A DNA stretch of 61,904 nucleotides from Desulfobacterales bacterium (GTDB taxonomy: Bacteria > Desulfobacterota > Desulfobacteria > Desulfobacterales > UBA2156). The notes under the pieces are model-generated. The model was not told the origin of the DNA, searched no databases, and worked only from the letters and a program-made list of their open reading frames with translations. Below, in pieces: positions 1-61,904 of the stretch. The stretch is taken from the NCBI GenBank assembly GCA_027025555.1, contig JALVQN010000211.1:1-61904 (forward strand), written 5' to 3'. Position 1 is the stretch's first letter, and the number at the start of each line of letters is the position of its first letter. The position numbers were made by a program, and so were the translations under genes.

Positions 1-118
1 ATTTCCACCAAGAGCCCCCCTCCCCGGGAGATGATGTCCTTGTATCTCTCAAAGAGTGTGGTGCGGTTTTCTTCAGAAACCTCGGGATCGGCGATGACGA
101 TGGTTTCGTATCGTTTCA
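1..118 (-). CDS. rpsF: 30S ribosomal protein bS6, N-terminal part (gene runs off the left edge)
   Basis: Reverse complement from the ATG at 118-116 reads MKRYETIVIADPEVSEENRTTLFERYKDIISRGGGLLVE, which fits the conserved bS6 N-terminus pattern. It is absent from the ORF track because the window edge truncates it. Confidence 0.6.
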
Positions 119-281
119 TGAGACCTCCTTACGGCTGTTCAGCCCCGGGCCGACATCCCGGAGCAAGGATGGTGAAAGGCTAATTTTTTAAAAAGATCCT
201 TTTAGAGAAAAGAAAGGCGCTTGTCAATGCTTTTATTGCAGGTTTTCTCCCGGTTTGATTCGGGAGCGATCAGGGGGGCGG

Positions 282-941
282 TCATTGGAGTTCCCGGATC
301 TTTTCGATGTCCGGGGTCTTGCCGATTAGAATCAGGATGTCGCTGTCTTTGACCACGAAGTCCGCCGAAGGGATGACCACAAAGCGTTCCGGGACCAGTT
401 CCTTCACCGCGATGATGTAGACCCCGTAGCGGCGCCTCAGGTCGATTTCCGAAAGCTTTTTGCCGATGAAGGACAGGGGCGGATCGAGTTCCATGAGGGT
501 GTACCCTTCTTCTTGAAGGGGCAAAAATTCGATGATGTTGGGCCGGGTGAGCCGAAAGGCCAGCCGGGAGGCCATGTCTTTGTTGGGCCGGATGGTTTCG
601 GAGACCCCGACTTTTTTCAAGATTTGTGCATGGATGTCGTCTTCCGCCTTGGCGATGATGTTTTTGATCTTAAGTTCATGGAGGTGGTAGCAGATCAGGA
701 TGCTGGTGGAGATGTTGGCGCCGGTGCTGACGATGACGGCGTCCATTTCCTCAATGCCCAGGCCTTTGAGGGATTCCACATCGGTGGCGTCGAGCACGAT
801 GGCATGGGTGGCGTAGGGCGCCACGCCTTGAATGCGATCCCGGTTGCGATCGATGGCAATCACCTCGTTGTTTTCCTCGAAAAGGGTCCTTGCCACATGG
901 AAACCGAAACTCCCCACTCCGATGACGCCGATGCGTTTCAT
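282..941 (-). CDS. trkA: K+ uptake system NAD-binding peripheral subunit (TrkA/KtrA family)
   Basis: 219 aa with an N-terminal Rossmann motif (IGVIGVGSFG) and a C-terminal TrkA-C-like domain. Lies 12 nt downstream of the TrkH-like gene. Confidence 0.85.
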   Translation of the reverse strand: MKRIGVIGVGSFGFHVARTLFEENNEVIAIDRNRDRIQGVAPYATHAIVLDATDVESLKGLGIEEMDAVIVSTGANISTSILICYHLHELKIKNIIAKAEDDIHAQILKKVGVSETIRPNKDMASRLAFRLTRPNIIEFLPLQEEGYTLMELDPPLSFIGKKLSEIDLRRRYGVYIIAVKELVPERFVVIPSADFVVKDSDILILIGKTPDIEKIRELQ

Positions 942-953
942 GGAAACCCTCCG

Positions 954-2324
954 TCAACCGATCATAAGGTTTTCTTGGGCGTATTCCAGGCCTTTTTTGG
1001 AAACAGGCCCCGTGATGATATAGGCAAAGGTCGGCACCCCCACCCGGCCGATGACCATGACGGCGATGATGATCAGCTTGCCCAAGGGATTCAAGGCACT
1101 CGTGGCCCCCATGGAAAGCCCCACGGTACCGAATGCCGAGATGGTTTCAAAGAGCAACCTTAAAAAGCGGCTGTGGTCCGGCGTGCCGGTGCCGTTTCCC
1201 ATGTCTGTCAAAAGGAGCAGGAAAAAGGCCGCTGCAACGATGCCGATGGACAAAAGGACCATGGACAGCGCCTTGGTGGTGGTGTCCTCGGGGAGGGTCT
1301 TTTTAAAGAGGCTGACGCGCCGCCATCCCTTCAGGCGGCTTTTCGAGAAGGCCGCCAGTACGGCCAGGGTGGTGGTTTTCACCCCGCCTCCGCAGGAACC
1401 GGGGGAAGCCCCGAAAAACATCAGAAACATCATCATGGCGAGGCTGGCATTGTTCAGGCCGGCGATGTCCACAGTGTTGAAGCCGGCGGTCCGGCAGGTG
1501 ACGGACTGGAACAGGGCGGCCATCCATCCATCGAAAGGGCCCTGTTCCTGGAGGAGGCGCCTTTCGGCCAGGATCAACATGACGGCACCCAAAACGATGA
1601 GCACGCCGCTGGTCCACAGGACCGCCTTGGTTTGAATGGAAAAGCGGCGTATCTTCCCTTTCTTGGATACGATTTTCGAATATATTTCAAAAACCACGGG
1701 AAACCCCAGCCCGCCCAAGACGATGAGGCTGCCCACGGTCAGATTCAACACAATGGACGTCCGCTCCATTATAAAACTCGTGGAAAACAGAGAAAAACCG
1801 GCGTTGCAAAAAGCCGAAACGGCATGGAAAAGGCCCAAAAAGAGGGCTTTTCCCAAGGGATACGTTTTCCACCAATGGAAAAACAGCAGCAGCGTCCCGC
1901 AGCATTCCACAGCGGCCGTGAAGACAAGGATCGACTTGAGCAGCGTGTAGATGTCTTTCCGGGGCGTGTGCGAGAAGATCTCCTGAACCGCCATGCGGTG
2001 TTGAAAAAGGACCCTCAATCCGATGAGATGGAAGAACATCACCGAAAGCGTCATGATGCCCAGGCCCCCCAACTGGATGAGACCCAGGATCACGGTCTGG
2101 CCAAAGCGCGTGAAATCGCCTGCCGTATCCAGGACGATGAGCCCGGTGACGCATACGGCGGACGTTGCCGTAAAGAGCGCATCGATGAAAGGGATGCCGT
2201 GGGTCACCGTGGCTGCAGGCAGCATCAGCAGAGCGATCCCGATCCCGATGGCCGCAAGGTAGCTGAAGAGCATCAAAAAGGCCGGGTGAAGCCTGTTCAG
2301 TCTTTGCAAGATCCGTTTGAACAT
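954..2324 (-). CDS. trkH: K+ transporter membrane subunit (TrkH/KtrB family)
   Basis: Polytopic membrane protein with repeated pore-loop-like segments (TAVCVTGL, CNAGFS, RTAGFNT, GTVGLS). Start placed at MFKRIL (2324) rather than the upstream ATG at 2360. Confidence 0.85.
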   Translation of the reverse strand: MFKRILQRLNRLHPAFLMLFSYLAAIGIGIALLMLPAATVTHGIPFIDALFTATSAVCVTGLIVLDTAGDFTRFGQTVILGLIQLGGLGIMTLSVMFFHLIGLRVLFQHRMAVQEIFSHTPRKDIYTLLKSILVFTAAVECCGTLLLFFHWWKTYPLGKALFLGLFHAVSAFCNAGFSLFSTSFIMERTSIVLNLTVGSLIVLGGLGFPVVFEIYSKIVSKKGKIRRFSIQTKAVLWTSGVLIVLGAVMLILAERRLLQEQGPFDGWMAALFQSVTCRTAGFNTVDIAGLNNASLAMMMFLMFFGASPGSCGGGVKTTTLAVLAAFSKSRLKGWRRVSLFKKTLPEDTTTKALSMVLLSIGIVAAAFFLLLLTDMGNGTGTPDHSRFLRLLFETISAFGTVGLSMGATSALNPLGKLIIIAVMVIGRVGVPTFAYIITGPVSKKGLEYAQENLMIG

Positions 2325-2534
2325 GGGGGCGCCGTGCCCTGGACAGGGCCCAAATGCCATGGGCCGCTTCCCGATGGTGTTCGATTCAAGGAGGTTCCCT
2401 TTTCCCTGTCTTGGCCCTTATCCCTTTTTGCCGTATTTGGCAACCGCTTGGGATGGGAAAGCCCATATACATGGGCGATCCGCCTGGAAGAGGCGCCGGT
2501 TGACACCCGGGGGATTCCTGATAGAGTGCATCCG

Positions 2535-3644
2535 ATGAAAAAGAAGCCGACAACCCGCACTTTCGGGCACGTGCGGGTCCCCTTGAAACGGGTCCACCTG
2601 GAACTGACCAATGTGTGTGAGTTCAACTGCGTCTTTTGCCCCAAGTCCCGCATGACGCGGCCGCCCGGATTCATGGAGACACGCCTTGCCAAGGAGACGC
2701 TTTCGACCCTGGGCGCCGAAGGCATCTGTGACAAGGTGACGCTGCACGTCATGGGAGAGCCCACCCTTCACAAGGATTTTTTCGAAATTCTCGCCCATGC
2801 CCGGAACCGGAAGGTCCCCATCGGGCTCACCACCAACGGAAGAAGCCTGGGCGGGCCTGTGGGACGGCGTCTCCTGTCGTATCCGTTGCACCAGATCGAT
2901 GTCTCGCTTCAGACGCCCGATCCCGCTTCTTTTTCTTTACGGAAAGCCCGATCCTTGTCCTTTGAGGCGTATCTGTCGGGGATTCTGGACTTCTTTTTTG
3001 CTTACAAGAAACGGTATCCCGAAACGATTTTCAAATTCCGCTTTCTCAATACCCGATTTTCAAAAAAGGAGATGGAGAAGGCCGCGGGTCCGTTGAAGGT
3101 CATCTCCTCCACGCGGCAGCTCCGGCGGCTCTTTCATCTGTGGGCAAATCGGGTGCACACGGGCTTAAATACCGATCCCGTTCAAAAGGCGGCCGTGGAC
3201 AAAAAGATCGATACGCTGGTGACCTATAAGTGGAACGTCCTCGAGGTGCATCCCCGGGTCTACTTCGAGACCTATGTCCTGGAGGATTGGGGGCACGCCT
3301 TTGACTCGCGCCCGGTTCGGGAGGCCTGGGCCGGATATTGTTTCGGCATGCGGGACCACTTCGCCGTCCTGTACAATGGGGATGTCACCCTGTGTTGCAT
3401 CGATTACGACGGCCAGACCGCCATCGGAAACCTGAAAGAAGCTTCCCTGGAACAGATCCTGTCTTCCGATGCGCTCGGTGAGATCCTGGCGGGCTTTGAT
3501 CGTTTTCGGCTGGTCCATCCCTATTGCAAAAAGTGCCTGGGCAGTACGGGACGGGTTTCCTGGCTCGTCAAGCCCCTGGCCTCCATTGCCGCCCTTAAAC
3601 TCCTGAGGCCCTTTTTCTACGCCAAAAAGAGAATCGATTCCTAG
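2535..3644 (+). CDS. radical SAM protein with C-terminal SPASM-like Cys cluster
   Basis: CEFNCVFC (CX3CX2C) near the N-terminus. C-terminal Cys-rich region (CFG...LCCIDYDG...YCKKC). Only the last 369 codons of ORF 1173..3644 are used; the upstream part is antisense to trkH. Confidence 0.8.
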   Translation: MKKKPTTRTFGHVRVPLKRVHLELTNVCEFNCVFCPKSRMTRPPGFMETRLAKETLSTLGAEGICDKVTLHVMGEPTLHKDFFEILAHARNRKVPIGLTTNGRSLGGPVGRRLLSYPLHQIDVSLQTPDPASFSLRKARSLSFEAYLSGILDFFFAYKKRYPETIFKFRFLNTRFSKKEMEKAAGPLKVISSTRQLRRLFHLWANRVHTGLNTDPVQKAAVDKKIDTLVTYKWNVLEVHPRVYFETYVLEDWGHAFDSRPVREAWAGYCFGMRDHFAVLYNGDVTLCCIDYDGQTAIGNLKEASLEQILSSDALGEILAGFDRFRLVHPYCKKCLGSTGRVSWLVKPLASIAALKLLRPFFYAKKRIDS

Positions 3645-3692
3645 ACCCTCGGACGCAGGCCGCCCTTTTCCCCCGGGACCCGGTATCCGGGA

Positions 3693-5258
3693 TCAAGCGA
3701 AATGCCTTGGATTCAGATCATACTTCTTGAGCCGGTATTGGAGGGTGGAGCGCGGCAGACCCAGAAGCCGGGCGGCTCCGTTTTCGCCGCCCACCACGCC
3801 GCGGCACTGGATCAAGGCCTGACGGATGTGTTCCCGTTCCACTTCATCCAGGGTCGCCACCCTGGAGGGGATCGGGAGGTTGCCGTTGATTTGCAGCACC
3901 TGTTCAATATCGCTTTCACGAATCCGTTCGTCCGGGCGTAAAATGATCATTCTTTTGATGAAGTTTTTCAGCTCTCGCACGTTGCCCGGCCAATGATATT
4001 GGCATAGAGCATCCAAGGCCCGGTCCGTGTAACGGGGCGCCAGTCGATTTATTCTTTTGGCTTGTAGTTCGGTGAGTTTTTCCACCAGCAGCGGGATGTC
4101 TTCTTTGCGTTGTCTCAAGGGCGGCACGTTGATGTTGACGGCATTGAGTCGATAGTAGAGGTCTTTCCGGAATTGACCGGCGGCAACGGCCGCCTCGATG
4201 TCCTTGTTGGTGGCGGCAATAACCCGAAAATCCACTTCTATGGAGCGGCTGTCTCCCACCCGTTCGAAACGGCGATCCTGCAAGACGTGCAGCAGTTTGG
4301 CCTGCAGGGACGCCGGCAGTTCCCCGACTTCGTCCAGAAACATGGTGCCGCCGCTGGCCATTTCGAAACGCCCGGTGCGCCGGGTGTCCGCCCCGGTGAA
4401 GGCGCCCTTGGCATGACCGAAAAGCTCGCTTTCAAAAAGCGAGGATGTCAGTGCCGGGCAGTTGGTCTTCACGAAGAGCTTGTCCCGGCGGGGGCTCAGG
4501 TTGTGAATGCAGCGGGCGATGTAGTCCTTGCCGGTCCCGGTCTCCCCGGTGATCAGCACGGTCACGTCCGTGTCGGCCAGGCGCTCGATGAGCTGCATGA
4601 TTTCCCCCATGGCCGGAGAGGCGAAAAAAAATCCGTCCGCATGGTAGTCCTCATCGGCATGGGCCATCAGGAACTGCTTTTCCCGCACCAGGTGGGCGTT
4701 GAGTTGCTTCAAATGGGTGTAGGCCAGCATGTTGTCCACGGCGATGGCCACCTGGTTGGAGACTTCGGTGAGCACTTGGGTCAGTTCCGGGATGTCCGCG
4801 GGTTTTTGGCGGAAGGAAAAATTGATGGTGCCTAAAATCATCCGGCGAACCACCAGGGGAAACGCCATGGTGCAGGTCAGCCCGGCAGCAAGCATGGAAC
4901 CGACGGAACTGCTGTCCCGGTAACGGCCCAGGTCTTCAATGATCACCGGTTTGCCGGAAAGGATGGCCATCTGGCTGATGGTGCCCTTGGAGAGGGGCCG
5001 GCTGTCTTTGCAGGAGATGCCGGCCGGATCGATGCCGTCGGAAGCGGCAAAATAGCTCAAGGACTGGGTGTCGGGATCATAGAGGTTGATGCTCAGGCGG
5101 TCATAGGAGAAGTGCTTGCGCAACTCGGTGGCCAGGGCCCGGAAAAGTTCCTCGCGGGTGGTGCGAGTGATAACGGCATTGTTGATTTTCAGAAGAATCT
5201 GATAGCGGGTCGCCGGATTCCAGCGCATGGGCAGGCTCCTGTAGGCATCGATCGACAA
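3693..5258 (-). CDS. sigma54-dependent transcriptional activator with N-terminal GAF domain
   Basis: 521 aa with Walker A (GETGTGKD), the GAFTGA sigma54-contact motif and a C-terminal Fis-type HTH. The N-terminal roughly 180 aa are GAF-like. Divergent from the uxaA-like operon. Confidence 0.9.
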   Translation of the reverse strand: MSIDAYRSLPMRWNPATRYQILLKINNAVITRTTREELFRALATELRKHFSYDRLSINLYDPDTQSLSYFAASDGIDPAGISCKDSRPLSKGTISQMAILSGKPVIIEDLGRYRDSSSVGSMLAAGLTCTMAFPLVVRRMILGTINFSFRQKPADIPELTQVLTEVSNQVAIAVDNMLAYTHLKQLNAHLVREKQFLMAHADEDYHADGFFFASPAMGEIMQLIERLADTDVTVLITGETGTGKDYIARCIHNLSPRRDKLFVKTNCPALTSSLFESELFGHAKGAFTGADTRRTGRFEMASGGTMFLDEVGELPASLQAKLLHVLQDRRFERVGDSRSIEVDFRVIAATNKDIEAAVAAGQFRKDLYYRLNAVNINVPPLRQRKEDIPLLVEKLTELQAKRINRLAPRYTDRALDALCQYHWPGNVRELKNFIKRMIILRPDERIRESDIEQVLQINGNLPIPSRVATLDEVEREHIRQALIQCRGVVGGENGAARLLGLPRSTLQYRLKKYDLNPRHFA

Positions 5259-5301
5259 AAGAGGCTGCGGAAGACTTTACCACCGGGAAGGTCAAAGTCA
5301 A

Positions 5302-5334
5302 GCCCAATATTGGGCATCATGCCCAATATTGGGC
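5302..5334. promoter_or_regulatory. two copies of the perfect 14-bp palindrome GCCCAATATTGGGC (candidate activator UAS)
   Basis: GCCCAATATTGGGC occurs at 5302-5315 and 5321-5334, with a degenerate third copy (GCCCAATGTTCCGC) at 5346-5359. They lie about 80-110 bp upstream of the -24/-12 element and next to the activator gene. Confidence 0.5.
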
Positions 5335-5412
5335 CCCAAAATCAGGCCCAATGTTCCGCCCTTGATAATAAAATATACTATTATATCCAAAAGTTACAAA
5401 TTTCCGGCATCC

Positions 5413-5427
5413 GGCATGGGATTTGCA
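5413..5427 (+). promoter_or_regulatory. sigma54 (-24/-12) promoter candidate
   Basis: GGCATgggatTTGCA with canonical GG-to-GC spacing (12 nt). Oriented toward the ATG at 5564. Confidence 0.6.
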
Positions 5428-5563
5428 GTCATCGTCTTTGAAAGCGCAAAGCGCATCGAAAAAATGATTTTTCAAGCGTTTCTTTTTTCCAAGACACGGG
5501 TGTTCACGCTGGAATTGACCTGAAACCATTTATTCAACATTGCCAACAGAATGGAGGGCGAAG

Positions 5564-5842
5564 ATGATCCAATTTTTAATTCATGACAGCCAGGATACGG
5601 TGGGTGTGGCGACGGTGGACATCAAGGCCGGAGAGGGGGCTCAGGGGCTTTACATGGACAGCCAGGAGAAGATGGAGGTAAGCGCGCTGCAGGATATCCC
5701 GCTTGGCCACAAGATCGCCCTGGCGGACCACAAGGTAGACGACGGGGTGATCAAATACGGCCATGATATTGGCCGCGTCGTGGCGCCCATTAAGAAAGGC
5801 GAACATGTTCACATTCACAATTTGAAAACCAGGAGGTGGTAA
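5564..5842 (+). CDS. UxaA-family small subunit (SAF domain), SuyA-like
   Basis: 92 aa matching the N-terminal SAF domain of altronate/galactarate dehydratases ([22 protein letters not shown]). Encoded separately from the catalytic part. GGAGGG RBS precedes the ATG at 5564. Confidence 0.75.
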
Positions 5843-5844
5843 CC

Positions 5845-7011
5845 ATGAGCAATTTGGGAACCGTATGGGGATACAGGCGCGAAAACGGGCGGGTGGGCAT
5901 CCGCAACCATGTTGTGATTCTACCCCTGGATGACCTTTCAAACTCGGCATGCGAGAAGGTGGCTTACAGCGTCAAGGGGTGCAAGGCGATTCCCCATGCT
6001 TACGGGCGGTTGCAATTCGGCAAGGACCTGGAGCTTTTTTTCCGCACCCTAATCGGCACCGGTGCCAATCCGAATGTGGCGGCTGTGGTGGTCATCGGCA
6101 TCGAGCCCGAATGGACCAACACCATCGTTGAGGGCATCGCTGAAACCGGCAAACCCGTGGTCGGTTTTTCCATCGAACGCTACGGCGATTTCAAGACCGT
6201 CGAAATGGCTTCCCGGAAGGCTTACGAGTTCATGCAATGGGCCAGCGAGCAGCGGCGTGAAGAAGCCGACCTGAAGGAGATCTGGGTTTCGACCAAATGC
6301 GGCGAGTCGGATACAACCAGCGGACTGGCCTCGAACCCTACGGTGGGCAATGTCTTTGACAGGCTGGTTGCAGCCGGTGCAACCTGCAGTTTCGGGGAAA
6401 CCTCCGAGATCACCGGGGGTGAAGAGGTATGTAAACAACGGGCCGCCACGGTGGAAGCGGGCGAAGAATTCATGCGGATTTTTAATGCCTACCAAGCCAT
6501 GATCGAGCGTTACAAGACCGATGATCTGTCCGGCAGCCAGCCCACCAAGGGCAACATCCGGGGCGGGTTGACCACCATCGAAGAGAAGGCCCTGGGCAAT
6601 CTGCAGAAAATTGGCAAGACATGCCGATACGTGGGCTGCCTGGACAAGGCCGAAAGCCCGAAAGGGCCCGGTCTCTGGTTCATGGACACTTCCTCGGCGG
6701 CCGCCGAGGCGGTCACCCTGTGGGCGGCGGCCGGATTCGTGGCGCATCTGTTCCCCACCGGTCAGGGGAACATCGTGGGCAATCCCATCGAACCGGTGAT
6801 CAAGCTGTCGGCCAATCCCTTGACGGTCAAAACCATGGCCGAGCACATCGACTACGACTGCTCGGCGATCCTGAAGGGGGAGATGACACTGGACGAGTCC
6901 GGTGAAGGCCTGCTGGAAATATTGAAAAGAACCTGCAACGGCCGCCTGACGGCCACCGAACTGCTGGGGCATGAAGAGTTCGTGCTGACCAAGCTTTACG
7001 AGAGTGCTTAA
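5845..7011 (+). CDS. UxaA-family large (catalytic) subunit, SuyB-like
   Basis: 388 aa corresponding to the C-terminal domain of altronate/galactarate dehydratase ([32 protein letters not shown]). AGGAGG RBS. Starts 2 nt after the small-subunit stop. Confidence 0.8.
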
Positions 7012-7122
7012 AGAGTGTTGGGGAGGGGATTTTCCGGCCTGCGGATGAAAATCAACCAAGGATACATAAGGCTTAGGAACTGTTTCAGAACCAAAAAGGG
7101 ACAAGAGAAAGGAGGCCGTACC

Positions 7123-8073
7123 ATGAAGCGGATGCTCAGTATATTTTTGGCCCTGGTCTGTGTGATGATGTTTGCCGTGCCCACCCTGGCCGGCAAGTAT
7201 CCCGCCAAAAAGATCGTTTACCAGATCCCGTTTAACCCCGGAGGCCAGTCGGATCTGGAAGCCCGCCGCCAGCAGCCGCTGCTGGAGAAACTGCTGGGCG
7301 TAAAGGTGGTGATCGAATACAAGCCCGGCGGCGGGGGATCCGTGGGCTGGGCCAACCTGGTGCGCAAGAAGCCGGACGGCTATTTTATTTCCGGCATCAA
7401 CATTCCCCACATCATTTTGCAGCCCCTGGCCAGGGGCAATGCAGGCTACAAGACCGAGCAGATTGTGCCCATCGCCTTTTTCCAGGCCACGCCCATCGGG
7501 CTGGCGGTCTTGAAAAAATCCCCCTTCAAGACCCTCAAGGATTTCGTGGACTACGCCAAAAAGAACCCCGGCGCCATCACCGTCGGCGGTTCCGGCACCT
7601 GGTCCGGGCACCACATCGCCAACTTGCAGTTCCAGAAGATGGCCGGCATCAAGCTGACCTACATCCCCAGCAAGGGAGCGGCTCCCAGCGTGGCCTCTTT
7701 TTTGGGCGGGCACGTGCAGGCCTTGTGGGGCAACTCCAATGACCTGTACCAGCACCGGGAACGTATCCGGGTGCTGGGTTTCGGCACCGAGAAACCCTTC
7801 GCGCCCATGCCCGAGGTTCCCACTTTCAAGAGCCAGGGGTATGCCCTGTTGGCCTCCATAGACCGGGGAGCCGGGGCGCCTCCCGGAACGCCTCCAGAGA
7901 TTATCCAGGTTCTGGAAAAGGCCTTTCTCACCATTGCCAACGACCCCGCCATCAAGGCGAAAATGCTCCAAGACGGGTTTATTCCCATTGCCATGGATTC
8001 GGCCCGGAGCAAGGCCTACATCGCCGAAAAGATCAAGCAGTGGGCGCCGGTGGTCAAGGAGTTTAAAAAGTAG
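7123..8073 (+). CDS. tctC: tripartite tricarboxylate transporter (TTT) substrate-binding protein, TctC/Bug family
   Basis: Signal peptide MKRMLSIFLALVCVMMFAVPTLA. Bug-family signature region FNPGGQSD...KPGGGGSVG. Confidence 0.85.
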   Translation: MKRMLSIFLALVCVMMFAVPTLAGKYPAKKIVYQIPFNPGGQSDLEARRQQPLLEKLLGVKVVIEYKPGGGGSVGWANLVRKKPDGYFISGINIPHIILQPLARGNAGYKTEQIVPIAFFQATPIGLAVLKKSPFKTLKDFVDYAKKNPGAITVGGSGTWSGHHIANLQFQKMAGIKLTYIPSKGAAPSVASFLGGHVQALWGNSNDLYQHRERIRVLGFGTEKPFAPMPEVPTFKSQGYALLASIDRGAGAPPGTPPEIIQVLEKAFLTIANDPAIKAKMLQDGFIPIAMDSARSKAYIAEKIKQWAPVVKEFKK

Positions 8074-8149
8074 AGCGATCCTGCAGACATTCCAACTCGG
8101 GGGCCGGCACCTCTCCCGCCGGCCCCCCCACCCATGAAGCGGTGCGGAC

Positions 8150-9676
8150 ATGCTTGATGCGGCAATCTCGGGTCTCGGCCACGTCTTCGAATTTTACAAT
8201 TTTTTATCCCTTTTCATCGGCGTGGTCATGGGAATCCTCTTCGGGGCGCTTCCCGGCCTGACGGCCACCATGGGACTGGCCCTGTTGGTCCCGTTTACCT
8301 TTACCATGTCACCGGCCAGCGGACTGATCATGTTGGCCGGCATCTACGTGGGGTCCATGTACGGGGATGCCATCCCCGCCACCCTGATCAACACACCCGG
8401 CACGCCGGCGGCCATCGCCACCACATTCGACGGGTTTCCCCTGGCTCAGAAGGGCATGGCCCAGCACGCCCTGGTCACCGCGGCGGTGGCGTCGTCGTTC
8501 GGATCCCTGCTGGCCAACATCGTGCTGGCCTTCGCCGCCCCGCCCCTGGCCGAGGCCTCCCTGAAGTTCGGTCCCTCCGAGTATTTCTGGCTGGGCGTGT
8601 TCGGCCTGACCATTATCGCCACCCTGTCTTCCGGTTTTATTTTCAAGGGCCTGCTGGGCGGGGCCATGGGGTTGATCCTGAGCACCGTGGGGATGTCGCC
8701 CCTGGGGGGTGATGTCCGGCTCACCTTCGGTTTCCCGGAACTGCAGGCGGGCATCGATTTGATCGTGGCGTTGATCGGCTTTTTCTGTTTGCCCGAGATT
8801 CTCACCAGCATCGTGGGACAGCGGCGCCGTTCCTATACTTCCCGGCAGGTCAACCCCAGCCTGAAGGTCATCGGCGAAGTCATCCGGGACCTGTTCAGGC
8901 AACCCGTTTTGATGCTGCGCTCCTCTTTCATCGGCACCATTATCGGGTTTGCGCCGGGCGCCGGGGGCAACATCGCCAGCATGGTTTCTTACAACGAGGC
9001 GGTTCGCTGGGACAAGCACCCGGAAGAGTACGGCAAGGGAACCATCAAGGGGGTGGCGGCCTCGGAGGCGGCCAACAGCGCCATGGCGCCCGGGTCGCTG
9101 ATACCGCTGTTGACCCTGGGCATTCCCGGCTCCCCTCCTGCGGCGGTCATCCTCGGCGCCTTGATGCTGCACGGCATGCGTCCCGGCGCGGAGCTGTTTT
9201 CCGCCTATGCCGACGTGACCTATGCCTTCATCATGGGACTGCTGGTGGCGGCCTTCCTGGTGACGCTCATCGGCACCTTCGGCTCATTCGTCTTTTCCCG
9301 CATCATCAACATTCCAGCGCGTTTTTTGGCCCCGGTCGTGGTTTTCATGACGATCCTGGGATCATACGCCATTCGCAACAACGTGCTGGATGTGTGGATC
9401 ATGCTGGTGTTCGGCATCATCGGTTTGGTCAGCAACAAGCTCAAGTTCCACCCGGCCACCATCGTGCTGGGCCTTATCCTGGGACCTTTCGTGGAGGAGG
9501 GCCTGGTCCAGTCCATCCTGGCCGGAAAAGCGGCGGGCAGCGTTATCCGTTACATGACCCTCCAGCCCATTTCCATGGTGCTGATCGCCATGAGCCTGAT
9601 GTCCGCCCTGTGGCCGCTGTATGCTTCCTGGCGGGAAAAGAAGCGGAACCCAGCCAGGGGCGCCAGAGAGAAATGA
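8150..9676 (+). CDS. tctA: TTT large permease, TctA family
   Basis: 508-aa polytopic protein with TctA-type motifs (GALPGLTATMG, GFAPGAGGNIAS, LGIPGSPP). Confidence 0.9.
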   Translation: MLDAAISGLGHVFEFYNFLSLFIGVVMGILFGALPGLTATMGLALLVPFTFTMSPASGLIMLAGIYVGSMYGDAIPATLINTPGTPAAIATTFDGFPLAQKGMAQHALVTAAVASSFGSLLANIVLAFAAPPLAEASLKFGPSEYFWLGVFGLTIIATLSSGFIFKGLLGGAMGLILSTVGMSPLGGDVRLTFGFPELQAGIDLIVALIGFFCLPEILTSIVGQRRRSYTSRQVNPSLKVIGEVIRDLFRQPVLMLRSSFIGTIIGFAPGAGGNIASMVSYNEAVRWDKHPEEYGKGTIKGVAASEAANSAMAPGSLIPLLTLGIPGSPPAAVILGALMLHGMRPGAELFSAYADVTYAFIMGLLVAAFLVTLIGTFGSFVFSRIINIPARFLAPVVVFMTILGSYAIRNNVLDVWIMLVFGIIGLVSNKLKFHPATIVLGLILGPFVEEGLVQSILAGKAAGSVIRYMTLQPISMVLIAMSLMSALWPLYASWREKKRNPARGAREK

Positions 9677-10125
9677 GCATGTTGAATGCGGATTTGATCA
9701 TCGGCATCTTCGCCTGGGTGGTGGGAGGCGTGGTTTTCGTCACGACTCGAGAGCTGAGCCCTCTGGGCGGCATGTTTGTCAACTATGTGCTGGTGGCCAT
9801 CTTTTTTCTGGGGGCCCTCATGCTCCTCAAGGGCTTCATAAAACCGGAAAAAATACAATTTTTTGAATCTGCGGGGGAACGTCGTAACATTATCATCGGG
9901 GTGGTCATGTTGGTGGTTTATTTGTATTTCATGCCCAAGGCGGGGTTTCTGCCGACAAGCTACATATTCTATATGGCCTTCAACATGTTTCTGGCCGAAG
10001 CGCCCTGGGCGCGGAAAAGCATCCTGCAATCGGCAGCGCTCAGTGCCGTGGTGGTCACCTTTTTTTACATGGTGTTTCATTACGGCCTGGGGGTTCCTTT
10101 GCCTGCCGGCGCATGGTGGGAGTAG
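9673..10125 (+). CDS. tctB: TTT small permease, TctB family
   Basis: 150-aa protein with 4 TM segments. Its ATG overlaps the tctA stop (ATGA). The order C-A-B differs from the usual C-B-A. Confidence 0.7.
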   Translation: MSMLNADLIIGIFAWVVGGVVFVTTRELSPLGGMFVNYVLVAIFFLGALMLLKGFIKPEKIQFFESAGERRNIIIGVVMLVVYLYFMPKAGFLPTSYIFYMAFNMFLAEAPWARKSILQSAALSAVVVTFFYMVFHYGLGVPLPAGAWWE

Positions 10126-10139
10126 AGGGATGTGGTGTT

Positions 10140-11183
10140 ATGCAACGATATGATCCTGAAAAAATTAAGCAACTGGCGGCAGACATTGCCCGGGCAGCTG
10201 GCGTACGGCCTCGGGACGCCGAGGTTCTGGCGGATTCCCTGGTGGAGGCCGATGTGCACGGCACTTCCACCCACGGCATATCCCGCTTGAATATCTATAT
10301 CCGACGAATCCAAAAGGGACTCATCGATCCCCGTGCAGGGCTGCAGATCGAGCGTCGGCGCCCGGCGGTCCTTGCGGTGGATGCCGGCAACGGCCTCGGG
10401 CAGGTCCAGGCGGTCAAGGTCCTGGAGCACCTGACGCCCCTGGCGCGGGAATTCGGGGTGGCGGCCGCCGCCATCCGCCGTTCCCAGCATTTCGGCACCC
10501 TGTCTTACTATTGCAACCGGGCGGCATCCCAGGACATGATGTTGCTTGCCACCACCAGCAGCGAACCGGCCATGTCGCCCGCGGGCGGCAGCCAGGCGTT
10601 TTTCGGCACCAATCCCATCGGGATTTCGTTTCCCACCGGCAAAGGATTCCCGGTGAAGATTGACCTGGCCACCTCCCGGGTGGCCCGGGGCAACATCATC
10701 GCCGCTCAAAAAAAAGGGGAGTCCATTCCGGAGGGCTGGGCCCTGGATCCCGACGGGGCCCCCACCACGGATGCGGGCCGGGCTTTGCTGGGTACGGTCT
10801 TGACCATGGCGGGCCACAAGGGCTATGCCCTGGCCATGATGGTGGAGGTGTTGTCCAGTGTGCTGTCCGGTGCAGCCGTGGGTGCGGCCATCGGTTCCAT
10901 GTACAAAGATTTTGATCGCCCGCAGAATGTGGGACATTTCTTCTGTCTCATGGATATAGCGGCCTTCATGGATGCGGCCGAATTCAGGCGTCGCATGGAT
11001 GCCATGATTGACGCCATTAAATCCTGTCACCGCCGGCCCGGTGTTGAGGAAATCCTCGTGCCGGGGGAACGGTCGCACCGGGTCGCCTTGGAGAACCGGA
11101 AGGAAGGCATTGTTGTGGGAGAGGCGACTCTGCAAGAGCTCAAAACCTTATGTCATGAACTCCAAATTCCCTTTATTTTGTAA
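10140..11183 (+). CDS. Ldh_2 family (malate/L-lactate/sulfolactate-type) oxidoreductase
   Basis: 347 aa with family-typical motifs (DVHGTSTHGISRL, SSEPAMSPAGG, GHKGYALA). Confidence 0.85.
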   Translation: MQRYDPEKIKQLAADIARAAGVRPRDAEVLADSLVEADVHGTSTHGISRLNIYIRRIQKGLIDPRAGLQIERRRPAVLAVDAGNGLGQVQAVKVLEHLTPLAREFGVAAAAIRRSQHFGTLSYYCNRAASQDMMLLATTSSEPAMSPAGGSQAFFGTNPIGISFPTGKGFPVKIDLATSRVARGNIIAAQKKGESIPEGWALDPDGAPTTDAGRALLGTVLTMAGHKGYALAMMVEVLSSVLSGAAVGAAIGSMYKDFDRPQNVGHFFCLMDIAAFMDAAEFRRRMDAMIDAIKSCHRRPGVEEILVPGERSHRVALENRKEGIVVGEATLQELKTLCHELQIPFIL

Positions 11184-11201
11184 CAGGCAGATGGATCGGT
11201 T

Positions 11202-12191
11202 ATGAAAAGAATTCTGGTTACGGAAAATATCACCGGTACCGCCATGGAGGCGTTGCAACGCACGTTCCGGGTGGACTTTGAACCGGATCTGTGGCGATTC
11301 CCCGAGGAGTTGGCTCAAGCGGTACGCGCTGCTGACGGACTCATCGTGCGCAACCAGACCCGGGTGACGCCGGAATTGATTCAACGGGCCCCTGAGCTTC
11401 AGGTCATCGGGCGCGCCGGCGCCGGCCTGGACAACATCGATGTGGAGGCGGCCAGTGCCGCCGGGATCGTGGTGGTTTACGCCCCCGAGCAAAATTCCAT
11501 TTCCGTGGCGGAGTTGACCCTGGCGGTGATGCTGGCCCTGGCCCGGAAACTCCCCGCCGCGGATCGTGACACCAAGGCCGGGGGATGGAACCGGCGGGAT
11601 TTTACCGGCGTGGAGCTTTACGGGAAAATTCTCGGCATCGTGGGCCTGGGACGGATCGGGTATCGCACGGCCCTGCGCGCCAAGGCGTTTGGCATGGATG
11701 TGATCGCCCATGATGCATATGTCAACCCCGACGGCATCACGGTTTCGGAGCCCAGGATCCCCCTGATGGATTTATCCGAGCTGTTGCGTCGCAGTGACGT
11801 GGTGGTCTGTCATCTCCCCTTGACCGATGCAACCCGCCACTTATTCAACTATGAAAACTTCTGCATGATGCAACCCACGGCCTTCTTTGTCAACAATTCC
11901 CGCGGCGCCGTGGTGGATGAAACGGGTCTGATCCGGGCCCTGGAAGAAAAGAAAATCGCCGGTGCCGCCTTGGATGTCCGGCAAAAGGAACCGCCGGTGC
12001 AAGATGCCCTCTGCAGGAGGGACAACGTCATCCTCACCCCGCACATCGGGGCCTTCACGCGAGAGGGCCAGCAGAGGGTGGTGACGTCTGTGTGCCGGGA
12101 TGTGGCGGCTGTGCTGGAAGGTCACGCAGCCAAGAACTATGCCAACTTCTCCCGTTTCTCCAGAGGGACCCGATTCCAACAACAGCTTTAA
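11202..12191 (+). CDS. D-isomer-specific 2-hydroxyacid dehydrogenase (PGDH-like)
   Basis: 329 aa with the NAD-binding motif GIVGLGRIG and the catalytic region NNSRG...LDV...TPHIGA. Confidence 0.85.
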   Translation: MKRILVTENITGTAMEALQRTFRVDFEPDLWRFPEELAQAVRAADGLIVRNQTRVTPELIQRAPELQVIGRAGAGLDNIDVEAASAAGIVVVYAPEQNSISVAELTLAVMLALARKLPAADRDTKAGGWNRRDFTGVELYGKILGIVGLGRIGYRTALRAKAFGMDVIAHDAYVNPDGITVSEPRIPLMDLSELLRRSDVVVCHLPLTDATRHLFNYENFCMMQPTAFFVNNSRGAVVDETGLIRALEEKKIAGAALDVRQKEPPVQDALCRRDNVILTPHIGAFTREGQQRVVTSVCRDVAAVLEGHAAKNYANFSRFSRGTRFQQQL

Positions 12192-13780
12192 GACTTCACG
12201 AGATAATTGCGCATCATGCCCATGTCCTCATGTTCTAAATTGTGGCAGTGGTAGAGGAACAGGCCCGGGTAATCGTCGAAGCCGACCAAGATTTTGACGC
12301 TTTCACCGGGCATCAGGAGGACCGTGTCTTTCCACCCCGCATCCACGTAGCCTTCGTGCCGTAACCCGCTGCGTGCCAGGACCCGGAATTGCTTGCCGTG
12401 CAGGTGCATGGGATGGGGCGTTTGCATCATCGGCATCATGCCGCCTCCGGTGTTATGAAACTCCCAGATTTCCCGGGAACCCAACCGAACGATCTCGTCA
12501 CCCGCCACATCTTCCATCTGAAATACCCGCCCGTTGATGGACCATTGCATGTGTCGCCCGGTGAGATGGAATCGTCGCGGACGATGGACATTGTCCGCCA
12601 GGTCCGGACGGGGAGGCTCAATCTCTGCAAGCCTGGGCGGCAGCGTGGAGCGCTTCTTCACTTTTTGCGTCACCTTGATTTTGAAGACGGGAAATCGGGC
12701 GCCAAGCAAAAGGGTTTGGCGTGTCCCCCTTCTCCCGGACATCCTCATCCCCCGGCCCATGCGGCCGCTTCCCATTGGCCCGCCGTCAAAAGGAAGGCTC
12801 ACGAGGGCGCTTTCATATCCCACCGGCGCCCCGCTGAAATCCCTCCAGAGTTCGATACGTTCGCCCGGGGCCAAAAATACATAGGCACGGGAAACCGGCT
12901 TTTCAAGGAGGCCTCCATCCGTGCCGATGACGGTCAGGGGCCGGCCGTCTCCCCATGCCAGGCGAAAGATCCGAGAGTTGGAGCCGTTTAACAGGCGCAA
13001 CCGGTAGGCGGTGGTTGATACGGGCAATGTAAAATCGGGCATGCCGTTGATCAGGATCGAATCGCCCAAAAAACCGGTCATCTGTTCCATCCCATGTCCT
13101 GAGAGGTATACCAGCTGGTTGTCGCCGTCAAAGGTGCGATCTTGAATGACCAAAGGCACGTCATAGCCCCCGTCGGGCAACCCCAGGGATCGCTCTTCTT
13201 CATCGGAAACAAGCAAAAGGCCGGCCAGACCTTGATAAACCTGGACCCCGGTGCGTCTGTGGGGATGCGGATGATACCAATAGGTGCCGGCGCGGTTCTT
13301 CACTTCAAACTCATAGAGATAGGACCGGCCGGAGGGAACCACAAAGCGTGGATGGCCATCCATGATGGCAGGCACATGGAGGCCGTGCCAATGGATAATC
13401 GATTTTTCGAAAATGGCGTTTTCAAAACGGATCCGTATTTTCTCGCCCTGACGCACTTTAATGACGGGTCCCAGATAGCTTTCGGGAAGTGGCACCACCC
13501 GGGATTGATCCCCCTTGTGAACCATGGCGTCGTAGCGCCAAATCCGCGTTCGCTCTCCGGGGAAAAGGGCCAGTTCATCGGGGTGGGCCGTCATGGAAAT
13601 ATCCAGATCCGGAATGAACTTTTTCTTTGAAGCGGTGTTGGGATTTCGTGCAGCAGCAAGAGGATCAAGAAAAGGCAGAAAGCTGCCGGTCATCAAACCC
13701 AGTGCGCCGAAGCCGGCCAGTTTCAGAAATTGCCTTCGATCCTTTTCGGTTTTCATCCGCAAGCGCGTGGCGTTTTTCAT
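12188..13780 (-). CDS. TAT-exported multicopper oxidase
   Basis: Twin-arginine signal (DRRQFLKLAGFG). Copper motifs IHWHGLH, WYHPHPH, HPMHLHG and HCHNLEHEDMGMM. Start moved to MKNATR (13780) because the -24/-12 element overlaps the upstream ATG at 13831. Confidence 0.85.
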   Translation of the reverse strand: MKNATRLRMKTEKDRRQFLKLAGFGALGLMTGSFLPFLDPLAAARNPNTASKKKFIPDLDISMTAHPDELALFPGERTRIWRYDAMVHKGDQSRVVPLPESYLGPVIKVRQGEKIRIRFENAIFEKSIIHWHGLHVPAIMDGHPRFVVPSGRSYLYEFEVKNRAGTYWYHPHPHRRTGVQVYQGLAGLLLVSDEEERSLGLPDGGYDVPLVIQDRTFDGDNQLVYLSGHGMEQMTGFLGDSILINGMPDFTLPVSTTAYRLRLLNGSNSRIFRLAWGDGRPLTVIGTDGGLLEKPVSRAYVFLAPGERIELWRDFSGAPVGYESALVSLPFDGGPMGSGRMGRGMRMSGRRGTRQTLLLGARFPVFKIKVTQKVKKRSTLPPRLAEIEPPRPDLADNVHRPRRFHLTGRHMQWSINGRVFQMEDVAGDEIVRLGSREIWEFHNTGGGMMPMMQTPHPMHLHGKQFRVLARSGLRHEGYVDAGWKDTVLLMPGESVKILVGFDDYPGLFLYHCHNLEHEDMGMMRNYLVKS

Positions 13781-13839
13781 GGGTCTCTCCCCTGGCAAAA
13801 AGTTGTTAATTTTAATTTTCCTGTCGCACACCCCAAAAG

Positions 13840-13855
13840 AGCAAACTGCATGCCA
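13840..13855 (-). promoter_or_regulatory. sigma54 (-24/-12) promoter candidate for the multicopper oxidase
   Basis: The minus strand reads TGGCATgcagtTTGCT with canonical spacing, about 60 nt upstream of the ATG at 13780. Confidence 0.55.
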
Positions 13856-13963
13856 TTTCGGAAAAAAGAGGCGGTCTGTTTTTATGTTATTGAATTTAAT
13901 GCAATAATTTTTTCCGCCGTTTTGTTGAAAAGCAGATGGAAGAAAAGGATCAAGCCAACTGGA

Positions 13964-14012
13964 TAAGAATTACCCCATTTCGCGACGGAGCCTTTGAAAA
14001 GGGTAATTCTTA
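13964..14012. repeat. perfect 12-bp inverted repeat TAAGAATTACCC / GGGTAATTCTTA with 25-nt spacer
   Basis: Arms at 13964-13975 and 14001-14012. Lies 110-160 bp upstream of the sigma54 element and about 130 bp downstream of the permease stop. Could be a UAS or a hairpin. Confidence 0.4.
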
Positions 14013-14143
14013 CCCATGGTTCCTGCTGGCGCGAAGAAGGAGACTTCTTTAATGAACCTCTTTCAGCAGCAGACCCTGGATGGAACAGGCGCCTGTCGCC
14101 TCGTGGGCCCCATGGGGTATATGGGAGCGCCGAAAACGGGGGG

Positions 14144-16438
14144 TTATCCCAGCACTCTTTTGACGATGGATTTCACCGCACCCTCGTGGCGTTTGACGAT
14201 CATCACCGGGGTCTTGGAATAGCGGGCGACTTTTTCGGGGATTTCTCCGAAGAGGACACTCGAAAAAACCCCTTCCCGGGAAGCGCCGAGAACGATCAGG
14301 TCGTAATCGGCGGCCGCTTTCACCAGGGTGGGAGCAATGCGTTTCCCGGTCAGCAGGTCCATCCGAGCCTTTTCTTTCAACGCCGTAAGATGCAGGGTCT
14401 TTTGAATCCACAAGCGGGCGTTGTCGCGCTTGTGTGCGTCCGCTCCGGGAGGGACGACATAACAGCAGGTGATCTCGTATCCGTAAGCCTGCTGATAGAG
14501 GCTGAGGTATTCGGCTGCCAGGTGGGCATGGGGACCCCCGGCGGTGGGAAACAGGACCCGGTGGATCGGACGGTCACCGGTCAATTTAACCGTAATCAGG
14601 TCGCAAGGTGCCAGGCGGACCACTTTGTCCGTGACTTCCCCGAATATGCGATCCCGGGTGGTGGTGTAGCCCTTCCATCCCATCAACACCAGGGAGGCCT
14701 TTTCGACGAGCGCGGTCTGCAGGATACCGTCGTATACCCGGTGGGCGATGCGAAGCGCGGAGCGGGTTTCCACGCCCTGCTCCCTGCCGAATTGGATGGC
14801 TCTTTTTAAAAGGGGCGTCTTGTGATGGATCCAGCGCATCCCTTCGTGGGGCGGCAGGTGAATGGGAATGTTCACCACCCCCAGCACCACGATTTCCCCT
14901 TCATGGGCTTTGGCGATGGGAATCGCCAGCCGCATCAGCGGAAGGACGTGATCGGGATTGTGGAGGGGAATGAGGATGCGGTAAGTAAATGTATCCGTCT
15001 TTTTGCCCACCTGAACCTCAAGCACCTGGGGCATGTCGGCCGCCGTGGTCTTCTCGAAATAGATGAAGTAGATCAACAACCCGGCGATCACCCATCCCAG
15101 GGTGATGTACCAGGCCCGGGGATCGAAATTGAACTGATAGAGGGCCAGCAGCATGTTGAGGAAGATGGCCGCCACGGGAGTGACCGGGTAAAGGGGGACG
15201 CGGAAACCGCCTTTGAGTTCCGGAAACTTGCGCCGCAGGGCGATCAGGGACAGGTTCACCAGGGAGAAGGTGAGCAAAAACATGACACTGGCCGCGGATC
15301 CGATGACGTGAATGGGAAAGAGCAGGGCAATGACCAGCACGATCACACCGGTGGCCGCAATCGCCAGGTGCGGCGTTCGACGTGTGGAATGAATTCGACA
15401 AAGGGCTTCGGGCAGCATCTTGTCCCGGCTCATTGAATAGGCCACCCGCGACGACGCCAGGATGGTGGCATTCAAAGCGGACACCGTGGACAACAGGCCG
15501 CCGAAGATAATCAGGGCGATGCCGAAAAAGGGCATGAAGTTTTCAGCGGCCTTGGCAATGGCCGTTTCCTGGTACCGCCCGAGAAATTCCCACGAAGTGC
15601 CCGATTTCGGATGAATGGCGCCGATGCACACCACCACGATGAGCAAATAGATCGTCACCGTGACAGCCAGGGATATCAGGGTCGCCCGGGGTATGGTCTT
15701 TTCCGGCGCTTTGATCTCCTCGGCCACGGTGGCGATGAGATCGTAGCCTTCAAAGGCGATGAACGTGAGCCCCATGGCCATGAAGACCCCGTGGAATCCC
15801 TTTGGAAAAAAGGGCTTGAAGCCGGCAAGCGCCTGACTCGGGACGTGGACGATTTGTTTGAGGCCGTAAGCGATGAAAATAAGCAATATGATAATTTTCG
15901 CCAGGGTGATCACGTTTTCCACATTGCCGGTCAGCGCCGTTCCGTGCATGTTGATCAAGATGAACGCCGTTGCCACGAGGACCGTCATGAAGAGCGCCGG
16001 TCCCCGGTGACCGGCCGTTTCAAAGACAAAGTTCGAAACAATCGGAAAATAGGTCTGCACAAACTCCCAGAAATAGCTGCCGAATCCGCGGGCGTAAAGG
16101 GCGCAGGCGATGATGTAACAAAACCACAGCATCCACCCCGAAGCAAACCCCGCCGGCCCGGGGAAGGCTTTTTTGATATAGGAATACCCTCCTCCGGATT
16201 TGGGGTAGGCCGAGGCCAGTTCGGCGTAACTGAGGGCGGTCAGCAGGGTGACCATGCCGTTGAGGATAAATGCCAGAAGGGCGGCCGGCCCGGCCTCGCC
16301 TGCGGCAATGCCGGTCAAAACGAAAATGCCGGCACCGATCATGGCGCCGATGCCGATCATGGAAGCATCAAAGAGGCCCAGATCCCGGGCAAAGGAAACC
16401 TTGCCATTGCCGGAGCCGTTATTTTTCGGAGAAGCCAT
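14144..16438 (-). CDS. APC-family amino acid/polyamine permease fused to two universal stress protein domains
   Basis: 764 aa. About 12 TM segments in the first roughly 450 aa, with APC-like motifs (GAGIFVLTG). Two USP-like alpha/beta domains follow in the last roughly 290 aa. Confidence 0.85.
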   Translation of the reverse strand: MASPKNNGSGNGKVSFARDLGLFDASMIGIGAMIGAGIFVLTGIAAGEAGPAALLAFILNGMVTLLTALSYAELASAYPKSGGGYSYIKKAFPGPAGFASGWMLWFCYIIACALYARGFGSYFWEFVQTYFPIVSNFVFETAGHRGPALFMTVLVATAFILINMHGTALTGNVENVITLAKIIILLIFIAYGLKQIVHVPSQALAGFKPFFPKGFHGVFMAMGLTFIAFEGYDLIATVAEEIKAPEKTIPRATLISLAVTVTIYLLIVVVCIGAIHPKSGTSWEFLGRYQETAIAKAAENFMPFFGIALIIFGGLLSTVSALNATILASSRVAYSMSRDKMLPEALCRIHSTRRTPHLAIAATGVIVLVIALLFPIHVIGSAASVMFLLTFSLVNLSLIALRRKFPELKGGFRVPLYPVTPVAAIFLNMLLALYQFNFDPRAWYITLGWVIAGLLIYFIYFEKTTAADMPQVLEVQVGKKTDTFTYRILIPLHNPDHVLPLMRLAIPIAKAHEGEIVVLGVVNIPIHLPPHEGMRWIHHKTPLLKRAIQFGREQGVETRSALRIAHRVYDGILQTALVEKASLVLMGWKGYTTTRDRIFGEVTDKVVRLAPCDLITVKLTGDRPIHRVLFPTAGGPHAHLAAEYLSLYQQAYGYEITCCYVVPPGADAHKRDNARLWIQKTLHLTALKEKARMDLLTGKRIAPTLVKAAADYDLIVLGASREGVFSSVLFGEIPEKVARYSKTPVMIVKRHEGAVKSIVKRVLG

Positions 16439-16783
16439 GGACTTGAGGCGGCCTTAGGGGGTGCTGGGAGGAAGGATTGCCCCGCCTTGTCTTGCAAGGC
16501 CGGCGGAGGCGTTTGCCGGGATTGGAATGCTACCTGGAGTCGCCTTTAGGGCCGATTTTCCAGGATGACTATCGTTAATTGGTTGCCGCATTGAGGGTTA
16601 ACCGGTTGTAATGATGAATTTATTTCGTGTTTCAAGCGCCTTGGACCCTTCCAGTTTCAGCGATCGTATCATGTTCGATGGTAACTGCAATCAATTTAAT
16701 AACGCATGGAAGGATTTCATGGATTGATGTTCCAGGATGGATCCAAGGGAGAGGCCGGAGACCGGTTTAAGAATTGTTGCTGA

Positions 16784-17137
16784 TCAGCGGCGTCCTTGTT
16801 TGCCGGTGGCGTTGAAAATGGCGTTGAAAATCTCATTGTCTGCTGAAATACACCGTCTTTTGAGGAGGTTGTATTTTTCCAAAAGGGCCTTTCCCTCTTG
16901 AGACAACCGCGACCCTTCCTTTCGGTCCGTGTGAACGAGCCGGGTGTTGAGGTGTTTTTCGGAGGTCTTGATTTTGCTCCACACCGCCTTGTAGGACATC
17001 TTCATCTTCTTGGCCGTCTGGTTGATGGAGCCCGTTTGCTCGATGTTTTCCAGGATTTCCGCGCGGCCTTTGCCGATGATGATGTTGTTGTTTTCATCCA
17101 CGATCCATTGGCTGGATCGGAGGTTGAGTCTGGCCAT
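16784..17137 (-). CDS. ModE-N-terminal-like winged-helix regulator
   Basis: 117 aa starting at MARLNL. GKGRAEILENIEQTGSINQTAKKMKMSYKAVWSKI matches the ModE/LysR-type HTH segment. No Mop domains are present. Confidence 0.65.
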   Translation of the reverse strand: MARLNLRSSQWIVDENNNIIIGKGRAEILENIEQTGSINQTAKKMKMSYKAVWSKIKTSEKHLNTRLVHTDRKEGSRLSQEGKALLEKYNLLKRRCISADNEIFNAIFNATGKQGRR

Positions 17138-17213
17138 GGGCTTGTCTTTTTCCGGTTTGAAAGGCTTCCGGTTGGCGTAAAAACGCAATCTGTCCGGGCA
17201 AGAAACGTTTTGA

Positions 17214-18245
17214 TCAGGCGCTTTTTCCAAAGGGACAGTGGGGATACGTACACCGGGGGCAGTCTTTGCAAAGTCCCCCATGGCCCATAAAGGCCAGCGC
17301 CGCTTTGCCGATCCGTTCACCGGCCAGGACCCGGGGCAGCACCAAATCGAGCGCCGTTGTGCGATGATACAGCCCGCAGGCGGGCACCCCCAGGAGAGGG
17401 ACGTCTTCCAAATAGGCCACCAGGAACATGGCCCCGGGGAGGACGGCGGCGCCGTAGTGCATTTCGGTGGCGCCGGCCAGTCGAATCCCCTTCCGGGTGA
17501 CATCGTCCGGGTCCACGCTCATCCCGCCGCTGAGCATCAAAAGATCGCATCCGCGATCCAGGTGGTCCCGGATGGCTTGACTGATCTTCTCCGCATCATC
17601 CGGAGCAACGGTAATGCCCGCCACCCGGCTTCCCAGGGCTTCGATCTTTTCGGAAAGAATCGGTGCAAAGCGATCTTCGATGAGGCCGTGGTAGACTTCA
17701 TTGCCCGTGATCACGATTCCCACCAGGGCCCGGCGCAGGGCGTGCACAGAGAGCACCGCACCGTTTTGTGCGGCGATGGCGGCGGCCCGTTCAATGGCCG
17801 CCCGTTTCATGACCAGCGGAATCGCCCGGGTGGCGGCCACCAGGGCCCCCTTTTGAACGAGGGTGTTGTTGTGTAGCGTCGCGCACATCACCTCGTCCAC
17901 CATATTAAAGGCTGCCAGGGCCGTCGTGTCCACGTGCAACAGGCCGTCTCTTTCGGCGAAAAGCTTGATTTTTCCTTCCCGGGGAGCCTCTTCCCGGACG
18001 ATGCCGTCACCGGCCAGGGCGTGTGCCAGCATGGCGGCCGCCTGATCTTCATGGATTTCATCCGCCTCCAGGTGGATCACATAGAGGTGGTTCTTCCCCA
18101 GTTTTTGAAGATGGCATACGTCTTCGTTGCACACGGTGTATCCTTTTCGAAAGGCGGGCCCTTTGAATTCGCCGGGGCGTATTTCCGTGATGTCATGGGC
18201 CAATGGGATCCCAACGGCATCTTTTAATTTGATTTTCTTCAACAT
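17214..18245 (-). CDS. molybdopterin-binding (MoeA/MoaB-like) domain protein with Cys-rich tail
   Basis: 343 aa starting at MLKKIKL. MoCF-biosynthesis-type segment (VGIVITGNEV...LMLSGGMSVDPDD). C-terminal CKDCPRCTYPHC cluster. Confidence 0.7.
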   Translation of the reverse strand: MLKKIKLKDAVGIPLAHDITEIRPGEFKGPAFRKGYTVCNEDVCHLQKLGKNHLYVIHLEADEIHEDQAAAMLAHALAGDGIVREEAPREGKIKLFAERDGLLHVDTTALAAFNMVDEVMCATLHNNTLVQKGALVAATRAIPLVMKRAAIERAAAIAAQNGAVLSVHALRRALVGIVITGNEVYHGLIEDRFAPILSEKIEALGSRVAGITVAPDDAEKISQAIRDHLDRGCDLLMLSGGMSVDPDDVTRKGIRLAGATEMHYGAAVLPGAMFLVAYLEDVPLLGVPACGLYHRTTALDLVLPRVLAGERIGKAALAFMGHGGLCKDCPRCTYPHCPFGKSA

Positions 18246-18295
18246 CGTGACGTCTCCTTTTCGAAAACCTCGGCATCGGGGCTTGGAAAGGACAC

Positions 18296-18919
18296 TTATT
18301 CCGGCGCCCAGCTCATATCCGACCACGTCACCTCACGGGCATTGGAAAAGTAGGCCCCATGGGCACACGGTTTGCATAAGATCAGTCCTTCTTTTTGGAC
18401 TTCCCGGCAATCCCGGATGACCTGACCACAGCGCGAACAGACGGCCTTGTAACGGGTGGGACCGGGCATGTCGAAATCTTGGATCTGCATCTCCACCTGC
18501 TGGACCCGAAAGAGCACGCTGTCGGGCATGCGCCTATAGGCCAGAAGTTGCTGGGGGCATTTTCCGGTCACTTCCGGCGCATAAACCGGTGCAAGATCCC
18601 GGGCTTCTTCCGTGGACACCACGCGGTAGGCTTTGTGGGTTTCCAGGTTCACAAAGGTGGCGGCCATGATGCCGTAGTCCACGAATTTCAGGGAGCGGCG
18701 CCCCAGCTTGACGCCGGTGACATGGGCCACGGCGTCCGCGGTGCACCGATCCAATTCCACGTAGATGATCAGCTTTTTGATCTGGTCATGGCGCGAGGGC
18801 GCGTCCAGATCAATGAGCCGACAGCCCAGCATGGCCATGCGCACCCCCACCACTTGACCCGGGCAAAGATGGCCGTGGGCGGCAGCAGAGCCTTTCAAAA
18901 GGGTTTCAAAGTCTTTCAT
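18296..18919 (-). CDS. FmdE/FwdE-family protein with C-terminal zinc ribbon
   Basis: HGHLCPGQVVG motif, followed by CSRCGQ...CKPC. Confidence 0.8.
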   Translation of the reverse strand: MKDFETLLKGSAAAHGHLCPGQVVGVRMAMLGCRLIDLDAPSRHDQIKKLIIYVELDRCTADAVAHVTGVKLGRRSLKFVDYGIMAATFVNLETHKAYRVVSTEEARDLAPVYAPEVTGKCPQQLLAYRRMPDSVLFRVQQVEMQIQDFDMPGPTRYKAVCSRCGQVIRDCREVQKEGLILCKPCAHGAYFSNAREVTWSDMSWAPE

Positions 18920-19292
18920 GCCGTCGGTTCCATCCTTATATTATTTTTAACATAACAGCGCCCCAAAAAAAAAGCGCTTTTTTCTGGTGAGCATTTTCTT
19001 TATCACCAATTCACGGTTGAGGGCCTGGTCTATAAGGCTTTCGGTAAACATCTTGAACCTGACTACCCGCTCCGATCCCTCCCCGGTGAGACCGGTCAAG
19101 CCGTTCCGCAGCCCCGCGGGGGCCTTCCTGATTCCTCCGGCTGCGGCGCCTGGGTGTGCATCCTGATGAGCCCGATCCTCGAGAGCTCCTCGAACACGCT
19201 CATCCGCATGGCCAAGTCCAACCCGCCTGTGGCTAATCCGCTTTCCATCTCCTTCGAGGTGGCGATGCTGCCGGATAGAATCGCCACCAAGT

Positions 19293-20585
19293 CTAGAGGG
19301 GCTCAAGGCGACAGGGGGACTCGTCCCTCTTGCGGGCCACGGCATCTCCCGACCGCTCGCCGATTATCTTGAAGAAGTCCCATTTGTTGCGCATCTTCAC
19401 GGGGTGCTTCCCCTTGGCCACAAAGGTGGTCTGGATGCACTGGTGGTCCCAAGATCGCCAGTATTCGGTGTCCTTCAGACTCCTGAAACGGTGCCCCTCG
19501 AGCTTCCTTATCACCGATCGGGAGTCGAAGGTCCCCGCGCGTTCCACCGCGTCCGCATACTCCATGATGTTGGTATAGGCTGCCTCCGCCCCATTACCCG
19601 GCGGGGTTCCGTAGAGGTCAAGGAACTTGTCCACAAAGACCTTGGCCGCGGGGAACCGGTCCTTGAGCCCCCAATACCAGGGCATGGTGGTAAGGACGTT
19701 ATACATATTGTAGGGACCGGCCTTGAGGGCCATGTGGATCTCCATCAACGGGATGAATATCTTCATCTTCTTCTTGAACCCCAGCTGGGTGGCCTGGGTC
19801 AGGGATTTGACCATGTCCCTTCCGAAGTGGTTGAGGACCAGCACGTCCGGCTTGGCCCTCTCGGCCTCCCTCAGGGGTTTGAGAAAGTTCTTTGTCCCCA
19901 AGGGAGTGGCCACCGACCCCACCGTGATGCACCCGGCCTTCTCCACCACCATCCGCAAGGTCTTCTCACAGGACCAGCCCCAGGTGTAGTCGGCGGTTAT
20001 ATGAAAATACCTGACGTTTTTGCCGAACTTCTCCAAGAGTACCTCTCCCGCCGCCTTGGAAGACATCCAGGCGTTGTTGTATTTCCTGAAGGTATGGCGG
20101 TGGCAGTATTTGCCGGTGGTCTCGTCGGAGTGGGTCACGGTTGCCATGAAGACCCTCTTTTCCTCCTGACAGACCTTGCTCACGGCAATGGCCACCGCGG
20201 AGCTGGAACCGCCCGTCACCATCACCGCCTTCTCCCTGCGGATGAGGTTCCGGGCGTTTTTGGCTGCCCGCTTGGGATTGGAGCCCGTATTCCTCACCAC
20301 ATACCTGACTTTGCGGCCCAGGACGCCGCCCTTCATCCGGTTGAGCTCATCAATGGCCACCTTGAAAGCGTTTAGCTGATCCTTCCCCTGCAAGGAATAG
20401 GGCCCTGTAAGGGGGACGTTCAGCCCAAAGACCACGTTCCTTTTTTCCTTACCCCAGGCCCGGGAAACCCAGATGAGCGGGCAGCCGACCCCGGTTGCGG
20501 CCAACCCGGCCGCGGCTTTGGCCGCCTTGCCGCAAAACTCCCTGCGGCTGATTCCAGATCCCTTGCCTTCTCTTTTCCTGTTCAT
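19293..20585 (-). CDS. periplasmic binding protein, LivK/type-I (Peripla_BP_6-like), TAT signal
   Basis: Start at MNRKREG (20585). Twin-arginine signal (ISRREFCGKAAKAAAGLAA). Body resembles Leu/Ile/Val-type binding proteins (VVFGLNVPLTGPYS...). No adjacent ABC permease or ATPase. Confidence 0.8.
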   Translation of the reverse strand: MNRKREGKGSGISRREFCGKAAKAAAGLAATGVGCPLIWVSRAWGKEKRNVVFGLNVPLTGPYSLQGKDQLNAFKVAIDELNRMKGGVLGRKVRYVVRNTGSNPKRAAKNARNLIRREKAVMVTGGSSSAVAIAVSKVCQEEKRVFMATVTHSDETTGKYCHRHTFRKYNNAWMSSKAAGEVLLEKFGKNVRYFHITADYTWGWSCEKTLRMVVEKAGCITVGSVATPLGTKNFLKPLREAERAKPDVLVLNHFGRDMVKSLTQATQLGFKKKMKIFIPLMEIHMALKAGPYNMYNVLTTMPWYWGLKDRFPAAKVFVDKFLDLYGTPPGNGAEAAYTNIMEYADAVERAGTFDSRSVIRKLEGHRFRSLKDTEYWRSWDHQCIQTTFVAKGKHPVKMRNKWDFFKIIGERSGDAVARKRDESPCRLEPL

Positions 20586-20614
20586 AGCTTGTCCCCCCTC
20601 AGAAGCTCGTCCTT

Positions 20615-21457
20615 TTAGTAGGTCATGGCCCTCAGAAACGCGGAAAGGGGCGTCTCCTCCGGTCGCACAAAGCCGTTGAGCTTCGCCCTTTTCAGGGCCC
20701 TGTGCCCTTTGGGCATGGCAAGGAGCGCCTTTTGAACCTTCCCGGCAACGCCCTTGGGCACCCGCTTGGGGTGATAGGTGAAAACCCAGTTTGGGAGCCA
20801 CTCCCCCTTGAAAAGCACCTTGATATCAGCCATCTTCACCACCTTGGCCAATCTGTCTAGGGCTGACTCCCTTACGAATCCCGCATCCGCCTTGCCGTCG
20901 TAGACCGCCTTTATCACGTTTTCCTGCTTGTTCTGCGGAGCCACCACCACCTTCATGTCCCTCTCCGGTTCCAGCCCCCGCCCGCGGAGAAAAAGCGCCT
21001 GGGAGACCCACCCGCCCGCAGAGGTGTAGGCCACAATACAGACGGTCCTGCCCTTGAGATGCTCCGGGACGGATATCCCTGAGTCCCTTCTCACTATCGC
21101 CACCCCCCGGAACTTGACCCCATCCTTTCCTTTACTGGCTACAGCTATGGGCCTTATCATTTCGGAGACCCTGGTGAAGACATACGGGTTCTGGTAGGCG
21201 AAGTCCACCCTCCCTTTGTACACCATCTCTATGTGCTGTGCGTAGTTTCTAGGTATTATCAGCTTGAACTCCTCACCGGTGGTCTCCTCCAGGTAGTCCA
21301 GAAGCGGCTGGAACCTCTGCATGAGCTCTATGGGGAAGTATCTCGGTAAGACGGCCACCTTATATCTCTTGGCCGCGGCGCCTTGCGCGGAAAGAGAGAC
21401 AAAGGCGAGTATCAACGCCATTACCACCGCTGAAGTCTTGAATCTAAAGGCCATCAT
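20615..21457 (-). CDS. PhnD/SsuA-like periplasmic substrate-binding protein
   Basis: Signal peptide MMAFRFKTSAVVMALILAFVSLSAQGA. The PhnD-like fold is inferred from YKVAVLP...VDFAY...AGGW. Confidence 0.75.
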   Translation of the reverse strand: MMAFRFKTSAVVMALILAFVSLSAQGAAAKRYKVAVLPRYFPIELMQRFQPLLDYLEETTGEEFKLIIPRNYAQHIEMVYKGRVDFAYQNPYVFTRVSEMIRPIAVASKGKDGVKFRGVAIVRRDSGISVPEHLKGRTVCIVAYTSAGGWVSQALFLRGRGLEPERDMKVVVAPQNKQENVIKAVYDGKADAGFVRESALDRLAKVVKMADIKVLFKGEWLPNWVFTYHPKRVPKGVAGKVQKALLAMPKGHRALKRAKLNGFVRPEETPLSAFLRAMTY

Positions 21458-21499
21458 GACATCACCTTTCCTTTTGTCGGCGTGGCGAGAGCGTGAATA

Positions 21500-22747
21500 T
21501 TACACCGCCGCCCGCCTTCTTCTCCTTAAGCGTTTGATAGCGGTCCTCATGGAGTCCTGCATACGGGTGATGGAATCGGCTAGAAGACCGAGCTCGTCGG
21601 TGGCCTTAACCTCCACCGCGGCGTCGAGGTTGCCCAAGGAGATGTCGTCCGCCACCCGGGCGAGGCCCACAATGGTGTTTATGATCCTCCTGGCGTAGAG
21701 GGTCACGAGGGCCACCACCACCGCCAGGGTAATAACGATGGTAACGGCCAGGGTGTTACGGGTCACCACGCTGAGCCTGGTTATGGAGTCGGTCATCTTG
21801 GCCACGGGCAGGAGGAACTCATCCACGTAGGTGGTGGCCGCCACCAACAAAGGGGTTCCCTTCACCCTGCTAACCACCATAAACTTCTTCCGAACCACCC
21901 CGTCGGGGTCCAGCCAGTCGTAGTAGCCCGCCTTGGTCTCCTCCTCTTCGGTGGGGCCGACAAAGATGTTCCACCACGTGTCGTAGCGGCTCTCTTTGAG
22001 CTTTGTCTTCCTCACCTTGGTGATATCGACATCCACGAGGGAGGGGTCCGCGTGGGTCCGCATGATGAATCTGCCGTCCGGGGTCCTCTCATAGACCGAG
22101 GTGTAGCCGGTCTGCCCCACCGGCTGGAGCCCCAGCTCCCGAAACTCGGGTGTGTCGAAGATCTCCTCATAGGTCATCTCGGGCCTGGCCTCAATGTAGA
22201 GCCTCACCTGCTCCGCCACACCCAGGGAGACCTGCTCCACCATCTCCTCCGCGATCCTGGAGAGGCTCCTCTTGGTGGAAGTGGTCATGATCTCCCCCAC
22301 CTTGTCCATCTGATGGAGTGAGTAGATGCCGCCGAAAGCGATGGCCAGCGTCAGGGGCACGAGCACCTGGATGAGGAGCCTGGTTCTAAGACCCATTCCC
22401 TTTATCTTGCCAGCGCCCGCGGCCAGGGGCGAAGCCGCGGCGGCAGGCCGCGGAGCCGGTTTCCCTTTCGGGGGCGGGTTCTCCGCCGCAGGTGCGGTAT
22501 GGGGCGGCCGGGGAGGTTCGGTGGGGGAAGCCGTCTGCCCTCCGCCCGCCGCGGGGACGGCCTGGCTCCTCTCAGAGGGCTCTCGCACAGGGGGAGCCGG
22601 AGAAGCGGGAGACTCGGTCTCCGGCCTGGGCTTCACCACCACAATCACCCCCTTGCAGGAAGGGCAGGTGAGCTTGATCCTATCTTTTGTGATCCTGTTG
22701 GGATCTAGGGTGTACCTTTTTTTACAACGCGCGCACTGAATTATCAT
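21500..22747 (-). CDS. MJ0042-type zinc ribbon, Pro-rich linker, TM, Cache-like periplasmic domain, TM, HAMP; no output domain
   Basis: N-terminus MIIQCARCKKRYTL...CPSCKG. Two TM helices flank about 190 aa. The protein ends about 60 aa after TM2 with a HAMP-like segment (DDISLGNLDAAVEVKATDELGLLADS). Confidence 0.75.
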   Translation of the reverse strand: MIIQCARCKKRYTLDPNRITKDRIKLTCPSCKGVIVVVKPRPETESPASPAPPVREPSERSQAVPAAGGGQTASPTEPPRPPHTAPAAENPPPKGKPAPRPAAAASPLAAGAGKIKGMGLRTRLLIQVLVPLTLAIAFGGIYSLHQMDKVGEIMTTSTKRSLSRIAEEMVEQVSLGVAEQVRLYIEARPEMTYEEIFDTPEFRELGLQPVGQTGYTSVYERTPDGRFIMRTHADPSLVDVDITKVRKTKLKESRYDTWWNIFVGPTEEEETKAGYYDWLDPDGVVRKKFMVVSRVKGTPLLVAATTYVDEFLLPVAKMTDSITRLSVVTRNTLAVTIVITLAVVVALVTLYARRIINTIVGLARVADDISLGNLDAAVEVKATDELGLLADSITRMQDSMRTAIKRLRRRRRAAV

Positions 22748-22760
22748 GACTCACCACTCC

Positions 22761-23558
22761 TTATGAAACACGGCTTAAAAGGTCCAGCATGGCCTTCTGG
22801 AAGGCCAGTCTCTTCTCATCCCTGGGGATCTCCGCAGCCAGCACCTCCACCAGCTCCGCGGCCCGGCTTCTGGGGAGCGCATCCAAGGACTCCCCCATTT
22901 CCTCCAAGACGTCCTCCAGCACCACCTCCGCCATAGGGCCCAAAGCGTCGGTCAGAAAACCCCTGAGCGCGGAGATAAAATCTCCGTTTATGGAAGAGGG
23001 CTGAGTGCGGGAGGCGGGCCCGACCTCTACAGAGACCAGCATGCCGGACTCCACAAGCCTGCTGAGCCGCCTGCGGAGATCAGTGAAGCTCATGTTGAGC
23101 CTCTCCCCTACCTGCCCCACATTGCTCACGCCGTCCAGATGGGCCAAGATGCGCCAGGTCTCACGGTCGAGCTTGATCTCTTTGGTGTCCAACGTGTCCG
23201 AGAGCTTGAGCACTACCTCCTTGGAAGGGATGAGCTCCAGAACCTTGGCCCTTGCCGAGCGCAACCGTTTCATCTCTTCCTTGAGGCGGGCCATGGGAGA
23301 CTCTATGGTCGCGCGGGGTGCGGACTCTCCGGCAACGAAGGTATAAGACCCGGCATTAAGGTCCAGGATGTCCACCAGGGCATCAAGCCCTTCGTTCCCC
23401 GCAAAATGAGCGTGCACTATCTCCCCGTTCGTAAAATAGACTCCGCCCTCTCCAGAAGCGGCCACAACCGACAACAGCCCCGTCTGTTTGCCCATATGGA
23501 GGATACCTATAAGCTCCCCGATCTTTATCTTCTCCAAACTGCCGCTGAAGATATCCAT
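22761..23558 (-). CDS. DUF4388 (PatA-N-like) domain protein with central winged-helix-like segment
   Basis: N-terminus GSLEKIKIGELIGILHMGKQTGLL...GGVYFTNGEIVHA is typical of DUF4388. The middle segment (ILAHLDGVSNVGQVGERLNMSFTDLRRRLSRLVESGMLV) looks MarR/wHTH-like. Confidence 0.7.
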   Translation of the reverse strand: MDIFSGSLEKIKIGELIGILHMGKQTGLLSVVAASGEGGVYFTNGEIVHAHFAGNEGLDALVDILDLNAGSYTFVAGESAPRATIESPMARLKEEMKRLRSARAKVLELIPSKEVVLKLSDTLDTKEIKLDRETWRILAHLDGVSNVGQVGERLNMSFTDLRRRLSRLVESGMLVSVEVGPASRTQPSSINGDFISALRGFLTDALGPMAEVVLEDVLEEMGESLDALPRSRAAELVEVLAAEIPRDEKRLAFQKAMLDLLSRVS

Positions 23559-24030
23559 AAGAATCCCCGTTGGTTGAGTTGAATTGATAAGAACTTGGTT
23601 TTTAGGAGTGTGTCACGTGAGGGACTCCCATCAAATACGGTTGTATGCGGTTAGGGAATAGGCACTACATATTGTGTCCCAATAACACGGCGATGATCCT
23701 CCTATGTCACCCGCCGATCAAATATCCTATACTGACTCAATCTGATTGTCAAGACAGAGGCTAGCTCACAAAATCCGTGGTTGGTTTTAGATGAGGTGTA
23801 GGTTTGCCCTTGATGGCAAGGGGAGAAAATCCTACCGCAGGTCTGTGGTCCACCAGCGAGTGGCTGTCAGAGCCGCACTTTGAGCAGCGTGTACCATGAA
23901 TGGCGGATAGCAGCAAATCCGCACATACCTCTTTCCCTCATGGTCACGTTCACTTCACCTTTTGAATGGAAAATGTCAGGTTCGTGGAAATTCCCAGCTC
24001 CTCAAGCGAAGATTTTAAGGGAGCAGTTAC

Positions 24031-25644
24031 CTATCGGCCCTGCATTTTTTGGGGCAGGGTGAAATAAAAAGTGCTGGACACCCCTTGGATGCTTTCGGCC
24101 CAGATTCTTCCGCCATGGGCTTGGACGATGGCCTTGCAGATAGCCAGTCCCAGGCCCGTGCCTTCGGTCTTTCCGTATCCGCCCGAAGGCACGGTGGAAA
24201 ATTTATCGAAGATGCTCTTGAGGTTTTCCTCTGGAATGCCGATGCCCTGGTCTTTCACCGAAACCGTCACCCATTCGGGATCCTTGTTGACCTGAATTTG
24301 AATTTGAGTATCCGGGCCGGAAAATTTGACGGCGTTGTCGATGAGGTTGACCATCACCTGTTCCATGCGCTCCAGGTCCATTTCCACCAGGACCTCCCCG
24401 GGATTTTCATACACAAGGGAGATGCCCTTTTCAAAGGCCAAGGGAGCGATAATTTCGATGACTTCTTCGATGAATACCCCCAGGTCCACCTGATCGAAGG
24501 CCCATTCGATCTTTTTGGCTTCGATTTTGGTGAAGTCGAAGAGGTCCGAGACCAGATGAATCAGGCGGCTCAAGTTTTTATCAATAATTTCAAGGTAGTT
24601 TCGATTGTCTTCCTTTTTGAGGGTGCGGTTCAGGTAATCGATGCCCCCCCGGATGACGGTCAGGGGCGTGCGGAGCTCATGGGACATGTTGGCCAGAAAA
24701 TCGGATTTTAATTGATCAAGGGTTTGAAGCTCTCGGTTGGCCTCGGACAACTCTCGGGTGGCCTGGGCGATTTTTTCCCTGAGATCGTCGCGGCCCCTGG
24801 CAAGGCGTTCGGCCATGGTGTTAAAACGGCGCCCCAGGGTTTCAAACTCGTCGCCGGTGTCAAGGGCCACCCGGGCCTCCAGGTTGCCTTTTCCGATTTC
24901 ATCCGTCATCTTTTCAAGTTTTTTCAAGGGATTGATGACAAACCGGTGCATCATGATATAAAGGGTGAACACGGTGATGAAAATGAGGGCACTCCCGGCA
25001 ACCACAAGCTTTAAGTGGCTCTTTCGGGTGGCAGCGCGCATTTTCTCAACCGGCAAAAAGATGCTCAATCCTCCCCGGATAATATTCAGTACATCGCCTT
25101 TGCGGTTGTGGCATTTCAAACACTGTTTTTCCAGGTAAAGCGGTACGATGTATTGAAAATAGGGCGTGCCGTTTTCCCGGACAAACTGAAAGATTTCGCG
25201 GGTTTTTTGCTTTTGAAACAAGTGCAGCGCCTTTTTTTCGAAAGGGTCCGGCTTGTTTTTCGGATTCAGGGGATTCAGGCTGGTCAGGCGGAAGCGATAG
25301 AGGTTTTGTCGGATGGAATATTGGGAGAGTTTCCGCGTGACCATGGAAGGGGTGAAGCGCTGATAGACACCCCGGGACGTTTCCAGCGTATCTTCGAAAA
25401 AACAGTTGATATGCCTGGCCCCTCGGCTTTGCAAATTGACAAAGACACCGCCGCAGTCCGTGATCCATTGACGGGTGAGGATGATCTGACGGGACAGCAC
25501 CCGGGCCTGATTCACCACCTGAGCCCTGTACTGTTTCTCGTTTTGAACGTCGGCCCAGGCAAAAAGGATCCCCAAAATGGGCAGGATGATGAGCACGATG
25601 CAAAGGAAGAATTTCCATTGGAGGGAAAGATGGATTCTGTTCAC
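24031..25644 (-). CDS. sensor histidine kinase with DUF3365 (Tll0287-like) haem-c sensor domain
   Basis: N-terminal TM. Periplasmic domain with a CLKCH haem-c motif. Second TM, HAMP, HisKA (SHELRTPL) and HATPase_c (GTGLGLAI). Confidence 0.9.
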   Translation of the reverse strand: MNRIHLSLQWKFFLCIVLIILPILGILFAWADVQNEKQYRAQVVNQARVLSRQIILTRQWITDCGGVFVNLQSRGARHINCFFEDTLETSRGVYQRFTPSMVTRKLSQYSIRQNLYRFRLTSLNPLNPKNKPDPFEKKALHLFQKQKTREIFQFVRENGTPYFQYIVPLYLEKQCLKCHNRKGDVLNIIRGGLSIFLPVEKMRAATRKSHLKLVVAGSALIFITVFTLYIMMHRFVINPLKKLEKMTDEIGKGNLEARVALDTGDEFETLGRRFNTMAERLARGRDDLREKIAQATRELSEANRELQTLDQLKSDFLANMSHELRTPLTVIRGGIDYLNRTLKKEDNRNYLEIIDKNLSRLIHLVSDLFDFTKIEAKKIEWAFDQVDLGVFIEEVIEIIAPLAFEKGISLVYENPGEVLVEMDLERMEQVMVNLIDNAVKFSGPDTQIQIQVNKDPEWVTVSVKDQGIGIPEENLKSIFDKFSTVPSGGYGKTEGTGLGLAICKAIVQAHGGRIWAESIQGVSSTFYFTLPQKMQGR

Positions 25645-26200
25645 TGTCTGACCTCCTCCATCGCTTGATGAACCGCAACAGCGGGCGCATTCCCCGCTGC
25701 TTGCAACGGGGAATCTTCAATCCACTCCGAAAAGGGCATCTCCTGGCCGCCATTTTGTTGATCGATGTTTTTTTATAACCCAAATGGCGGGATTTACAGG
25801 CGCCCACGGGTTTCGATGCAGGCATCCATACCTAATTGGTAAGATTCTACCATAGACCCTGTTTTCTGTCACTTCCTTTGCACGATACAGTCTTCCGGGC
25901 CGGTTGCATCGAATCTGAAAAAGATAAGGGGCGTTTTTGACGATTCCGTTTTAACGATGAAATCCAAAGTGCGTTCTTTGCCTTGATATTCGGATACGTT
26001 TCTGGTTTCATGGCCAAGGCCGTAACCGGTAAAAGCGAGCATGCTGCACCCCGTACGAAAAACCGGAGCCGTTGGCCGTCAAGGAGCTTGCGATTTGAGC
26101 CAGAGCTTCGAGACGCTTTCAGAATAAATCGGCAAAAAGAGGTCCAGGCGGTTTTGCAACCCATCCCCGGCCGTTAACCATTGGAGGCAAGGGCAGTCCA

Positions 26201-26911
26201 GTGCCCAAAGAAACAGGAAGGGCCAAGCGCATCCTCGTGGTGGATGACGATAAGGATATCGTCCAGACCCTCAAAGGGAACCTGGAACTGGATGGGTACA
26301 CGGTTTTGACGGCCCTGGACGGCCGTTCCGGCCTTGAAATCGCAAAAACCCACCGCCCCGATCTGATCATCCTCGACCTGAATCTTCCGGATATCGACGG
26401 GATCAAGACATGCCAGATCATCCGACGTGAATTTGACTTTCCCATCATCATGCTGACGGCGCGGGACCGGGTTTCAGACAAGGTGCTGGGGCTGGAATGC
26501 GGCGCGGATGATTACATTGTCAAGCCTTTCAACTTCTTGGAACTTTCTGCCAGGATCAAGTCCATTTTCAAGCGCATGGAAAGAAGCCTGGTCAACGATC
26601 ATTATGAATTCAGGGATCTTTCCATCAATTTCATCTCCAGGACCCTGAAGGTCCGCGGCGAGCCGGTGAAGCTGACCAAGACCGAATTTGAACTTTTGGC
26701 GCTTTTTGTGTCCTATCCCGGTGAAGTCCTGTCCCGGGATTTTATCCAACAGCAGGTCTGGCGGGATTCCCAGTTGTATCAAACCAGCCGTGCCGTGGAC
26801 GTACATGTGCAACGGCTTCGCAAAAAGATTGAAAGGGAAGCGGAAAGCCCGGAATATATCGTGACGGTGACCGGAGTGGGGTACAAATTTCAGGCCGAAA
26901 AGCGCCCTTAA
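26201..26911 (+). CDS. OmpR/PhoB-family response regulator
   Basis: Receiver domain (ILVVDDD...DLIILDLNLPD...K) plus a C-terminal winged helix (TKTEFELLALF...VTVTGVGYKF). GTG start as in the ORF track. Confidence 0.9.
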   Translation: MPKETGRAKRILVVDDDKDIVQTLKGNLELDGYTVLTALDGRSGLEIAKTHRPDLIILDLNLPDIDGIKTCQIIRREFDFPIIMLTARDRVSDKVLGLECGADDYIVKPFNFLELSARIKSIFKRMERSLVNDHYEFRDLSINFISRTLKVRGEPVKLTKTEFELLALFVSYPGEVLSRDFIQQQVWRDSQLYQTSRAVDVHVQRLRKKIEREAESPEYIVTVTGVGYKFQAEKRP

Positions 26912-26941
26912 GACATGTTACAAAAGTTACAGCCTTGTTTC

Positions 26942-26969
26942 TTGACTAATGGAATTAAACTGGTATAAG
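26942..26969 (+). promoter_or_regulatory. sigma70-type promoter candidate for napC/hao
   Basis: TTGACT (26942-26947), 16-nt spacer, TATAAG (26964-26969), about 75 nt upstream of the ATG at 27044. Confidence 0.4.
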
Positions 26970-27043
26970 AGTCAAAAGCTTAGGCGTGGATTGGGGAGGG
27001 TTTTTACCGGCGTCCTTACCCTAACGGAGCGTGAGGTAACGGA

Positions 27044-27610
27044 ATGAGTGAAGAAGCTGTTCCCAAGAAGACCAAAAACAAAAAGGGGTGGGTTTTCGGC
27101 CTGATTATCGGCGTGGTGCTGACGGTCATGATGGTGCTGGCGTCGGGTTTCATGATTGAGACCACCAACACGGACACTTTTTGTGTTTCCTGCCATGTCA
27201 TGACGCCGTTCCGGGATGCGTGGACCCAGGCCGTGCACGGCGGCCAGAATCCCCAGGGGTTTGCCGCCCAGTGTGTGGACTGCCATCTGCCCCACGGGGA
27301 TTTTTTCGAGTTTTTGATGACCAAGGCCGTCACGGGCACGGGCGATGTCATCCAAAATTTCTATATTGACCCGAAAACCTATGATTGGGCCGGCACGGCA
27401 GAGAAAAACCGGCTCAAGTTCACCTTCGACAGCGCCTGTCGCCATTGCCACCATGTCCTGACGCCGCCGGGCATGCCCCGGGGGGGATTTTTGGCCCACC
27501 GGGCCTATTTGCGAGGGGCCACGAAAAAACGATGTACCGAATGCCATCCCCATGTGGGGCATAAGAACATGATCGAGAGGGCCAATGCGTTTTTCAAAAA
27601 GGAGATATAA
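27044..27610 (+). CDS. NapC/NirT/NrfH-family membrane-anchored tetrahaem cytochrome c
   Basis: N-terminal TM helix. Four CXXCH motifs (CVSCH, CVDCH, CRHCH, CTECH). 188 aa. Confidence 0.9.
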   Translation: MSEEAVPKKTKNKKGWVFGLIIGVVLTVMMVLASGFMIETTNTDTFCVSCHVMTPFRDAWTQAVHGGQNPQGFAAQCVDCHLPHGDFFEFLMTKAVTGTGDVIQNFYIDPKTYDWAGTAEKNRLKFTFDSACRHCHHVLTPPGMPRGGFLAHRAYLRGATKKRCTECHPHVGHKNMIERANAFFKKEI

Positions 27611-27655
27611 ACTGGTCTGTTAACTCAAGCCGAGTCACGTGGAAAGGAGGGTCGT

Positions 27656-29053
27656 ATGAAGCAGTCGTTTGGCAAAACGGGGATATTGTGCCTTGTCCTG
27701 CTTTTGACAGGGATGGCTGCTTACGCCTTGGCGCAAACCCAGGAGACCAACTTGGCGCCAAAGGAGTTGGTCATCAAGAGGGGCTTCACCCAGAAGGCGT
27801 TGCAATGCATCGAATGCCATGCCAAGAAGATGCCGGGCATTGTTGAGAGCTGGCGCTCCAGCAGGATGAGCCATGCGGGGATTTCATGCTACGATTGCCA
27901 CGTGGTGAAGAAAAGCTCCCCCATGGCCAGCCAGTGTGAGGGTCTCAAGGGGACCGATACCTTCATCTCTCCCATGGTCTCCTCCAAGACCTGCTCCCGT
28001 TGCCACCCCCAGGAAGTGGAACAATTCCTGAAAAGCGGCCACGGGGCCCTGGCCAGTTCGGCGGTGATGGACCCCAAAAGGGGCAAACTCATCAAGCTCA
28101 TGTACTATTTTGAAGGGTGCGGATTCATGGACAAACTCAATCCCGCCGACCTCATCGCCACCGGGAAGACCCCTGAGGGACAGCCCAACTACATCCGCGC
28201 TTCCAGGGCCGCCGGCTGCCAGATGTGCCACGGCACCCTGGTGGAACTGGGCCCGGACAACAAGCCCATCAATGAGACCTGGCCGGCCGGCGTGGGGACC
28301 CGCTATCCGGACGGCTCCATCGGGACCTGTACGGTGTGCCACGAGCGCCACACGTTTTCCATCGCCGATGCCAGGAAACCGGAGGCCTGCGGTGCCTGCC
28401 ACCTGGGGCCGGATCACCCCAACATCGAGATTTACCTGGAGAGCAAGCACGGGCAGCTCTTCCAGGTTCAGGGGGAACACTGGAAGTTCGACAGCCCGCC
28501 GGGGGCATGGGAGCCCGGGGATTATCTGGCGCCCACCTGTGCCACGTGCCATATGAGCGGCATTGGAGACCTGGCCACCACCCACAACGTCCAGGAACGG
28601 TTGAAGTGGGACCTGATGCATAAAAAGAGCGTGATCCGCAGCGGTAACCGGGGAGACGGTGCAAAGGGCGAGCCGTTGATGCGCCGGGTCTGTGCCAACT
28701 GCCACAGCAAAACCCACACCAACGTCCAGCGGGCCACCCTGGACCACATGGTGGAGCTTTACAACAAACAGTGGGCGGCAGCCGTGAAGATGAAAGAGGA
28801 TCTGGCCAAGAAGGGACTTTTGAAGAAGGATCCATGGAAGGATCCTTTCCTGGAGCTCACGTATTACCTGTGGCATCACACCGGAAGAAGGGCCCGCCAG
28901 GGGGCCGCCATGAATGCGCCCGATTATGCGCATTGGCACGGGACCTTCCAGATGTTCCAGGTGCTCAAGGATATGGAAGATATCTATAACTATCGGGTCA
29001 AAAACAACAAGATCGAGGATCTCAGCCCGGTGATGAGCACGGCGCCGTACTAA
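27656..29053 (+). CDS. periplasmic octahaem cytochrome c, hydroxylamine-oxidoreductase (HAO)-like
   Basis: Sec signal peptide. Eight CXXCH motifs (CIECH, CYDCH, CSRCH, CQMCH, CTVCH, CGACH, CATCH, CANCH). Paired with a NapC/NrfH-type gene, as in epsilon-type Hao systems. Confidence 0.8.
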
Positions 29054-29116
29054 GCTGAAGTTTCTGATGCAAGGGATCCCTCAACGCAACGGGGATCCCT
29101 TCCCGCCTCATTTTTG

Positions 29117-29148
29117 AAAGGATCCCCTTGAGCGGGGGATCCTTTTTT
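29117..29148 (+). terminator. intrinsic terminator after the hao-like gene
   Basis: Stem AAAGGATCCCC / GGGGATCCTTT with loop TTGAGC, followed by a T-run. A second GGGATCCC hairpin precedes it at 29072-29100. Confidence 0.6.
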
Positions 29149-29283
29149 ATGCAATTTCTCCACGCTGTTTTAAGGACGCGGCAATCAGGGTTGCCGGCGC
29201 CCGCCCAAAGCGGTAGAAAAATGTGAATCAAAAGCGCAACGGAGCCTTGTCGCCGTTGAAAATCCCTATTGAGGAGGCATGCC

Positions 29284-31014
29284 ATGAGGGAAAAGCGCCT
29301 TGTCGCCCACACCTTCGGCAAATGTCTGGTTTTCATCCTTTTTTCCCTTGTCCTTTGGGGGGCACCGCTTTGGGTGAAGGCCGCCACGGTAAAGAACGTC
29401 ATCCTCATGATTCCCGATGGATGCTCCTTCGAGCAGTACACCCTGGCCCGATGGGTCAAGGGGGCCCCTTTGGCCATGGATGCAATCCTTGTGGGGGCGG
29501 TCAAAACCCATATTGCCGACTCCGTGGTGGCGGATTCCGCCCCGGCGGCATCGGCCTATGCCACGGGGGTGCGCACCAGTGACAAATTCATCAGTATTGC
29601 GCCCAGAAGAAAAGGACGGATTTCTCCTTTGAAGGCGTCCCCCCCGGTTGCGCCCTATCGTCCCCTGGCCACGGTGTTGGAGGCGGCCAGGCTCAGCGGC
29701 CGGGCCGTGGGTGTTGTTTCCACATCGAGCGTCACCCATGCCACGCCGGCTGCATTTTTCGCCCATGTGGCCCACCGGAAAAAGCAAAACGACATCATGG
29801 AACAGGCCGTCTATCAGGACCTGGACGTGGTTTTCGGGGGCGGCGGACGCTACCTGGTGGCCGGAAAAGCCGACGACCGCAAGGCTTCCTATGAAAAAGG
29901 CGTGGAAGCTCTTCCCGCCAAGCAGTGGGCGAGAAAAGGAAAGAGAAAGGATGGGGAAAACCTGATCCGGGTGCTCCGGGAGAAGGGGTACACGTTGGTT
30001 TCAACACGCAAGGAGCTGCGGCGTTTGACCCGGGGCCCTGTTTTCGGCATCTTTGCGGCAAAGCACATGGCGGCGGAAATCGATCGGCCGCACATTGCCC
30101 CCAATCAGCCCAGCCTGGCGGAGATGACCCGAAAGGCCATCGCCCTTTTGGCCGAAGATCCGCAAGGGTTTTTCCTGATGGTGGAGGGCAGCCAGGTGGA
30201 CTGGGCCTGCCACGCCAATGATCCGGCGCATCTGGTCTCCGACCTTCTCGTGTTCGATGAGGCGGTGGGCGTCGCCCTGGATTTTGCCAAAACCCGCGGC
30301 GACACCCTCCTGCTGGTCATGCCCGACCACAACACCGGCGGCATGTCCATCGGCAACTGGGCCACCAGCCGCACCTATTCTCAAATGAAGCCGGCGGACT
30401 TGGTGGGGCCTCTCCGAAGGATGAAGGTTTCGGCGCCGCTTTTGTTGAAAAAAATGAAGGGGGTCCGGACCCCGGAAAAGGTCATGGAGGTGGTTCGGGA
30501 TTTTTGGGACTTGCGCATTACACGGCAAGACGCCCGGACGATCCTGGACAAAATGGTCCTGTACGGGAAGAAAAGGGCGCACTACGCCTTCGGCGAAGTC
30601 TTGTCTCCCAAATACCTTGCCATTGGATGGTCCACCCACGGGCATTGCGGAGGCGACGTTCCCCTGGGCGCCTTCGGACCGGACCGGCCTTGTGGCCTTC
30701 TGGACGCCCCGCAGGTCGGAAAGAGGATGGCCCGGGCCCTGGGCGTGGACCTGGATGCAGCCACCCGCCGCCTGTTCGTGGATCCGTCAAAAATTTTCGG
30801 GGCGTCCCATGTGACCCTGGACACTTCCGATCCAGAGAACCCGGTGATCCGGATTCGCGACCGCGGAAGGCCCTTTGTGCTCCCGGTGAATAAGAATCTG
30901 CTTCAAGCCGGTGACCGGATGGAGGCGTTGGAAGGCGTGGCGGTTTACATTCGGCAAACTAAGAAAGCCTATATCCCGCAACAAGCCGTGGAACTGATCC
31001 AAAAGAGCCGGTAG
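29284..31014 (+). CDS. alkaline phosphatase (PhoA family), secreted
   Basis: Signal peptide. Nucleophile region VADSAPAASAYATG. Metal-site region DWACHAND...PDHNTGG. Confidence 0.85.
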   Translation: MREKRLVAHTFGKCLVFILFSLVLWGAPLWVKAATVKNVILMIPDGCSFEQYTLARWVKGAPLAMDAILVGAVKTHIADSVVADSAPAASAYATGVRTSDKFISIAPRRKGRISPLKASPPVAPYRPLATVLEAARLSGRAVGVVSTSSVTHATPAAFFAHVAHRKKQNDIMEQAVYQDLDVVFGGGGRYLVAGKADDRKASYEKGVEALPAKQWARKGKRKDGENLIRVLREKGYTLVSTRKELRRLTRGPVFGIFAAKHMAAEIDRPHIAPNQPSLAEMTRKAIALLAEDPQGFFLMVEGSQVDWACHANDPAHLVSDLLVFDEAVGVALDFAKTRGDTLLLVMPDHNTGGMSIGNWATSRTYSQMKPADLVGPLRRMKVSAPLLLKKMKGVRTPEKVMEVVRDFWDLRITRQDARTILDKMVLYGKKRAHYAFGEVLSPKYLAIGWSTHGHCGGDVPLGAFGPDRPCGLLDAPQVGKRMARALGVDLDAATRRLFVDPSKIFGASHVTLDTSDPENPVIRIRDRGRPFVLPVNKNLLQAGDRMEALEGVAVYIRQTKKAYIPQQAVELIQKSR

Positions 31015-31276
31015 GGGCTTATGACCAGACCTTTCCAAGACGCCTTCGGGCCCCGGAGAGTCTTAGGGTGCCTGGCGCATTTCTCGAGGCCCCTGTTTCA
31101 AGATGCCTGTGGGGTTTATCGCCTAGGGGGGATCTTTTGCGGGCCGGCTTGTTGTAAAATCTCTTGGTTTGAAAAGCATGGGAGACGTTGGGTAAGCCCC
31201 TCCTGCCCGGACCCTTTTGAGAGGACCCGGGCAGGAGCGAAAGGGCTTTCATTCGGCCGACAGGTCTTGTTTGGCC

Positions 31277-33532
31277 TTATTCCGGAAAGGCCTCCCCGGA
31301 GTTGACGGTTACGGGTTTGAGCTTTGCGATGGCTTTCAGCATGAAAAGGAGCAACGCCCCGGATCCGATGATGATGAGAAAGTCCGGAATTATCCGGGTC
31401 TGGCCGAGGAACTGGACCATGTCCTTTTGCCAGAATGCGTTGGAGCGGGCATGCCAGAATCCATATCGAATGTTGTCCAGGACATGGAGAATGCCGTTGG
31501 GCAACAGTGTGCCGGCGAACATGATGAACAGGCCGATGTTGGTTCCCCAGAACGCCACCTTTAAAAGCTTGGTGTTCCAGCCTTCATCGGTAACCAGGCC
31601 CCGCATGGAGAACAGAAGGAGACCGATGGCCAGCAGGCCATAAGTGCCGAACAGGGCGGTGTGGCCGTGGTTCACGGTGAGATAGGTGGCGTGCTCGAAG
31701 TAGTTGACCACCGGGGTGGTAATGGAGAGCCCCATCACGCCTGCGCCCAAAAACTCCCAGGCCACCGACGCCATGAGGAACATGAGGGGATAGCGGTAAG
31801 GAAAGTTGCTTCCCGCTTTCACCAGGGCCTTTTGGCTGTGCCAGACTTCTGCCAGCAAAAGTAAAATGGGAACCGGTTCCAAAGAGGAAATGGTGGAACC
31901 GAGCGCCAGCCAGAAGGACGGTTCCCCGAACCAATAGTAATGATGGCCCACACCGATGATACCGGAAGAAAGGGCCAGGGCCACGGTGAAATAAACGGTC
32001 CGGAGCCCTGCTTTCAGTTCCACCAGGCCGAGGTTCACCATCACGAAGACGATGGCCGCTGCAGCAAAGAACTCAAAGGCGCCTTCCACCCAGGTGTGCA
32101 CCACCCACCACCGCCAGAAGTCCGCGATGGTGAGATGGGTTTTGGGGTTGTAAAAGAGGCCGAAACAGAAAAAGCCCACCACCGCAATGCCGGAATAGGT
32201 CAGGAAATGGGGCAGGCCCCACTTGTCCTGGCCGGCGGCGAAGTGGCCTTTCAAGGCCCGAACCACCAAGAAAAGCCAGATGACCAGGCCCACCAGGAGG
32301 AGAATCTGCCAGAGCCTGCCGATCTCAAGGAATTCCCACCCCTGATGCCCCAGCCAGAACCAGAGGTCCCCGATGAGGCCTTTGATGCCCAGCACTTCAC
32401 CCACAAGGCTTCCCAGGGCCACCACCACCACGGCCACAAAGAGGACATCCACCAAAAACCCCTGGCCTTTCGGCTCTTTCCCGCCCACACGCGGTGCCAC
32501 GAAAAGGGTCATGCCGATCCAGGCCGTGGCGATCCAGAAGACGGCCAGCTGGAGATGCCAGGTCTTGGCCCAGTTATAGGGAATGAACTTGGCGATGGTA
32601 TCAAAACCGTAGAAGGAATCCGGATGCACCGTGTAATGGGCCATCAGTCCCCCCATGTTGACCTGGAGGAAGAAAAGTGCCGCCACCACCAGGAAGTATT
32701 TGGCGGTCTTTCTCTGGCTGGGGGAGATCCCGGCCGCTGCCAGGGCCTGGGCCGGTTCAGGCTGATACGGCAGAGCCCCCCGGTTGAACTGGTACTTGTG
32801 ATAGAGGAAGATCATGAGCCCCAGGCAGACGCCGAAGGCCACCAGGGAAATGGCGGACCACACCAGGGATTTTCCCGACACCCGGTTTCCCACATCCGGA
32901 TCGTGGGGCCAGTTGTTGGTATAGGTATGATCGTCGCCGGGACGGGTGGTTCCGGCCGCCCATGCGGTCCAGAAGAAAAAATCGGCCAGGTCCGTAAGCT
33001 CCTGGGAGTCCTGGATGGTTCCGGCCCGGATGGTGCCGCCCTTTTCGCCGTAAGTAAAAAGGGCATCATAAAACTTCCGGTTCTCCATGAAGGCGTATTC
33101 CTGGAGGGGAGTGAGGGTCAAGGTGTCTGTATGCTTATCATAGGCATTGGTTTTGATTTGCCGGATGACCGTGGCGTCCACGGCGCCCTTGACATGGTCT
33201 TCCAGGCTCGGATAGGGGGCCTTATACTTGTCTTGGGCCAGCTTTTCCCGCATGGTGATGCCCATGTTGTGGAGCGCCTGGGCTGTAAAGTCGGGCCCCC
33301 GGTAGGTGCCGTGGCCCCAGACGCTGCCCAGGTCCATGAGCCCGTACTTTTGCCAGACGCTTTGGCCGGACAAGATGTGTTCCCTGTCCGTCAAGACCGT
33401 GCCTTTTGTTGAGATCACCTTCCCGGGATAGGGCGGCAGGTCCTTGGTGGTGAAAAAGTACCCGATCAGTGCCACCGCAATGGCCCCGAAAATGGCGATG
33501 AGAAAATAGTTGCGAAGCCCTTTGCTGATCAT
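31277..33532 (-). CDS. norZ: quinol-dependent nitric oxide reductase (qNOR, NorZ/NorB-long)
   Basis: About 750 aa. N-terminal TM plus a periplasmic extension, then a 12-TM haem-copper-oxidase-like core (WGHGTY, VNHGHTALFG, GVGHHYYW). Start set at MISKGL (33532), behind an AAGGAGG RBS. Confidence 0.9.
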   Translation of the reverse strand: MISKGLRNYFLIAIFGAIAVALIGYFFTTKDLPPYPGKVISTKGTVLTDREHILSGQSVWQKYGLMDLGSVWGHGTYRGPDFTAQALHNMGITMREKLAQDKYKAPYPSLEDHVKGAVDATVIRQIKTNAYDKHTDTLTLTPLQEYAFMENRKFYDALFTYGEKGGTIRAGTIQDSQELTDLADFFFWTAWAAGTTRPGDDHTYTNNWPHDPDVGNRVSGKSLVWSAISLVAFGVCLGLMIFLYHKYQFNRGALPYQPEPAQALAAAGISPSQRKTAKYFLVVAALFFLQVNMGGLMAHYTVHPDSFYGFDTIAKFIPYNWAKTWHLQLAVFWIATAWIGMTLFVAPRVGGKEPKGQGFLVDVLFVAVVVVALGSLVGEVLGIKGLIGDLWFWLGHQGWEFLEIGRLWQILLLVGLVIWLFLVVRALKGHFAAGQDKWGLPHFLTYSGIAVVGFFCFGLFYNPKTHLTIADFWRWWVVHTWVEGAFEFFAAAAIVFVMVNLGLVELKAGLRTVYFTVALALSSGIIGVGHHYYWFGEPSFWLALGSTISSLEPVPILLLLAEVWHSQKALVKAGSNFPYRYPLMFLMASVAWEFLGAGVMGLSITTPVVNYFEHATYLTVNHGHTALFGTYGLLAIGLLLFSMRGLVTDEGWNTKLLKVAFWGTNIGLFIMFAGTLLPNGILHVLDNIRYGFWHARSNAFWQKDMVQFLGQTRIIPDFLIIIGSGALLLFMLKAIAKLKPVTVNSGEAFPE

Positions 33533-33608
33533 GGCAACCTCCTTTTTTGAAAGGTTTGAATGCATTGCGCTTTTTCCGCCCCAGTGCCCATGACGCCCTG
33601 GTCGCGGT

Positions 33609-33926
33609 TCAGATGGGGGGGGCGATGGTGACCAAAAGCCTCAGATCAGTGGTCGCCTTCAGGCCGTGGGGGTCACGGATGGCGGTGATGAGGACATCCC
33701 CTGCCTTGACGGGACGTCCGGTGTCGTCGGCGCCGAGAAACGTCCCCTTTCCCTGGACAATGGTGAGACAGACTTCCCCGTCGATGTCGTGGCTGTGGAC
33801 CGGAAGGACCTGCCCGGCCTTGAAGTTGAAGTTGAGGATTTTCATGTACGGCGAATCGTGAACCAACAACCGTTTCATGGCCTTGTCGTCAAAGTCGTTG
33901 GCTTCATAAAGGCTGACGGCTTTCAT
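33609..33926 (-). CDS. cupin-domain protein
   Basis: 105 aa with the cupin motif (GQVLPVHSHDIDGEVCLTIVQGKG...AGDVLI). Its ATG overlaps the Rrf2 gene stop (ATGA). Confidence 0.75.
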   Translation of the reverse strand: MKAVSLYEANDFDDKAMKRLLVHDSPYMKILNFNFKAGQVLPVHSHDIDGEVCLTIVQGKGTFLGADDTGRPVKAGDVLITAIRDPHGLKATTDLRLLVTIAPPI

Positions 33927-34354
33927 GGGTGTTCTCCTTTGTTTGGCGTTTTCACGGAAGACCTGTGGGATGCAATTTCATGCACGGTGGTCTCTTGAAG
34001 CATCTTTTCAAACTGGCGGGCGATGTGTTGCCATTTGTGATGCAGTCCGCAGCTGCCGTCACAGGTATCGAATCCCAGGAAACACCGTTGAAAGTCTTCG
34101 AGCCTCATGAAGAGTCCGAGGACCTCCTTCAGGGTGATCTCGGACCCCGGCCGGGCCAACACGAATCCTCCCCGTCTTCCCCGGACAGATTGAATGAGGC
34201 CCCCCTGAACGAGGCGGTGGAGAATCTTGGAAAGAAAATTTTTCGGGATCCCCGTCTGTTCTGAGATGACCTGGGTCAGGATCGGCTCTTGGTGTTTGTG
34301 ATCGGCCAGATACCCCATGGCCCTGAGGGCATACATCCCGGTCTGAGTCAGCAA
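33923..34354 (-). CDS. Rrf2-family (NsrR-like) transcriptional regulator
   Basis: N-terminal wHTH (YALRAMGYLA...ISEQTGIPKNFLSKILHRL). Three-Cys cluster CFLGFDTCDGSC. TTG start behind an AAAGGAGGG RBS. Confidence 0.85.
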   Translation of the reverse strand: MLTQTGMYALRAMGYLADHKHQEPILTQVISEQTGIPKNFLSKILHRLVQGGLIQSVRGRRGGFVLARPGSEITLKEVLGLFMRLEDFQRCFLGFDTCDGSCGLHHKWQHIARQFEKMLQETTVHEIASHRSSVKTPNKGEHP

Positions 34355-34376
34355 CGCGTCCCTCCTTTTGACGCTT

Positions 34377-34405
34377 CAAATAGGATATCTTCATCTATTT
34401 GTCAA
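34377..34405 (-). promoter_or_regulatory. promoter/operator candidate of the Rrf2-cupin-qNOR operon
   Basis: The minus strand reads TTGACA, 17 nt, TATTTG. The AT-rich inverted repeat CAAATAG-N11-CTATTTG (34377-34401) overlaps the -35/-10 region. Confidence 0.4.
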
Positions 34406-34540
34406 GTATTTTTTTCAATGGGCCCCGCCTTCTCCGGCCGGCCCGCTCTTTTCCGGGGACCGGGGAAATCCTCGGCAACGGGATCGCACGATTTTGAAAC
34501 AAGCTCGGAATGCCCGGAAAACAGAGGGGTTCAGAGAGGC

Positions 34541-34825
34541 TTATCCCCTGAAGGCCTTCCAATCCACGAAGATGGCGTACTCCCTCGGAAAGAGGGCGAC
34601 CCGGTCTCCCGGGAAAATGACCGTGTCTTTCGGAACGGCTCGGTGATTCACCATGACCAGCTGAACCCTGTCCGGAGGGATTCGGGTTGCCCCCAGGAGT
34701 TTTTCAAGGGGCGTGGGCGCCTCGTGGGGACGCTCAAGGCGGCGACAGGGGGCGGCCCGAGGCTTTGCCGCAAGGATCCGAACAGATGGAGTTGAATGGA
34801 TGCGCTCATGGGAGATGCCTTTCAA
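34541..34825 (-). CDS. small beta-grasp (MoaD/ThiS-like) protein lacking a C-terminal GG
   Basis: 94 codons from a TTG that overlaps the metW stop (TTGA). PLEKLLGATRIPPDRVQLVMVNHRAVPKDTVIFPGDRVALFP resembles the MoaD/ThiS core. Ends ...DWKAFRG. Confidence 0.4.
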   Translation of the reverse strand: MKGISHERIHSTPSVRILAAKPRAAPCRRLERPHEAPTPLEKLLGATRIPPDRVQLVMVNHRAVPKDTVIFPGDRVALFPREYAIFVDWKAFRG

Positions 34826-35457
34826 CGGTTTCGCTTTGAAATCAGAAAAATGCCGTAAGTGGCGCGCAGATTCGGTAAAAATCGGATGATTTTCCCGTAT
34901 CTGTCCTGGGTATGGGTATTGATGGCCGCCTCCTTGAGGATGGTGACCCCCCTTTCTTTCGAATATTTCCGGAAATCCCGGATGGTGATCACCCGGATGT
35001 TGGGCGTATTGTACCACTGATAGGGGAGCTGGGGCGTGACCGGCGCATAGCCGCTCAAAAGCAACTGCAGCCGGACCTTCCAATGGCTGAAATTGGGGAA
35101 ACTGACAATGCCTTTTTTCCCGATTCTCAGCATGGCGTCGAGGAGGGAGGAAGGCGCATAAATCTGCTGGAGCGTCTGGCTCAACACCACGTAATCAAAA
35201 GCCTCTTCAGGGTAATCGGCGATCTCTTCATTGATATCCCCCTGGAGGACTGAAAGCCCCCGCTCGATGCAGCGCGCCACCTTTTCCTCGTCGTGATCAA
35301 TGCCGCACCCGATGACGTTTTTTTCTGTCTTCAGGTAAAGCAAAAGGTCGCCCTCTCCGCATCCGAGGCTGATGACCCGGGATCCTGGATCGATCCACGA
35401 AGCAATGATCTTTAAATCGAACCGGATGCCGTCAGGCGCGGGATTCCTGGTGGACAC
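34822..35457 (-). CDS. metW: methionine biosynthesis protein MetW
   Basis: 211 aa. SAM-methyltransferase-like motif (VISLGCGEGDLL) and the MetW-typical C-terminus (SFPNFSHWKVRLQLL...YQWYNTPNIR). Overlaps the end of metX. Confidence 0.9.
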   Translation of the reverse strand: MSTRNPAPDGIRFDLKIIASWIDPGSRVISLGCGEGDLLLYLKTEKNVIGCGIDHDEEKVARCIERGLSVLQGDINEEIADYPEEAFDYVVLSQTLQQIYAPSSLLDAMLRIGKKGIVSFPNFSHWKVRLQLLLSGYAPVTPQLPYQWYNTPNIRVITIRDFRKYSKERGVTILKEAAINTHTQDRYGKIIRFLPNLRATYGIFLISKRNR

Positions 35458-36604
35458 GCTCTAAAAATCCTTTCACAAGGGCGCTCAACCGTTCGTTGGG
35501 AAGCAAAAAGGCGTCATGCCCCCACTGGGCGTCGATCTCACAGAAACTGACATCCAGGCCCGTCTTTTTCATGGCCTGGACCATGGCCCGGGATTGATAG
35601 GTGGGATAAAGCCAATCCGAAGTAAAGGAGACCACCAGAAATTTTGCTTTGGTCTTTGAAAAGGCCCCCACCGCAGAGCCGCCCCCGTGCTGCTTTTCCA
35701 GGTCAAAGTAGTCGGCCGCCTTGGTGATGTACAAAAAGGAGTTGGCATCGAAGCGCTCCACGAACTTGGTCCCCTGATACCGCAGATAGCTTTCCACCTG
35801 AAAATCGGCATCGAAGTTGAAGGAAAAGTCGGCCTTGTTCTGGAGCCGTCTCCCGAATTTCAGCCGCATGGACGCGTCGGAAAGGTAGGTGATATGACCG
35901 ATCATCCGGGCCACCGCAAGCCCATGGAGGGGCTTGGTCCCTGAGTAGTAATCGCCTCCGTTCCAGTTTGGATCGGCCATGATGGCCTGTCGGGCCACCT
36001 CGTTGAACGCGATGGCCAGGGCCGAATGGCGGGTGGTGGTGGCCAAGGGAATGGCCGAGACCACGCGCTCCGGATATCGGACACACCATTCCAGAACCTG
36101 CATGCCGCCGATGGAGCCTCCCACGGCGCACAGGATCTTTTCGATCCCCAGATGGTCCAAGAGGGCCTTTTGGGCCCGCACCATGTCCCCGATGGTGACC
36201 ACAGGAAAGGTCAACCCGTAAGGCCGGCCGGTCTTGGGATCCACGGAGGACGGCCCTGTGGAACCCATGCAGCTGCCCAGGATGTTGGAGCAGATCACGA
36301 AGTACCTGTTCGTGTCGATCCCCTTTCCGGGGCCCACCATGATATCCCACCAGCCCGGCTTGGGATCCTCGGCATGATAGTATCCGGCCGCATGAGAATC
36401 TCCGGAAAGGGCGTGCAAAAGCAAAATCACGTTGTCCTTTTTCTCGGAAAGGCGGCCAAAGGTTTCAAAGGCGAGCGTCACCGGTCCGAGGGTCGCACCG
36501 CTTTCCAGCACCATGGCCTTGGGCCCTTCGGCAAAGGTGAAATACTGCTTCCGAACCACTCCCACGGATACGCTTTTTCGGTCGTGTTGAATATATTCGC
36601 TCAT
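35432..36604 (-). CDS. metX: homoserine O-acetyltransferase
   Basis: 390 aa alpha/beta hydrolase with the nucleophile elbow GGSIGGMQ and family-typical regions (HALSGDSHAAG, GHDAFLL). Confidence 0.9.
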   Translation of the reverse strand: MSEYIQHDRKSVSVGVVRKQYFTFAEGPKAMVLESGATLGPVTLAFETFGRLSEKKDNVILLLHALSGDSHAAGYYHAEDPKPGWWDIMVGPGKGIDTNRYFVICSNILGSCMGSTGPSSVDPKTGRPYGLTFPVVTIGDMVRAQKALLDHLGIEKILCAVGGSIGGMQVLEWCVRYPERVVSAIPLATTTRHSALAIAFNEVARQAIMADPNWNGGDYYSGTKPLHGLAVARMIGHITYLSDASMRLKFGRRLQNKADFSFNFDADFQVESYLRYQGTKFVERFDANSFLYITKAADYFDLEKQHGGGSAVGAFSKTKAKFLVVSFTSDWLYPTYQSRAMVQAMKKTGLDVSFCEIDAQWGHDAFLLPNERLSALVKGFLERVHQESRA

Positions 36605-36646
36605 TTAAAAAAGAAGAAGGGATCTCCTGAAGCCCCTTTCCCGGGG

Positions 36647-37933
36647 CTAGACGGCGTCCAGCCCCTGTTGAAGGTCTTCGATGATATCGTCCCTGTGTTC
36701 GATGCCGACGGACAGCCGGACAAGGTCCGGTGTGAGGCCCCCTGCCCGTTGTTCTGCTTCCGTGAGCTGGGAATGGGAAGTGCTGGCAGGGTGCAGGGCA
36801 AGGCTCTTGGCATCGCCCACGTTGGCAAGATGCGAAAAGAGCTTCAGGTTTTCGATGAAGGCTTTCCCGGCTTCCATGCCGCCGGCAACGCCGAAGACCA
36901 CCATGCCGCCGAAGCCCTTGCGCAGGTATTTCCGGGCGATTTCATGGGACGGATCCCCGGAAAGCCCCGGGTAGCGGACCCAGGAAACCTTGGGATGCCC
37001 GGACAGGAATTGGGCCACGGCCATGGCGTTTTCACAGTGACGTTGCATCCGGAGCGGCAGGGTCTCCAGCCCTTGTAAGAAGAGCCAGGCATTGTCCGGA
37101 GAAATGCATGCGCCCATGTTGCGCAAAGGCACCAGCCGCATCCTCAAGATAAAAGCCAATGGGTTGAGGTCTCCGAGATCGTGGGCAAAACGGAGATGAT
37201 GATAGCTCGGGTCCGGTTCATTGTAGAGCCGGAACTTGGGATCGGTCCAATCGAATTTCCCCGAGTCCACCACAATGCCCCCGATGGCCGTACCGTGTCC
37301 CCCCATCCACTTGGTGATGGAGTGGACCACGATGTCCGCCCCATGGTCGATGGCCCTCATGAGGTAAGGGGTCGTGAAAGTCGCGTCAACGATCAAGGGA
37401 AGGTGGTGTTGTTTGGCGATATGGGCCACCGCTTCCATGTCCGCCACATCCAGGCCCGGATTCCCGATGGTCTCCAGGTACAAGGCCCGGGTCTTTGGGG
37501 TGATGGCCTTTTCGAAACTGGGCGGATCCCGGACATCCGCCAGCCTCGCATGGATGCCGAACTGGGGGAGGATGCCGGTAAAGAGGGTGTGGGTGCCGCC
37601 GTAGAGATTGCTGGCGGAGACGAACTCCTCCCCGGCGGAGCAGATATTGATGATACTGTAATACACCGCCGATGTTCCTGAAGAAAGCGCCAGGGCCGCG
37701 GCACCCCCTTCCATGGCGGCCACCCGGTTTTCCAGGACCTCCTGGGTGGGATTCATGATCCGGGTGTAGATGTTGCCCAACGCTTTCAAGGCAAACAGGT
37801 CGGCGGCGTGGGCCGTGTCCCTAAAGACATAGGACGAGGTGCGATAAACGGGGACGGCTCTTGAAAGGGTTGCGGGATCAGGCTCTTGACCCGCGTGAAC
37901 GCACAGGGTTTCCAGGCGGTAGGGACGTGTCAT
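36647..37933 (-). CDS. metY: O-acetylhomoserine aminocarboxypropyltransferase / sulfhydrylase
   Basis: PLP-dependent Cys/Met-metabolism family ([17 protein letters not shown] Schiff-base lysine). Start at MTRPYR, preceded by a GAAGGA RBS. An alternative ATG lies at 37948. Confidence 0.9.
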
Positions 37934-37954
37934 CGTTTTTCCTTCCATGGGGGT

Positions 37955-38332
37955 TCAGGCGATTTGATGCCGGAAAACGTCGCAGGATTTGCAGCGTTCA
38001 ATCTTTTCTCGCCAGGAGGCATGCACCTCTCCCTCGCAAAGGGTACCGTTGATGAACCAGCACAGGTGGCCGGCGCGAAACTCCCGGGCCGGACAGACGG
38101 CTTTGTGTTTTTTGGGACATTTCTTGAGGGTCCAGCAGGGCTTTTTTCGCTTTCCGTCGTCGTTTAGGCGTGAAACCAGGAAAAAGACCTGGCGTTCCGC
38201 GTGGGGAGGGATGGTGCGCCATCCTTGTTCATAGCTGTGCACCGCTTTGATGGACGTACTCAACAGCTGGGCCATCTGTTTCTGGGTTTTTCTCAGCCGT
38301 TTCCGATAGGCGCTGAATTCTTGGCGCGTCAT
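37955..38332 (-). CDS. XRE-type HTH protein with C-terminal Cys-rich (two CW dipeptides, 7 Cys) domain
   Basis: N-terminus YRKRLRKTQKQMAQLLSTSIKAVHSYEQG is an XRE-type HTH. C-terminus reads CWTLKKCPKKHKAVCPAREFRAGHLCWFINGTLCEGE...CKSCDVF. Stop lies 6-21 nt before metY. Confidence 0.75.
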   Translation of the reverse strand: MTRQEFSAYRKRLRKTQKQMAQLLSTSIKAVHSYEQGWRTIPPHAERQVFFLVSRLNDDGKRKKPCWTLKKCPKKHKAVCPAREFRAGHLCWFINGTLCEGEVHASWREKIERCKSCDVFRHQIA

Positions 38333-38355
38333 GGGAACCTCCGTGGGTCAAGATG

Positions 38356-38386
38356 CCTGCTTATACCACAAAGTGATATAAGCAGG
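38356..38386. promoter_or_regulatory. perfect 10-bp inverted repeat CCTGCTTATA-N11-TATAAGCAGG overlapping a promoter
   Basis: The minus strand reads TTGACC...TGgTATAAG (extended -10-like), then GGAGG and the ATG at 38332. The repeat spans the spacer and the -10. Confidence 0.5.
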
Positions 38387-38527
38387 TCAAGAAAAATAAA
38401 CCGCAGAAAGGCGCCCCGGCAAATTCGGGCGGTGCCTTGCACCCTGCGGAGCGGAAATGGAAAAACAGCCGCCTTTTTGGAAGGCCGTGATCGTTCCCTC
38501 TGCCTTCAGGCGGCTTCCAGGGCGGCG

Positions 38528-39094
38528 TTATCCCTTTTGGGGAGTCAGCCATACGGTATGGACATCGCCCACCGCGTCCCGTATGGTAAGAAAAGCGCTC
38601 AGGAGCCTGTTGTAAATCATGGCCAAGGCAAGGGTGTCCGTCAAAAGGCCCAGGGCATTCAGGTCCTTTTCCGAAATGGCCCAGGCCCTGGAATGGTAGA
38701 GGCGCAGTGCCCCGATGACTTTTTCCGAAAATGTGATGGGAAGGTGGACGATGGCGCCGATGCCTTCTTTTTTGGCCTCTTGGGGGTATTGGAGCTGCGT
38801 GGACCTGCGAGCGTTTTGGATGACAAAGGGGTTGCCTTTCCTACTCCCCCGGAGACTCTTTTTGAAAAAGAGCGGCCCCTTGTTCAGGTATTCCGGACTC
38901 AACCCGAAACTGGCCAGGATCTCCATTTCTTTGGTTTCCGGATTCAGCACAAAAAGGCTGCTTCCCTTGATTCCCAGGGATCCCACCAAGAGCTGGGTGA
39001 GATGGACGCCCAGGGTTTCCATGCTTTCCGGTTTTTTGATGATCCGATTTGCAGCCTTTAACAGATCGAAGGTGACTTTGCCTTTTGCGGCCAT
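38528..39094 (-). CDS. stand-alone GAF-domain protein
   Basis: 188 aa. GAF-like pattern (LHLTQLLVGSLGIKGSSLFVLN...GIGAIVHLPITFSEKVIGALRLY). Confidence 0.7.
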   Translation of the reverse strand: MAAKGKVTFDLLKAANRIIKKPESMETLGVHLTQLLVGSLGIKGSSLFVLNPETKEMEILASFGLSPEYLNKGPLFFKKSLRGSRKGNPFVIQNARRSTQLQYPQEAKKEGIGAIVHLPITFSEKVIGALRLYHSRAWAISEKDLNALGLLTDTLALAMIYNRLLSAFLTIRDAVGDVHTVWLTPQKG

Positions 39095-39183
39095 ATTTTA
39101 CCTCCTCAAAATTTTCGGGATGCCCTTTACGAAAATCACGGCCCGCCCCATCTGTTTTTGAAACAAAGGACCTCAACAAAGAC

Positions 39184-39651
39184 TCAGGAGACGATGCACA
39201 CGGTCTTGCCGGAGATATTCGAAACGACTTTTTGAAATACGGTACCGGTGAAAAAACGGGCCACCCGGCCGGGCTTGCGGTTCAAGATGATAATGGCGTG
39301 TCCCCCCTTGCGCGCCTGGTCGATGATTTCTGATGCGATGTCTTTATGCTTGGCCCGGAAGACCATCTTCACATTGGATGGGGGAAATCCGTTTTCCACA
39401 AGGGCGTCTTTCACCTGCTTGAACTCTGTTTCCAATTCGTCAATGCGGTTTCTCACAAATTTCATGCCATCGGTGAGTTTTTCCATGACCGTGCCCTTGC
39501 TGGTTTCGATTTTGGGAAGCGGCATGTAGGCATGAAAGAGGGTGATCACCACCGAAGGCGCACGGGGAGAGAAGGTGCGGACTGCAAAGTCTATGGCTTT
39601 CTGATCGCTCTCGGAGAAATTGTAAGGAAGCAGTACCTTTTCACGTGCCAT
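39184..39651 (-). CDS. universal stress protein (UspA family)
   Basis: 155 aa from MAREKVLLP, behind a GGAGGG RBS. C-terminal USP pattern (HAIIILNRKPGRVARFFTGTVFQKVV). Confidence 0.8.
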   Translation of the reverse strand: MAREKVLLPYNFSESDQKAIDFAVRTFSPRAPSVVITLFHAYMPLPKIETSKGTVMEKLTDGMKFVRNRIDELETEFKQVKDALVENGFPPSNVKMVFRAKHKDIASEIIDQARKGGHAIIILNRKPGRVARFFTGTVFQKVVSNISGKTVCIVS

Positions 39652-39881
39652 CTCGCCCTCCTTGCTGATGAAAAATAGGGATGGGGACCGTTTGAATCCG
39701 GCGTCGACCGCAACATGTGGATGCCTGCCGCGTCGCCTTCCCGGGGCCTCTTGGAGTCTAGCGCGCCCGAGTTCGGCCGTCAACCGAATAATGCCCACAT
39801 TGTGTCAAAACACCCCCAAAAACGGCGGACGACCGGGGATGAAAAGACCCTACGAAAGCCGGGAGATCCTTCTTCAGGTGT

Positions 39882-41249
39882 TCAAGCGCGGAATCGATTC
39901 GCCTGGATTCCGTATTTTTTCATGCGGTTCCATACCGTGACCCGGCAGACACCCAGGATCCGGGCCGCCTGAGACTGGTTTCCTTTGGCCTCCCGGAGCG
40001 CTTCAATGAGCGCTTCCTTATCTTTAAAATCATTTTCTTTTTTGGCCCCTGCACCCTTTCTTTTGTCAACGGGTTGCTTGGGGAGGTGCTCCAGGGTCAG
40101 GGGCCCCTTGTCGGCCAAAACAAAGGCGTACTCCAGGGTGCTTTTCAGCTCCCTGACGTTTCCCGGCCAGGAATATTCCATGAGGGCCTCCATGGCCGCG
40201 CGGTGAATCCCGGTGACCGGCTTTTGGGTCTTTTCTTGAAGTCGGCGGATGAAGGTATCCACCAAAAGGGGAATGTCTTCAATGCGTTCCCGCAACGGGG
40301 GCAGGTGAATGGGAATCACGTTGATGCGGAAAAAAAAGTCTTCCCTGAAGAGGTTCTGTTCGATCAATGCCGCAAGGTTCTTATTGGTGGCCGTGATGAT
40401 CCGGACATCCACGGGAATGGGGCGATGATCCCCCACCCGCTCGATTTGTTTGGATTCCAGCACATTGAGCAGTTTGACCTGAACGGAAAGGGGCACATCC
40501 CCGATTTCATCCAGGAAGAGATCCCCGCCATGGGCCGCCTCGAACCGGCCGAGGCGATGGCGGTAAGCCCCGGTAAACGCCCCTTTGATGTGCCCGAAGA
40601 GTTCGCTTTCCAAAAGGGACTCATTCAATGCCGCACAGTTGAGCTGGATGAAAGGGCCCTCCCGTCGCGTTCCCAGCCGGTGGATGGCTTGGGCCACCAA
40701 GTCCTTCCCGGTGCCGCTCTCTCCGTACACAATGACCGGCGCATCACTGCGGGCCGCCCTTTGGATCATTTCAAAGACCTGTTTCATGGCAGGGGATTTC
40801 CCCACAATCCCGCAGAATTGGTCCCCACATTCCAGCTGGCGGGAAAGCTGTTCGATTTTTTCATCCAGACGGAATACTTCCGAAATATCGGTGAAGGTTT
40901 CCACGGCCCCCAGCGTCTTGCCGTCGGGCCCGGTCAGAAGGGAGGCGTTTTTGAGGATGTGGAGGTAACCGCCATCCTTTTTGATGATGGCACACCGTTT
41001 TTTATCCTGTTCGCCATGACGGAACAGGGCGCACCAGTTGTCATTTTCCTTTGTTCGGAAGGTTTCGCAGGCGTCACATCGCAGCAGGGTGCACGGCCTT
41101 CCGATGACTTCTTCGGCACGGTATCCCGTGAGGCGTTCAAACGCCTCGTTGATCATGAGGATGGTCCCATCGGTACCCACCACCAGGAGCCCCTCATTCA
41201 AGGTGTTGATGATTTGCTCCAGGTAGCGATTGATTTCCGTTTCATTCAT
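39882..41249 (-). CDS. sigma54-dependent activator with N-terminal PAS domain
   Basis: PAS domain (LNEGLLVVGTDGTILMINEAFERLTGY) with several Cys. Walker A (GESGTGKD), GAFTGA motif and a C-terminal Fis-type HTH. Divergent from the TusA operon. Confidence 0.9.
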   Translation of the reverse strand: MNETEINRYLEQIINTLNEGLLVVGTDGTILMINEAFERLTGYRAEEVIGRPCTLLRCDACETFRTKENDNWCALFRHGEQDKKRCAIIKKDGGYLHILKNASLLTGPDGKTLGAVETFTDISEVFRLDEKIEQLSRQLECGDQFCGIVGKSPAMKQVFEMIQRAARSDAPVIVYGESGTGKDLVAQAIHRLGTRREGPFIQLNCAALNESLLESELFGHIKGAFTGAYRHRLGRFEAAHGGDLFLDEIGDVPLSVQVKLLNVLESKQIERVGDHRPIPVDVRIITATNKNLAALIEQNLFREDFFFRINVIPIHLPPLRERIEDIPLLVDTFIRRLQEKTQKPVTGIHRAAMEALMEYSWPGNVRELKSTLEYAFVLADKGPLTLEHLPKQPVDKRKGAGAKKENDFKDKEALIEALREAKGNQSQAARILGVCRVTVWNRMKKYGIQANRFRA

Positions 41250-41272
41250 GGGCGCTCCGGGGAGGTATTTGT

Positions 41273-41313
41273 TTAAACATGTGTTTAATTAACATTAATC
41301 GATTAAACATGTC
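41273..41313. promoter_or_regulatory. UAS candidate: 16-bp perfect palindrome TTAAACATGTGTTTAA plus a repeated half-site
   Basis: Palindrome at 41273-41288. TTAAACATGTC recurs at 41303-41313. They lie 70-125 bp upstream of the -24/-12 element. Confidence 0.5.
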
Positions 41314-41384
41314 AAGGTTCTTTTTCGATTTTAAAATTGTAGGAATATGAGGGGATTAGGTGGGTGATGGCCGGGAAAATGCAT

Positions 41385-41400
41385 TGGCATCAATCTTGCT
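41385..41400 (+). promoter_or_regulatory. sigma54 (-24/-12) promoter candidate
   Basis: TGGCATcaatcTTGCT with canonical spacing. The predicted start site near 41410 excludes the ATGs at 41360 and 41405 and favours the ATG at 41438. Confidence 0.6.
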
Positions 41401-41437
41401 TTCCATGAGGAAGAGGATTGTAGGCAGGATAGAAGGG

Positions 41438-41665
41438 ATGGTTTCAAGAACGAAGATCGATCTCATCGGCAATGCCCGGCCCATTTGCCTTTTAAAGTGT
41501 AAAAGCACCTTAAATCAAATGAATACCGGGGACACCTTGGAGGTCTTGCTGGGGGATCCCGGAGTGGTCCACGAACTGATCGCCATTATCAACCGCTCTT
41601 CGGACCGGGTGGTCCAATGGGTGCAGGAGGGGGATCACTTCAGGATCCAGATTGAAAAGGGATAG
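41438..41665 (+). CDS. TusA/SirA-like small sulfur-carrier protein (non-canonical Cys motif)
   Basis: 75 aa. GNARPICLLKCKSTLNQMNTGDTLEVLLGD...RIQIEKG has TusA-like length and layout, but the Cys context is PICLLK rather than CPxP. Confidence 0.6.
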   Translation: MVSRTKIDLIGNARPICLLKCKSTLNQMNTGDTLEVLLGDPGVVHELIAIINRSSDRVVQWVQEGDHFRIQIEKG

Positions 41666-41691
41666 CGGTTCATCCATCAACGGGGGTTTTT

Positions 41692-42633
41692 ATGGAAATC
41701 AACAGACGATCCTTTCTCAAATTTTCCGGTGCGTTGGCGGCCGGCTCCGCGCTGAAGCCCACCGTTGTCCATGGGGGAAAGCCTCCAGCGCCGCCTGAGG
41801 ATGCCTTGGGATGCCTGGTGGACACCACCCTTTGTGTGGGATGCAGGAAGTGTGAACAGGCCTGCAACGCGCGTCACCATCTTCCCAAGCCGAAGGAATC
41901 CTTCGAAGAGATGACCGTTTTGGAAAACGAACGGCGGATGGACGAGACGTCGTACACGGTGGTGAACAAATACTACCCCAAACAGATCGGCACCCTCACC
42001 TGGCGGACCCGGCCCACCTTCGTCAAGTTCCAGTGCATGCATTGCAATGATCCTTCCTGTGTGTCGGCATGTATCGTGGGGGCCCTCACCAAGCAGGAGA
42101 ACGGGGCCGTGATCTATGATCCGAAAAAGTGCATCGGGTGCCGCTACTGCATGGTGGCATGTCCTTTTCAGGTCCCGGCCTATGAATACCGCAATGCCCT
42201 GACCCCCCAGGTGAGGAAGTGCACCTTTTGTTTCCAGTATGTGAAAGAGGGGGGGCTCCCGGCCTGTGCCCAGGTGTGTCCCAGGGAGGTGATCACCTTC
42301 GGCAAAAGGGCCGATTTGCTGCGCCTGGCCAAGTGGAAGATGAAGAGCAACCCGGGCAAGTATGTGGATCATATCTACGGGGAAAAGGAGGTGGGAGGGA
42401 CCTCGTGGCTCTACCTGGCCTCCGAACCCTTTGAGTCCATCGGCTTTCCCAAGCTCGGGACCAAAGCCCCGCCGAGACTCACGGAATCCATTCAGCACGG
42501 TCTTTTTCAATATTTTGCGGCGCCCATCGGCCTGTACGCACTTTTGGGAGGGATCATGTGGTTTACCGGTTACCTGAAACATTCCCACCGGGGCACCCCC
42601 CAAGAGACCCATGAGAAAGGAGACGCATCATGA
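41692..42633 (+). CDS. TAT-exported 4x[4Fe-4S] ferredoxin-type subunit (HybA/DsrO/NrfC family) with C-terminal TM anchor
   Basis: Signal peptide INRRSFLKFSGALAAG. Cys clusters CVGCRKCEQAC, CMHCNDPSCVSAC, CIGCRYCMVAC and CTFC...CAQVC. C-terminal helix APIGLYALLGGIMWFTGYL. Confidence 0.85.
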   Translation: MEINRRSFLKFSGALAAGSALKPTVVHGGKPPAPPEDALGCLVDTTLCVGCRKCEQACNARHHLPKPKESFEEMTVLENERRMDETSYTVVNKYYPKQIGTLTWRTRPTFVKFQCMHCNDPSCVSACIVGALTKQENGAVIYDPKKCIGCRYCMVACPFQVPAYEYRNALTPQVRKCTFCFQYVKEGGLPACAQVCPREVITFGKRADLLRLAKWKMKSNPGKYVDHIYGEKEVGGTSWLYLASEPFESIGFPKLGTKAPPRLTESIQHGLFQYFAAPIGLYALLGGIMWFTGYLKHSHRGTPQETHEKGDAS

Positions 42634-45600
42634 ACCTCCATGAAGAGGCCGCTCCGGTTCAAGAGAAGTTCCTGACCCCCGGGGTCATGGTCCTGCTGGG
42701 CGTCATGGGCGTGGGTGCCGCGTTTATCCTTACCCGCTTCCTTTTCGGCATCGGGAAGGTGGCCAACTTGAACAACCAGTTTCCCTGGGGCATCTGGATC
42801 GGCATCGATGTGGCTTCCGGCGTGGCCCTGGCCGCCGGCGGCTTCACCACCGGCGCCATCGCCTATGTCTTCAACCGGGACCAGTTTCATGCGGTCATTC
42901 GGCCGGCCCTGCTCACCGCCATGCTGGGCTATACGTTTGTGGTCCTGGGACTGGTGGTGGATATCGGAAGATACTGGAATATCACCAGCCCTGTTTTTCA
43001 TCATAACGGCAACTCGGTCCTTTTCGAAGTGGCCATGTGCGTGATGATCTATCTCCACGTCCTTTATATCGAGTTCATCCCCATTGTGGTGGAACGCTTC
43101 AAGGGCCGGGTGGCCCTGCCGGGGCCCCTTGCCGTCCTCAACGGGCCCATCGAGGCCCTCCTCGGCTTTGCCGACAAGGTCCTTTCCAAGATCATGTGGG
43201 TCTTCATCATCGCCGGGATCGTCCTTTCCTGCCTGCACCAATCCAGCCTGGGGTCTTTGATGCTGATCGCTCCGTACAAGGTCCATCCCTTGTGGTACAC
43301 GCCCATCCTGCCCCTCCTTTTCCTGCTGAGCGCCTTTGCCGCCGGCTATCCCATGGTGGTCTTCGAATCGATCCTCGCCGCCAAATCGTTCGACCGGCGA
43401 CCCGAGATGGAGGTGCTCACCCCCCTTGCCCGGTACATGCCGGTGCTCATGGGGCTCTACCTCGTTTTCAAGCTGGGAGACATGGTGGCCCGCGGCACGT
43501 ATGTGTATCTGCTCGACGGCACCTATCAGACGAATTCCTTCATCGTGGAGGTTCTCTTCGGCGTCATATTCCCTTTTGTGTTGTTGTTGTTCAAAAGGGT
43601 GCGGAAGTCCGCGGGATGGCTCTTTTTCGCCTCCACGCTCTGGGTCCTGGGCATCTTGTTGAATCGCATCAATGTCTTCGTGGTCAGTTATACCCCTCCC
43701 TATAAAATCGTATCCTATTTTCCGGCCCTGGGAGAGGTGTTCATTACGGCGGGCCTGATTTCCGGGCTCATGTTCCTGTATCGGGTCTTTGTGTTCATCT
43801 TCCCGGTGCTGGGGAAACAACCGAAAAAGATGTCTCCCACGGCCCTGGGCATGGTCATTGTCATGGGGGTCATGGTCTTCAATGGAAGGGCCCTGGGAAA
43901 GGAAATGGATGCGGCCTCCAAGCGTCCCATGACCCTTCACGCTGCCTCGGTGCCCTCCATCAAGGACGCCCCCAAGGTTTTCATCCTCGAAAGCGCTGTG
44001 ATTAAGAAATACAGCGACCTGTACGAACCGGTGCGGTTTATGCACAGCAAGCATGCCAACGTGCTGGGGGATTGTTCCATCTGCCACCACCGGATGCCCC
44101 GGGAAGAAGGAGACACGTACGGCGCACCGGTGAAAATGGAACAGCTTCGGGCCATGAAAAAGGTGCCGGTGGCATGTTCGGTGTGTCATGGGGATCCCTT
44201 TAATCCCAGACAACTCCAGGTGCCGGGGCTGAAGGGCGCCTATCACCGGCTTTGCATGGACTGCCACAAAGAGGCCGAACAGGTTCCCCATGTGCGGGGT
44301 CCGGTGTTGTACAGCGCCATGGTCCGGGGGCCCGTGGCCCGCACTTTGGACACCCGGGCCCCCACGGATTGTTTGGCCTGTCATGCCAAGAAGGTGCCGG
44401 ACCACACGAAACTGGTGACGCTTGAGGGACAGGTGGACGCCCAGGCCGTGACGAAAAATTGCCTTTCCTGTCATCGAGCCGAAGGCGAGGCCCTCTTGAA
44501 GACTTCCCATTGGAAATGGCGGGGTCCCTCCCCCTACACCATCGGCCACGAAAAACGCACCGATCTGGGGAAACACTCCAATACCATCAACAATTTTTGT
44601 ATCAACCTCAACGGCAACTGGCCCCGCTGCACCTCCTGTCACATCGGATACGGCTGGAAGGATGCCGACTTTGACTTCAAGGATATGTCGAAGATCGACT
44701 GCCTGGTGTGCCACGACACCACCGGCACCTACAAGAAGGCCCCGGCGGGTGCGGGATTTCCGAAAAAGGACGTGGATCTGGTGAAGGTGGCCAAACACGT
44801 GGGCCGGCCCAGCCGGGCCACCTGCGGCATGAACTGCCATTTCAGGGGCGGCGGCGGACCCGGGGTCAAGCACGGGGAATTGGGCCCGACCCTCCTGATG
44901 GGGACCTCCCAAAACGACGTCCATATGGGTGTGGACAGGAAAGGGATGAATTTCAAGTGCCAGGATTGTCACAAGACCCGGAACCATATGATCTCCGGGA
45001 GAAGCATTTCCATTCCGGCTTCGGAAGGGGACCTGTCCTGCGAGTACTGCCATACGGACCGCCCGCATATCGGGGCCGATCCGGTGGACCATCATTTGAA
45101 CCGGCATACCAAGCATGTGGCCTGCCAGACCTGCCATATCCCCCTTTATGCCAAAAATGCCCCCACCAAAATCTACTGGGATTGGTCCACCGCGGGTCAG
45201 GACCGGAAAGTGGAAAAGGATCCATACGACATGCCCACGTATCACAAGAAAAAGGGGAGCTTTAAATGGAAACAATCGGCCAAGCCCAGGTACTTTTGGT
45301 ACAACGGCACCGTGAAACGCTATGTGCTGGGGGATCGCATCAACGAAAAGGGGGTTACGGAGCTGACCAAGCCTGTGGGAAGCCCGGCGGATCCGGCATC
45401 CCGGATCTACCCCTTCAAGATCCATTCCGGGAAACAGATCAGTGATGCCGTGTACAAATATTTGATTACCCCCAAGCTTTACGGAGGGTTTTGGAAGCAC
45501 TGGGACTGGGATAAAGCAGCCAGAGACGGCATGGCGGCGGCGGGGTTGAAATACAGCGGCGAATATGAGTTCGTGGATACGGTCATGTACTGGGGGTTGA

Positions 45601-45902
45601 CCCACGAGGTCCTTCCCAAAGAGGAGGCCCTTTCGTGTGCCCATTGTCACCGGTCCCTCTCAAAAGCGCCCTACTGCGGCCGGTGCCACCAGGAAGCGCC
45701 GGGACAGGATTTCAAGAAGTTGGCCACCAGGGGGATCGACTTTAAGGCCCTGGCCGAGCAGGGCAAGGACGTGGCGGCGCTCATCGGGACCACCGATTAT
45801 CTCGATTTTAAGGCCCTGGGATATGCCGGGGATCCCGTCGAGACAGGGGGCCGGTTCAAGACATTGCCGTTGAGCCGCCGCCAGGTCACCGCGTTAAAAT
45901 AG
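42630..45902 (+). CDS. fusion protein: NrfD/PsrC-type polytopic membrane module plus a 13-haem periplasmic cytochrome c (tetrahaem c3-like region plus octahaem tetrathionate-reductase-like region)
   Basis: 1090 aa. The first roughly 400 aa are polytopic and NrfD-like. The remainder carries 12 CXXCH motifs and one CX3CH (CGMNCH). The central part (SHWKWRG, CTSCHIGYGW, CLVCHDTTGTYKK, HFRGGGGPGVKHG) resembles OTR-family octahaem cytochromes. Its ATG overlaps the upstream stop (ATGA). Confidence 0.85.
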   Translation: MNLHEEAAPVQEKFLTPGVMVLLGVMGVGAAFILTRFLFGIGKVANLNNQFPWGIWIGIDVASGVALAAGGFTTGAIAYVFNRDQFHAVIRPALLTAMLGYTFVVLGLVVDIGRYWNITSPVFHHNGNSVLFEVAMCVMIYLHVLYIEFIPIVVERFKGRVALPGPLAVLNGPIEALLGFADKVLSKIMWVFIIAGIVLSCLHQSSLGSLMLIAPYKVHPLWYTPILPLLFLLSAFAAGYPMVVFESILAAKSFDRRPEMEVLTPLARYMPVLMGLYLVFKLGDMVARGTYVYLLDGTYQTNSFIVEVLFGVIFPFVLLLFKRVRKSAGWLFFASTLWVLGILLNRINVFVVSYTPPYKIVSYFPALGEVFITAGLISGLMFLYRVFVFIFPVLGKQPKKMSPTALGMVIVMGVMVFNGRALGKEMDAASKRPMTLHAASVPSIKDAPKVFILESAVIKKYSDLYEPVRFMHSKHANVLGDCSICHHRMPREEGDTYGAPVKMEQLRAMKKVPVACSVCHGDPFNPRQLQVPGLKGAYHRLCMDCHKEAEQVPHVRGPVLYSAMVRGPVARTLDTRAPTDCLACHAKKVPDHTKLVTLEGQVDAQAVTKNCLSCHRAEGEALLKTSHWKWRGPSPYTIGHEKRTDLGKHSNTINNFCINLNGNWPRCTSCHIGYGWKDADFDFKDMSKIDCLVCHDTTGTYKKAPAGAGFPKKDVDLVKVAKHVGRPSRATCGMNCHFRGGGGPGVKHGELGPTLLMGTSQNDVHMGVDRKGMNFKCQDCHKTRNHMISGRSISIPASEGDLSCEYCHTDRPHIGADPVDHHLNRHTKHVACQTCHIPLYAKNAPTKIYWDWSTAGQDRKVEKDPYDMPTYHKKKGSFKWKQSAKPRYFWYNGTVKRYVLGDRINEKGVTELTKPVGSPADPASRIYPFKIHSGKQISDAVYKYLITPKLYGGFWKHWDWDKAARDGMAAAGLKYSGEYEFVDTVMYWGLTHEVLPKEEALSCAHCHRSLSKAPYCGRCHQEAPGQDFKKLATRGIDFKALAEQGKDVAALIGTTDYLDFKALGYAGDPVETGGRFKTLPLSRRQVTALK

Positions 45903-45961
45903 CTCAGACGGCACACCCCTGGGCCATTTCAGCGGTTCATTGAAAAAAAGGAGGAGACGCG

Positions 45962-46294
45962 ATGTTCAAAAAAGGGGCAATCATTTTCTTGGCAGTGTTG
46001 TTGGTGGGGGTTTACATCGGCCTGGTCTTGGCGGCCGAGAAGAAGGGGAATGATCGAAAAGGAAAGTATCTTTTCCGGAAAAATTGCCGGTCTTGCCACG
46101 TGGAAGGGGGCAGTGCAAAGGAGCTCAGCCCGGTGAGCAAGACCCAGGCCGAATGGGAGAAGGCGTTTAAGGAGTACGAAAGCCTTTCCTGCAAGGACGA
46201 GTGGCGCAAACTTTCCGATCAGGACAGACTCGACATTTTTACTTATCTTCATGAGCATGCATACGATTCGCCGTCCCCCATCAAGTGCAGTTAG
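45962..46294 (+). CDS. membrane-anchored monohaem cytochrome c
   Basis: 110 aa with an N-terminal hydrophobic helix and a single CRSCH motif. Confidence 0.7.
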   Translation: MFKKGAIIFLAVLLVGVYIGLVLAAEKKGNDRKGKYLFRKNCRSCHVEGGSAKELSPVSKTQAEWEKAFKEYESLSCKDEWRKLSDQDRLDIFTYLHEHAYDSPSPIKCS

Positions 46295-46342
46295 GCAGGG
46301 GGGCTGAAAAGGTGCTGGAAAGCGGATTCGGGGGAGATTGAC

Positions 46343-48535
46343 ATGGCCAAACGATCCCAAAGAGCGGTGAGCCGCCGGGGATTCCTGAAGGCTTCCACGG
46401 CGGCGGCCGCGGCGGTGTCCCTGGGAAGGGGAAAGGTGCTCCATGCCCTGGTACCCGCCGGGAAGGCGACGCCCAGGACAGGGCCCAAAGATGTGTATTC
46501 GGCTTGCGACATGTGTTTCAACAAATGCGGCCTGATCGCCCGGGTGGATGATTTGGGGGTGGTTCGAAAACTCGATCCCAACCCCAAATTCCACAAGTCC
46601 CGGGGGATGCTGTGTGCCCGGGGGAATGCGGGCGTCCGGCAGCTTTATGATCCGGATCGCCTGAAATATCCCCTGTTGAGGAAGGGCAAGCGGGGAGAGG
46701 GGCGCTGGCAACGCCTTTCATGGGATCAAGCCCTGGATTATGCCGCCGAAAAGCTCCAAGCCATCGGTGAGAAGTATACCCGTTGCGGTGTCCTGTTCAT
46801 GGCCGGCACCGACCTGCAATCCCAGTTTGTCCATCGATTTGCCGAGGTGTTCGGCTCATACAACGTGATTTCCCATGAAAGCAACTGTCTTTTGAGCCGA
46901 AACCGCGCTTTTTTGGATACCTTCGGGGAGGTGCCCGTCCCGGATGTTTTGAATTGTAAATATCTGATCATGGCCGGCGCCAACCGGTTTGAAGCCCTTG
47001 TGACCCCGGACAGCATCGACCTGATGACCGCCTTAAAAAAGGGGAGCAAGCTGGTGGTCCTCGATCCTCGGTTCACCAAGACCGCAGCCCTGGCCACCGA
47101 GTGGCATCCCATCCGGCCGGGGACCGACATGGCCTTTTTTTTGGCCGTGGCCCATGTGCTCATTGAAGAAGGCCTTTACGATAAAGCGTTTGTGGCCCAA
47201 AAGACCTTTGGATTCGAAAGGCTTGCCCCCCACATCAGGCAGTATCCGCCGGAATGGGCCGAAAAGGAGTGTGAGATTCCGGCAGCCCACATCCGGCGGA
47301 TCGCCAGGGAACTGGCGGCGGCGGCACCGGCGGCCATGGTCTATCCGGGAAGACGCAGTTCGGACTACGAGAATTCCACCCAGATCCGCCGTGCTTTCGC
47401 CATCGTCAACGCCCTGTTGGGGAATTGGGACCGTCCCGGGGGACTGACGGTCGCCCGCAAGGTCCCCTTGAAGAAGCCCCCCTATGATGCGCCTTTCTAT
47501 GAAGACAATCCGGACGGCCGGATCGATGAAGGCAGGTCTCTCATGATGTTCGGGGAAGAGGGGTCCTTCAAGCATGCCCGGGATGCGGTCATCGAAGGAA
47601 AGCCGTATCCGGTCAAGGGATTCTTCACGTACAAGACGAATCCCATGCAAACGGGCGCCAACCGAAAAAAGACGGTCCGCATGATCGAGACGCTCGATTT
47701 CATGCTCACCGTGGATATCGCCATGAGCGATACGGCGTGGATGGCCGACCTGGTCCTCCCGGCGCCCAGCTACCTGGAACGCCGAGATCCCGTATCGGCG
47801 TTGCAGGGAGCCTCGGCGTGCGCCTGTGTCATCACACGGGATCCGGTGGTAAAGCCCCTGTTTGAGGCCAAACCGGTGGTGTGGATCGTCGGCGAACTGG
47901 CCAAACGTTTGGGGCTGGGGGAATTTTTCGATTTTACCATGGATGCGTATCGAAAGGCCCAGTTGAAGAAGCTTCCCGGTGCCGAGGCGGCTTTGAAAAA
48001 AGACGGCGTGTACCATCACCCCGGAAAGCTCTACGGGGTCTATGAGGGCAAGCCTTTCAAGACCCTTTCCAAGAAGATCGAGTTGTACAACCAGCGTTAT
48101 GAAAAAGCCGGGATCGACCCCATGCCGGTCTATCGCCCGCCCAAACCGGTGCCCGACGGGCATTTCCGGCTGGTGGTGGGGCGCAGCGCGTATATCACCC
48201 AGGGATCGACCACCAATAATGTGCTTCTTCACGAACTCGTTCCCGAAAACACCTTGTGGCTTCACCCCAAACCGGCGCGTCGGCTCGGCATCCGACCCGG
48301 CGACTGGGTGGTGGTCTCCAGCAACGTGGGAACCCAGAGGCTGAAAGTCCGGGTCACCGAGGAAACAAGGGAAGATACGGTCTATATGGACTCAGGCTTT
48401 GGGGTCCTGTCCAAGGGCCTCACCCGCGTTTTCGGCAAAGGCGCCAGCATCGTGGAGATTCTGGAAGATTTCAATGATGAAATCTCCGGGAACATGGCCA
48501 TGCACGAGACCTTCGTCACCGTGAAACGGGGCTAA
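46343..48535 (+). CDS. TAT-exported molybdopterin oxidoreductase catalytic subunit, PsrA/PhsA/TtrA-like
   Basis: Signal peptide VSRRGFLKASTAAAAAVS. N-terminal FeS motif CDMCFNKCG...C. About 730 aa MopB architecture with a conserved Cys in HESNCLLSRN. Confidence 0.9.
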   Translation: MAKRSQRAVSRRGFLKASTAAAAAVSLGRGKVLHALVPAGKATPRTGPKDVYSACDMCFNKCGLIARVDDLGVVRKLDPNPKFHKSRGMLCARGNAGVRQLYDPDRLKYPLLRKGKRGEGRWQRLSWDQALDYAAEKLQAIGEKYTRCGVLFMAGTDLQSQFVHRFAEVFGSYNVISHESNCLLSRNRAFLDTFGEVPVPDVLNCKYLIMAGANRFEALVTPDSIDLMTALKKGSKLVVLDPRFTKTAALATEWHPIRPGTDMAFFLAVAHVLIEEGLYDKAFVAQKTFGFERLAPHIRQYPPEWAEKECEIPAAHIRRIARELAAAAPAAMVYPGRRSSDYENSTQIRRAFAIVNALLGNWDRPGGLTVARKVPLKKPPYDAPFYEDNPDGRIDEGRSLMMFGEEGSFKHARDAVIEGKPYPVKGFFTYKTNPMQTGANRKKTVRMIETLDFMLTVDIAMSDTAWMADLVLPAPSYLERRDPVSALQGASACACVITRDPVVKPLFEAKPVVWIVGELAKRLGLGEFFDFTMDAYRKAQLKKLPGAEAALKKDGVYHHPGKLYGVYEGKPFKTLSKKIELYNQRYEKAGIDPMPVYRPPKPVPDGHFRLVVGRSAYITQGSTTNNVLLHELVPENTLWLHPKPARRLGIRPGDWVVVSSNVGTQRLKVRVTEETREDTVYMDSGFGVLSKGLTRVFGKGASIVEILEDFNDEISGNMAMHETFVTVKRG

Positions 48536-48572
48536 GGCCCCCGTTCCGCATTGAAAAGGATAAGGACGGCCG

Positions 48573-49220
48573 ATGAAAAGCAAGCCTCATAAAAAATATG
48601 CCATCGTCATCGACACCTTCAAGTGTTTCGACTGCAAGGCATGCATGATCGCCTGTAAGGTGGAAAACAATGTCCCGGAGGGGTTCTGGCGGAACTGGGT
48701 CCGCCACACCGGAGGTGTCAAAGGCAGGCGCACCCAGTTTCAGCCCGGGCAGTGCATGCAGTGTGACGCACCTTCCTGTGTGGCGGCCTGCCCGGTGGGG
48801 GCCACCTATAAACAGGAAGACGGTCTGGTGGTCATCGATCCGGCAAAGTGTATCGGGTGCGGCAACTGTGTGACGGCATGCCCTTATGGGGCGCGCTACA
48901 GGAATCCCCTCAGCCATACGGCCGACAAGTGCGACTTTTGTGAACACCGCCTCAAACGGGGGGAAGAACCGGCCTGTGTGATCACCTGTCCCACCAAGGC
49001 CCGCATTTTCGGAGACCTCAACGATCCTGAAAGCCGGGTCAGCCGGTTGATGAAAGAGGAACGGCTGGTCCAGGTGATCAATCCCGTGTTCGATACCCGA
49101 CCGAACATCTATTATTGGGCCGGAACCCGCCTTCTGGACTGGCCCAAAATCCCCACCCTGCCGGGCGGGGTTCACATGCCGAAGGCGTTCTGGAAGACTC
49201 CCATGGAAGAACGGACCTGA
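48573..49220 (+). CDS. 4Fe-4S dicluster electron-transfer subunit, PsrB/PhsB-like
   Basis: Cys clusters CFDCKACMIAC, CMQCDAPSCVAAC, CIGCGNCVTAC and CDFC...CVITC. 215 aa. Confidence 0.9.
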   Translation: MKSKPHKKYAIVIDTFKCFDCKACMIACKVENNVPEGFWRNWVRHTGGVKGRRTQFQPGQCMQCDAPSCVAACPVGATYKQEDGLVVIDPAKCIGCGNCVTACPYGARYRNPLSHTADKCDFCEHRLKRGEEPACVITCPTKARIFGDLNDPESRVSRLMKEERLVQVINPVFDTRPNIYYWAGTRLLDWPKIPTLPGGVHMPKAFWKTPMEERT

Positions 49221-49257
49221 GCCGGACCACAACCCTAAAAAGAAAGGAGCTTACGTC

Positions 49258-50388
49258 ATGAGACGATGGAAAGGCACCCTTTGGCTGCCGCTGGCGGCCC
49301 TGGTGGTGGGCGCATTGCTCATGGGGTGCGCCGCCCCCCAAAAGACGGCAACCCCGGCAAAAGCAAAGCCCGAGTGGTGGTTCCACGACACGGTGAACAT
49401 CGACTTCGTGAAACAGTATGCCGTGATGCCCCAACCCAAGGGTGTCATGATCGTCGATGCCCGGCCGAAAAGGGCCAAGTACGACAAGGGGCACATTCCC
49501 ACGGCCGTCAGCATTCCGGCCAGGCAGTTCGACAAGTTCAAGGATCGGCTGCCCAAGGATAAGAAGACCCTTTTGATCTTCTACTGCGGGGGCCCCACCT
49601 GAAAGCTGAGTCATCAGGCCGCCAGGAAGGCGGTCAAGCTGGGATACACCCAGGTCAAGGTCTTTGCCGACGGTTTTCCGGCCTGGGAAAAAGACCCTGA
49701 AACCTATACGGTCGTGGAAATCAGTTGGCTTTTGGAAAAGATGAAAGCCAGGGTCCCCATGACCCTCGTCGATGCCCGGCCCAAGCGCGCCAAATATGAC
49801 AAGGGCCATATCCCGGGTGCCGTCAGCATTCCGGCCAGGCAGTTCGACAAGTTCAAGGATCGGCTGCCCAAAGACAAGAAAGCCCTCTTGGTCTTTTATT
49901 GCGGAGGCTATACCTGAAAGCTGAGTCATCAGGCCGCCAGGAAGGCGGTCAAGCTGGGATACACCCAGGTCAAGGTCTTTGCCGCCGGATACCCGGCATG
50001 GAAGAAGGCGGCGGCTGCAACGGCCGCCCCCGCACCGGTTACGATTAAAACCGGCACCGCCGAGGGCACCATTGACATCGCCTCTTTCGAAAAGATCCTG
50101 TCGGAAAATCCCAACAGCATCTATCTCATCGATGTCCGGGATCCGGAGGAATACAAGGCGGGCCATTTCAAGACGGCCGTCAATATTCCCGTGGATGATC
50201 TGGAAAAACAGATCAAGACACTGGCTGCGGACAAACCCATCGTCTTTGTTTGCGCCACCGGCGCCAGGAGCGGCGAATCCTTTTACATGGTTAAGGATCT
50301 TCGCCCTGATATCAAGGAGGTCTATTTCCTGGATGCCGAAGTGACCTATAACAAAGACGGATCCTATCGCATCAAAGCGCCCCAGTGA
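49258..50388 (+). CDS. periplasmic lipoprotein with three rhodanese domains; two in-frame TGA codons (49600, 49915) interpreted as selenocysteine
   Basis: AAAGGAG RBS and an LLMGC lipobox. ORF-track pieces 49258..49602, 49714..49917 and 50191..50388 share one frame. No other stops lie between them. Domains 1 and 2 read FYCGG(P/Y)T-TGA-KLSHQAARKAVKLGY. Domain 3 has an ordinary CATGARS loop. Confidence 0.7.
49617..49635 (+). other. candidate bacterial SECIS hairpin 1
   Basis: GGCCGCC-AGGAA-GGCGGTC (7-bp stem including one G-U pair) begins 14 nt after the TGA at 49600-49602. It lies inside a 73-nt stretch (49597-49669) that is repeated exactly. Confidence 0.45.
49932..49950 (+). other. candidate bacterial SECIS hairpin 2
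   Basis: Identical hairpin 14 nt after the TGA at 49915-49917. It lies inside 49912-49984, the exact copy of 49597-49669. Confidence 0.45.
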
Positions 50389-50424
50389 GGTATGAGGTCT
50401 GCCTCCCTCATTCCTCCCTTCCCA

Positions 50425-50462
50425 CCGAGACCCCTGGTCCGATCCGGTACCCGGGGTCTCGG
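50425..50462. terminator. 10-bp GC-rich hairpin between convergent genes
   Basis: CCGAGACCCC (50425-50434) pairs with GGGGTCTCGG (50453-50462). No clear T-tract. Sits between the rhodanese stop (50388) and the TorD-like stop (50489). Confidence 0.35.
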
Positions 50463-50488
50463 CCCTCCCCTGATCCTTTTCGGATCGC

Positions 50489-51160
50489 TCACGGGAGGTC
50501 GGTAGCGTTTGCAGGCGTGACAGCCGAAATAAACTGTAAAAAGGACAGAAGGATTGAGGCGGACAATCCATAGAAGGGACAGCCCGTTTCTCCTTCATTG
50601 AGTCTTGCAGTGACGACCGAAACCCATGGCAATAAGGCGCTCCGGGTAAAGGCTGCGGCTTCTTCCAGAAGATCCCCCCGGGAGCTCATCCATCCCTGCT
50701 CCAGGAGAAAGTAGAGATACTCCAGCTGGATGCACAGGTGGTCGGGCGGTTCCGTGCGGTCCTGGGCCACATCCAGCCCGGCCCCGGCCAGCCGTTTCTT
50801 CATTTCCACGGCCGGAGGTCCCATCATCAAGGCCTCTTCGCCCTCGTAACAAGAAGCGTACAGATAAGCGGAAAGAGGCCCCTTCCGATTCACGAAGAGC
50901 CGGACATAGGCCTCTTCCAAGTGCCCGAAGAGTAAATCAGGCTCTGAAAAGGCGTGGATTTCCTGTTGCGCGAGAGAAACGGCGTCGCGGGGAGAATAGG
51001 GGATATCGGCCTTCAACCGCACAAAGGGCGCCCACCAGCGGGAATCCAGGAGTGCTTTGCAAAAAAAGGGGTCAGGCCCCCAGAAGACGGCGCACATCTT
51101 GGAGAGGCCATCGAGGAAATCGGAGGGTCCTCCGGGAGTGGAAAAGCGTGCCTTTTTCAT
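50489..51160 (-). CDS. TorD/DmsD-family redox-enzyme maturation chaperone
   Basis: 223 aa. Family-like segments (EAYVRLFVN, PPDHLCIQLEYLYFLL). Convergent with the molybdoenzyme operon. Confidence 0.75.
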   Translation of the reverse strand: MKKARFSTPGGPSDFLDGLSKMCAVFWGPDPFFCKALLDSRWWAPFVRLKADIPYSPRDAVSLAQQEIHAFSEPDLLFGHLEEAYVRLFVNRKGPLSAYLYASCYEGEEALMMGPPAVEMKKRLAGAGLDVAQDRTEPPDHLCIQLEYLYFLLEQGWMSSRGDLLEEAAAFTRSALLPWVSVVTARLNEGETGCPFYGLSASILLSFLQFISAVTPANATDLP

Positions 51161-51172
51161 CCTCCATGCGTT

Positions 51173-51460
51173 TCAGTGGAAATTGCCTTCTGAATAAGAG
51201 CGGGCGACCCGGTCCATATATTCCTGGAGGGAATCAAAGACCAGGTATTGTTCGATGCGGTCCCAGGCGATGGCCGTCGACACGCCGGAGGCCCAGTCGT
51301 TGGGCGTGGTGCCTTCGGCGATGCGTCCCACCATGAAGATTTTATCGCCCTGGATCTGAAAGGCCACGTCTTCAAGGACCACGCTCTCCTCGGAAGTCCG
51401 GCTGCCAAGATAAATCAAGACGATTTTTTCTGAAAGATCCGGAAAATAGAATTCGTTCAA
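51173..51460 (-). CDS. hypothetical protein, co-oriented upstream of the TorD-like gene
   Basis: About 95 aa from a TTG behind a GGAGGGGGG RBS (the ORF-track ATG at 51487 lacks an RBS). No recognisable motif. Stop lies 12 nt before the TorD-like start. Confidence 0.45.
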   Translation of the reverse strand: MNEFYFPDLSEKIVLIYLGSRTSEESVVLEDVAFQIQGDKIFMVGRIAEGTTPNDWASGVSTAIAWDRIEQYLVFDSLQEYMDRVARSYSEGNFH

Positions 51461-51668
51461 TGTCCCCCCTCCATGGGCTGGACGCATTGGGAAAGGCCCT
51501 TTGCCTCCAGGCCCGTCTTGTCGGGTATGGAAGTCCCTGTCCCTTCATGGATATGGCGCCGCCGGACGCCATGGCCTCCATTCATACACCCGCGGCCGCG
51601 GTGTTGACAACATCAAATCATCGGCCGGCACAGGCCTTAAAGGTTGAGAATCGGGCGGGCCGGGAAGC

Positions 51669-52358
51669 TCAATCCACCAGTTGGATCAGGGTTTCCGGGG
51701 TTCCCGGCGGGCCGTTGACGCCCTTGTACTGGAGGAAAACGCCGTCTGAGCGTCTGAACCAATAGTGGGCGCGCCACAACTTTTCGAGGAGCCCGGTCAG
51801 GGTGATCCGGACTTTGTTGGCCAGGACGCGCCGGCCGCCCACCGTGATGGCCTCCGGCTCCAATCGACAGGCTTTGAGCCGAAGGAGTTTCAAGGTATCG
51901 GGCCGGATCATCCAGAAGGTGTCCTCCGCCTTCCCGGTGGCGGCCATGTGCCCCAGGGCGTTGGGGGCCGCCTGGTACCAGGAGAGCTCCCCCACGGACA
52001 CCCGTTTGTCAATGGGGCGCCCTTTGAAGGTCCCGGTGAGGTGAATCGTGTCTTTATTGCGCTTGGCCGTGATCCGGGTGTGGGTGTTGATGAATTGCCA
52101 CTGGAAGGTCTGGCCGGCGCTGTTGCATACGGTGATGAAGGTATTTTCCGGCTCCATGACCCGCACCGTCATCGGGTCTTGATGATCTTCCTCCCGAATG
52201 TAGTGAAAGGTCTCCTTTCCCTCAGTCTGCCGGTAGCGATGCCGTTTCAGGCGGGTTCCGCCGGCCCGGCCGGCGGAAAAAAGCACGCCGGCAACGGCCA
52301 TGAGGCACAGAAGTGCTCCTGTTTCCCGTAAAAAGAAAATCTTTCCCTTTTTTCTCAT
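51669..52358 (-). CDS. hypothetical exported/membrane-anchored protein
   Basis: Start at MRKKGKIFFL, followed by a hydrophobic helix (ALLCLMAVAGVLF). No recognised domain. Confidence 0.5.
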   Translation of the reverse strand: MRKKGKIFFLRETGALLCLMAVAGVLFSAGRAGGTRLKRHRYRQTEGKETFHYIREEDHQDPMTVRVMEPENTFITVCNSAGQTFQWQFINTHTRITAKRNKDTIHLTGTFKGRPIDKRVSVGELSWYQAAPNALGHMAATGKAEDTFWMIRPDTLKLLRLKACRLEPEAITVGGRRVLANKVRITLTGLLEKLWRAHYWFRRSDGVFLQYKGVNGPPGTPETLIQLVD

Positions 52359-52694
52359 TGACCCGAAATCCTTATACCAGGTCAAAAACGTATTTTTGAA
52401 CCGGTCTGAAGCCCGTATTTTTTTCTCTTGGAGTCATTTTGGGAGCTTATATCCTCTTTGGGGGGACAGATCAACCCTGAAAGGGCCGCCTGGAGCGCGA
52501 AAAAATGCAGAATCGGCACCGGCATGTTCCCCACAAGCATAAAAATACCGTTAAAAAGTGTCACACTTCAATTGACATGGAAAAGTGCCGGTACTAAGGA
52601 GCCTGAGAGTCTCGATTTTAATTGACGAGGAAGGCTTTCAAACCGGTTTTGAAGGCGTCCATTGAGCGCCCCTTTGGAACAGACAGGAAAACCG

Positions 52695-53873
52695 ATGCAA
52701 ACACCCCGGGACACCTCCCAGGACCTGCCGGAATCCCGATCCTTTCACCGGGGGACCGTGTTGGTCCTTTCGTTGTGCCATCTGGTCCATGACATCTACT
52801 CGGGCTTTTTATCCCCCCTGCTTCCGCTTCTCATCCAGAAGCTCTCCTTGTCTTTGACCCGGGCCGGTCTTTTGTCCACGGTGATGCAGCTTCCTTCCCT
52901 GTTGAATCCTTTCATCGGTGTGCTTGCCGACCGGGTGAGCGTAAAAGGGTTCATCGTTTTGGCCCCGGCGGTCACCGCCGTGACCATGAGCCTCATCGGA
53001 GTGGCTCCCACTTACGGCGTGCTCCTTATCCTCCTGGGGCTTGCCGGCATCAGCGTGGCCGTCTTCCATGTCCCCGCCCCGGTATTGGTGGCCAACTTTT
53101 CCGGGGACCAAAAGGGCATGGGGATGAGCTGGTTCATGGTGGGCGGCGAATTGGCCCGGACCCTGGGGCCCATGGCTGCAGTGGGCGCGGTCTCTCTTCT
53201 GGGGCTGGAAGGCTTTTACCCCGTCATGGGATTCGGTCTTCTGGCTTCCCTGTGGCTCTTTTTCCACCTCAAGGACGTGCCCATGAACACTCCTGTGAAA
53301 AAGGACGTGTCCCTGGTTCGAACCTGGCAGAAGATGCGGCACGTTCTCCTGCCGCTGACCGGCATCCTGGTGGCCCGCGGCTTCATGCACGCCTGCATGA
53401 CCCCCTTTTTGCCCACCTTCATCAAGATTCACACCGGCGATCTCTGGCTGGCCGGGATTTCGCTGACGCTGCTGGAGAGTGCCGGGGTGGGGGGTGTTTT
53501 GTTGTCGGGGATCCTGAGCGACCGGCTGGGCCGAAGGAAAATCCTTTTCGCCTCCATGGTGGGCGCGCCCCTGGCCCTGGTCTTGGTCTCGGTGCTGGAC
53601 GGCTGGCTCCGGCTGGTCTCCGTCGTTGTGATGGGATTTACCCTGCTTTCCACGACACCGGTGATGCTGGCGCTGGTGCAGGAGCACAGCACCTCGAGCC
53701 CGGCCGCGGCCAACGGGTTTTTCATGATGGTCTCCTTCACGGCGCGTTCCGCCGTCACGGTGGGGGTGGGGTTCATCGCCGACGGCATCGGGCTTCAGGC
53801 CACCTACCTGGTCAGTGCCGTGCTGGGCCTGGCCGGGTTGCCCTTCATCTGGATGTTGCCAAAAAGAAGATGA
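52695..53873 (+). CDS. MFS transporter
   Basis: About 12 TM segments and an MFS loop motif (LSDRLGRRK). Start placed at MQTPRD. Confidence 0.85.
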   Translation: MQTPRDTSQDLPESRSFHRGTVLVLSLCHLVHDIYSGFLSPLLPLLIQKLSLSLTRAGLLSTVMQLPSLLNPFIGVLADRVSVKGFIVLAPAVTAVTMSLIGVAPTYGVLLILLGLAGISVAVFHVPAPVLVANFSGDQKGMGMSWFMVGGELARTLGPMAAVGAVSLLGLEGFYPVMGFGLLASLWLFFHLKDVPMNTPVKKDVSLVRTWQKMRHVLLPLTGILVARGFMHACMTPFLPTFIKIHTGDLWLAGISLTLLESAGVGGVLLSGILSDRLGRRKILFASMVGAPLALVLVSVLDGWLRLVSVVVMGFTLLSTTPVMLALVQEHSTSSPAAANGFFMMVSFTARSAVTVGVGFIADGIGLQATYLVSAVLGLAGLPFIWMLPKRR

Positions 53874-53886
53874 CAGGCGCGCCCGG

Positions 53887-54867
53887 CTAATTTTCAGGCG
53901 TTGCCTTGTTCATGTCCTGGACCAAGGCCGTGACGGCCCTGATCTGTCCATCGGCGATGAGGAAAGGGTAGGCGTTGTCGGAGGAGATGCCCGGACGGGT
54001 CTTTGCTTCCTTTTTTTGCTTTTTGAAAAGCTTCAGGACGTGTTTTGCCTTCCCCGTCACAACGATTTCGATTTCCGGGTCTTTGAAGTCTTCCTTTTTT
54101 GAGCCCTGGATGTAGTCTTGACATTTCAGACCCGTCAGCGACGAGAGGATGTGGGTGATTTTTGCTGCATCGACCGGTTTGCCGTCTTGGGTCTGCCAGG
54201 CATCCCCTTCCTTTTGCGGCGCCTTTTGACTTTCCTTGGAGGCGTTCTCTCCTTTTGCGGCGGGTTTTTCGGTTTTTCCCGGTCGAATCAGCCGGAGCGA
54301 TTTTCCCTGAAAGGTGATGGAAAGTTCCCGGACATCCGCCTTTTCAAAGGACAAAACGGTCTTGTCCCGGAGGCTTGCCACAGTGACGTTGAACTTGGCC
54401 TTCAGGTTGCCCTGGGCCTGGTACACATTGGGGTCCCCGGCGATTTTCACATGGGTGTGACGAAAGGTGGATGCAGTGCTGCCGATGTCGAACTCCCGCT
54501 TCACCGTGCCGCCTGCAAAGGCTTTCACGTGGATCCTTTTATCCTCTCCAAGATCGTAACGGGCGTAATTTTTCGATTCAGAGACCCGGGCCGAAAGAAA
54601 AAGGGCGGCCGCGGCATCCAGAAGGTCGGCCACCTTTTCCCGGTCCGCCGGGACGTCCCCGGGGGACAGATACCAGCGGTCCTTTTTTCTGCTCAACACG
54701 ATGGTGTCGTTTCCCTTGAGGATTTCGAGCCGGGTCAATGCCGTGGCCGAGACTTCAGGCAGCTTCGGCAGCACGTATCGGGTGCGGTCGGACTCCCGAA
54801 ACATCAGGTACGCCGCCGCCGCCACGATGACTATGACAAGAAGGAGGTATTCGAGCCTGGTTTTCAT
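53887..54867 (-). CDS. DUF4340-domain protein (accessory to GldG-type ABC systems)
   Basis: Start at MKTRLEY, followed by a TM helix. The repetitive beta-rich body and its position downstream of the GldG-like gene are typical of DUF4340. Confidence 0.65.
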   Translation of the reverse strand: MKTRLEYLLLVIVIVAAAAYLMFRESDRTRYVLPKLPEVSATALTRLEILKGNDTIVLSRKKDRWYLSPGDVPADREKVADLLDAAAALFLSARVSESKNYARYDLGEDKRIHVKAFAGGTVKREFDIGSTASTFRHTHVKIAGDPNVYQAQGNLKAKFNVTVASLRDKTVLSFEKADVRELSITFQGKSLRLIRPGKTEKPAAKGENASKESQKAPQKEGDAWQTQDGKPVDAAKITHILSSLTGLKCQDYIQGSKKEDFKDPEIEIVVTGKAKHVLKLFKKQKKEAKTRPGISSDNAYPFLIADGQIRAVTALVQDMNKATPEN

Positions 54868-54917
54868 CGGATGCGTTCTCCCAAAACGAACAGGGCTTGC
54901 TTGGCCCGGGCCGGGGG

Positions 54918-57110
54918 CTAACCGGCCTGTTTCATGTAGATTTCCTGGATCCGCTTTTTCCTCCGGGCGCGGGCAGCCCATACCCCCAGCCCGAAAAGGA
55001 CCACCATCACCGGCGGTCCGATGACCATGAGACTCTTGACCATGGTCTTGGTGAAGCCACTGATTTCACGGAGGGGATTGAAGCGGGCCTTCTTTCCCCG
55101 CAAGACGGCGATGGCCTCCCGGTCGTTCAAGTAATCCAGAAGGTTCATGATGAAAACAGCGTTTTCGGTTTTGCCTTCCGGATCCAGGACATTGTCTTTG
55201 AGCATCTCCGAAGAGGCCATGATGAATATCCGGGCCGGCTTTCCCTTGGACAGGAAGGCTTTTTCCGCTTGAATCCGGGACACATCGGAATCCTGTTGGG
55301 ACGTATCCTTTCTTTTTTCCTTTTCCCGGGCCTTATCGGGGGCTTCGGGTTTTTCAGGGATCGGCTTCCCGGCAAAGTAACTGGAGAATCGACCTTCCAG
55401 AAGCAATGCCAGTGTTTTTTTGCCTTTGCGATCTTTGGAAGCCGGCGGCCGGAGAAACATGGGATTGAGGACGATGCGGTCTTGCAACTCCCAGGCGTCT
55501 TTTGAAGATGAAAGGAGCGGATAGACCCGGATGCCGTTTTCCTTCAGCTTCTTTTCATCCACGCTCAAAGGGGACACCTTGACCGCCACGATCGCCTTGA
55601 TGGATTTCATGAAATCCAGCGTTTTGTCGATGTTTTGGTCTTTGATGATGGGGGCAAAATAGAGCGGTTGTTCACCGCCCCCCTGCTCCCGGGGAAGACT
55701 CTGCTTGAAGCAATGTTCATCCAGCACCAGGGATTTTTTGAGGGTGACGCCCCAGTGGGACAACAGCTTTTCGAGGCCGGAGTCAAAGGGCTGCAGGACC
55801 TGACCCCCTCCGAACATCATGGCCTGGGGACCCGTGGCTTCCTTCAGGGCGTCGGGAAGAAGCATGAGGTTGGTGCCCCGCATCAGGGCCTGGTCGATCT
55901 GGAAGAGCGCATAGTCGGAAAGCGGTTCGGTGGGGCCTGCGATGATCAGGCATCCCAGGTTGGCCGGGATGGGTTCCTCGAGGACCCGGATGGGTTTGAT
56001 GGCATATCCCTGGGAAGCCAGTCGGGAAAAGTTTGCCAGGGCATTTCGGTCCCTTTGCCCGGGCATCCCGCTTCCGAACGGCGCGGGCGTACCGTGGTCG
56101 GCCATGTATCCCAGGTCCGCATTGATGTGAATGAGGCGTTCAATGCCGGTATTGAGCATCTCCTCCACGCGGTTCAGATCGGCCAATTCGTATCGGGTTC
56201 CGATGACCGGGATCCGGAAGACGCTCAACAGGGGCAATTCCACCTTTTGGTCGCCATGGGACAGGACCATCCCGATGGCGCCTTTGCCGGCTTTGATCTT
56301 TCCGTTAAAAAGGGCCGGCCATTTCAACTGCAAGACGTTATATTTGGACAAGAGGGCTTCGGCCTTTGCATCCTTCGATGGGTCCACGTGAAGATATTCA
56401 AGCTTTCCGTAGAGCTTGGCGTTGAGTCGATCCACGATCCTGGCGATGGATTCGGGGTAATCGGAAAGGGCCTTGATCCCCATGTGGGGGGCCACGGATT
56501 CCAGGGAAGAGGAGAGAATCAGGGTGACCCGGATCTTGCCTTTCAAGTTGAGCAGGGCGCTGACCTTGTTGTTGAGCTTCTGGATGGCGGTGGTCAAACG
56601 GTATTCCAGGTCATCGGTGGCGGTGATGGCCCCGATCCGCTCCACGATATCCCCGTGGATCAACACCAGCCCCATGTAGGCCTTTTTGAACTTGATCTCG
56701 TCTTGCTCCACCGTTTGAATCTGCAAGGGGCGGATCCCGTAAGCTTCGGCCATTTTCCGGTTTTGCCGGCTCGAAGGGTCGACCCCTTCCCCTTCCGGAT
56801 TGACATCGAAGAACCGAAAGTTGAAAAAGCGGTTGGCCGAGGCCGCATACGCTTCCAGGAGGTCCTTGAGGTATCGCTCCGTCTGGTTATGGGGCGCCGG
56901 GAGGTTTTTGGTGAAAAAGACATGGATGGTCAAGGGTTCCGAAAGGGTGGAGACCACCTGTCGGCTGGCGTCCGACAGACAATAGCGCTTGTCTTTCGTC
57001 AGGTCCACCCTGAAAAACAGGGTGATGCCGGCGATGTTGATGAGCACCACGGCGAGGATATAAAGCAAGAACTTGGCGTATCTGCCTGCGGTTCGGCGTT
57101 TGGACATCAC
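54918..57110 (-). CDS. GldG-like ABC-transporter auxiliary protein (N- and C-terminal TM anchors)
   Basis: 730 aa. N-terminal TM (FLLYILAVVLINIAGITLFF), a large extracytoplasmic domain and a C-terminal TM. Confidence 0.75.
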   Translation of the reverse strand: MMSKRRTAGRYAKFLLYILAVVLINIAGITLFFRVDLTKDKRYCLSDASRQVVSTLSEPLTIHVFFTKNLPAPHNQTERYLKDLLEAYAASANRFFNFRFFDVNPEGEGVDPSSRQNRKMAEAYGIRPLQIQTVEQDEIKFKKAYMGLVLIHGDIVERIGAITATDDLEYRLTTAIQKLNNKVSALLNLKGKIRVTLILSSSLESVAPHMGIKALSDYPESIARIVDRLNAKLYGKLEYLHVDPSKDAKAEALLSKYNVLQLKWPALFNGKIKAGKGAIGMVLSHGDQKVELPLLSVFRIPVIGTRYELADLNRVEEMLNTGIERLIHINADLGYMADHGTPAPFGSGMPGQRDRNALANFSRLASQGYAIKPIRVLEEPIPANLGCLIIAGPTEPLSDYALFQIDQALMRGTNLMLLPDALKEATGPQAMMFGGGQVLQPFDSGLEKLLSHWGVTLKKSLVLDEHCFKQSLPREQGGGEQPLYFAPIIKDQNIDKTLDFMKSIKAIVAVKVSPLSVDEKKLKENGIRVYPLLSSSKDAWELQDRIVLNPMFLRPPASKDRKGKKTLALLLEGRFSSYFAGKPIPEKPEAPDKAREKEKRKDTSQQDSDVSRIQAEKAFLSKGKPARIFIMASSEMLKDNVLDPEGKTENAVFIMNLLDYLNDREAIAVLRGKKARFNPLREISGFTKTMVKSLMVIGPPVMVVLFGLGVWAARARRKKRIQEIYMKQAG

Positions 57111-57117
57111 AGATCCT

Positions 57118-57822
57118 TTATTTTTGATCCTGCATCACGAGGGTTGCGGCATACAGGGCGATGAACATGACGCTGAAGAAATAGAGGATATCCCGGGAGT
57201 CGATGACACCCTTGGCGATGTTTCCAAAGTGCGGGTCGGCTGCCAGGTAGGCGACGGCGCCCAGCCACGAATCCGGGAGGAAAAAAAGCATCTTGTCGAG
57301 GACGGTGAGGCAAAAACAGATAAGCGCCCCCAGGATAAAGGCAATGACCTGGTTTGTGGTAAGGGCGGAGGCGAAGAGCCCGATGGCGGAGAAAGCCGCC
57401 CCCAGGAGGAGGGCACCGGCGAATCCGCCCATGACAGGGCCCCAGTCCAGATCCCCGAGGAAGGCGATGACGATGGGATACGTCACGGTGGGGAGGAGGA
57501 GGGCCGCCACAAAGAGGACGGCGGAGAGGAACTTGCCCATGACCACGTCCGAAAACCGGACAGGGAGGGTGAGCAACACTTCAAGGGATCCCGCAGCGCG
57601 TTCTTCGGAAAAAAGGCGCATGGTCACCGCAGGAATCACGAAGGAAAAGGTCATGGGGAGGAGGTTGAAGAAGTTACGCATGTCCGCCTGATTGAACAGG
57701 AAGAAGGTGGTGAAGAAGAGCCAGCCGGTTACCATGAGAAAGACGGCAATGACGATATAGGCGATGGGGGAAACGAAGTAATCCTTGATTTCTTTTCCGA
57801 TGATGGCGACGAGGGGTCCCAT
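57118..57822 (-). CDS. ABC-2 type permease (GldF-like)
   Basis: 234 aa with 6 TM segments. Stop lies 7 nt before the GldG-like start. Start is adjacent to the ATPase stop. Confidence 0.85.
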   Translation of the reverse strand: MGPLVAIIGKEIKDYFVSPIAYIVIAVFLMVTGWLFFTTFFLFNQADMRNFFNLLPMTFSFVIPAVTMRLFSEERAAGSLEVLLTLPVRFSDVVMGKFLSAVLFVAALLLPTVTYPIVIAFLGDLDWGPVMGGFAGALLLGAAFSAIGLFASALTTNQVIAFILGALICFCLTVLDKMLFFLPDSWLGAVAYLAADPHFGNIAKGVIDSRDILYFFSVMFIALYAATLVMQDQK

Positions 57823-57823
57823 T

Positions 57824-58762
57824 TCAATCCTCCCGGGTGAGTTCTCGGAATATGGTTTCGAGGTTCTGGGTCTGCTGATGCAGTTCGATCAGGCTCCAAT
57901 CCGTGGCCTTGATGGCTTGGTAGAGATCTTCACGCGGGTCAGACCCCTCCCGGCACCGAAGGGATAGGGACAGGGTTTCCGTGTCGGGCCTGCCGACTTC
58001 CTGGACGTCCAGGATCCCTTCCACGGCTTTCAGCCTCGATATGGCCGCATCGGCCCGGGCATGGCGCAGGGAGAGGAGGACCACCTGATCCAGCCCGGAG
58101 ATCTCCTGGAGGGCCTGGGTGTCATCGTCGGCCACGATCTTTCCCCGGTGAATGATGATCACCCGGTCACAGGTGGCCTCGGCCTCGCTGAGGATGTGGG
58201 TGGACAGGATAATGGTCTTTTCCCGGGAGGCCCGCCGGATGATATCCCGAATTTCCACGATCTGGTTGGGATCGAGTCCTGAAGTGGGTTCATCGAGCAC
58301 CAAAATTTCCGGATCGCCCAGCATGGCGTGTGCCAGGCCCACCCGTTGTTTGAGGCCCCTGGAGAGTTCTCCGATGGCAAAGTGCATGATCTCTTGGATG
58401 CCGCACACCTCTGACAGCTCCTGAATCCGGTGAAGGCGTCTTTTTTCATCCAGGCCCCGGACACGGGCCACGTACTCCAGGTAATCCAAGACAAGCATGT
58501 TCCGGTACAAGGGGGCCGATTCGGGCAAATACCCCATGAGGCGTTTGATCTCAATGGCGTCGGTGAGGATGGAAAGGTGGTTGACCTTGATGTTCCCGGA
58601 GGTGGGGGGGAGATACCCGGTGAGCATGCGAAGGGTGGTGGTTTTCCCGGCACCGTTGGGCCCCAAAAGGCCCACGATCTCCCCTTTTTGAATCGAGAAG
58701 TCGATGCGGTCGACCGCACAGAACCCATCGTAATATTTGGATAAATTTTCGACCTCGATCAC
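57824..58762 (-). CDS. ABC transporter ATP-binding protein (GldA-like)
   Basis: Walker A (GPNGAGKTT), signature (LSRGLKQR) and Walker B (ILVLDEPTSGLD). Confidence 0.9.
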   Translation of the reverse strand: MIEVENLSKYYDGFCAVDRIDFSIQKGEIVGLLGPNGAGKTTTLRMLTGYLPPTSGNIKVNHLSILTDAIEIKRLMGYLPESAPLYRNMLVLDYLEYVARVRGLDEKRRLHRIQELSEVCGIQEIMHFAIGELSRGLKQRVGLAHAMLGDPEILVLDEPTSGLDPNQIVEIRDIIRRASREKTIILSTHILSEAEATCDRVIIIHRGKIVADDDTQALQEISGLDQVVLLSLRHARADAAISRLKAVEGILDVQEVGRPDTETLSLSLRCREGSDPREDLYQAIKATDWSLIELHQQTQNLETIFRELTRED

Positions 58763-58944
58763 GAAGCGGCCTCCTTTGGAGATAAAAGTGAAAGTCGGAA
58801 GCCCTCTTTATCAGCCCGGGAACCGCCGGTCAAGTCCCCTGCCCGGGCCGGGACTCGAGCGGGCGAAAGCGGGGTCCTTTGGGGGCGGGATTCGGAGTTT
58901 GGATGCTTTCTCCGGGATCGTCCAAAGGATGTGTTTCCGGTTAG

Positions 58945-59592
58945 TCAGGTGCCCTTTTCCTGTAAAATGCCGAATCGGAGCCACTTGAAACGGTGTTGGT
59001 CCTGGGGGGATACCTGTTTGCCGATGCGCGCCATGAACAGGTTTTCGGGCCTGATGGCGATATTGGGTTCGTTGGTTTCCATGACGTCAAAGCCAAAGGG
59101 CTTGAAGAGCCGGATCAGCAGGGTTCGGTATTGCTGGGCGGACAAACCCGTGCCCTCCAGATCCCATGTCCAGGAATAGCCCACCATGTAGGCCACCACG
59201 TCCTCGATGCGGGGATGATCCAGGGTGAGCTTGAGGATTTTCCCGGCCACGCGAAAGGTGCGCCAGCTCCGGCACACCTCGATGGCCTTGACCTCCATCA
59301 TCATGCCGGGGCCCAGGGCGGCCCAACGCTCGTCGGGTTCCGGGGGGTCCAGCACGCCGAAGCCGATGATGTGCTTCCGGGTGGACAGGGCAAGCGTCAC
59401 ATTGGTGTCCGGGGACGCGGCCTTGTCTTCCAGGGTTTCCCGTCTGGTGTAAAGGGACTTGTATTGGGCATACGCCTTGAATTCGGGATCGAAAAGAAAC
59501 TCCCGAATCTCTTCGGACGTGCAAAAGGAACGCACCCGGACATTTCCATTGGGCGTGGGCCACAGGAGTTCTTTTTGAAAACTTTCGGCCAT
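58945..59592 (-). CDS. hypothetical protein, possibly an acyl-CoA N-acyltransferase fold
   Basis: 215 aa, located 14 nt downstream of a GNAT gene. Only a weak GNAT-like central segment (IIGFGVLDPP...MEVKAIEV). Function unknown. Confidence 0.5.
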   Translation of the reverse strand: MAESFQKELLWPTPNGNVRVRSFCTSEEIREFLFDPEFKAYAQYKSLYTRRETLEDKAASPDTNVTLALSTRKHIIGFGVLDPPEPDERWAALGPGMMMEVKAIEVCRSWRTFRVAGKILKLTLDHPRIEDVVAYMVGYSWTWDLEGTGLSAQQYRTLLIRLFKPFGFDVMETNEPNIAIRPENLFMARIGKQVSPQDQHRFKWLRFGILQEKGT

Positions 59593-59606
59593 GGCCTGAT
59601 GGCTTT

Positions 59607-60161
59607 TTAAAAATCGCCCCAGTCCTTGTGAAGGCGCTTGATCATGATGATCATGTCGTGGCGTTGGCCCTTCGGATCCTTGGCATAGTCTTTAAGGACG
59701 GCGCTTTTAAAGAAGTCGAGTTTCACTGCAGAATCGATGGCGGCGTCTTCGACACCGGCCACGAAGTCGGCCCTGAGTTCCCTGAGCCCCTTGTCCATGG
59801 CCAGCTGGATGAGGTCGAGCAGCATCCAGGTCCCGAGGCGTTTGTGCCGATGTCCGGGGGATACCATGATGCGCAGTCGGCCCACATGGGCGGTATATCC
59901 GAATCCCCGCAGATGGAGAGAAGCGTGCGCGATGATCTTCTCATCCGAAAGGGCCACGATGGAATAGACGGTTCCTGAATCGATGCCGTCGATCCATTTG
60001 GAAATGACGGAGGGATCCGTCACGTCATAGGGCATATACCACCGGTCGGTTTCCGGGATACGGGCGTAAAACTCCCGCAGGCCCTCTTCGTCGGTCTTTT
60101 CCAGATGCCGGATAACGGCCTCTTGGCCGTTTTTGAGGATGATCTCTTTCGGGTATCGCAT
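59607..60161 (-). CDS. GNAT-family N-acetyltransferase
   Basis: 184 aa with the acetyl-CoA-binding motif region (IMVSPGHRHKRLGTWML). Confidence 0.8.
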   Translation of the reverse strand: MRYPKEIILKNGQEAVIRHLEKTDEEGLREFYARIPETDRWYMPYDVTDPSVISKWIDGIDSGTVYSIVALSDEKIIAHASLHLRGFGYTAHVGRLRIMVSPGHRHKRLGTWMLLDLIQLAMDKGLRELRADFVAGVEDAAIDSAVKLDFFKSAVLKDYAKDPKGQRHDMIIMIKRLHKDWGDF

Positions 60162-60344
60162 CGGTCCTCCGCAAAGGGCGTTTCAATAGATCGCCATGGG
60201 GTCGAGTCACGGCTTTAAAAAAAATAAAGAAACCCTCTTGATATCCGTGGCAATTGCTGGTTTGACGGTAGATCAGTTTGACCCTTGCCGTCAACGCCCT
60301 TTTTGCATGGATTCTTTTTTACCGCTTTTCAAGAAGGTGGCCCC

Positions 60345-61289
60345 ATGAATGCCCCCCTCAAGCTCGGTGTGAGCCGGTGCCTTTTAGGCGAAAGGGTCCG
60401 CTATGACGGGGATCACCGGTTGGATCGATTCCTCACCGATACCTTGGGACGATACGTGGTGTGGGTGCCGGTCTGCCCGGAAATGGAATGCGGCCTGGGG
60501 GTTCCCCGTGAAGCCATGCGGTTGACCGGGACATGCCAAGCGCCGCGGCTGGTCACGCTTTTTAGCGGTCAGGACCACACGCAGAAAATGACCGCGTGGG
60601 CCCAACAGCGGATCGCGGCGCTGGAAGCGGATGATTTAAGCGGGTTCATCTTTAAAAGCCGATCGCCTTCATGCGGGGTGAAAGGGGTGAAGATCTACCC
60701 GGGCAAGGGTCTGCGCGCAAGAAAGGGGCAGGGCCTCTTTGCGGCGATGTTCAGGGCTCATTTCCCCCGCATCCCCGTGGAAGAAGACGAAGGCCTCCAT
60801 GTCCTTCAACGGCGAGACAATTTCCTCGAACGCGTTTTTACCCTGAAACGATGGCGGGAGGCCCTTTCCGGGGAAAAGACCCTGGAGACGCTTTTGGCCT
60901 TCCATGGGACCCACGGCATGCTTGTCCGGTCCCACAGCGGGAAACACTTTCGGCATATGGAGAAGCTGCTCGCTGAAGGGAAACAGAAGCCCGTTGAGGA
61001 GCTCTTGGGTCCATACGAAGCCTTGCTCCTGGAAGCGCTTTCCCTGAAAGCCACCCCGGCCAAGCACATCCGCGTCTTGCAACGCATGACCGCCTATTTG
61101 AAAAACCGGTTGAAGCCATGGGAAAGGCAGGTGCTTCGAGAGGCCGTGAACCGGTACAAAAAAGGCCTGCTCCCTTTGAGTGTTCCCGTGTTCCTGATCA
61201 AAAGCTACGCCCTGAAATACGGAGAAGCCGATCTGGCGGATCAGGTGTATTTGAGGTCGAAGCCCTATGGGATTGAAGCGAAAAAGTAG
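60345..61289 (+). CDS. DUF523 (YbbK/TudS-like) plus DUF1722 two-domain protein
   Basis: Start at MNAPLKLGVSRCLLGERVRYDG...VPVCPE (DUF523 Cys motifs). The C-terminal helical half is DUF1722-like (HYLMLRSHS-type region: HGMLVRSHSGKHF). Confidence 0.8.
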   Translation: MNAPLKLGVSRCLLGERVRYDGDHRLDRFLTDTLGRYVVWVPVCPEMECGLGVPREAMRLTGTCQAPRLVTLFSGQDHTQKMTAWAQQRIAALEADDLSGFIFKSRSPSCGVKGVKIYPGKGLRARKGQGLFAAMFRAHFPRIPVEEDEGLHVLQRRDNFLERVFTLKRWREALSGEKTLETLLAFHGTHGMLVRSHSGKHFRHMEKLLAEGKQKPVEELLGPYEALLLEALSLKATPAKHIRVLQRMTAYLKNRLKPWERQVLREAVNRYKKGLLPLSVPVFLIKSYALKYGEADLADQVYLRSKPYGIEAKK

Positions 61290-61647
61290 GCCCCGAGACT
61301 CCGGGAAACCGGCGCCATGCAAGGCGGGTGCAACCGGTCATGTCCATTGAGCCCCTTGCTCAAGAGGCGAGGCAGTTTCGAAGAGATCATTAGGCGTTTG
61401 AGACCGTCAAGATGTTCGGATTCTGGCCACCGTGAGCCTTTTCCTGAATCCCCTCTTTTTTGACCTATTTTGCTGCTTGTTATAGAGTGCATCCGGATCA
61501 GTAGTGTCCGGTTAAATTTTTCAAAAAGTCTATAACCTATTAGAGTTCTTTGGCAATTTGACCAAAACGGGTGGAATCGATTTGAAATCGGTTTGAGCGA
61601 ACTGGTAATCCTTCTGATCCAAATTTCCCGTCAGGAGGATTGCCCGG

Positions 61648-61743
61648 ATGAATCAAGACTCCACCATTTTTTCTCAAATCATGGATTTCTTGCCGCTTTA
61701 TCAAATTCCGGTTCATCCGGTTTTAGCGTACTTTTGGGATTGA
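61648..61743 (+). pseudogene. possible N-terminal remnant of an IS4-family (DUF4372-type) transposase
   Basis: MNQDSTIFSQIMDFLPLYQ... resembles the conserved DUF4372 start (M..G.TVFSQLMDFLP.Y.F). The frame diverges and stops after 31 codons. GGAGG RBS present. Confidence 0.3.
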
Positions 61744-61806
61744 AAAAAGTGGACAATCCGGTTTCCTTCTTGATGAACGCGAATCCAATCAAGGAGGAAG
61801 GCCATC

Positions 61807-61902
61807 ATGTCCACGAGTTTCTTGTATCATGTTTTTGGAGTTCCATGTGATTCGGAGAGGGTACGTGTGGAGGCGTTTTCGCACAACCCCGATCGGCCGT
61901 AA
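61807..61902 (+). pseudogene. possible N-terminal remnant of an ISL3-family transposase
   Basis: MSTSFLYHVFGV... resembles the ISL3 transposase start (MST..LYH.FG). It diverges after about 12 aa and stops at 61900-61902. Confidence 0.3.
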
Positions 61903-61904
61903 AG

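Follow-up and report, generated by a model that had tools for sequence, protein, structure and literature searches.

Does a reading frame that is interrupted by two in-frame TGA codons encode one protein with two selenocysteines (Sec), and what might such a protein do? We addressed this for a gene in a 61,904-nt contig of a Desulfobacterales bacterium, which was analyzed over its whole length (the window). Comparison with related genes indicates that positions 49258-50388 are very probably a genuine two-Sec selenoprotein gene, at a probability of about 0.93. The gene and its product, named Rhd3 here, have the following features.

49258 to 50388, forward strand: triple-rhodanese lipoprotein gene Rhd3, recognized by its TGA-interrupted frame, three PF00581 domains, and homologues
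49258 to 49329, forward strand: predicted signal peptide with lipobox L-M-G-C (Cys24), from the sequence and homologue conservation
49585 to 49587, forward strand: loop Cys110 of domain 1; Cys in 120/120 homologues and TGA in none of the loci
49600 to 49602, forward strand: UGA-1, putative Sec115; homologue column Cys in 117/120 and mistranslated TGA in 3/120, with TGA frequent in DNA
49900 to 49902, forward strand: loop Cys215 of domain 2; Cys in 120/120 homologues
49915 to 49917, forward strand: UGA-2, putative Sec220; evidence as for UGA-1
50251 to 50271, forward strand: canonical rhodanese loop C-A-T-G-A-R-S of domain 3, seen in the sequence (Cys332 at 50251-50253)

Translation of 49258-50388 yields 376 sense codons and a final stop at 50386-50388, and the only internal stops are the TGAs at residues 115 and 220. 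This reproduces the single frame described in the first-pass annotation, which was made from the sequence without database searches. Pfam finds PF00581 in three stretches (E 2.3e-50), which places both TGAs inside rhodanese domains, as had been claimed. Their contexts are FYCGGPT-U-KLSHQAARKAVKLGY and FYCGGYT-U-KLSHQAARKAVKLGY, respectively. Each TGA lies five residues past the loop Cys, so that the C-x4-U spacing originally noted is present at both sites (Cys110/U115 and Cys215/U220). The third domain has the normal loop attributed to it (context VCATGARS, Cys332); its Cys is kept in 84 of 84 examined sequences, with TGA in none. Across the homologues and loci compared, each of the three rhodanese domains keeps its loop Cys without exception. 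The N-terminus MRRWKGTLWLPLAALVVGALLMGC consists of MRRWK and a hydrophobic stretch followed by L-M-G-C24, which fits the lipobox [LVI][ASTVIM][GAS]C. Among homologues, G23 is invariant and C24 is at least 90% conserved. By the lipobox criterion, Rhd3 is a predicted bacterial lipoprotein.

The two Rhd3 sites are identical over the 60 nt compared from the TGA onward. Both 60-nt segments are enclosed in a 241-nt direct repeat (49451-49691 and 49766-50006) whose copies are 87% identical and 315 nt apart. An AlphaFold model of a Cys homologue (P0001) confirms the rhodanese fold and places the second Cys immediately before helix 118-128; residues 1-39 have low pLDDT. A Foldseek search with this model returned generic multi-domain rhodaneses at low TM-scores.

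The two TGA columns are occupied by Cys or TGA in homologues. Full-length homologues are 55-63% identical to Rhd3. Of the 120 top-ranking database homologues, 117 have Cys at both columns and three have "W"; the DNA of two of these three (P0108 and P0042) reads TGA. Apart from TGA-derived W, the aligned residue is always Cys, never a true Trp or Gly. We also compiled a DNA-level set comprising 80 genome loci, the window, and metagenome contigs. In this set, the column codons are TGA at 75 sites and TGC (84) or TGT (7) at 91. Across 82 related genes, the paired states are UU in 31, UC in seven, CU in one, and CC in 41 (U, TGA; C, Cys codon). The Cys-or-TGA pattern on which the Sec reading had been made to depend is thus present both in the database proteins and in many DNA loci.

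At least one TGA is found in 39 of the 82 related genes, most of which come from MAGs of Desulfobacterales. A two-Sec gene of this type is therefore not the unusual case it was first thought to be. The other genes with TGA at both columns (30-31) come from independent MAGs, and eight more have one TGA. Because independent genomes carry TGA at both columns, the twin TGAs are far beyond chance. Furthermore, protein conservation persists through and beyond both TGAs, in Pfam matches as well as in the homologue alignment. Putative Sec is restricted to loop position +5; neither the loop Cys nor the domain-3 Cys is ever replaced by it. Two single MAGs contain a pair of paralogues each (L006 with L020, and L054 with L050). 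The relatives are nearly all Desulfobacterales, Olavius symbionts among them, and the closest locus among the searched genome contigs is 65% identical. In hosts of the Desulfobacterales type, selenoproteomes are very large and rhodanese selenoproteins have been catalogued (PMC1976440, PMC8318568). Thus, the taxon also supports the Sec reading.

Each TGA is followed by a hairpin that resembles a bacterial SECIS (bSECIS) element.

49606 to 49643, forward strand: bSECIS-like element 1; lower helix 49606-49611/49638-49643, upper helix 49619-49623/49629-49633, loop AGGAA
49921 to 49958, forward strand: bSECIS-like element 2, with the same sequence as element 1; upper helix 49934-49938/49944-49948

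With the U of UGA as nt 1, the lower helix spans nt 7-12/39-44 and the upper helix nt 20-24/30-34, the latter being a 5-bp G+C helix capped by an NGGNN apical loop. This loop begins 21 nt past the UGA and has G at its positions 2-3, which we take to agree with the published bSECIS model. Both sites thus have a predicted stem-loop a short distance 3' of the UGA whose apical loop contains G, as expected of a bSECIS.

The hairpin is specific to the TGA form of the gene. Of 60 distinct TGA contexts, 59 have the complete five-pair upper helix, against 6 of the 86 Cys contexts, and GG occurs in the loop in 60/60 versus 6/86. Mean folding energies are -10.7 and -4.4 kcal/mol for TGA and Cys contexts, respectively. 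Upper-helix cells are paired in 99.7% of cases, compared with 22-59% in slid controls. There are compensatory changes from C-G to U-A at two upper-helix pairs, although the covariation is modest (five double-change cells), as the helix hardly varies. Lower-helix pairs drawn from codon third (wobble) positions persist in 77-78% of Sec contexts versus 27-35% of Cys contexts. Since the hairpin sits in coding sequence, part of its conservation is at the protein level. The stability of post-TGA regions folded singly is not significant against shuffles (z about -1.2), so the comparative test was used instead. Rfam gave nothing relevant in a gathering-threshold scan of the whole window or in a permissive scan of 49500-50100.

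We conclude that Sec is very probably inserted at both UGAs (residues 115 and 220), and that insertion at each would be directed by the stem-loop in the coding sequence just 3'. The product of this one gene would be a periplasmic, lipid-anchored protein with three rhodanese domains. The read-through protein with Sec at two equivalent C-x4-U positions, as initially proposed, is corroborated by the Cys homologues, the TGA orthologues, and the TGA-specific hairpin. The account as a whole (one gene, two Sec residues, hairpin-directed insertion, and a sulfur-handling role) is likely to be the best explanation of the locus.

The sulfur-handling part of this account draws on the gene neighbourhood, which is arranged as follows.

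39882 to 41249, reverse strand: PAS/sigma-54 activator (Pfam), divergent from the operon; homologue near Rhd3 in 44/80 loci
41385 to 41400, forward strand: candidate sigma-54-type -24/-12 site TGGCATcaatcTTGCT with one consensus mismatch, upstream of the operon within the divergent intergenic region
41438 to 41665, forward strand: TusA-like sulfur-carrier gene, first of the operon (PF01206, 45.2 bits versus cut-off 28.6)
41692 to 42633, forward strand: Tat-exported HmcB/HybA-like 4Fe-4S subunit, from profile matches
42630 to 45902, forward strand: 1090-aa fusion protein that joins an NrfD/HybB-like membrane domain to a c7-like multihaem part and an octahaem cytochrome of the OTR family (PF03916, PF11783, TIGR04315)
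45962 to 46294, forward strand: small monohaem cytochrome c (110 aa, CRSCH); homologue near Rhd3 in 71/80 loci
46343 to 48535, forward strand: Tat-exported PhsA/PsrA-like molybdopterin oxidoreductase (Pfam; NF012032 PhsA at 560 bits, below the cut-off of 694)
48573 to 49220, forward strand: PsrB/TtrB-like 4Fe-4S subunit (180 bits, below the cut-off of 416)
50489 to 51160, reverse strand: TorD/NarJ-type chaperone (PF02613), convergent with Rhd3 and kept downstream in PsrAB-type loci

The sigma-54 motif count across the whole window is not above chance, and the site at 41385 is suggestive by its position alone. The TusA-like gene is conserved at the head of PsrAB-type loci. The 42630-45902 product matches the OTR model TIGR04315 over residues 591-1009 at 524 bits, above the cut-off of 375; a stand-alone OTR neighbour in another locus (L060) scores 520 bits. 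This fusion is 72-77% identical across related loci, and in the window operon its NrfD domain is joined to the cytochromes and encoded upstream of the PhsA/PsrA-like gene. An identical copy of the window's PsrA-like protein was seen in only two metagenome contigs, one of them a 5.9-kb Logan contig; Logan run SRR13622960 contains a contig with this protein.

The first-pass annotation likened Rhd3 to Sud of Wolinella succinogenes, placed at the end of a Psr-like operon. Sud serves the Psr molybdoenzyme and is a single-domain homodimer with one Cys that is not known to have Sec or a lipid anchor. Both are periplasmic or predicted to be so, and Sud (1qxn), a rhodanese-fold sulfur carrier, is a weak match to Rhd3 domain 3 (E 2.8e-5). 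The analogy holds only in part. PsrB-like genes lie just upstream of Rhd3 in 20 of 80 related loci, and PsrA-like matches were recorded in 18. However, the neighbours in both gene arrangements are the small cytochrome c (71/80 loci) and an OTR-type octahaem cytochrome (64/80 loci), not Psr.

A sulfur-transfer or redox-partner role for Rhd3 has, in our judgment, an even chance of being correct. The pointers to it are the lipobox, the Tat-exported partners, the TusA-like operon head, and the linkage to cytochrome c and OTR; domain 3 also matches rhodanese domains from persulfide/CoA-disulfide reductases. Sec at loop +5 of domains 1 and 2 would immediately precede the helix after the active-site loop, a position held by Arg in ordinary rhodaneses and in domain 3, and would adjoin the invariant loop Cys. 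The Cys/Sec pair may accept sulfane sulfur from a compound of the polysulfide, thiosulfate, or tetrathionate type, after which the selenolate could resolve the Cys persulfide to a selenylsulfide and sulfide, or hand the sulfur on to domain 3 and the reductases. Rhd3 would thus act as a substrate handler for the OTR-type octahaem cytochrome and, in this genome, for the PhsA/PsrA-like molybdoenzyme, with the reductases fed from the quinol pool via the NrfD/HmcB-like module and the small cytochrome c. Both the substrate and the electron-flow direction are read from the gene neighbourhood alone.

A genuine two-Sec protein might instead handle selenium or tellurium species (selenite, Se(0), or selenide), like ExtH of the Geobacter selenite/tellurite-reduction cluster. 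Domain 3 weakly matches the ExtH model NF040901, at 26.7 bits against a cut-off of 200. The ext cluster (PMC5877670) pairs rhodanese lipoproteins with multihaem cytochromes, as does the Rhd3 locus, and MccSep, a multihaem selenoprotein of Geobacter, reduces polysulfide as well as selenite (PMC13510729). In the ExtH/ExtKL (MccSep) system of Geobacter sulfurreducens, however, Sec is in the cytochrome and not in the rhodanese. Furthermore, the PhsA/PsrA-like, TusA-like, and OTR-family partners are all tied to sulfur compounds, and the Rhd3 family is widespread in marine sulfate-reducer lineages. We therefore regard a selenium- or tellurium-handling role as unlikely.

It is very unlikely that this genuine Sec gene uses its UGAs as a selenium-dependent switch, so that scarce selenium leaves the truncated product alone. 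Two consecutive UGAs should, on general grounds, multiply any inefficiency of Sec insertion, and some genomes have two paralogues (the pairs given above). Yet the truncated products would be without a complete rhodanese domain, and the sequence gives no pointer to a function for them.

The TGAs could also be true stops in a decaying or split gene, leaving a 114-residue fragment and later pieces that are untranslated or separately initiated. Mechanical ORF calling does yield such pieces (49258-49602, 49714-49917, and later ones), and Sec machinery was not seen within the window. Searches of the 61.9-kb window found no selA, selB, selC, or selD and no tRNAs, and ARAGORN found no tRNA-Sec in 60 related loci. 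An all-frame scan for TGA-interrupted ORFs, with Pfam run on almost all long ORFs, found no further selenoprotein genes in the window. Nevertheless, both TGAs are kept in the 30-31 other genes at 55-65% protein identity, with conserved sequence intact beyond them, and a hairpin specific to the TGA form lies 3' of each. True stops would also end every fragment in mid-domain, as originally argued and in agreement with the Pfam domain extents. Pseudogene status is thus extremely improbable and was rejected.

Decoding of TGA as a standard amino acid (Trp or Gly, under genetic codes 4 or 25 or by near-cognate read-through) was likewise rejected as having a negligible chance: three public homologue predictions do have W at both columns, but this W is TGA in the DNA of the two genes whose contigs were checked, the homologue residue is Cys and never Trp or Gly, the hosts are Desulfobacterota with the standard code, and TGA is a normal stop in the window because it ends 10 of the 29 Pfam-supported genes, the Rhd3 gene counted among them.

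Two-Sec Rhd3 is accordingly best compared with known selenoproteins and rhodaneses. Rhodanese selenoproteins have been catalogued since 2004-2007 (PMC1088965, PMC1976440, PMC13188914), which bears out the first-pass annotation on this point. Sec rhodaneses are therefore already known, and Rhd3 is a further, well-supported instance. In NCBIfam, the three-domain, two-Sec Rhd3 falls under every curated cut-off. Rhodanese-like selenoprotein form 1 has the motif UxxS and the exemplar WP_010941598.1 from Geobacter sulfurreducens (Zhang & Gladyshev 2005, listed in PMC13188914). It shares PF00581 with Rhd3, and the U-K-L-S of Rhd3 fits UxxS, a likeness by motif alone. In that listing, form 1 has one Sec, whereas Rhd3 has two in tandem domains, together with a Cys domain and a lipoprotein signal.

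The best NCBIfam match of Rhd3 is TsoB (NF045694), a rhodanese/DsbD fusion-like protein with two Sec in a UxxxxU motif, at 133 bits over two stretches. The U-x4-U spacing of TsoB equals the C-x4-U of Rhd3, a coincidence of columns that is read from the motif and not from an alignment. However, the score is far from the cut-off of 805, Rhd3 is without the DsbD part, its first position is always Cys, and its two Sec residues are in different domains. The LYCAU family (NF041203, CxU) also has a Sec-containing single rhodanese domain and scores 96.8 bits in Rhd3, under the cut-off of 115; its Sec is at loop Cys +2, in contrast to +5 in Rhd3.

By sequence, the nearest solved structure is BH2092 of Bacillus halodurans (PDB 3o3w, 3nhv; E 4.5e-12), which has a C-x4-C loop (YCWGPAC). 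This structural-genomics entry has a single domain and Cys, not Sec. Several rhodanese domains per chain are also found in E. coli YnjE (2wlx, 3ipo), 6mxv, 1yt8, and EanB (fold search E 1e-9 to 1e-13). YnjE is periplasmic, and its last domain alone is canonical. These multi-domain rhodaneses differ from Rhd3 in having no C-x4-C/U loops and no Sec, and their TM-scores are 0.24-0.30.

The Rhd3 family is systematically mis-called, as gene callers routinely break such genes. Among the 120 best database proteins, none is a full-length U-containing member, and three have Trp at the TGAs. Selenoproteome counts and sulfur-cycle inventories of marine sulfate-reducer MAGs thus probably miss Rhd3. The restriction of Sec to loop +5, and never the canonical Cys, points to a two-residue Cys/Sec mechanism in a C-x4-C rhodanese subclass. 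The tight linkage of Rhd3 to OTR also provides a concrete lead on the in vivo role of OTR octahaem cytochromes. More tentatively, and with considerable doubt, Rhd3 might be more than a sulfur carrier, namely an obligatory catalytic partner of OTR. As a rhodanese that forms a selenylsulfide, it would then make up, together with OTR, the small cytochrome c, and a membrane subunit that oxidises quinol, a selenium-dependent periplasmic module for inorganic-sulfur respiration that is widespread in marine Desulfobacterales. If so, the physiological role of OTR cytochromes would lie in a previously uncharacterised, selenium-dependent form of sulfur respiration.

Rhd3, the triple-rhodanese lipoprotein gene, is well supported by comparison with related sequences as a genuine gene for a selenoprotein with two selenocysteines (Sec). 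Translation of 49258-50388 (+) gives a single frame of 376 sense codons, in which the only internal stops are TGAs at 49600-49602 and 49915-49917. The product has three rhodanese domains (PF00581, E 2.3e-50). The TGAs lie within domains 1 and 2, where the local sequences read FYCGGPT-U-KLSH and FYCGGYT-U-KLSH; each is five residues past the Cys of its loop (C110 or C215). Domain 3 carries the canonical loop C-A-T-G-A-R-S. The product would therefore combine two C-x4-U sites with one canonical rhodanese site. The first-pass annotation had described the frame, TGAs, domains and loops accurately throughout. An N-terminal lipobox (LMGC24), kept in homologues, predicts a periplasmic, lipid-anchored protein. 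Because the genes they overlap are strongly supported by family matches, long antisense ORFs opposite Rhd3 (49078-50598, -; 506 aa) and opposite the NrfD-OTR gene (42570-45650, -; 1026 aa) are taken as artefacts of the 58% G+C content.

Homologues carry Cys or Sec at the two TGA columns. A search of 5.8 billion proteins returned many full-length homologues (~375 residues, 55-63% identity). All of the best 120 keep the loop Cys; both TGA columns hold Cys in 117 and “W” in three, and none contains U. For two of these three we fetched the DNA and found TGA at both columns, so these predictions were made under a TGA=Trp code. Public protein sets give Trp at both TGAs for P0042, P0044 and P0108 (loci L001-L004); evidently, gene callers picked this code for short contigs, hiding the selenoprotein. 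At the DNA level, scanning a single genome for each GTDB species gave 80 related loci, nearly all from Desulfobacterales, Desulfosarcinaceae or Desulfobacteraceae MAGs and including the Olavius symbionts Delta 1, 3 and 4. Codons at the two columns over all loci are TGA (75), TGC (84) and TGT (7), and by gene both columns are Sec in 31 (UU), both Cys in 41 (CC) and mixed in eight (UC 7, CU 1). In no locus does a TGA stand for the loop Cys in domains 1-2, or fall within domain 3. In a rough neighbour-joining tree, one clade holds most UU genes, including that of the window, and about five Sec/Cys switches are required overall. The earlier proposal of two Sec residues at equivalent C-x4-U sites is thus borne out by the Cys of homologues at both columns and the recurrence of the UU state. 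The residue before the column is Thr at 74 of 75 TGA sites and at 0 of 91 Cys sites, where it is Lys, Glu, Asp, His, Ala, Gln or Asn (L001-L085); this may reflect either codon context for Sec insertion or site chemistry.

A conserved RNA hairpin follows each TGA. Counting the U of UGA as nt 1, nt 20-34 read CCGCC-NGGNN-GGCGG after every TGA. Of 60 distinct Sec contexts, 59 form all five upper-helix pairs and all 60 have GG in the loop; of 86 Cys contexts, 6 form the five pairs and 6 have the GG. Mean folding energies are -10.7 (Sec) vs -4.4 (Cys) kcal/mol. Upper-helix cells of the alignment are 99.7% paired, and at two pairs both bases change together, from C-G to U-A; as a control, shifting the partner 1-3 columns lowers pairing to 22-59%. 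In the lower helix, nt 7-12 face nt 39-44 with 90% pairing, and the two pairs that join codon third positions persist in 77-78% of Sec contexts vs 27-35% of Cys contexts. Residue 123/228 is only Arg or Trp in Sec forms, because NGG is needed in the hairpin loop, but is highly varied in Cys forms. The geometry (loop 21 nt past the UGA, G at loop positions 2-3) agrees with the published bacterial SECIS model. Single-sequence folding of the region is not significant alone (z about -1.2), and no Rfam family matches the hairpin.

A 241-nt direct repeat (49451-49691 and 49766-50006, +; 87% identity) is made up of domains 1 and 2. Over the 60 nt compared, starting at each TGA and taking in the hairpin, the two sites are identical, whereas the two sites of one gene differ in other genomes. 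This suggests that the two domains have recently undergone gene conversion in the window's lineage.

Two other readings of the TGAs are excluded. Dozens of genomes conserve both TGAs and the sequence beyond them, which is incompatible with a pseudogene. An altered genetic code is contradicted by the TGAs that end 10 of 29 Pfam-supported window genes, Rhd3 included, and by the Cys aligned elsewhere. No tRNA genes, and no sel or other selenoprotein genes, were found in the 61.9-kb window; Sec use is the rule in this organism's lineage (PMC1976440, PMC8318568, PMC13326102).

Rhd3 is the last gene of its operon.

Features of the Rhd3 operon and its flanks, in order
39882-41249 (-): PAS/sigma-54 activator, divergent from the operon
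41385-41400 (+): sigma-54-type site TGGCATcaatcTTGCT, ahead of the TusA-like gene and facing the divergent activator
41438-41665 (+): TusA-like gene, 75 residues (PF01206, 45 bits), first in the operon
After the TusA-like gene: HmcB/HybA-like Tat FeS protein
42630-45902 (+): 1090-residue fusion of an NrfD/HybB-like membrane domain, c7-like haems and an OTR octahaem cytochrome, the OTR part passing the TIGR04315 cut-off (524 vs 375 bits)
Between the fusion and PhsA/PsrA-like genes: cytochrome c, 110 residues
After the cytochrome c: PhsA/PsrA-like molybdoenzyme (560 bits, under the cut-off of 694)
Directly before Rhd3: PsrB-like FeS protein
49258-50388 (+): Rhd3, followed by a convergent gene
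After Rhd3: TorD-type chaperone, convergent

The TusA-like gene was previously unlisted, and its head position is conserved in related loci. Elsewhere in the window, a multihaem cytochrome (27656-29053, +), a NorB-type (quinol) nitric oxide reductase with a cytochrome c-like domain (31277-33565, -) and a multicopper oxidase (12188-13831, -) show that the source organism has a broad periplasmic redox repertoire. A radical SAM/SPASM gene (about 2530-3644, +), whose mechanical ORF (1173-3644) overextends upstream across a TrkH gene on the other strand, has no in-frame TGA and is thus not of the known radical-SAM selenoprotein type.

Related loci show two arrangements. Twenty share the window's layout, with a PsrB-like gene upstream and a PsrA-like gene too where the flank reaches (UU 12, CC 5, mixed or incomplete 3); related loci of the PsrAB type encode the NrfD-c7-OTR fusion at 72-77% identity. 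Another 49 loci have the order cytochrome c, rhodanese gene, stand-alone OTR cytochrome (CC 32, UU 10, UC 6), and in L060, the one example inspected, a PhsC-like cytochrome b follows the OTR gene. Comparison of the two shows that the common partners are a small cytochrome c, OTR and a quinol-side membrane subunit, and PsrAB is an addition within one clade. The proposal of a Sud equivalent closing a Psr operon is revised accordingly: PsrB-like genes lie upstream in 20 loci, and the shared partners do not include PsrAB. In L037, a long-read MAG, two overlapping ORFs that differ in frame (5308-7352, +) make up the PsrA-like gene, a split that is probably an assembly indel rather than biology.

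Sec replaces only the residue at loop position +5, the Arg position of canonical rhodanese loops. This is the last loop position in domains 1-2, directly before the following helix; in the AlphaFold model of the Cys homologue P0001 (pLDDT 82), helix 118-128 directly follows C116. A selenolate at the helix N-terminus would be the reactive nucleophile of a Cys/Sec pair that takes up sulfane sulfur. The Cys persulfide might then be resolved into a selenylsulfide with release of sulfide, or the sulfur relayed to domain 3 and the reductases. Domain 3 appears to be a distant relative of Wolinella Sud and of the rhodanese domains found in persulfide and CoA-disulfide reductases. Electrons would come from quinol by way of the NrfD/HmcB-like module, haems and cytochrome c. 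A less likely alternative is that Rhd3 handles selenium instead, on the model of the ExtH system; MccSep, a Geobacter cytochrome, reduces polysulfide as well as selenite (PMC13510729).

Rhd3 is of a known kind and common in its lineage. Rhodanese selenoproteins appeared already in the first prokaryotic selenoproteome surveys, and the Olavius study listed eight “rhodanese-related sulfurtransferase” selenoprotein genes in symbionts Delta 1 and Delta 4 (PMC1976440), whose loci L064 and L060 contain the two-TGA gene. A 2026 inventory gives five rhodanese forms, namely UxxS, UxxG (twice), CxU and the two-Sec UxxxxU protein TsoB, none of them a three-domain form with Sec in two domains (PMC13188914). 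The U-K-L-S motif of Rhd3 fits the first form, and its C-x4-U spacing equals the U-x4-U of TsoB, but Rhd3 does not reach the cut-offs of the NCBIfam models for TsoB (133 vs 805 bits) or LYCAU (96.8 vs 115). The closest solved structure, BH2092, is a single domain with a C-x4-C loop, as in Rhd3 relatives. In L037, a different gene adjoining a Cys-form Rhd3 (8825-9600, +; TGA 9224-9226) encodes a rhodanese domain with IVIYCRSFA-TGA-LRSS (C-x4-U), followed by a CLAC-bearing thioredoxin-like part; a hairpin with a GG loop, similar to that of Rhd3, lies 18 nt downstream of the TGA. From these features it is a probable further selenoprotein, and as a separate C-x4-U gene it indicates that Sec at position +5 is a recurring solution in this rhodanese subclass. 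Rhd3 thus matters for the systematic mis-annotation of a two-Sec gene, for a Sec strictly beside, not at, the canonical Cys, and for its link to OTR cytochromes.
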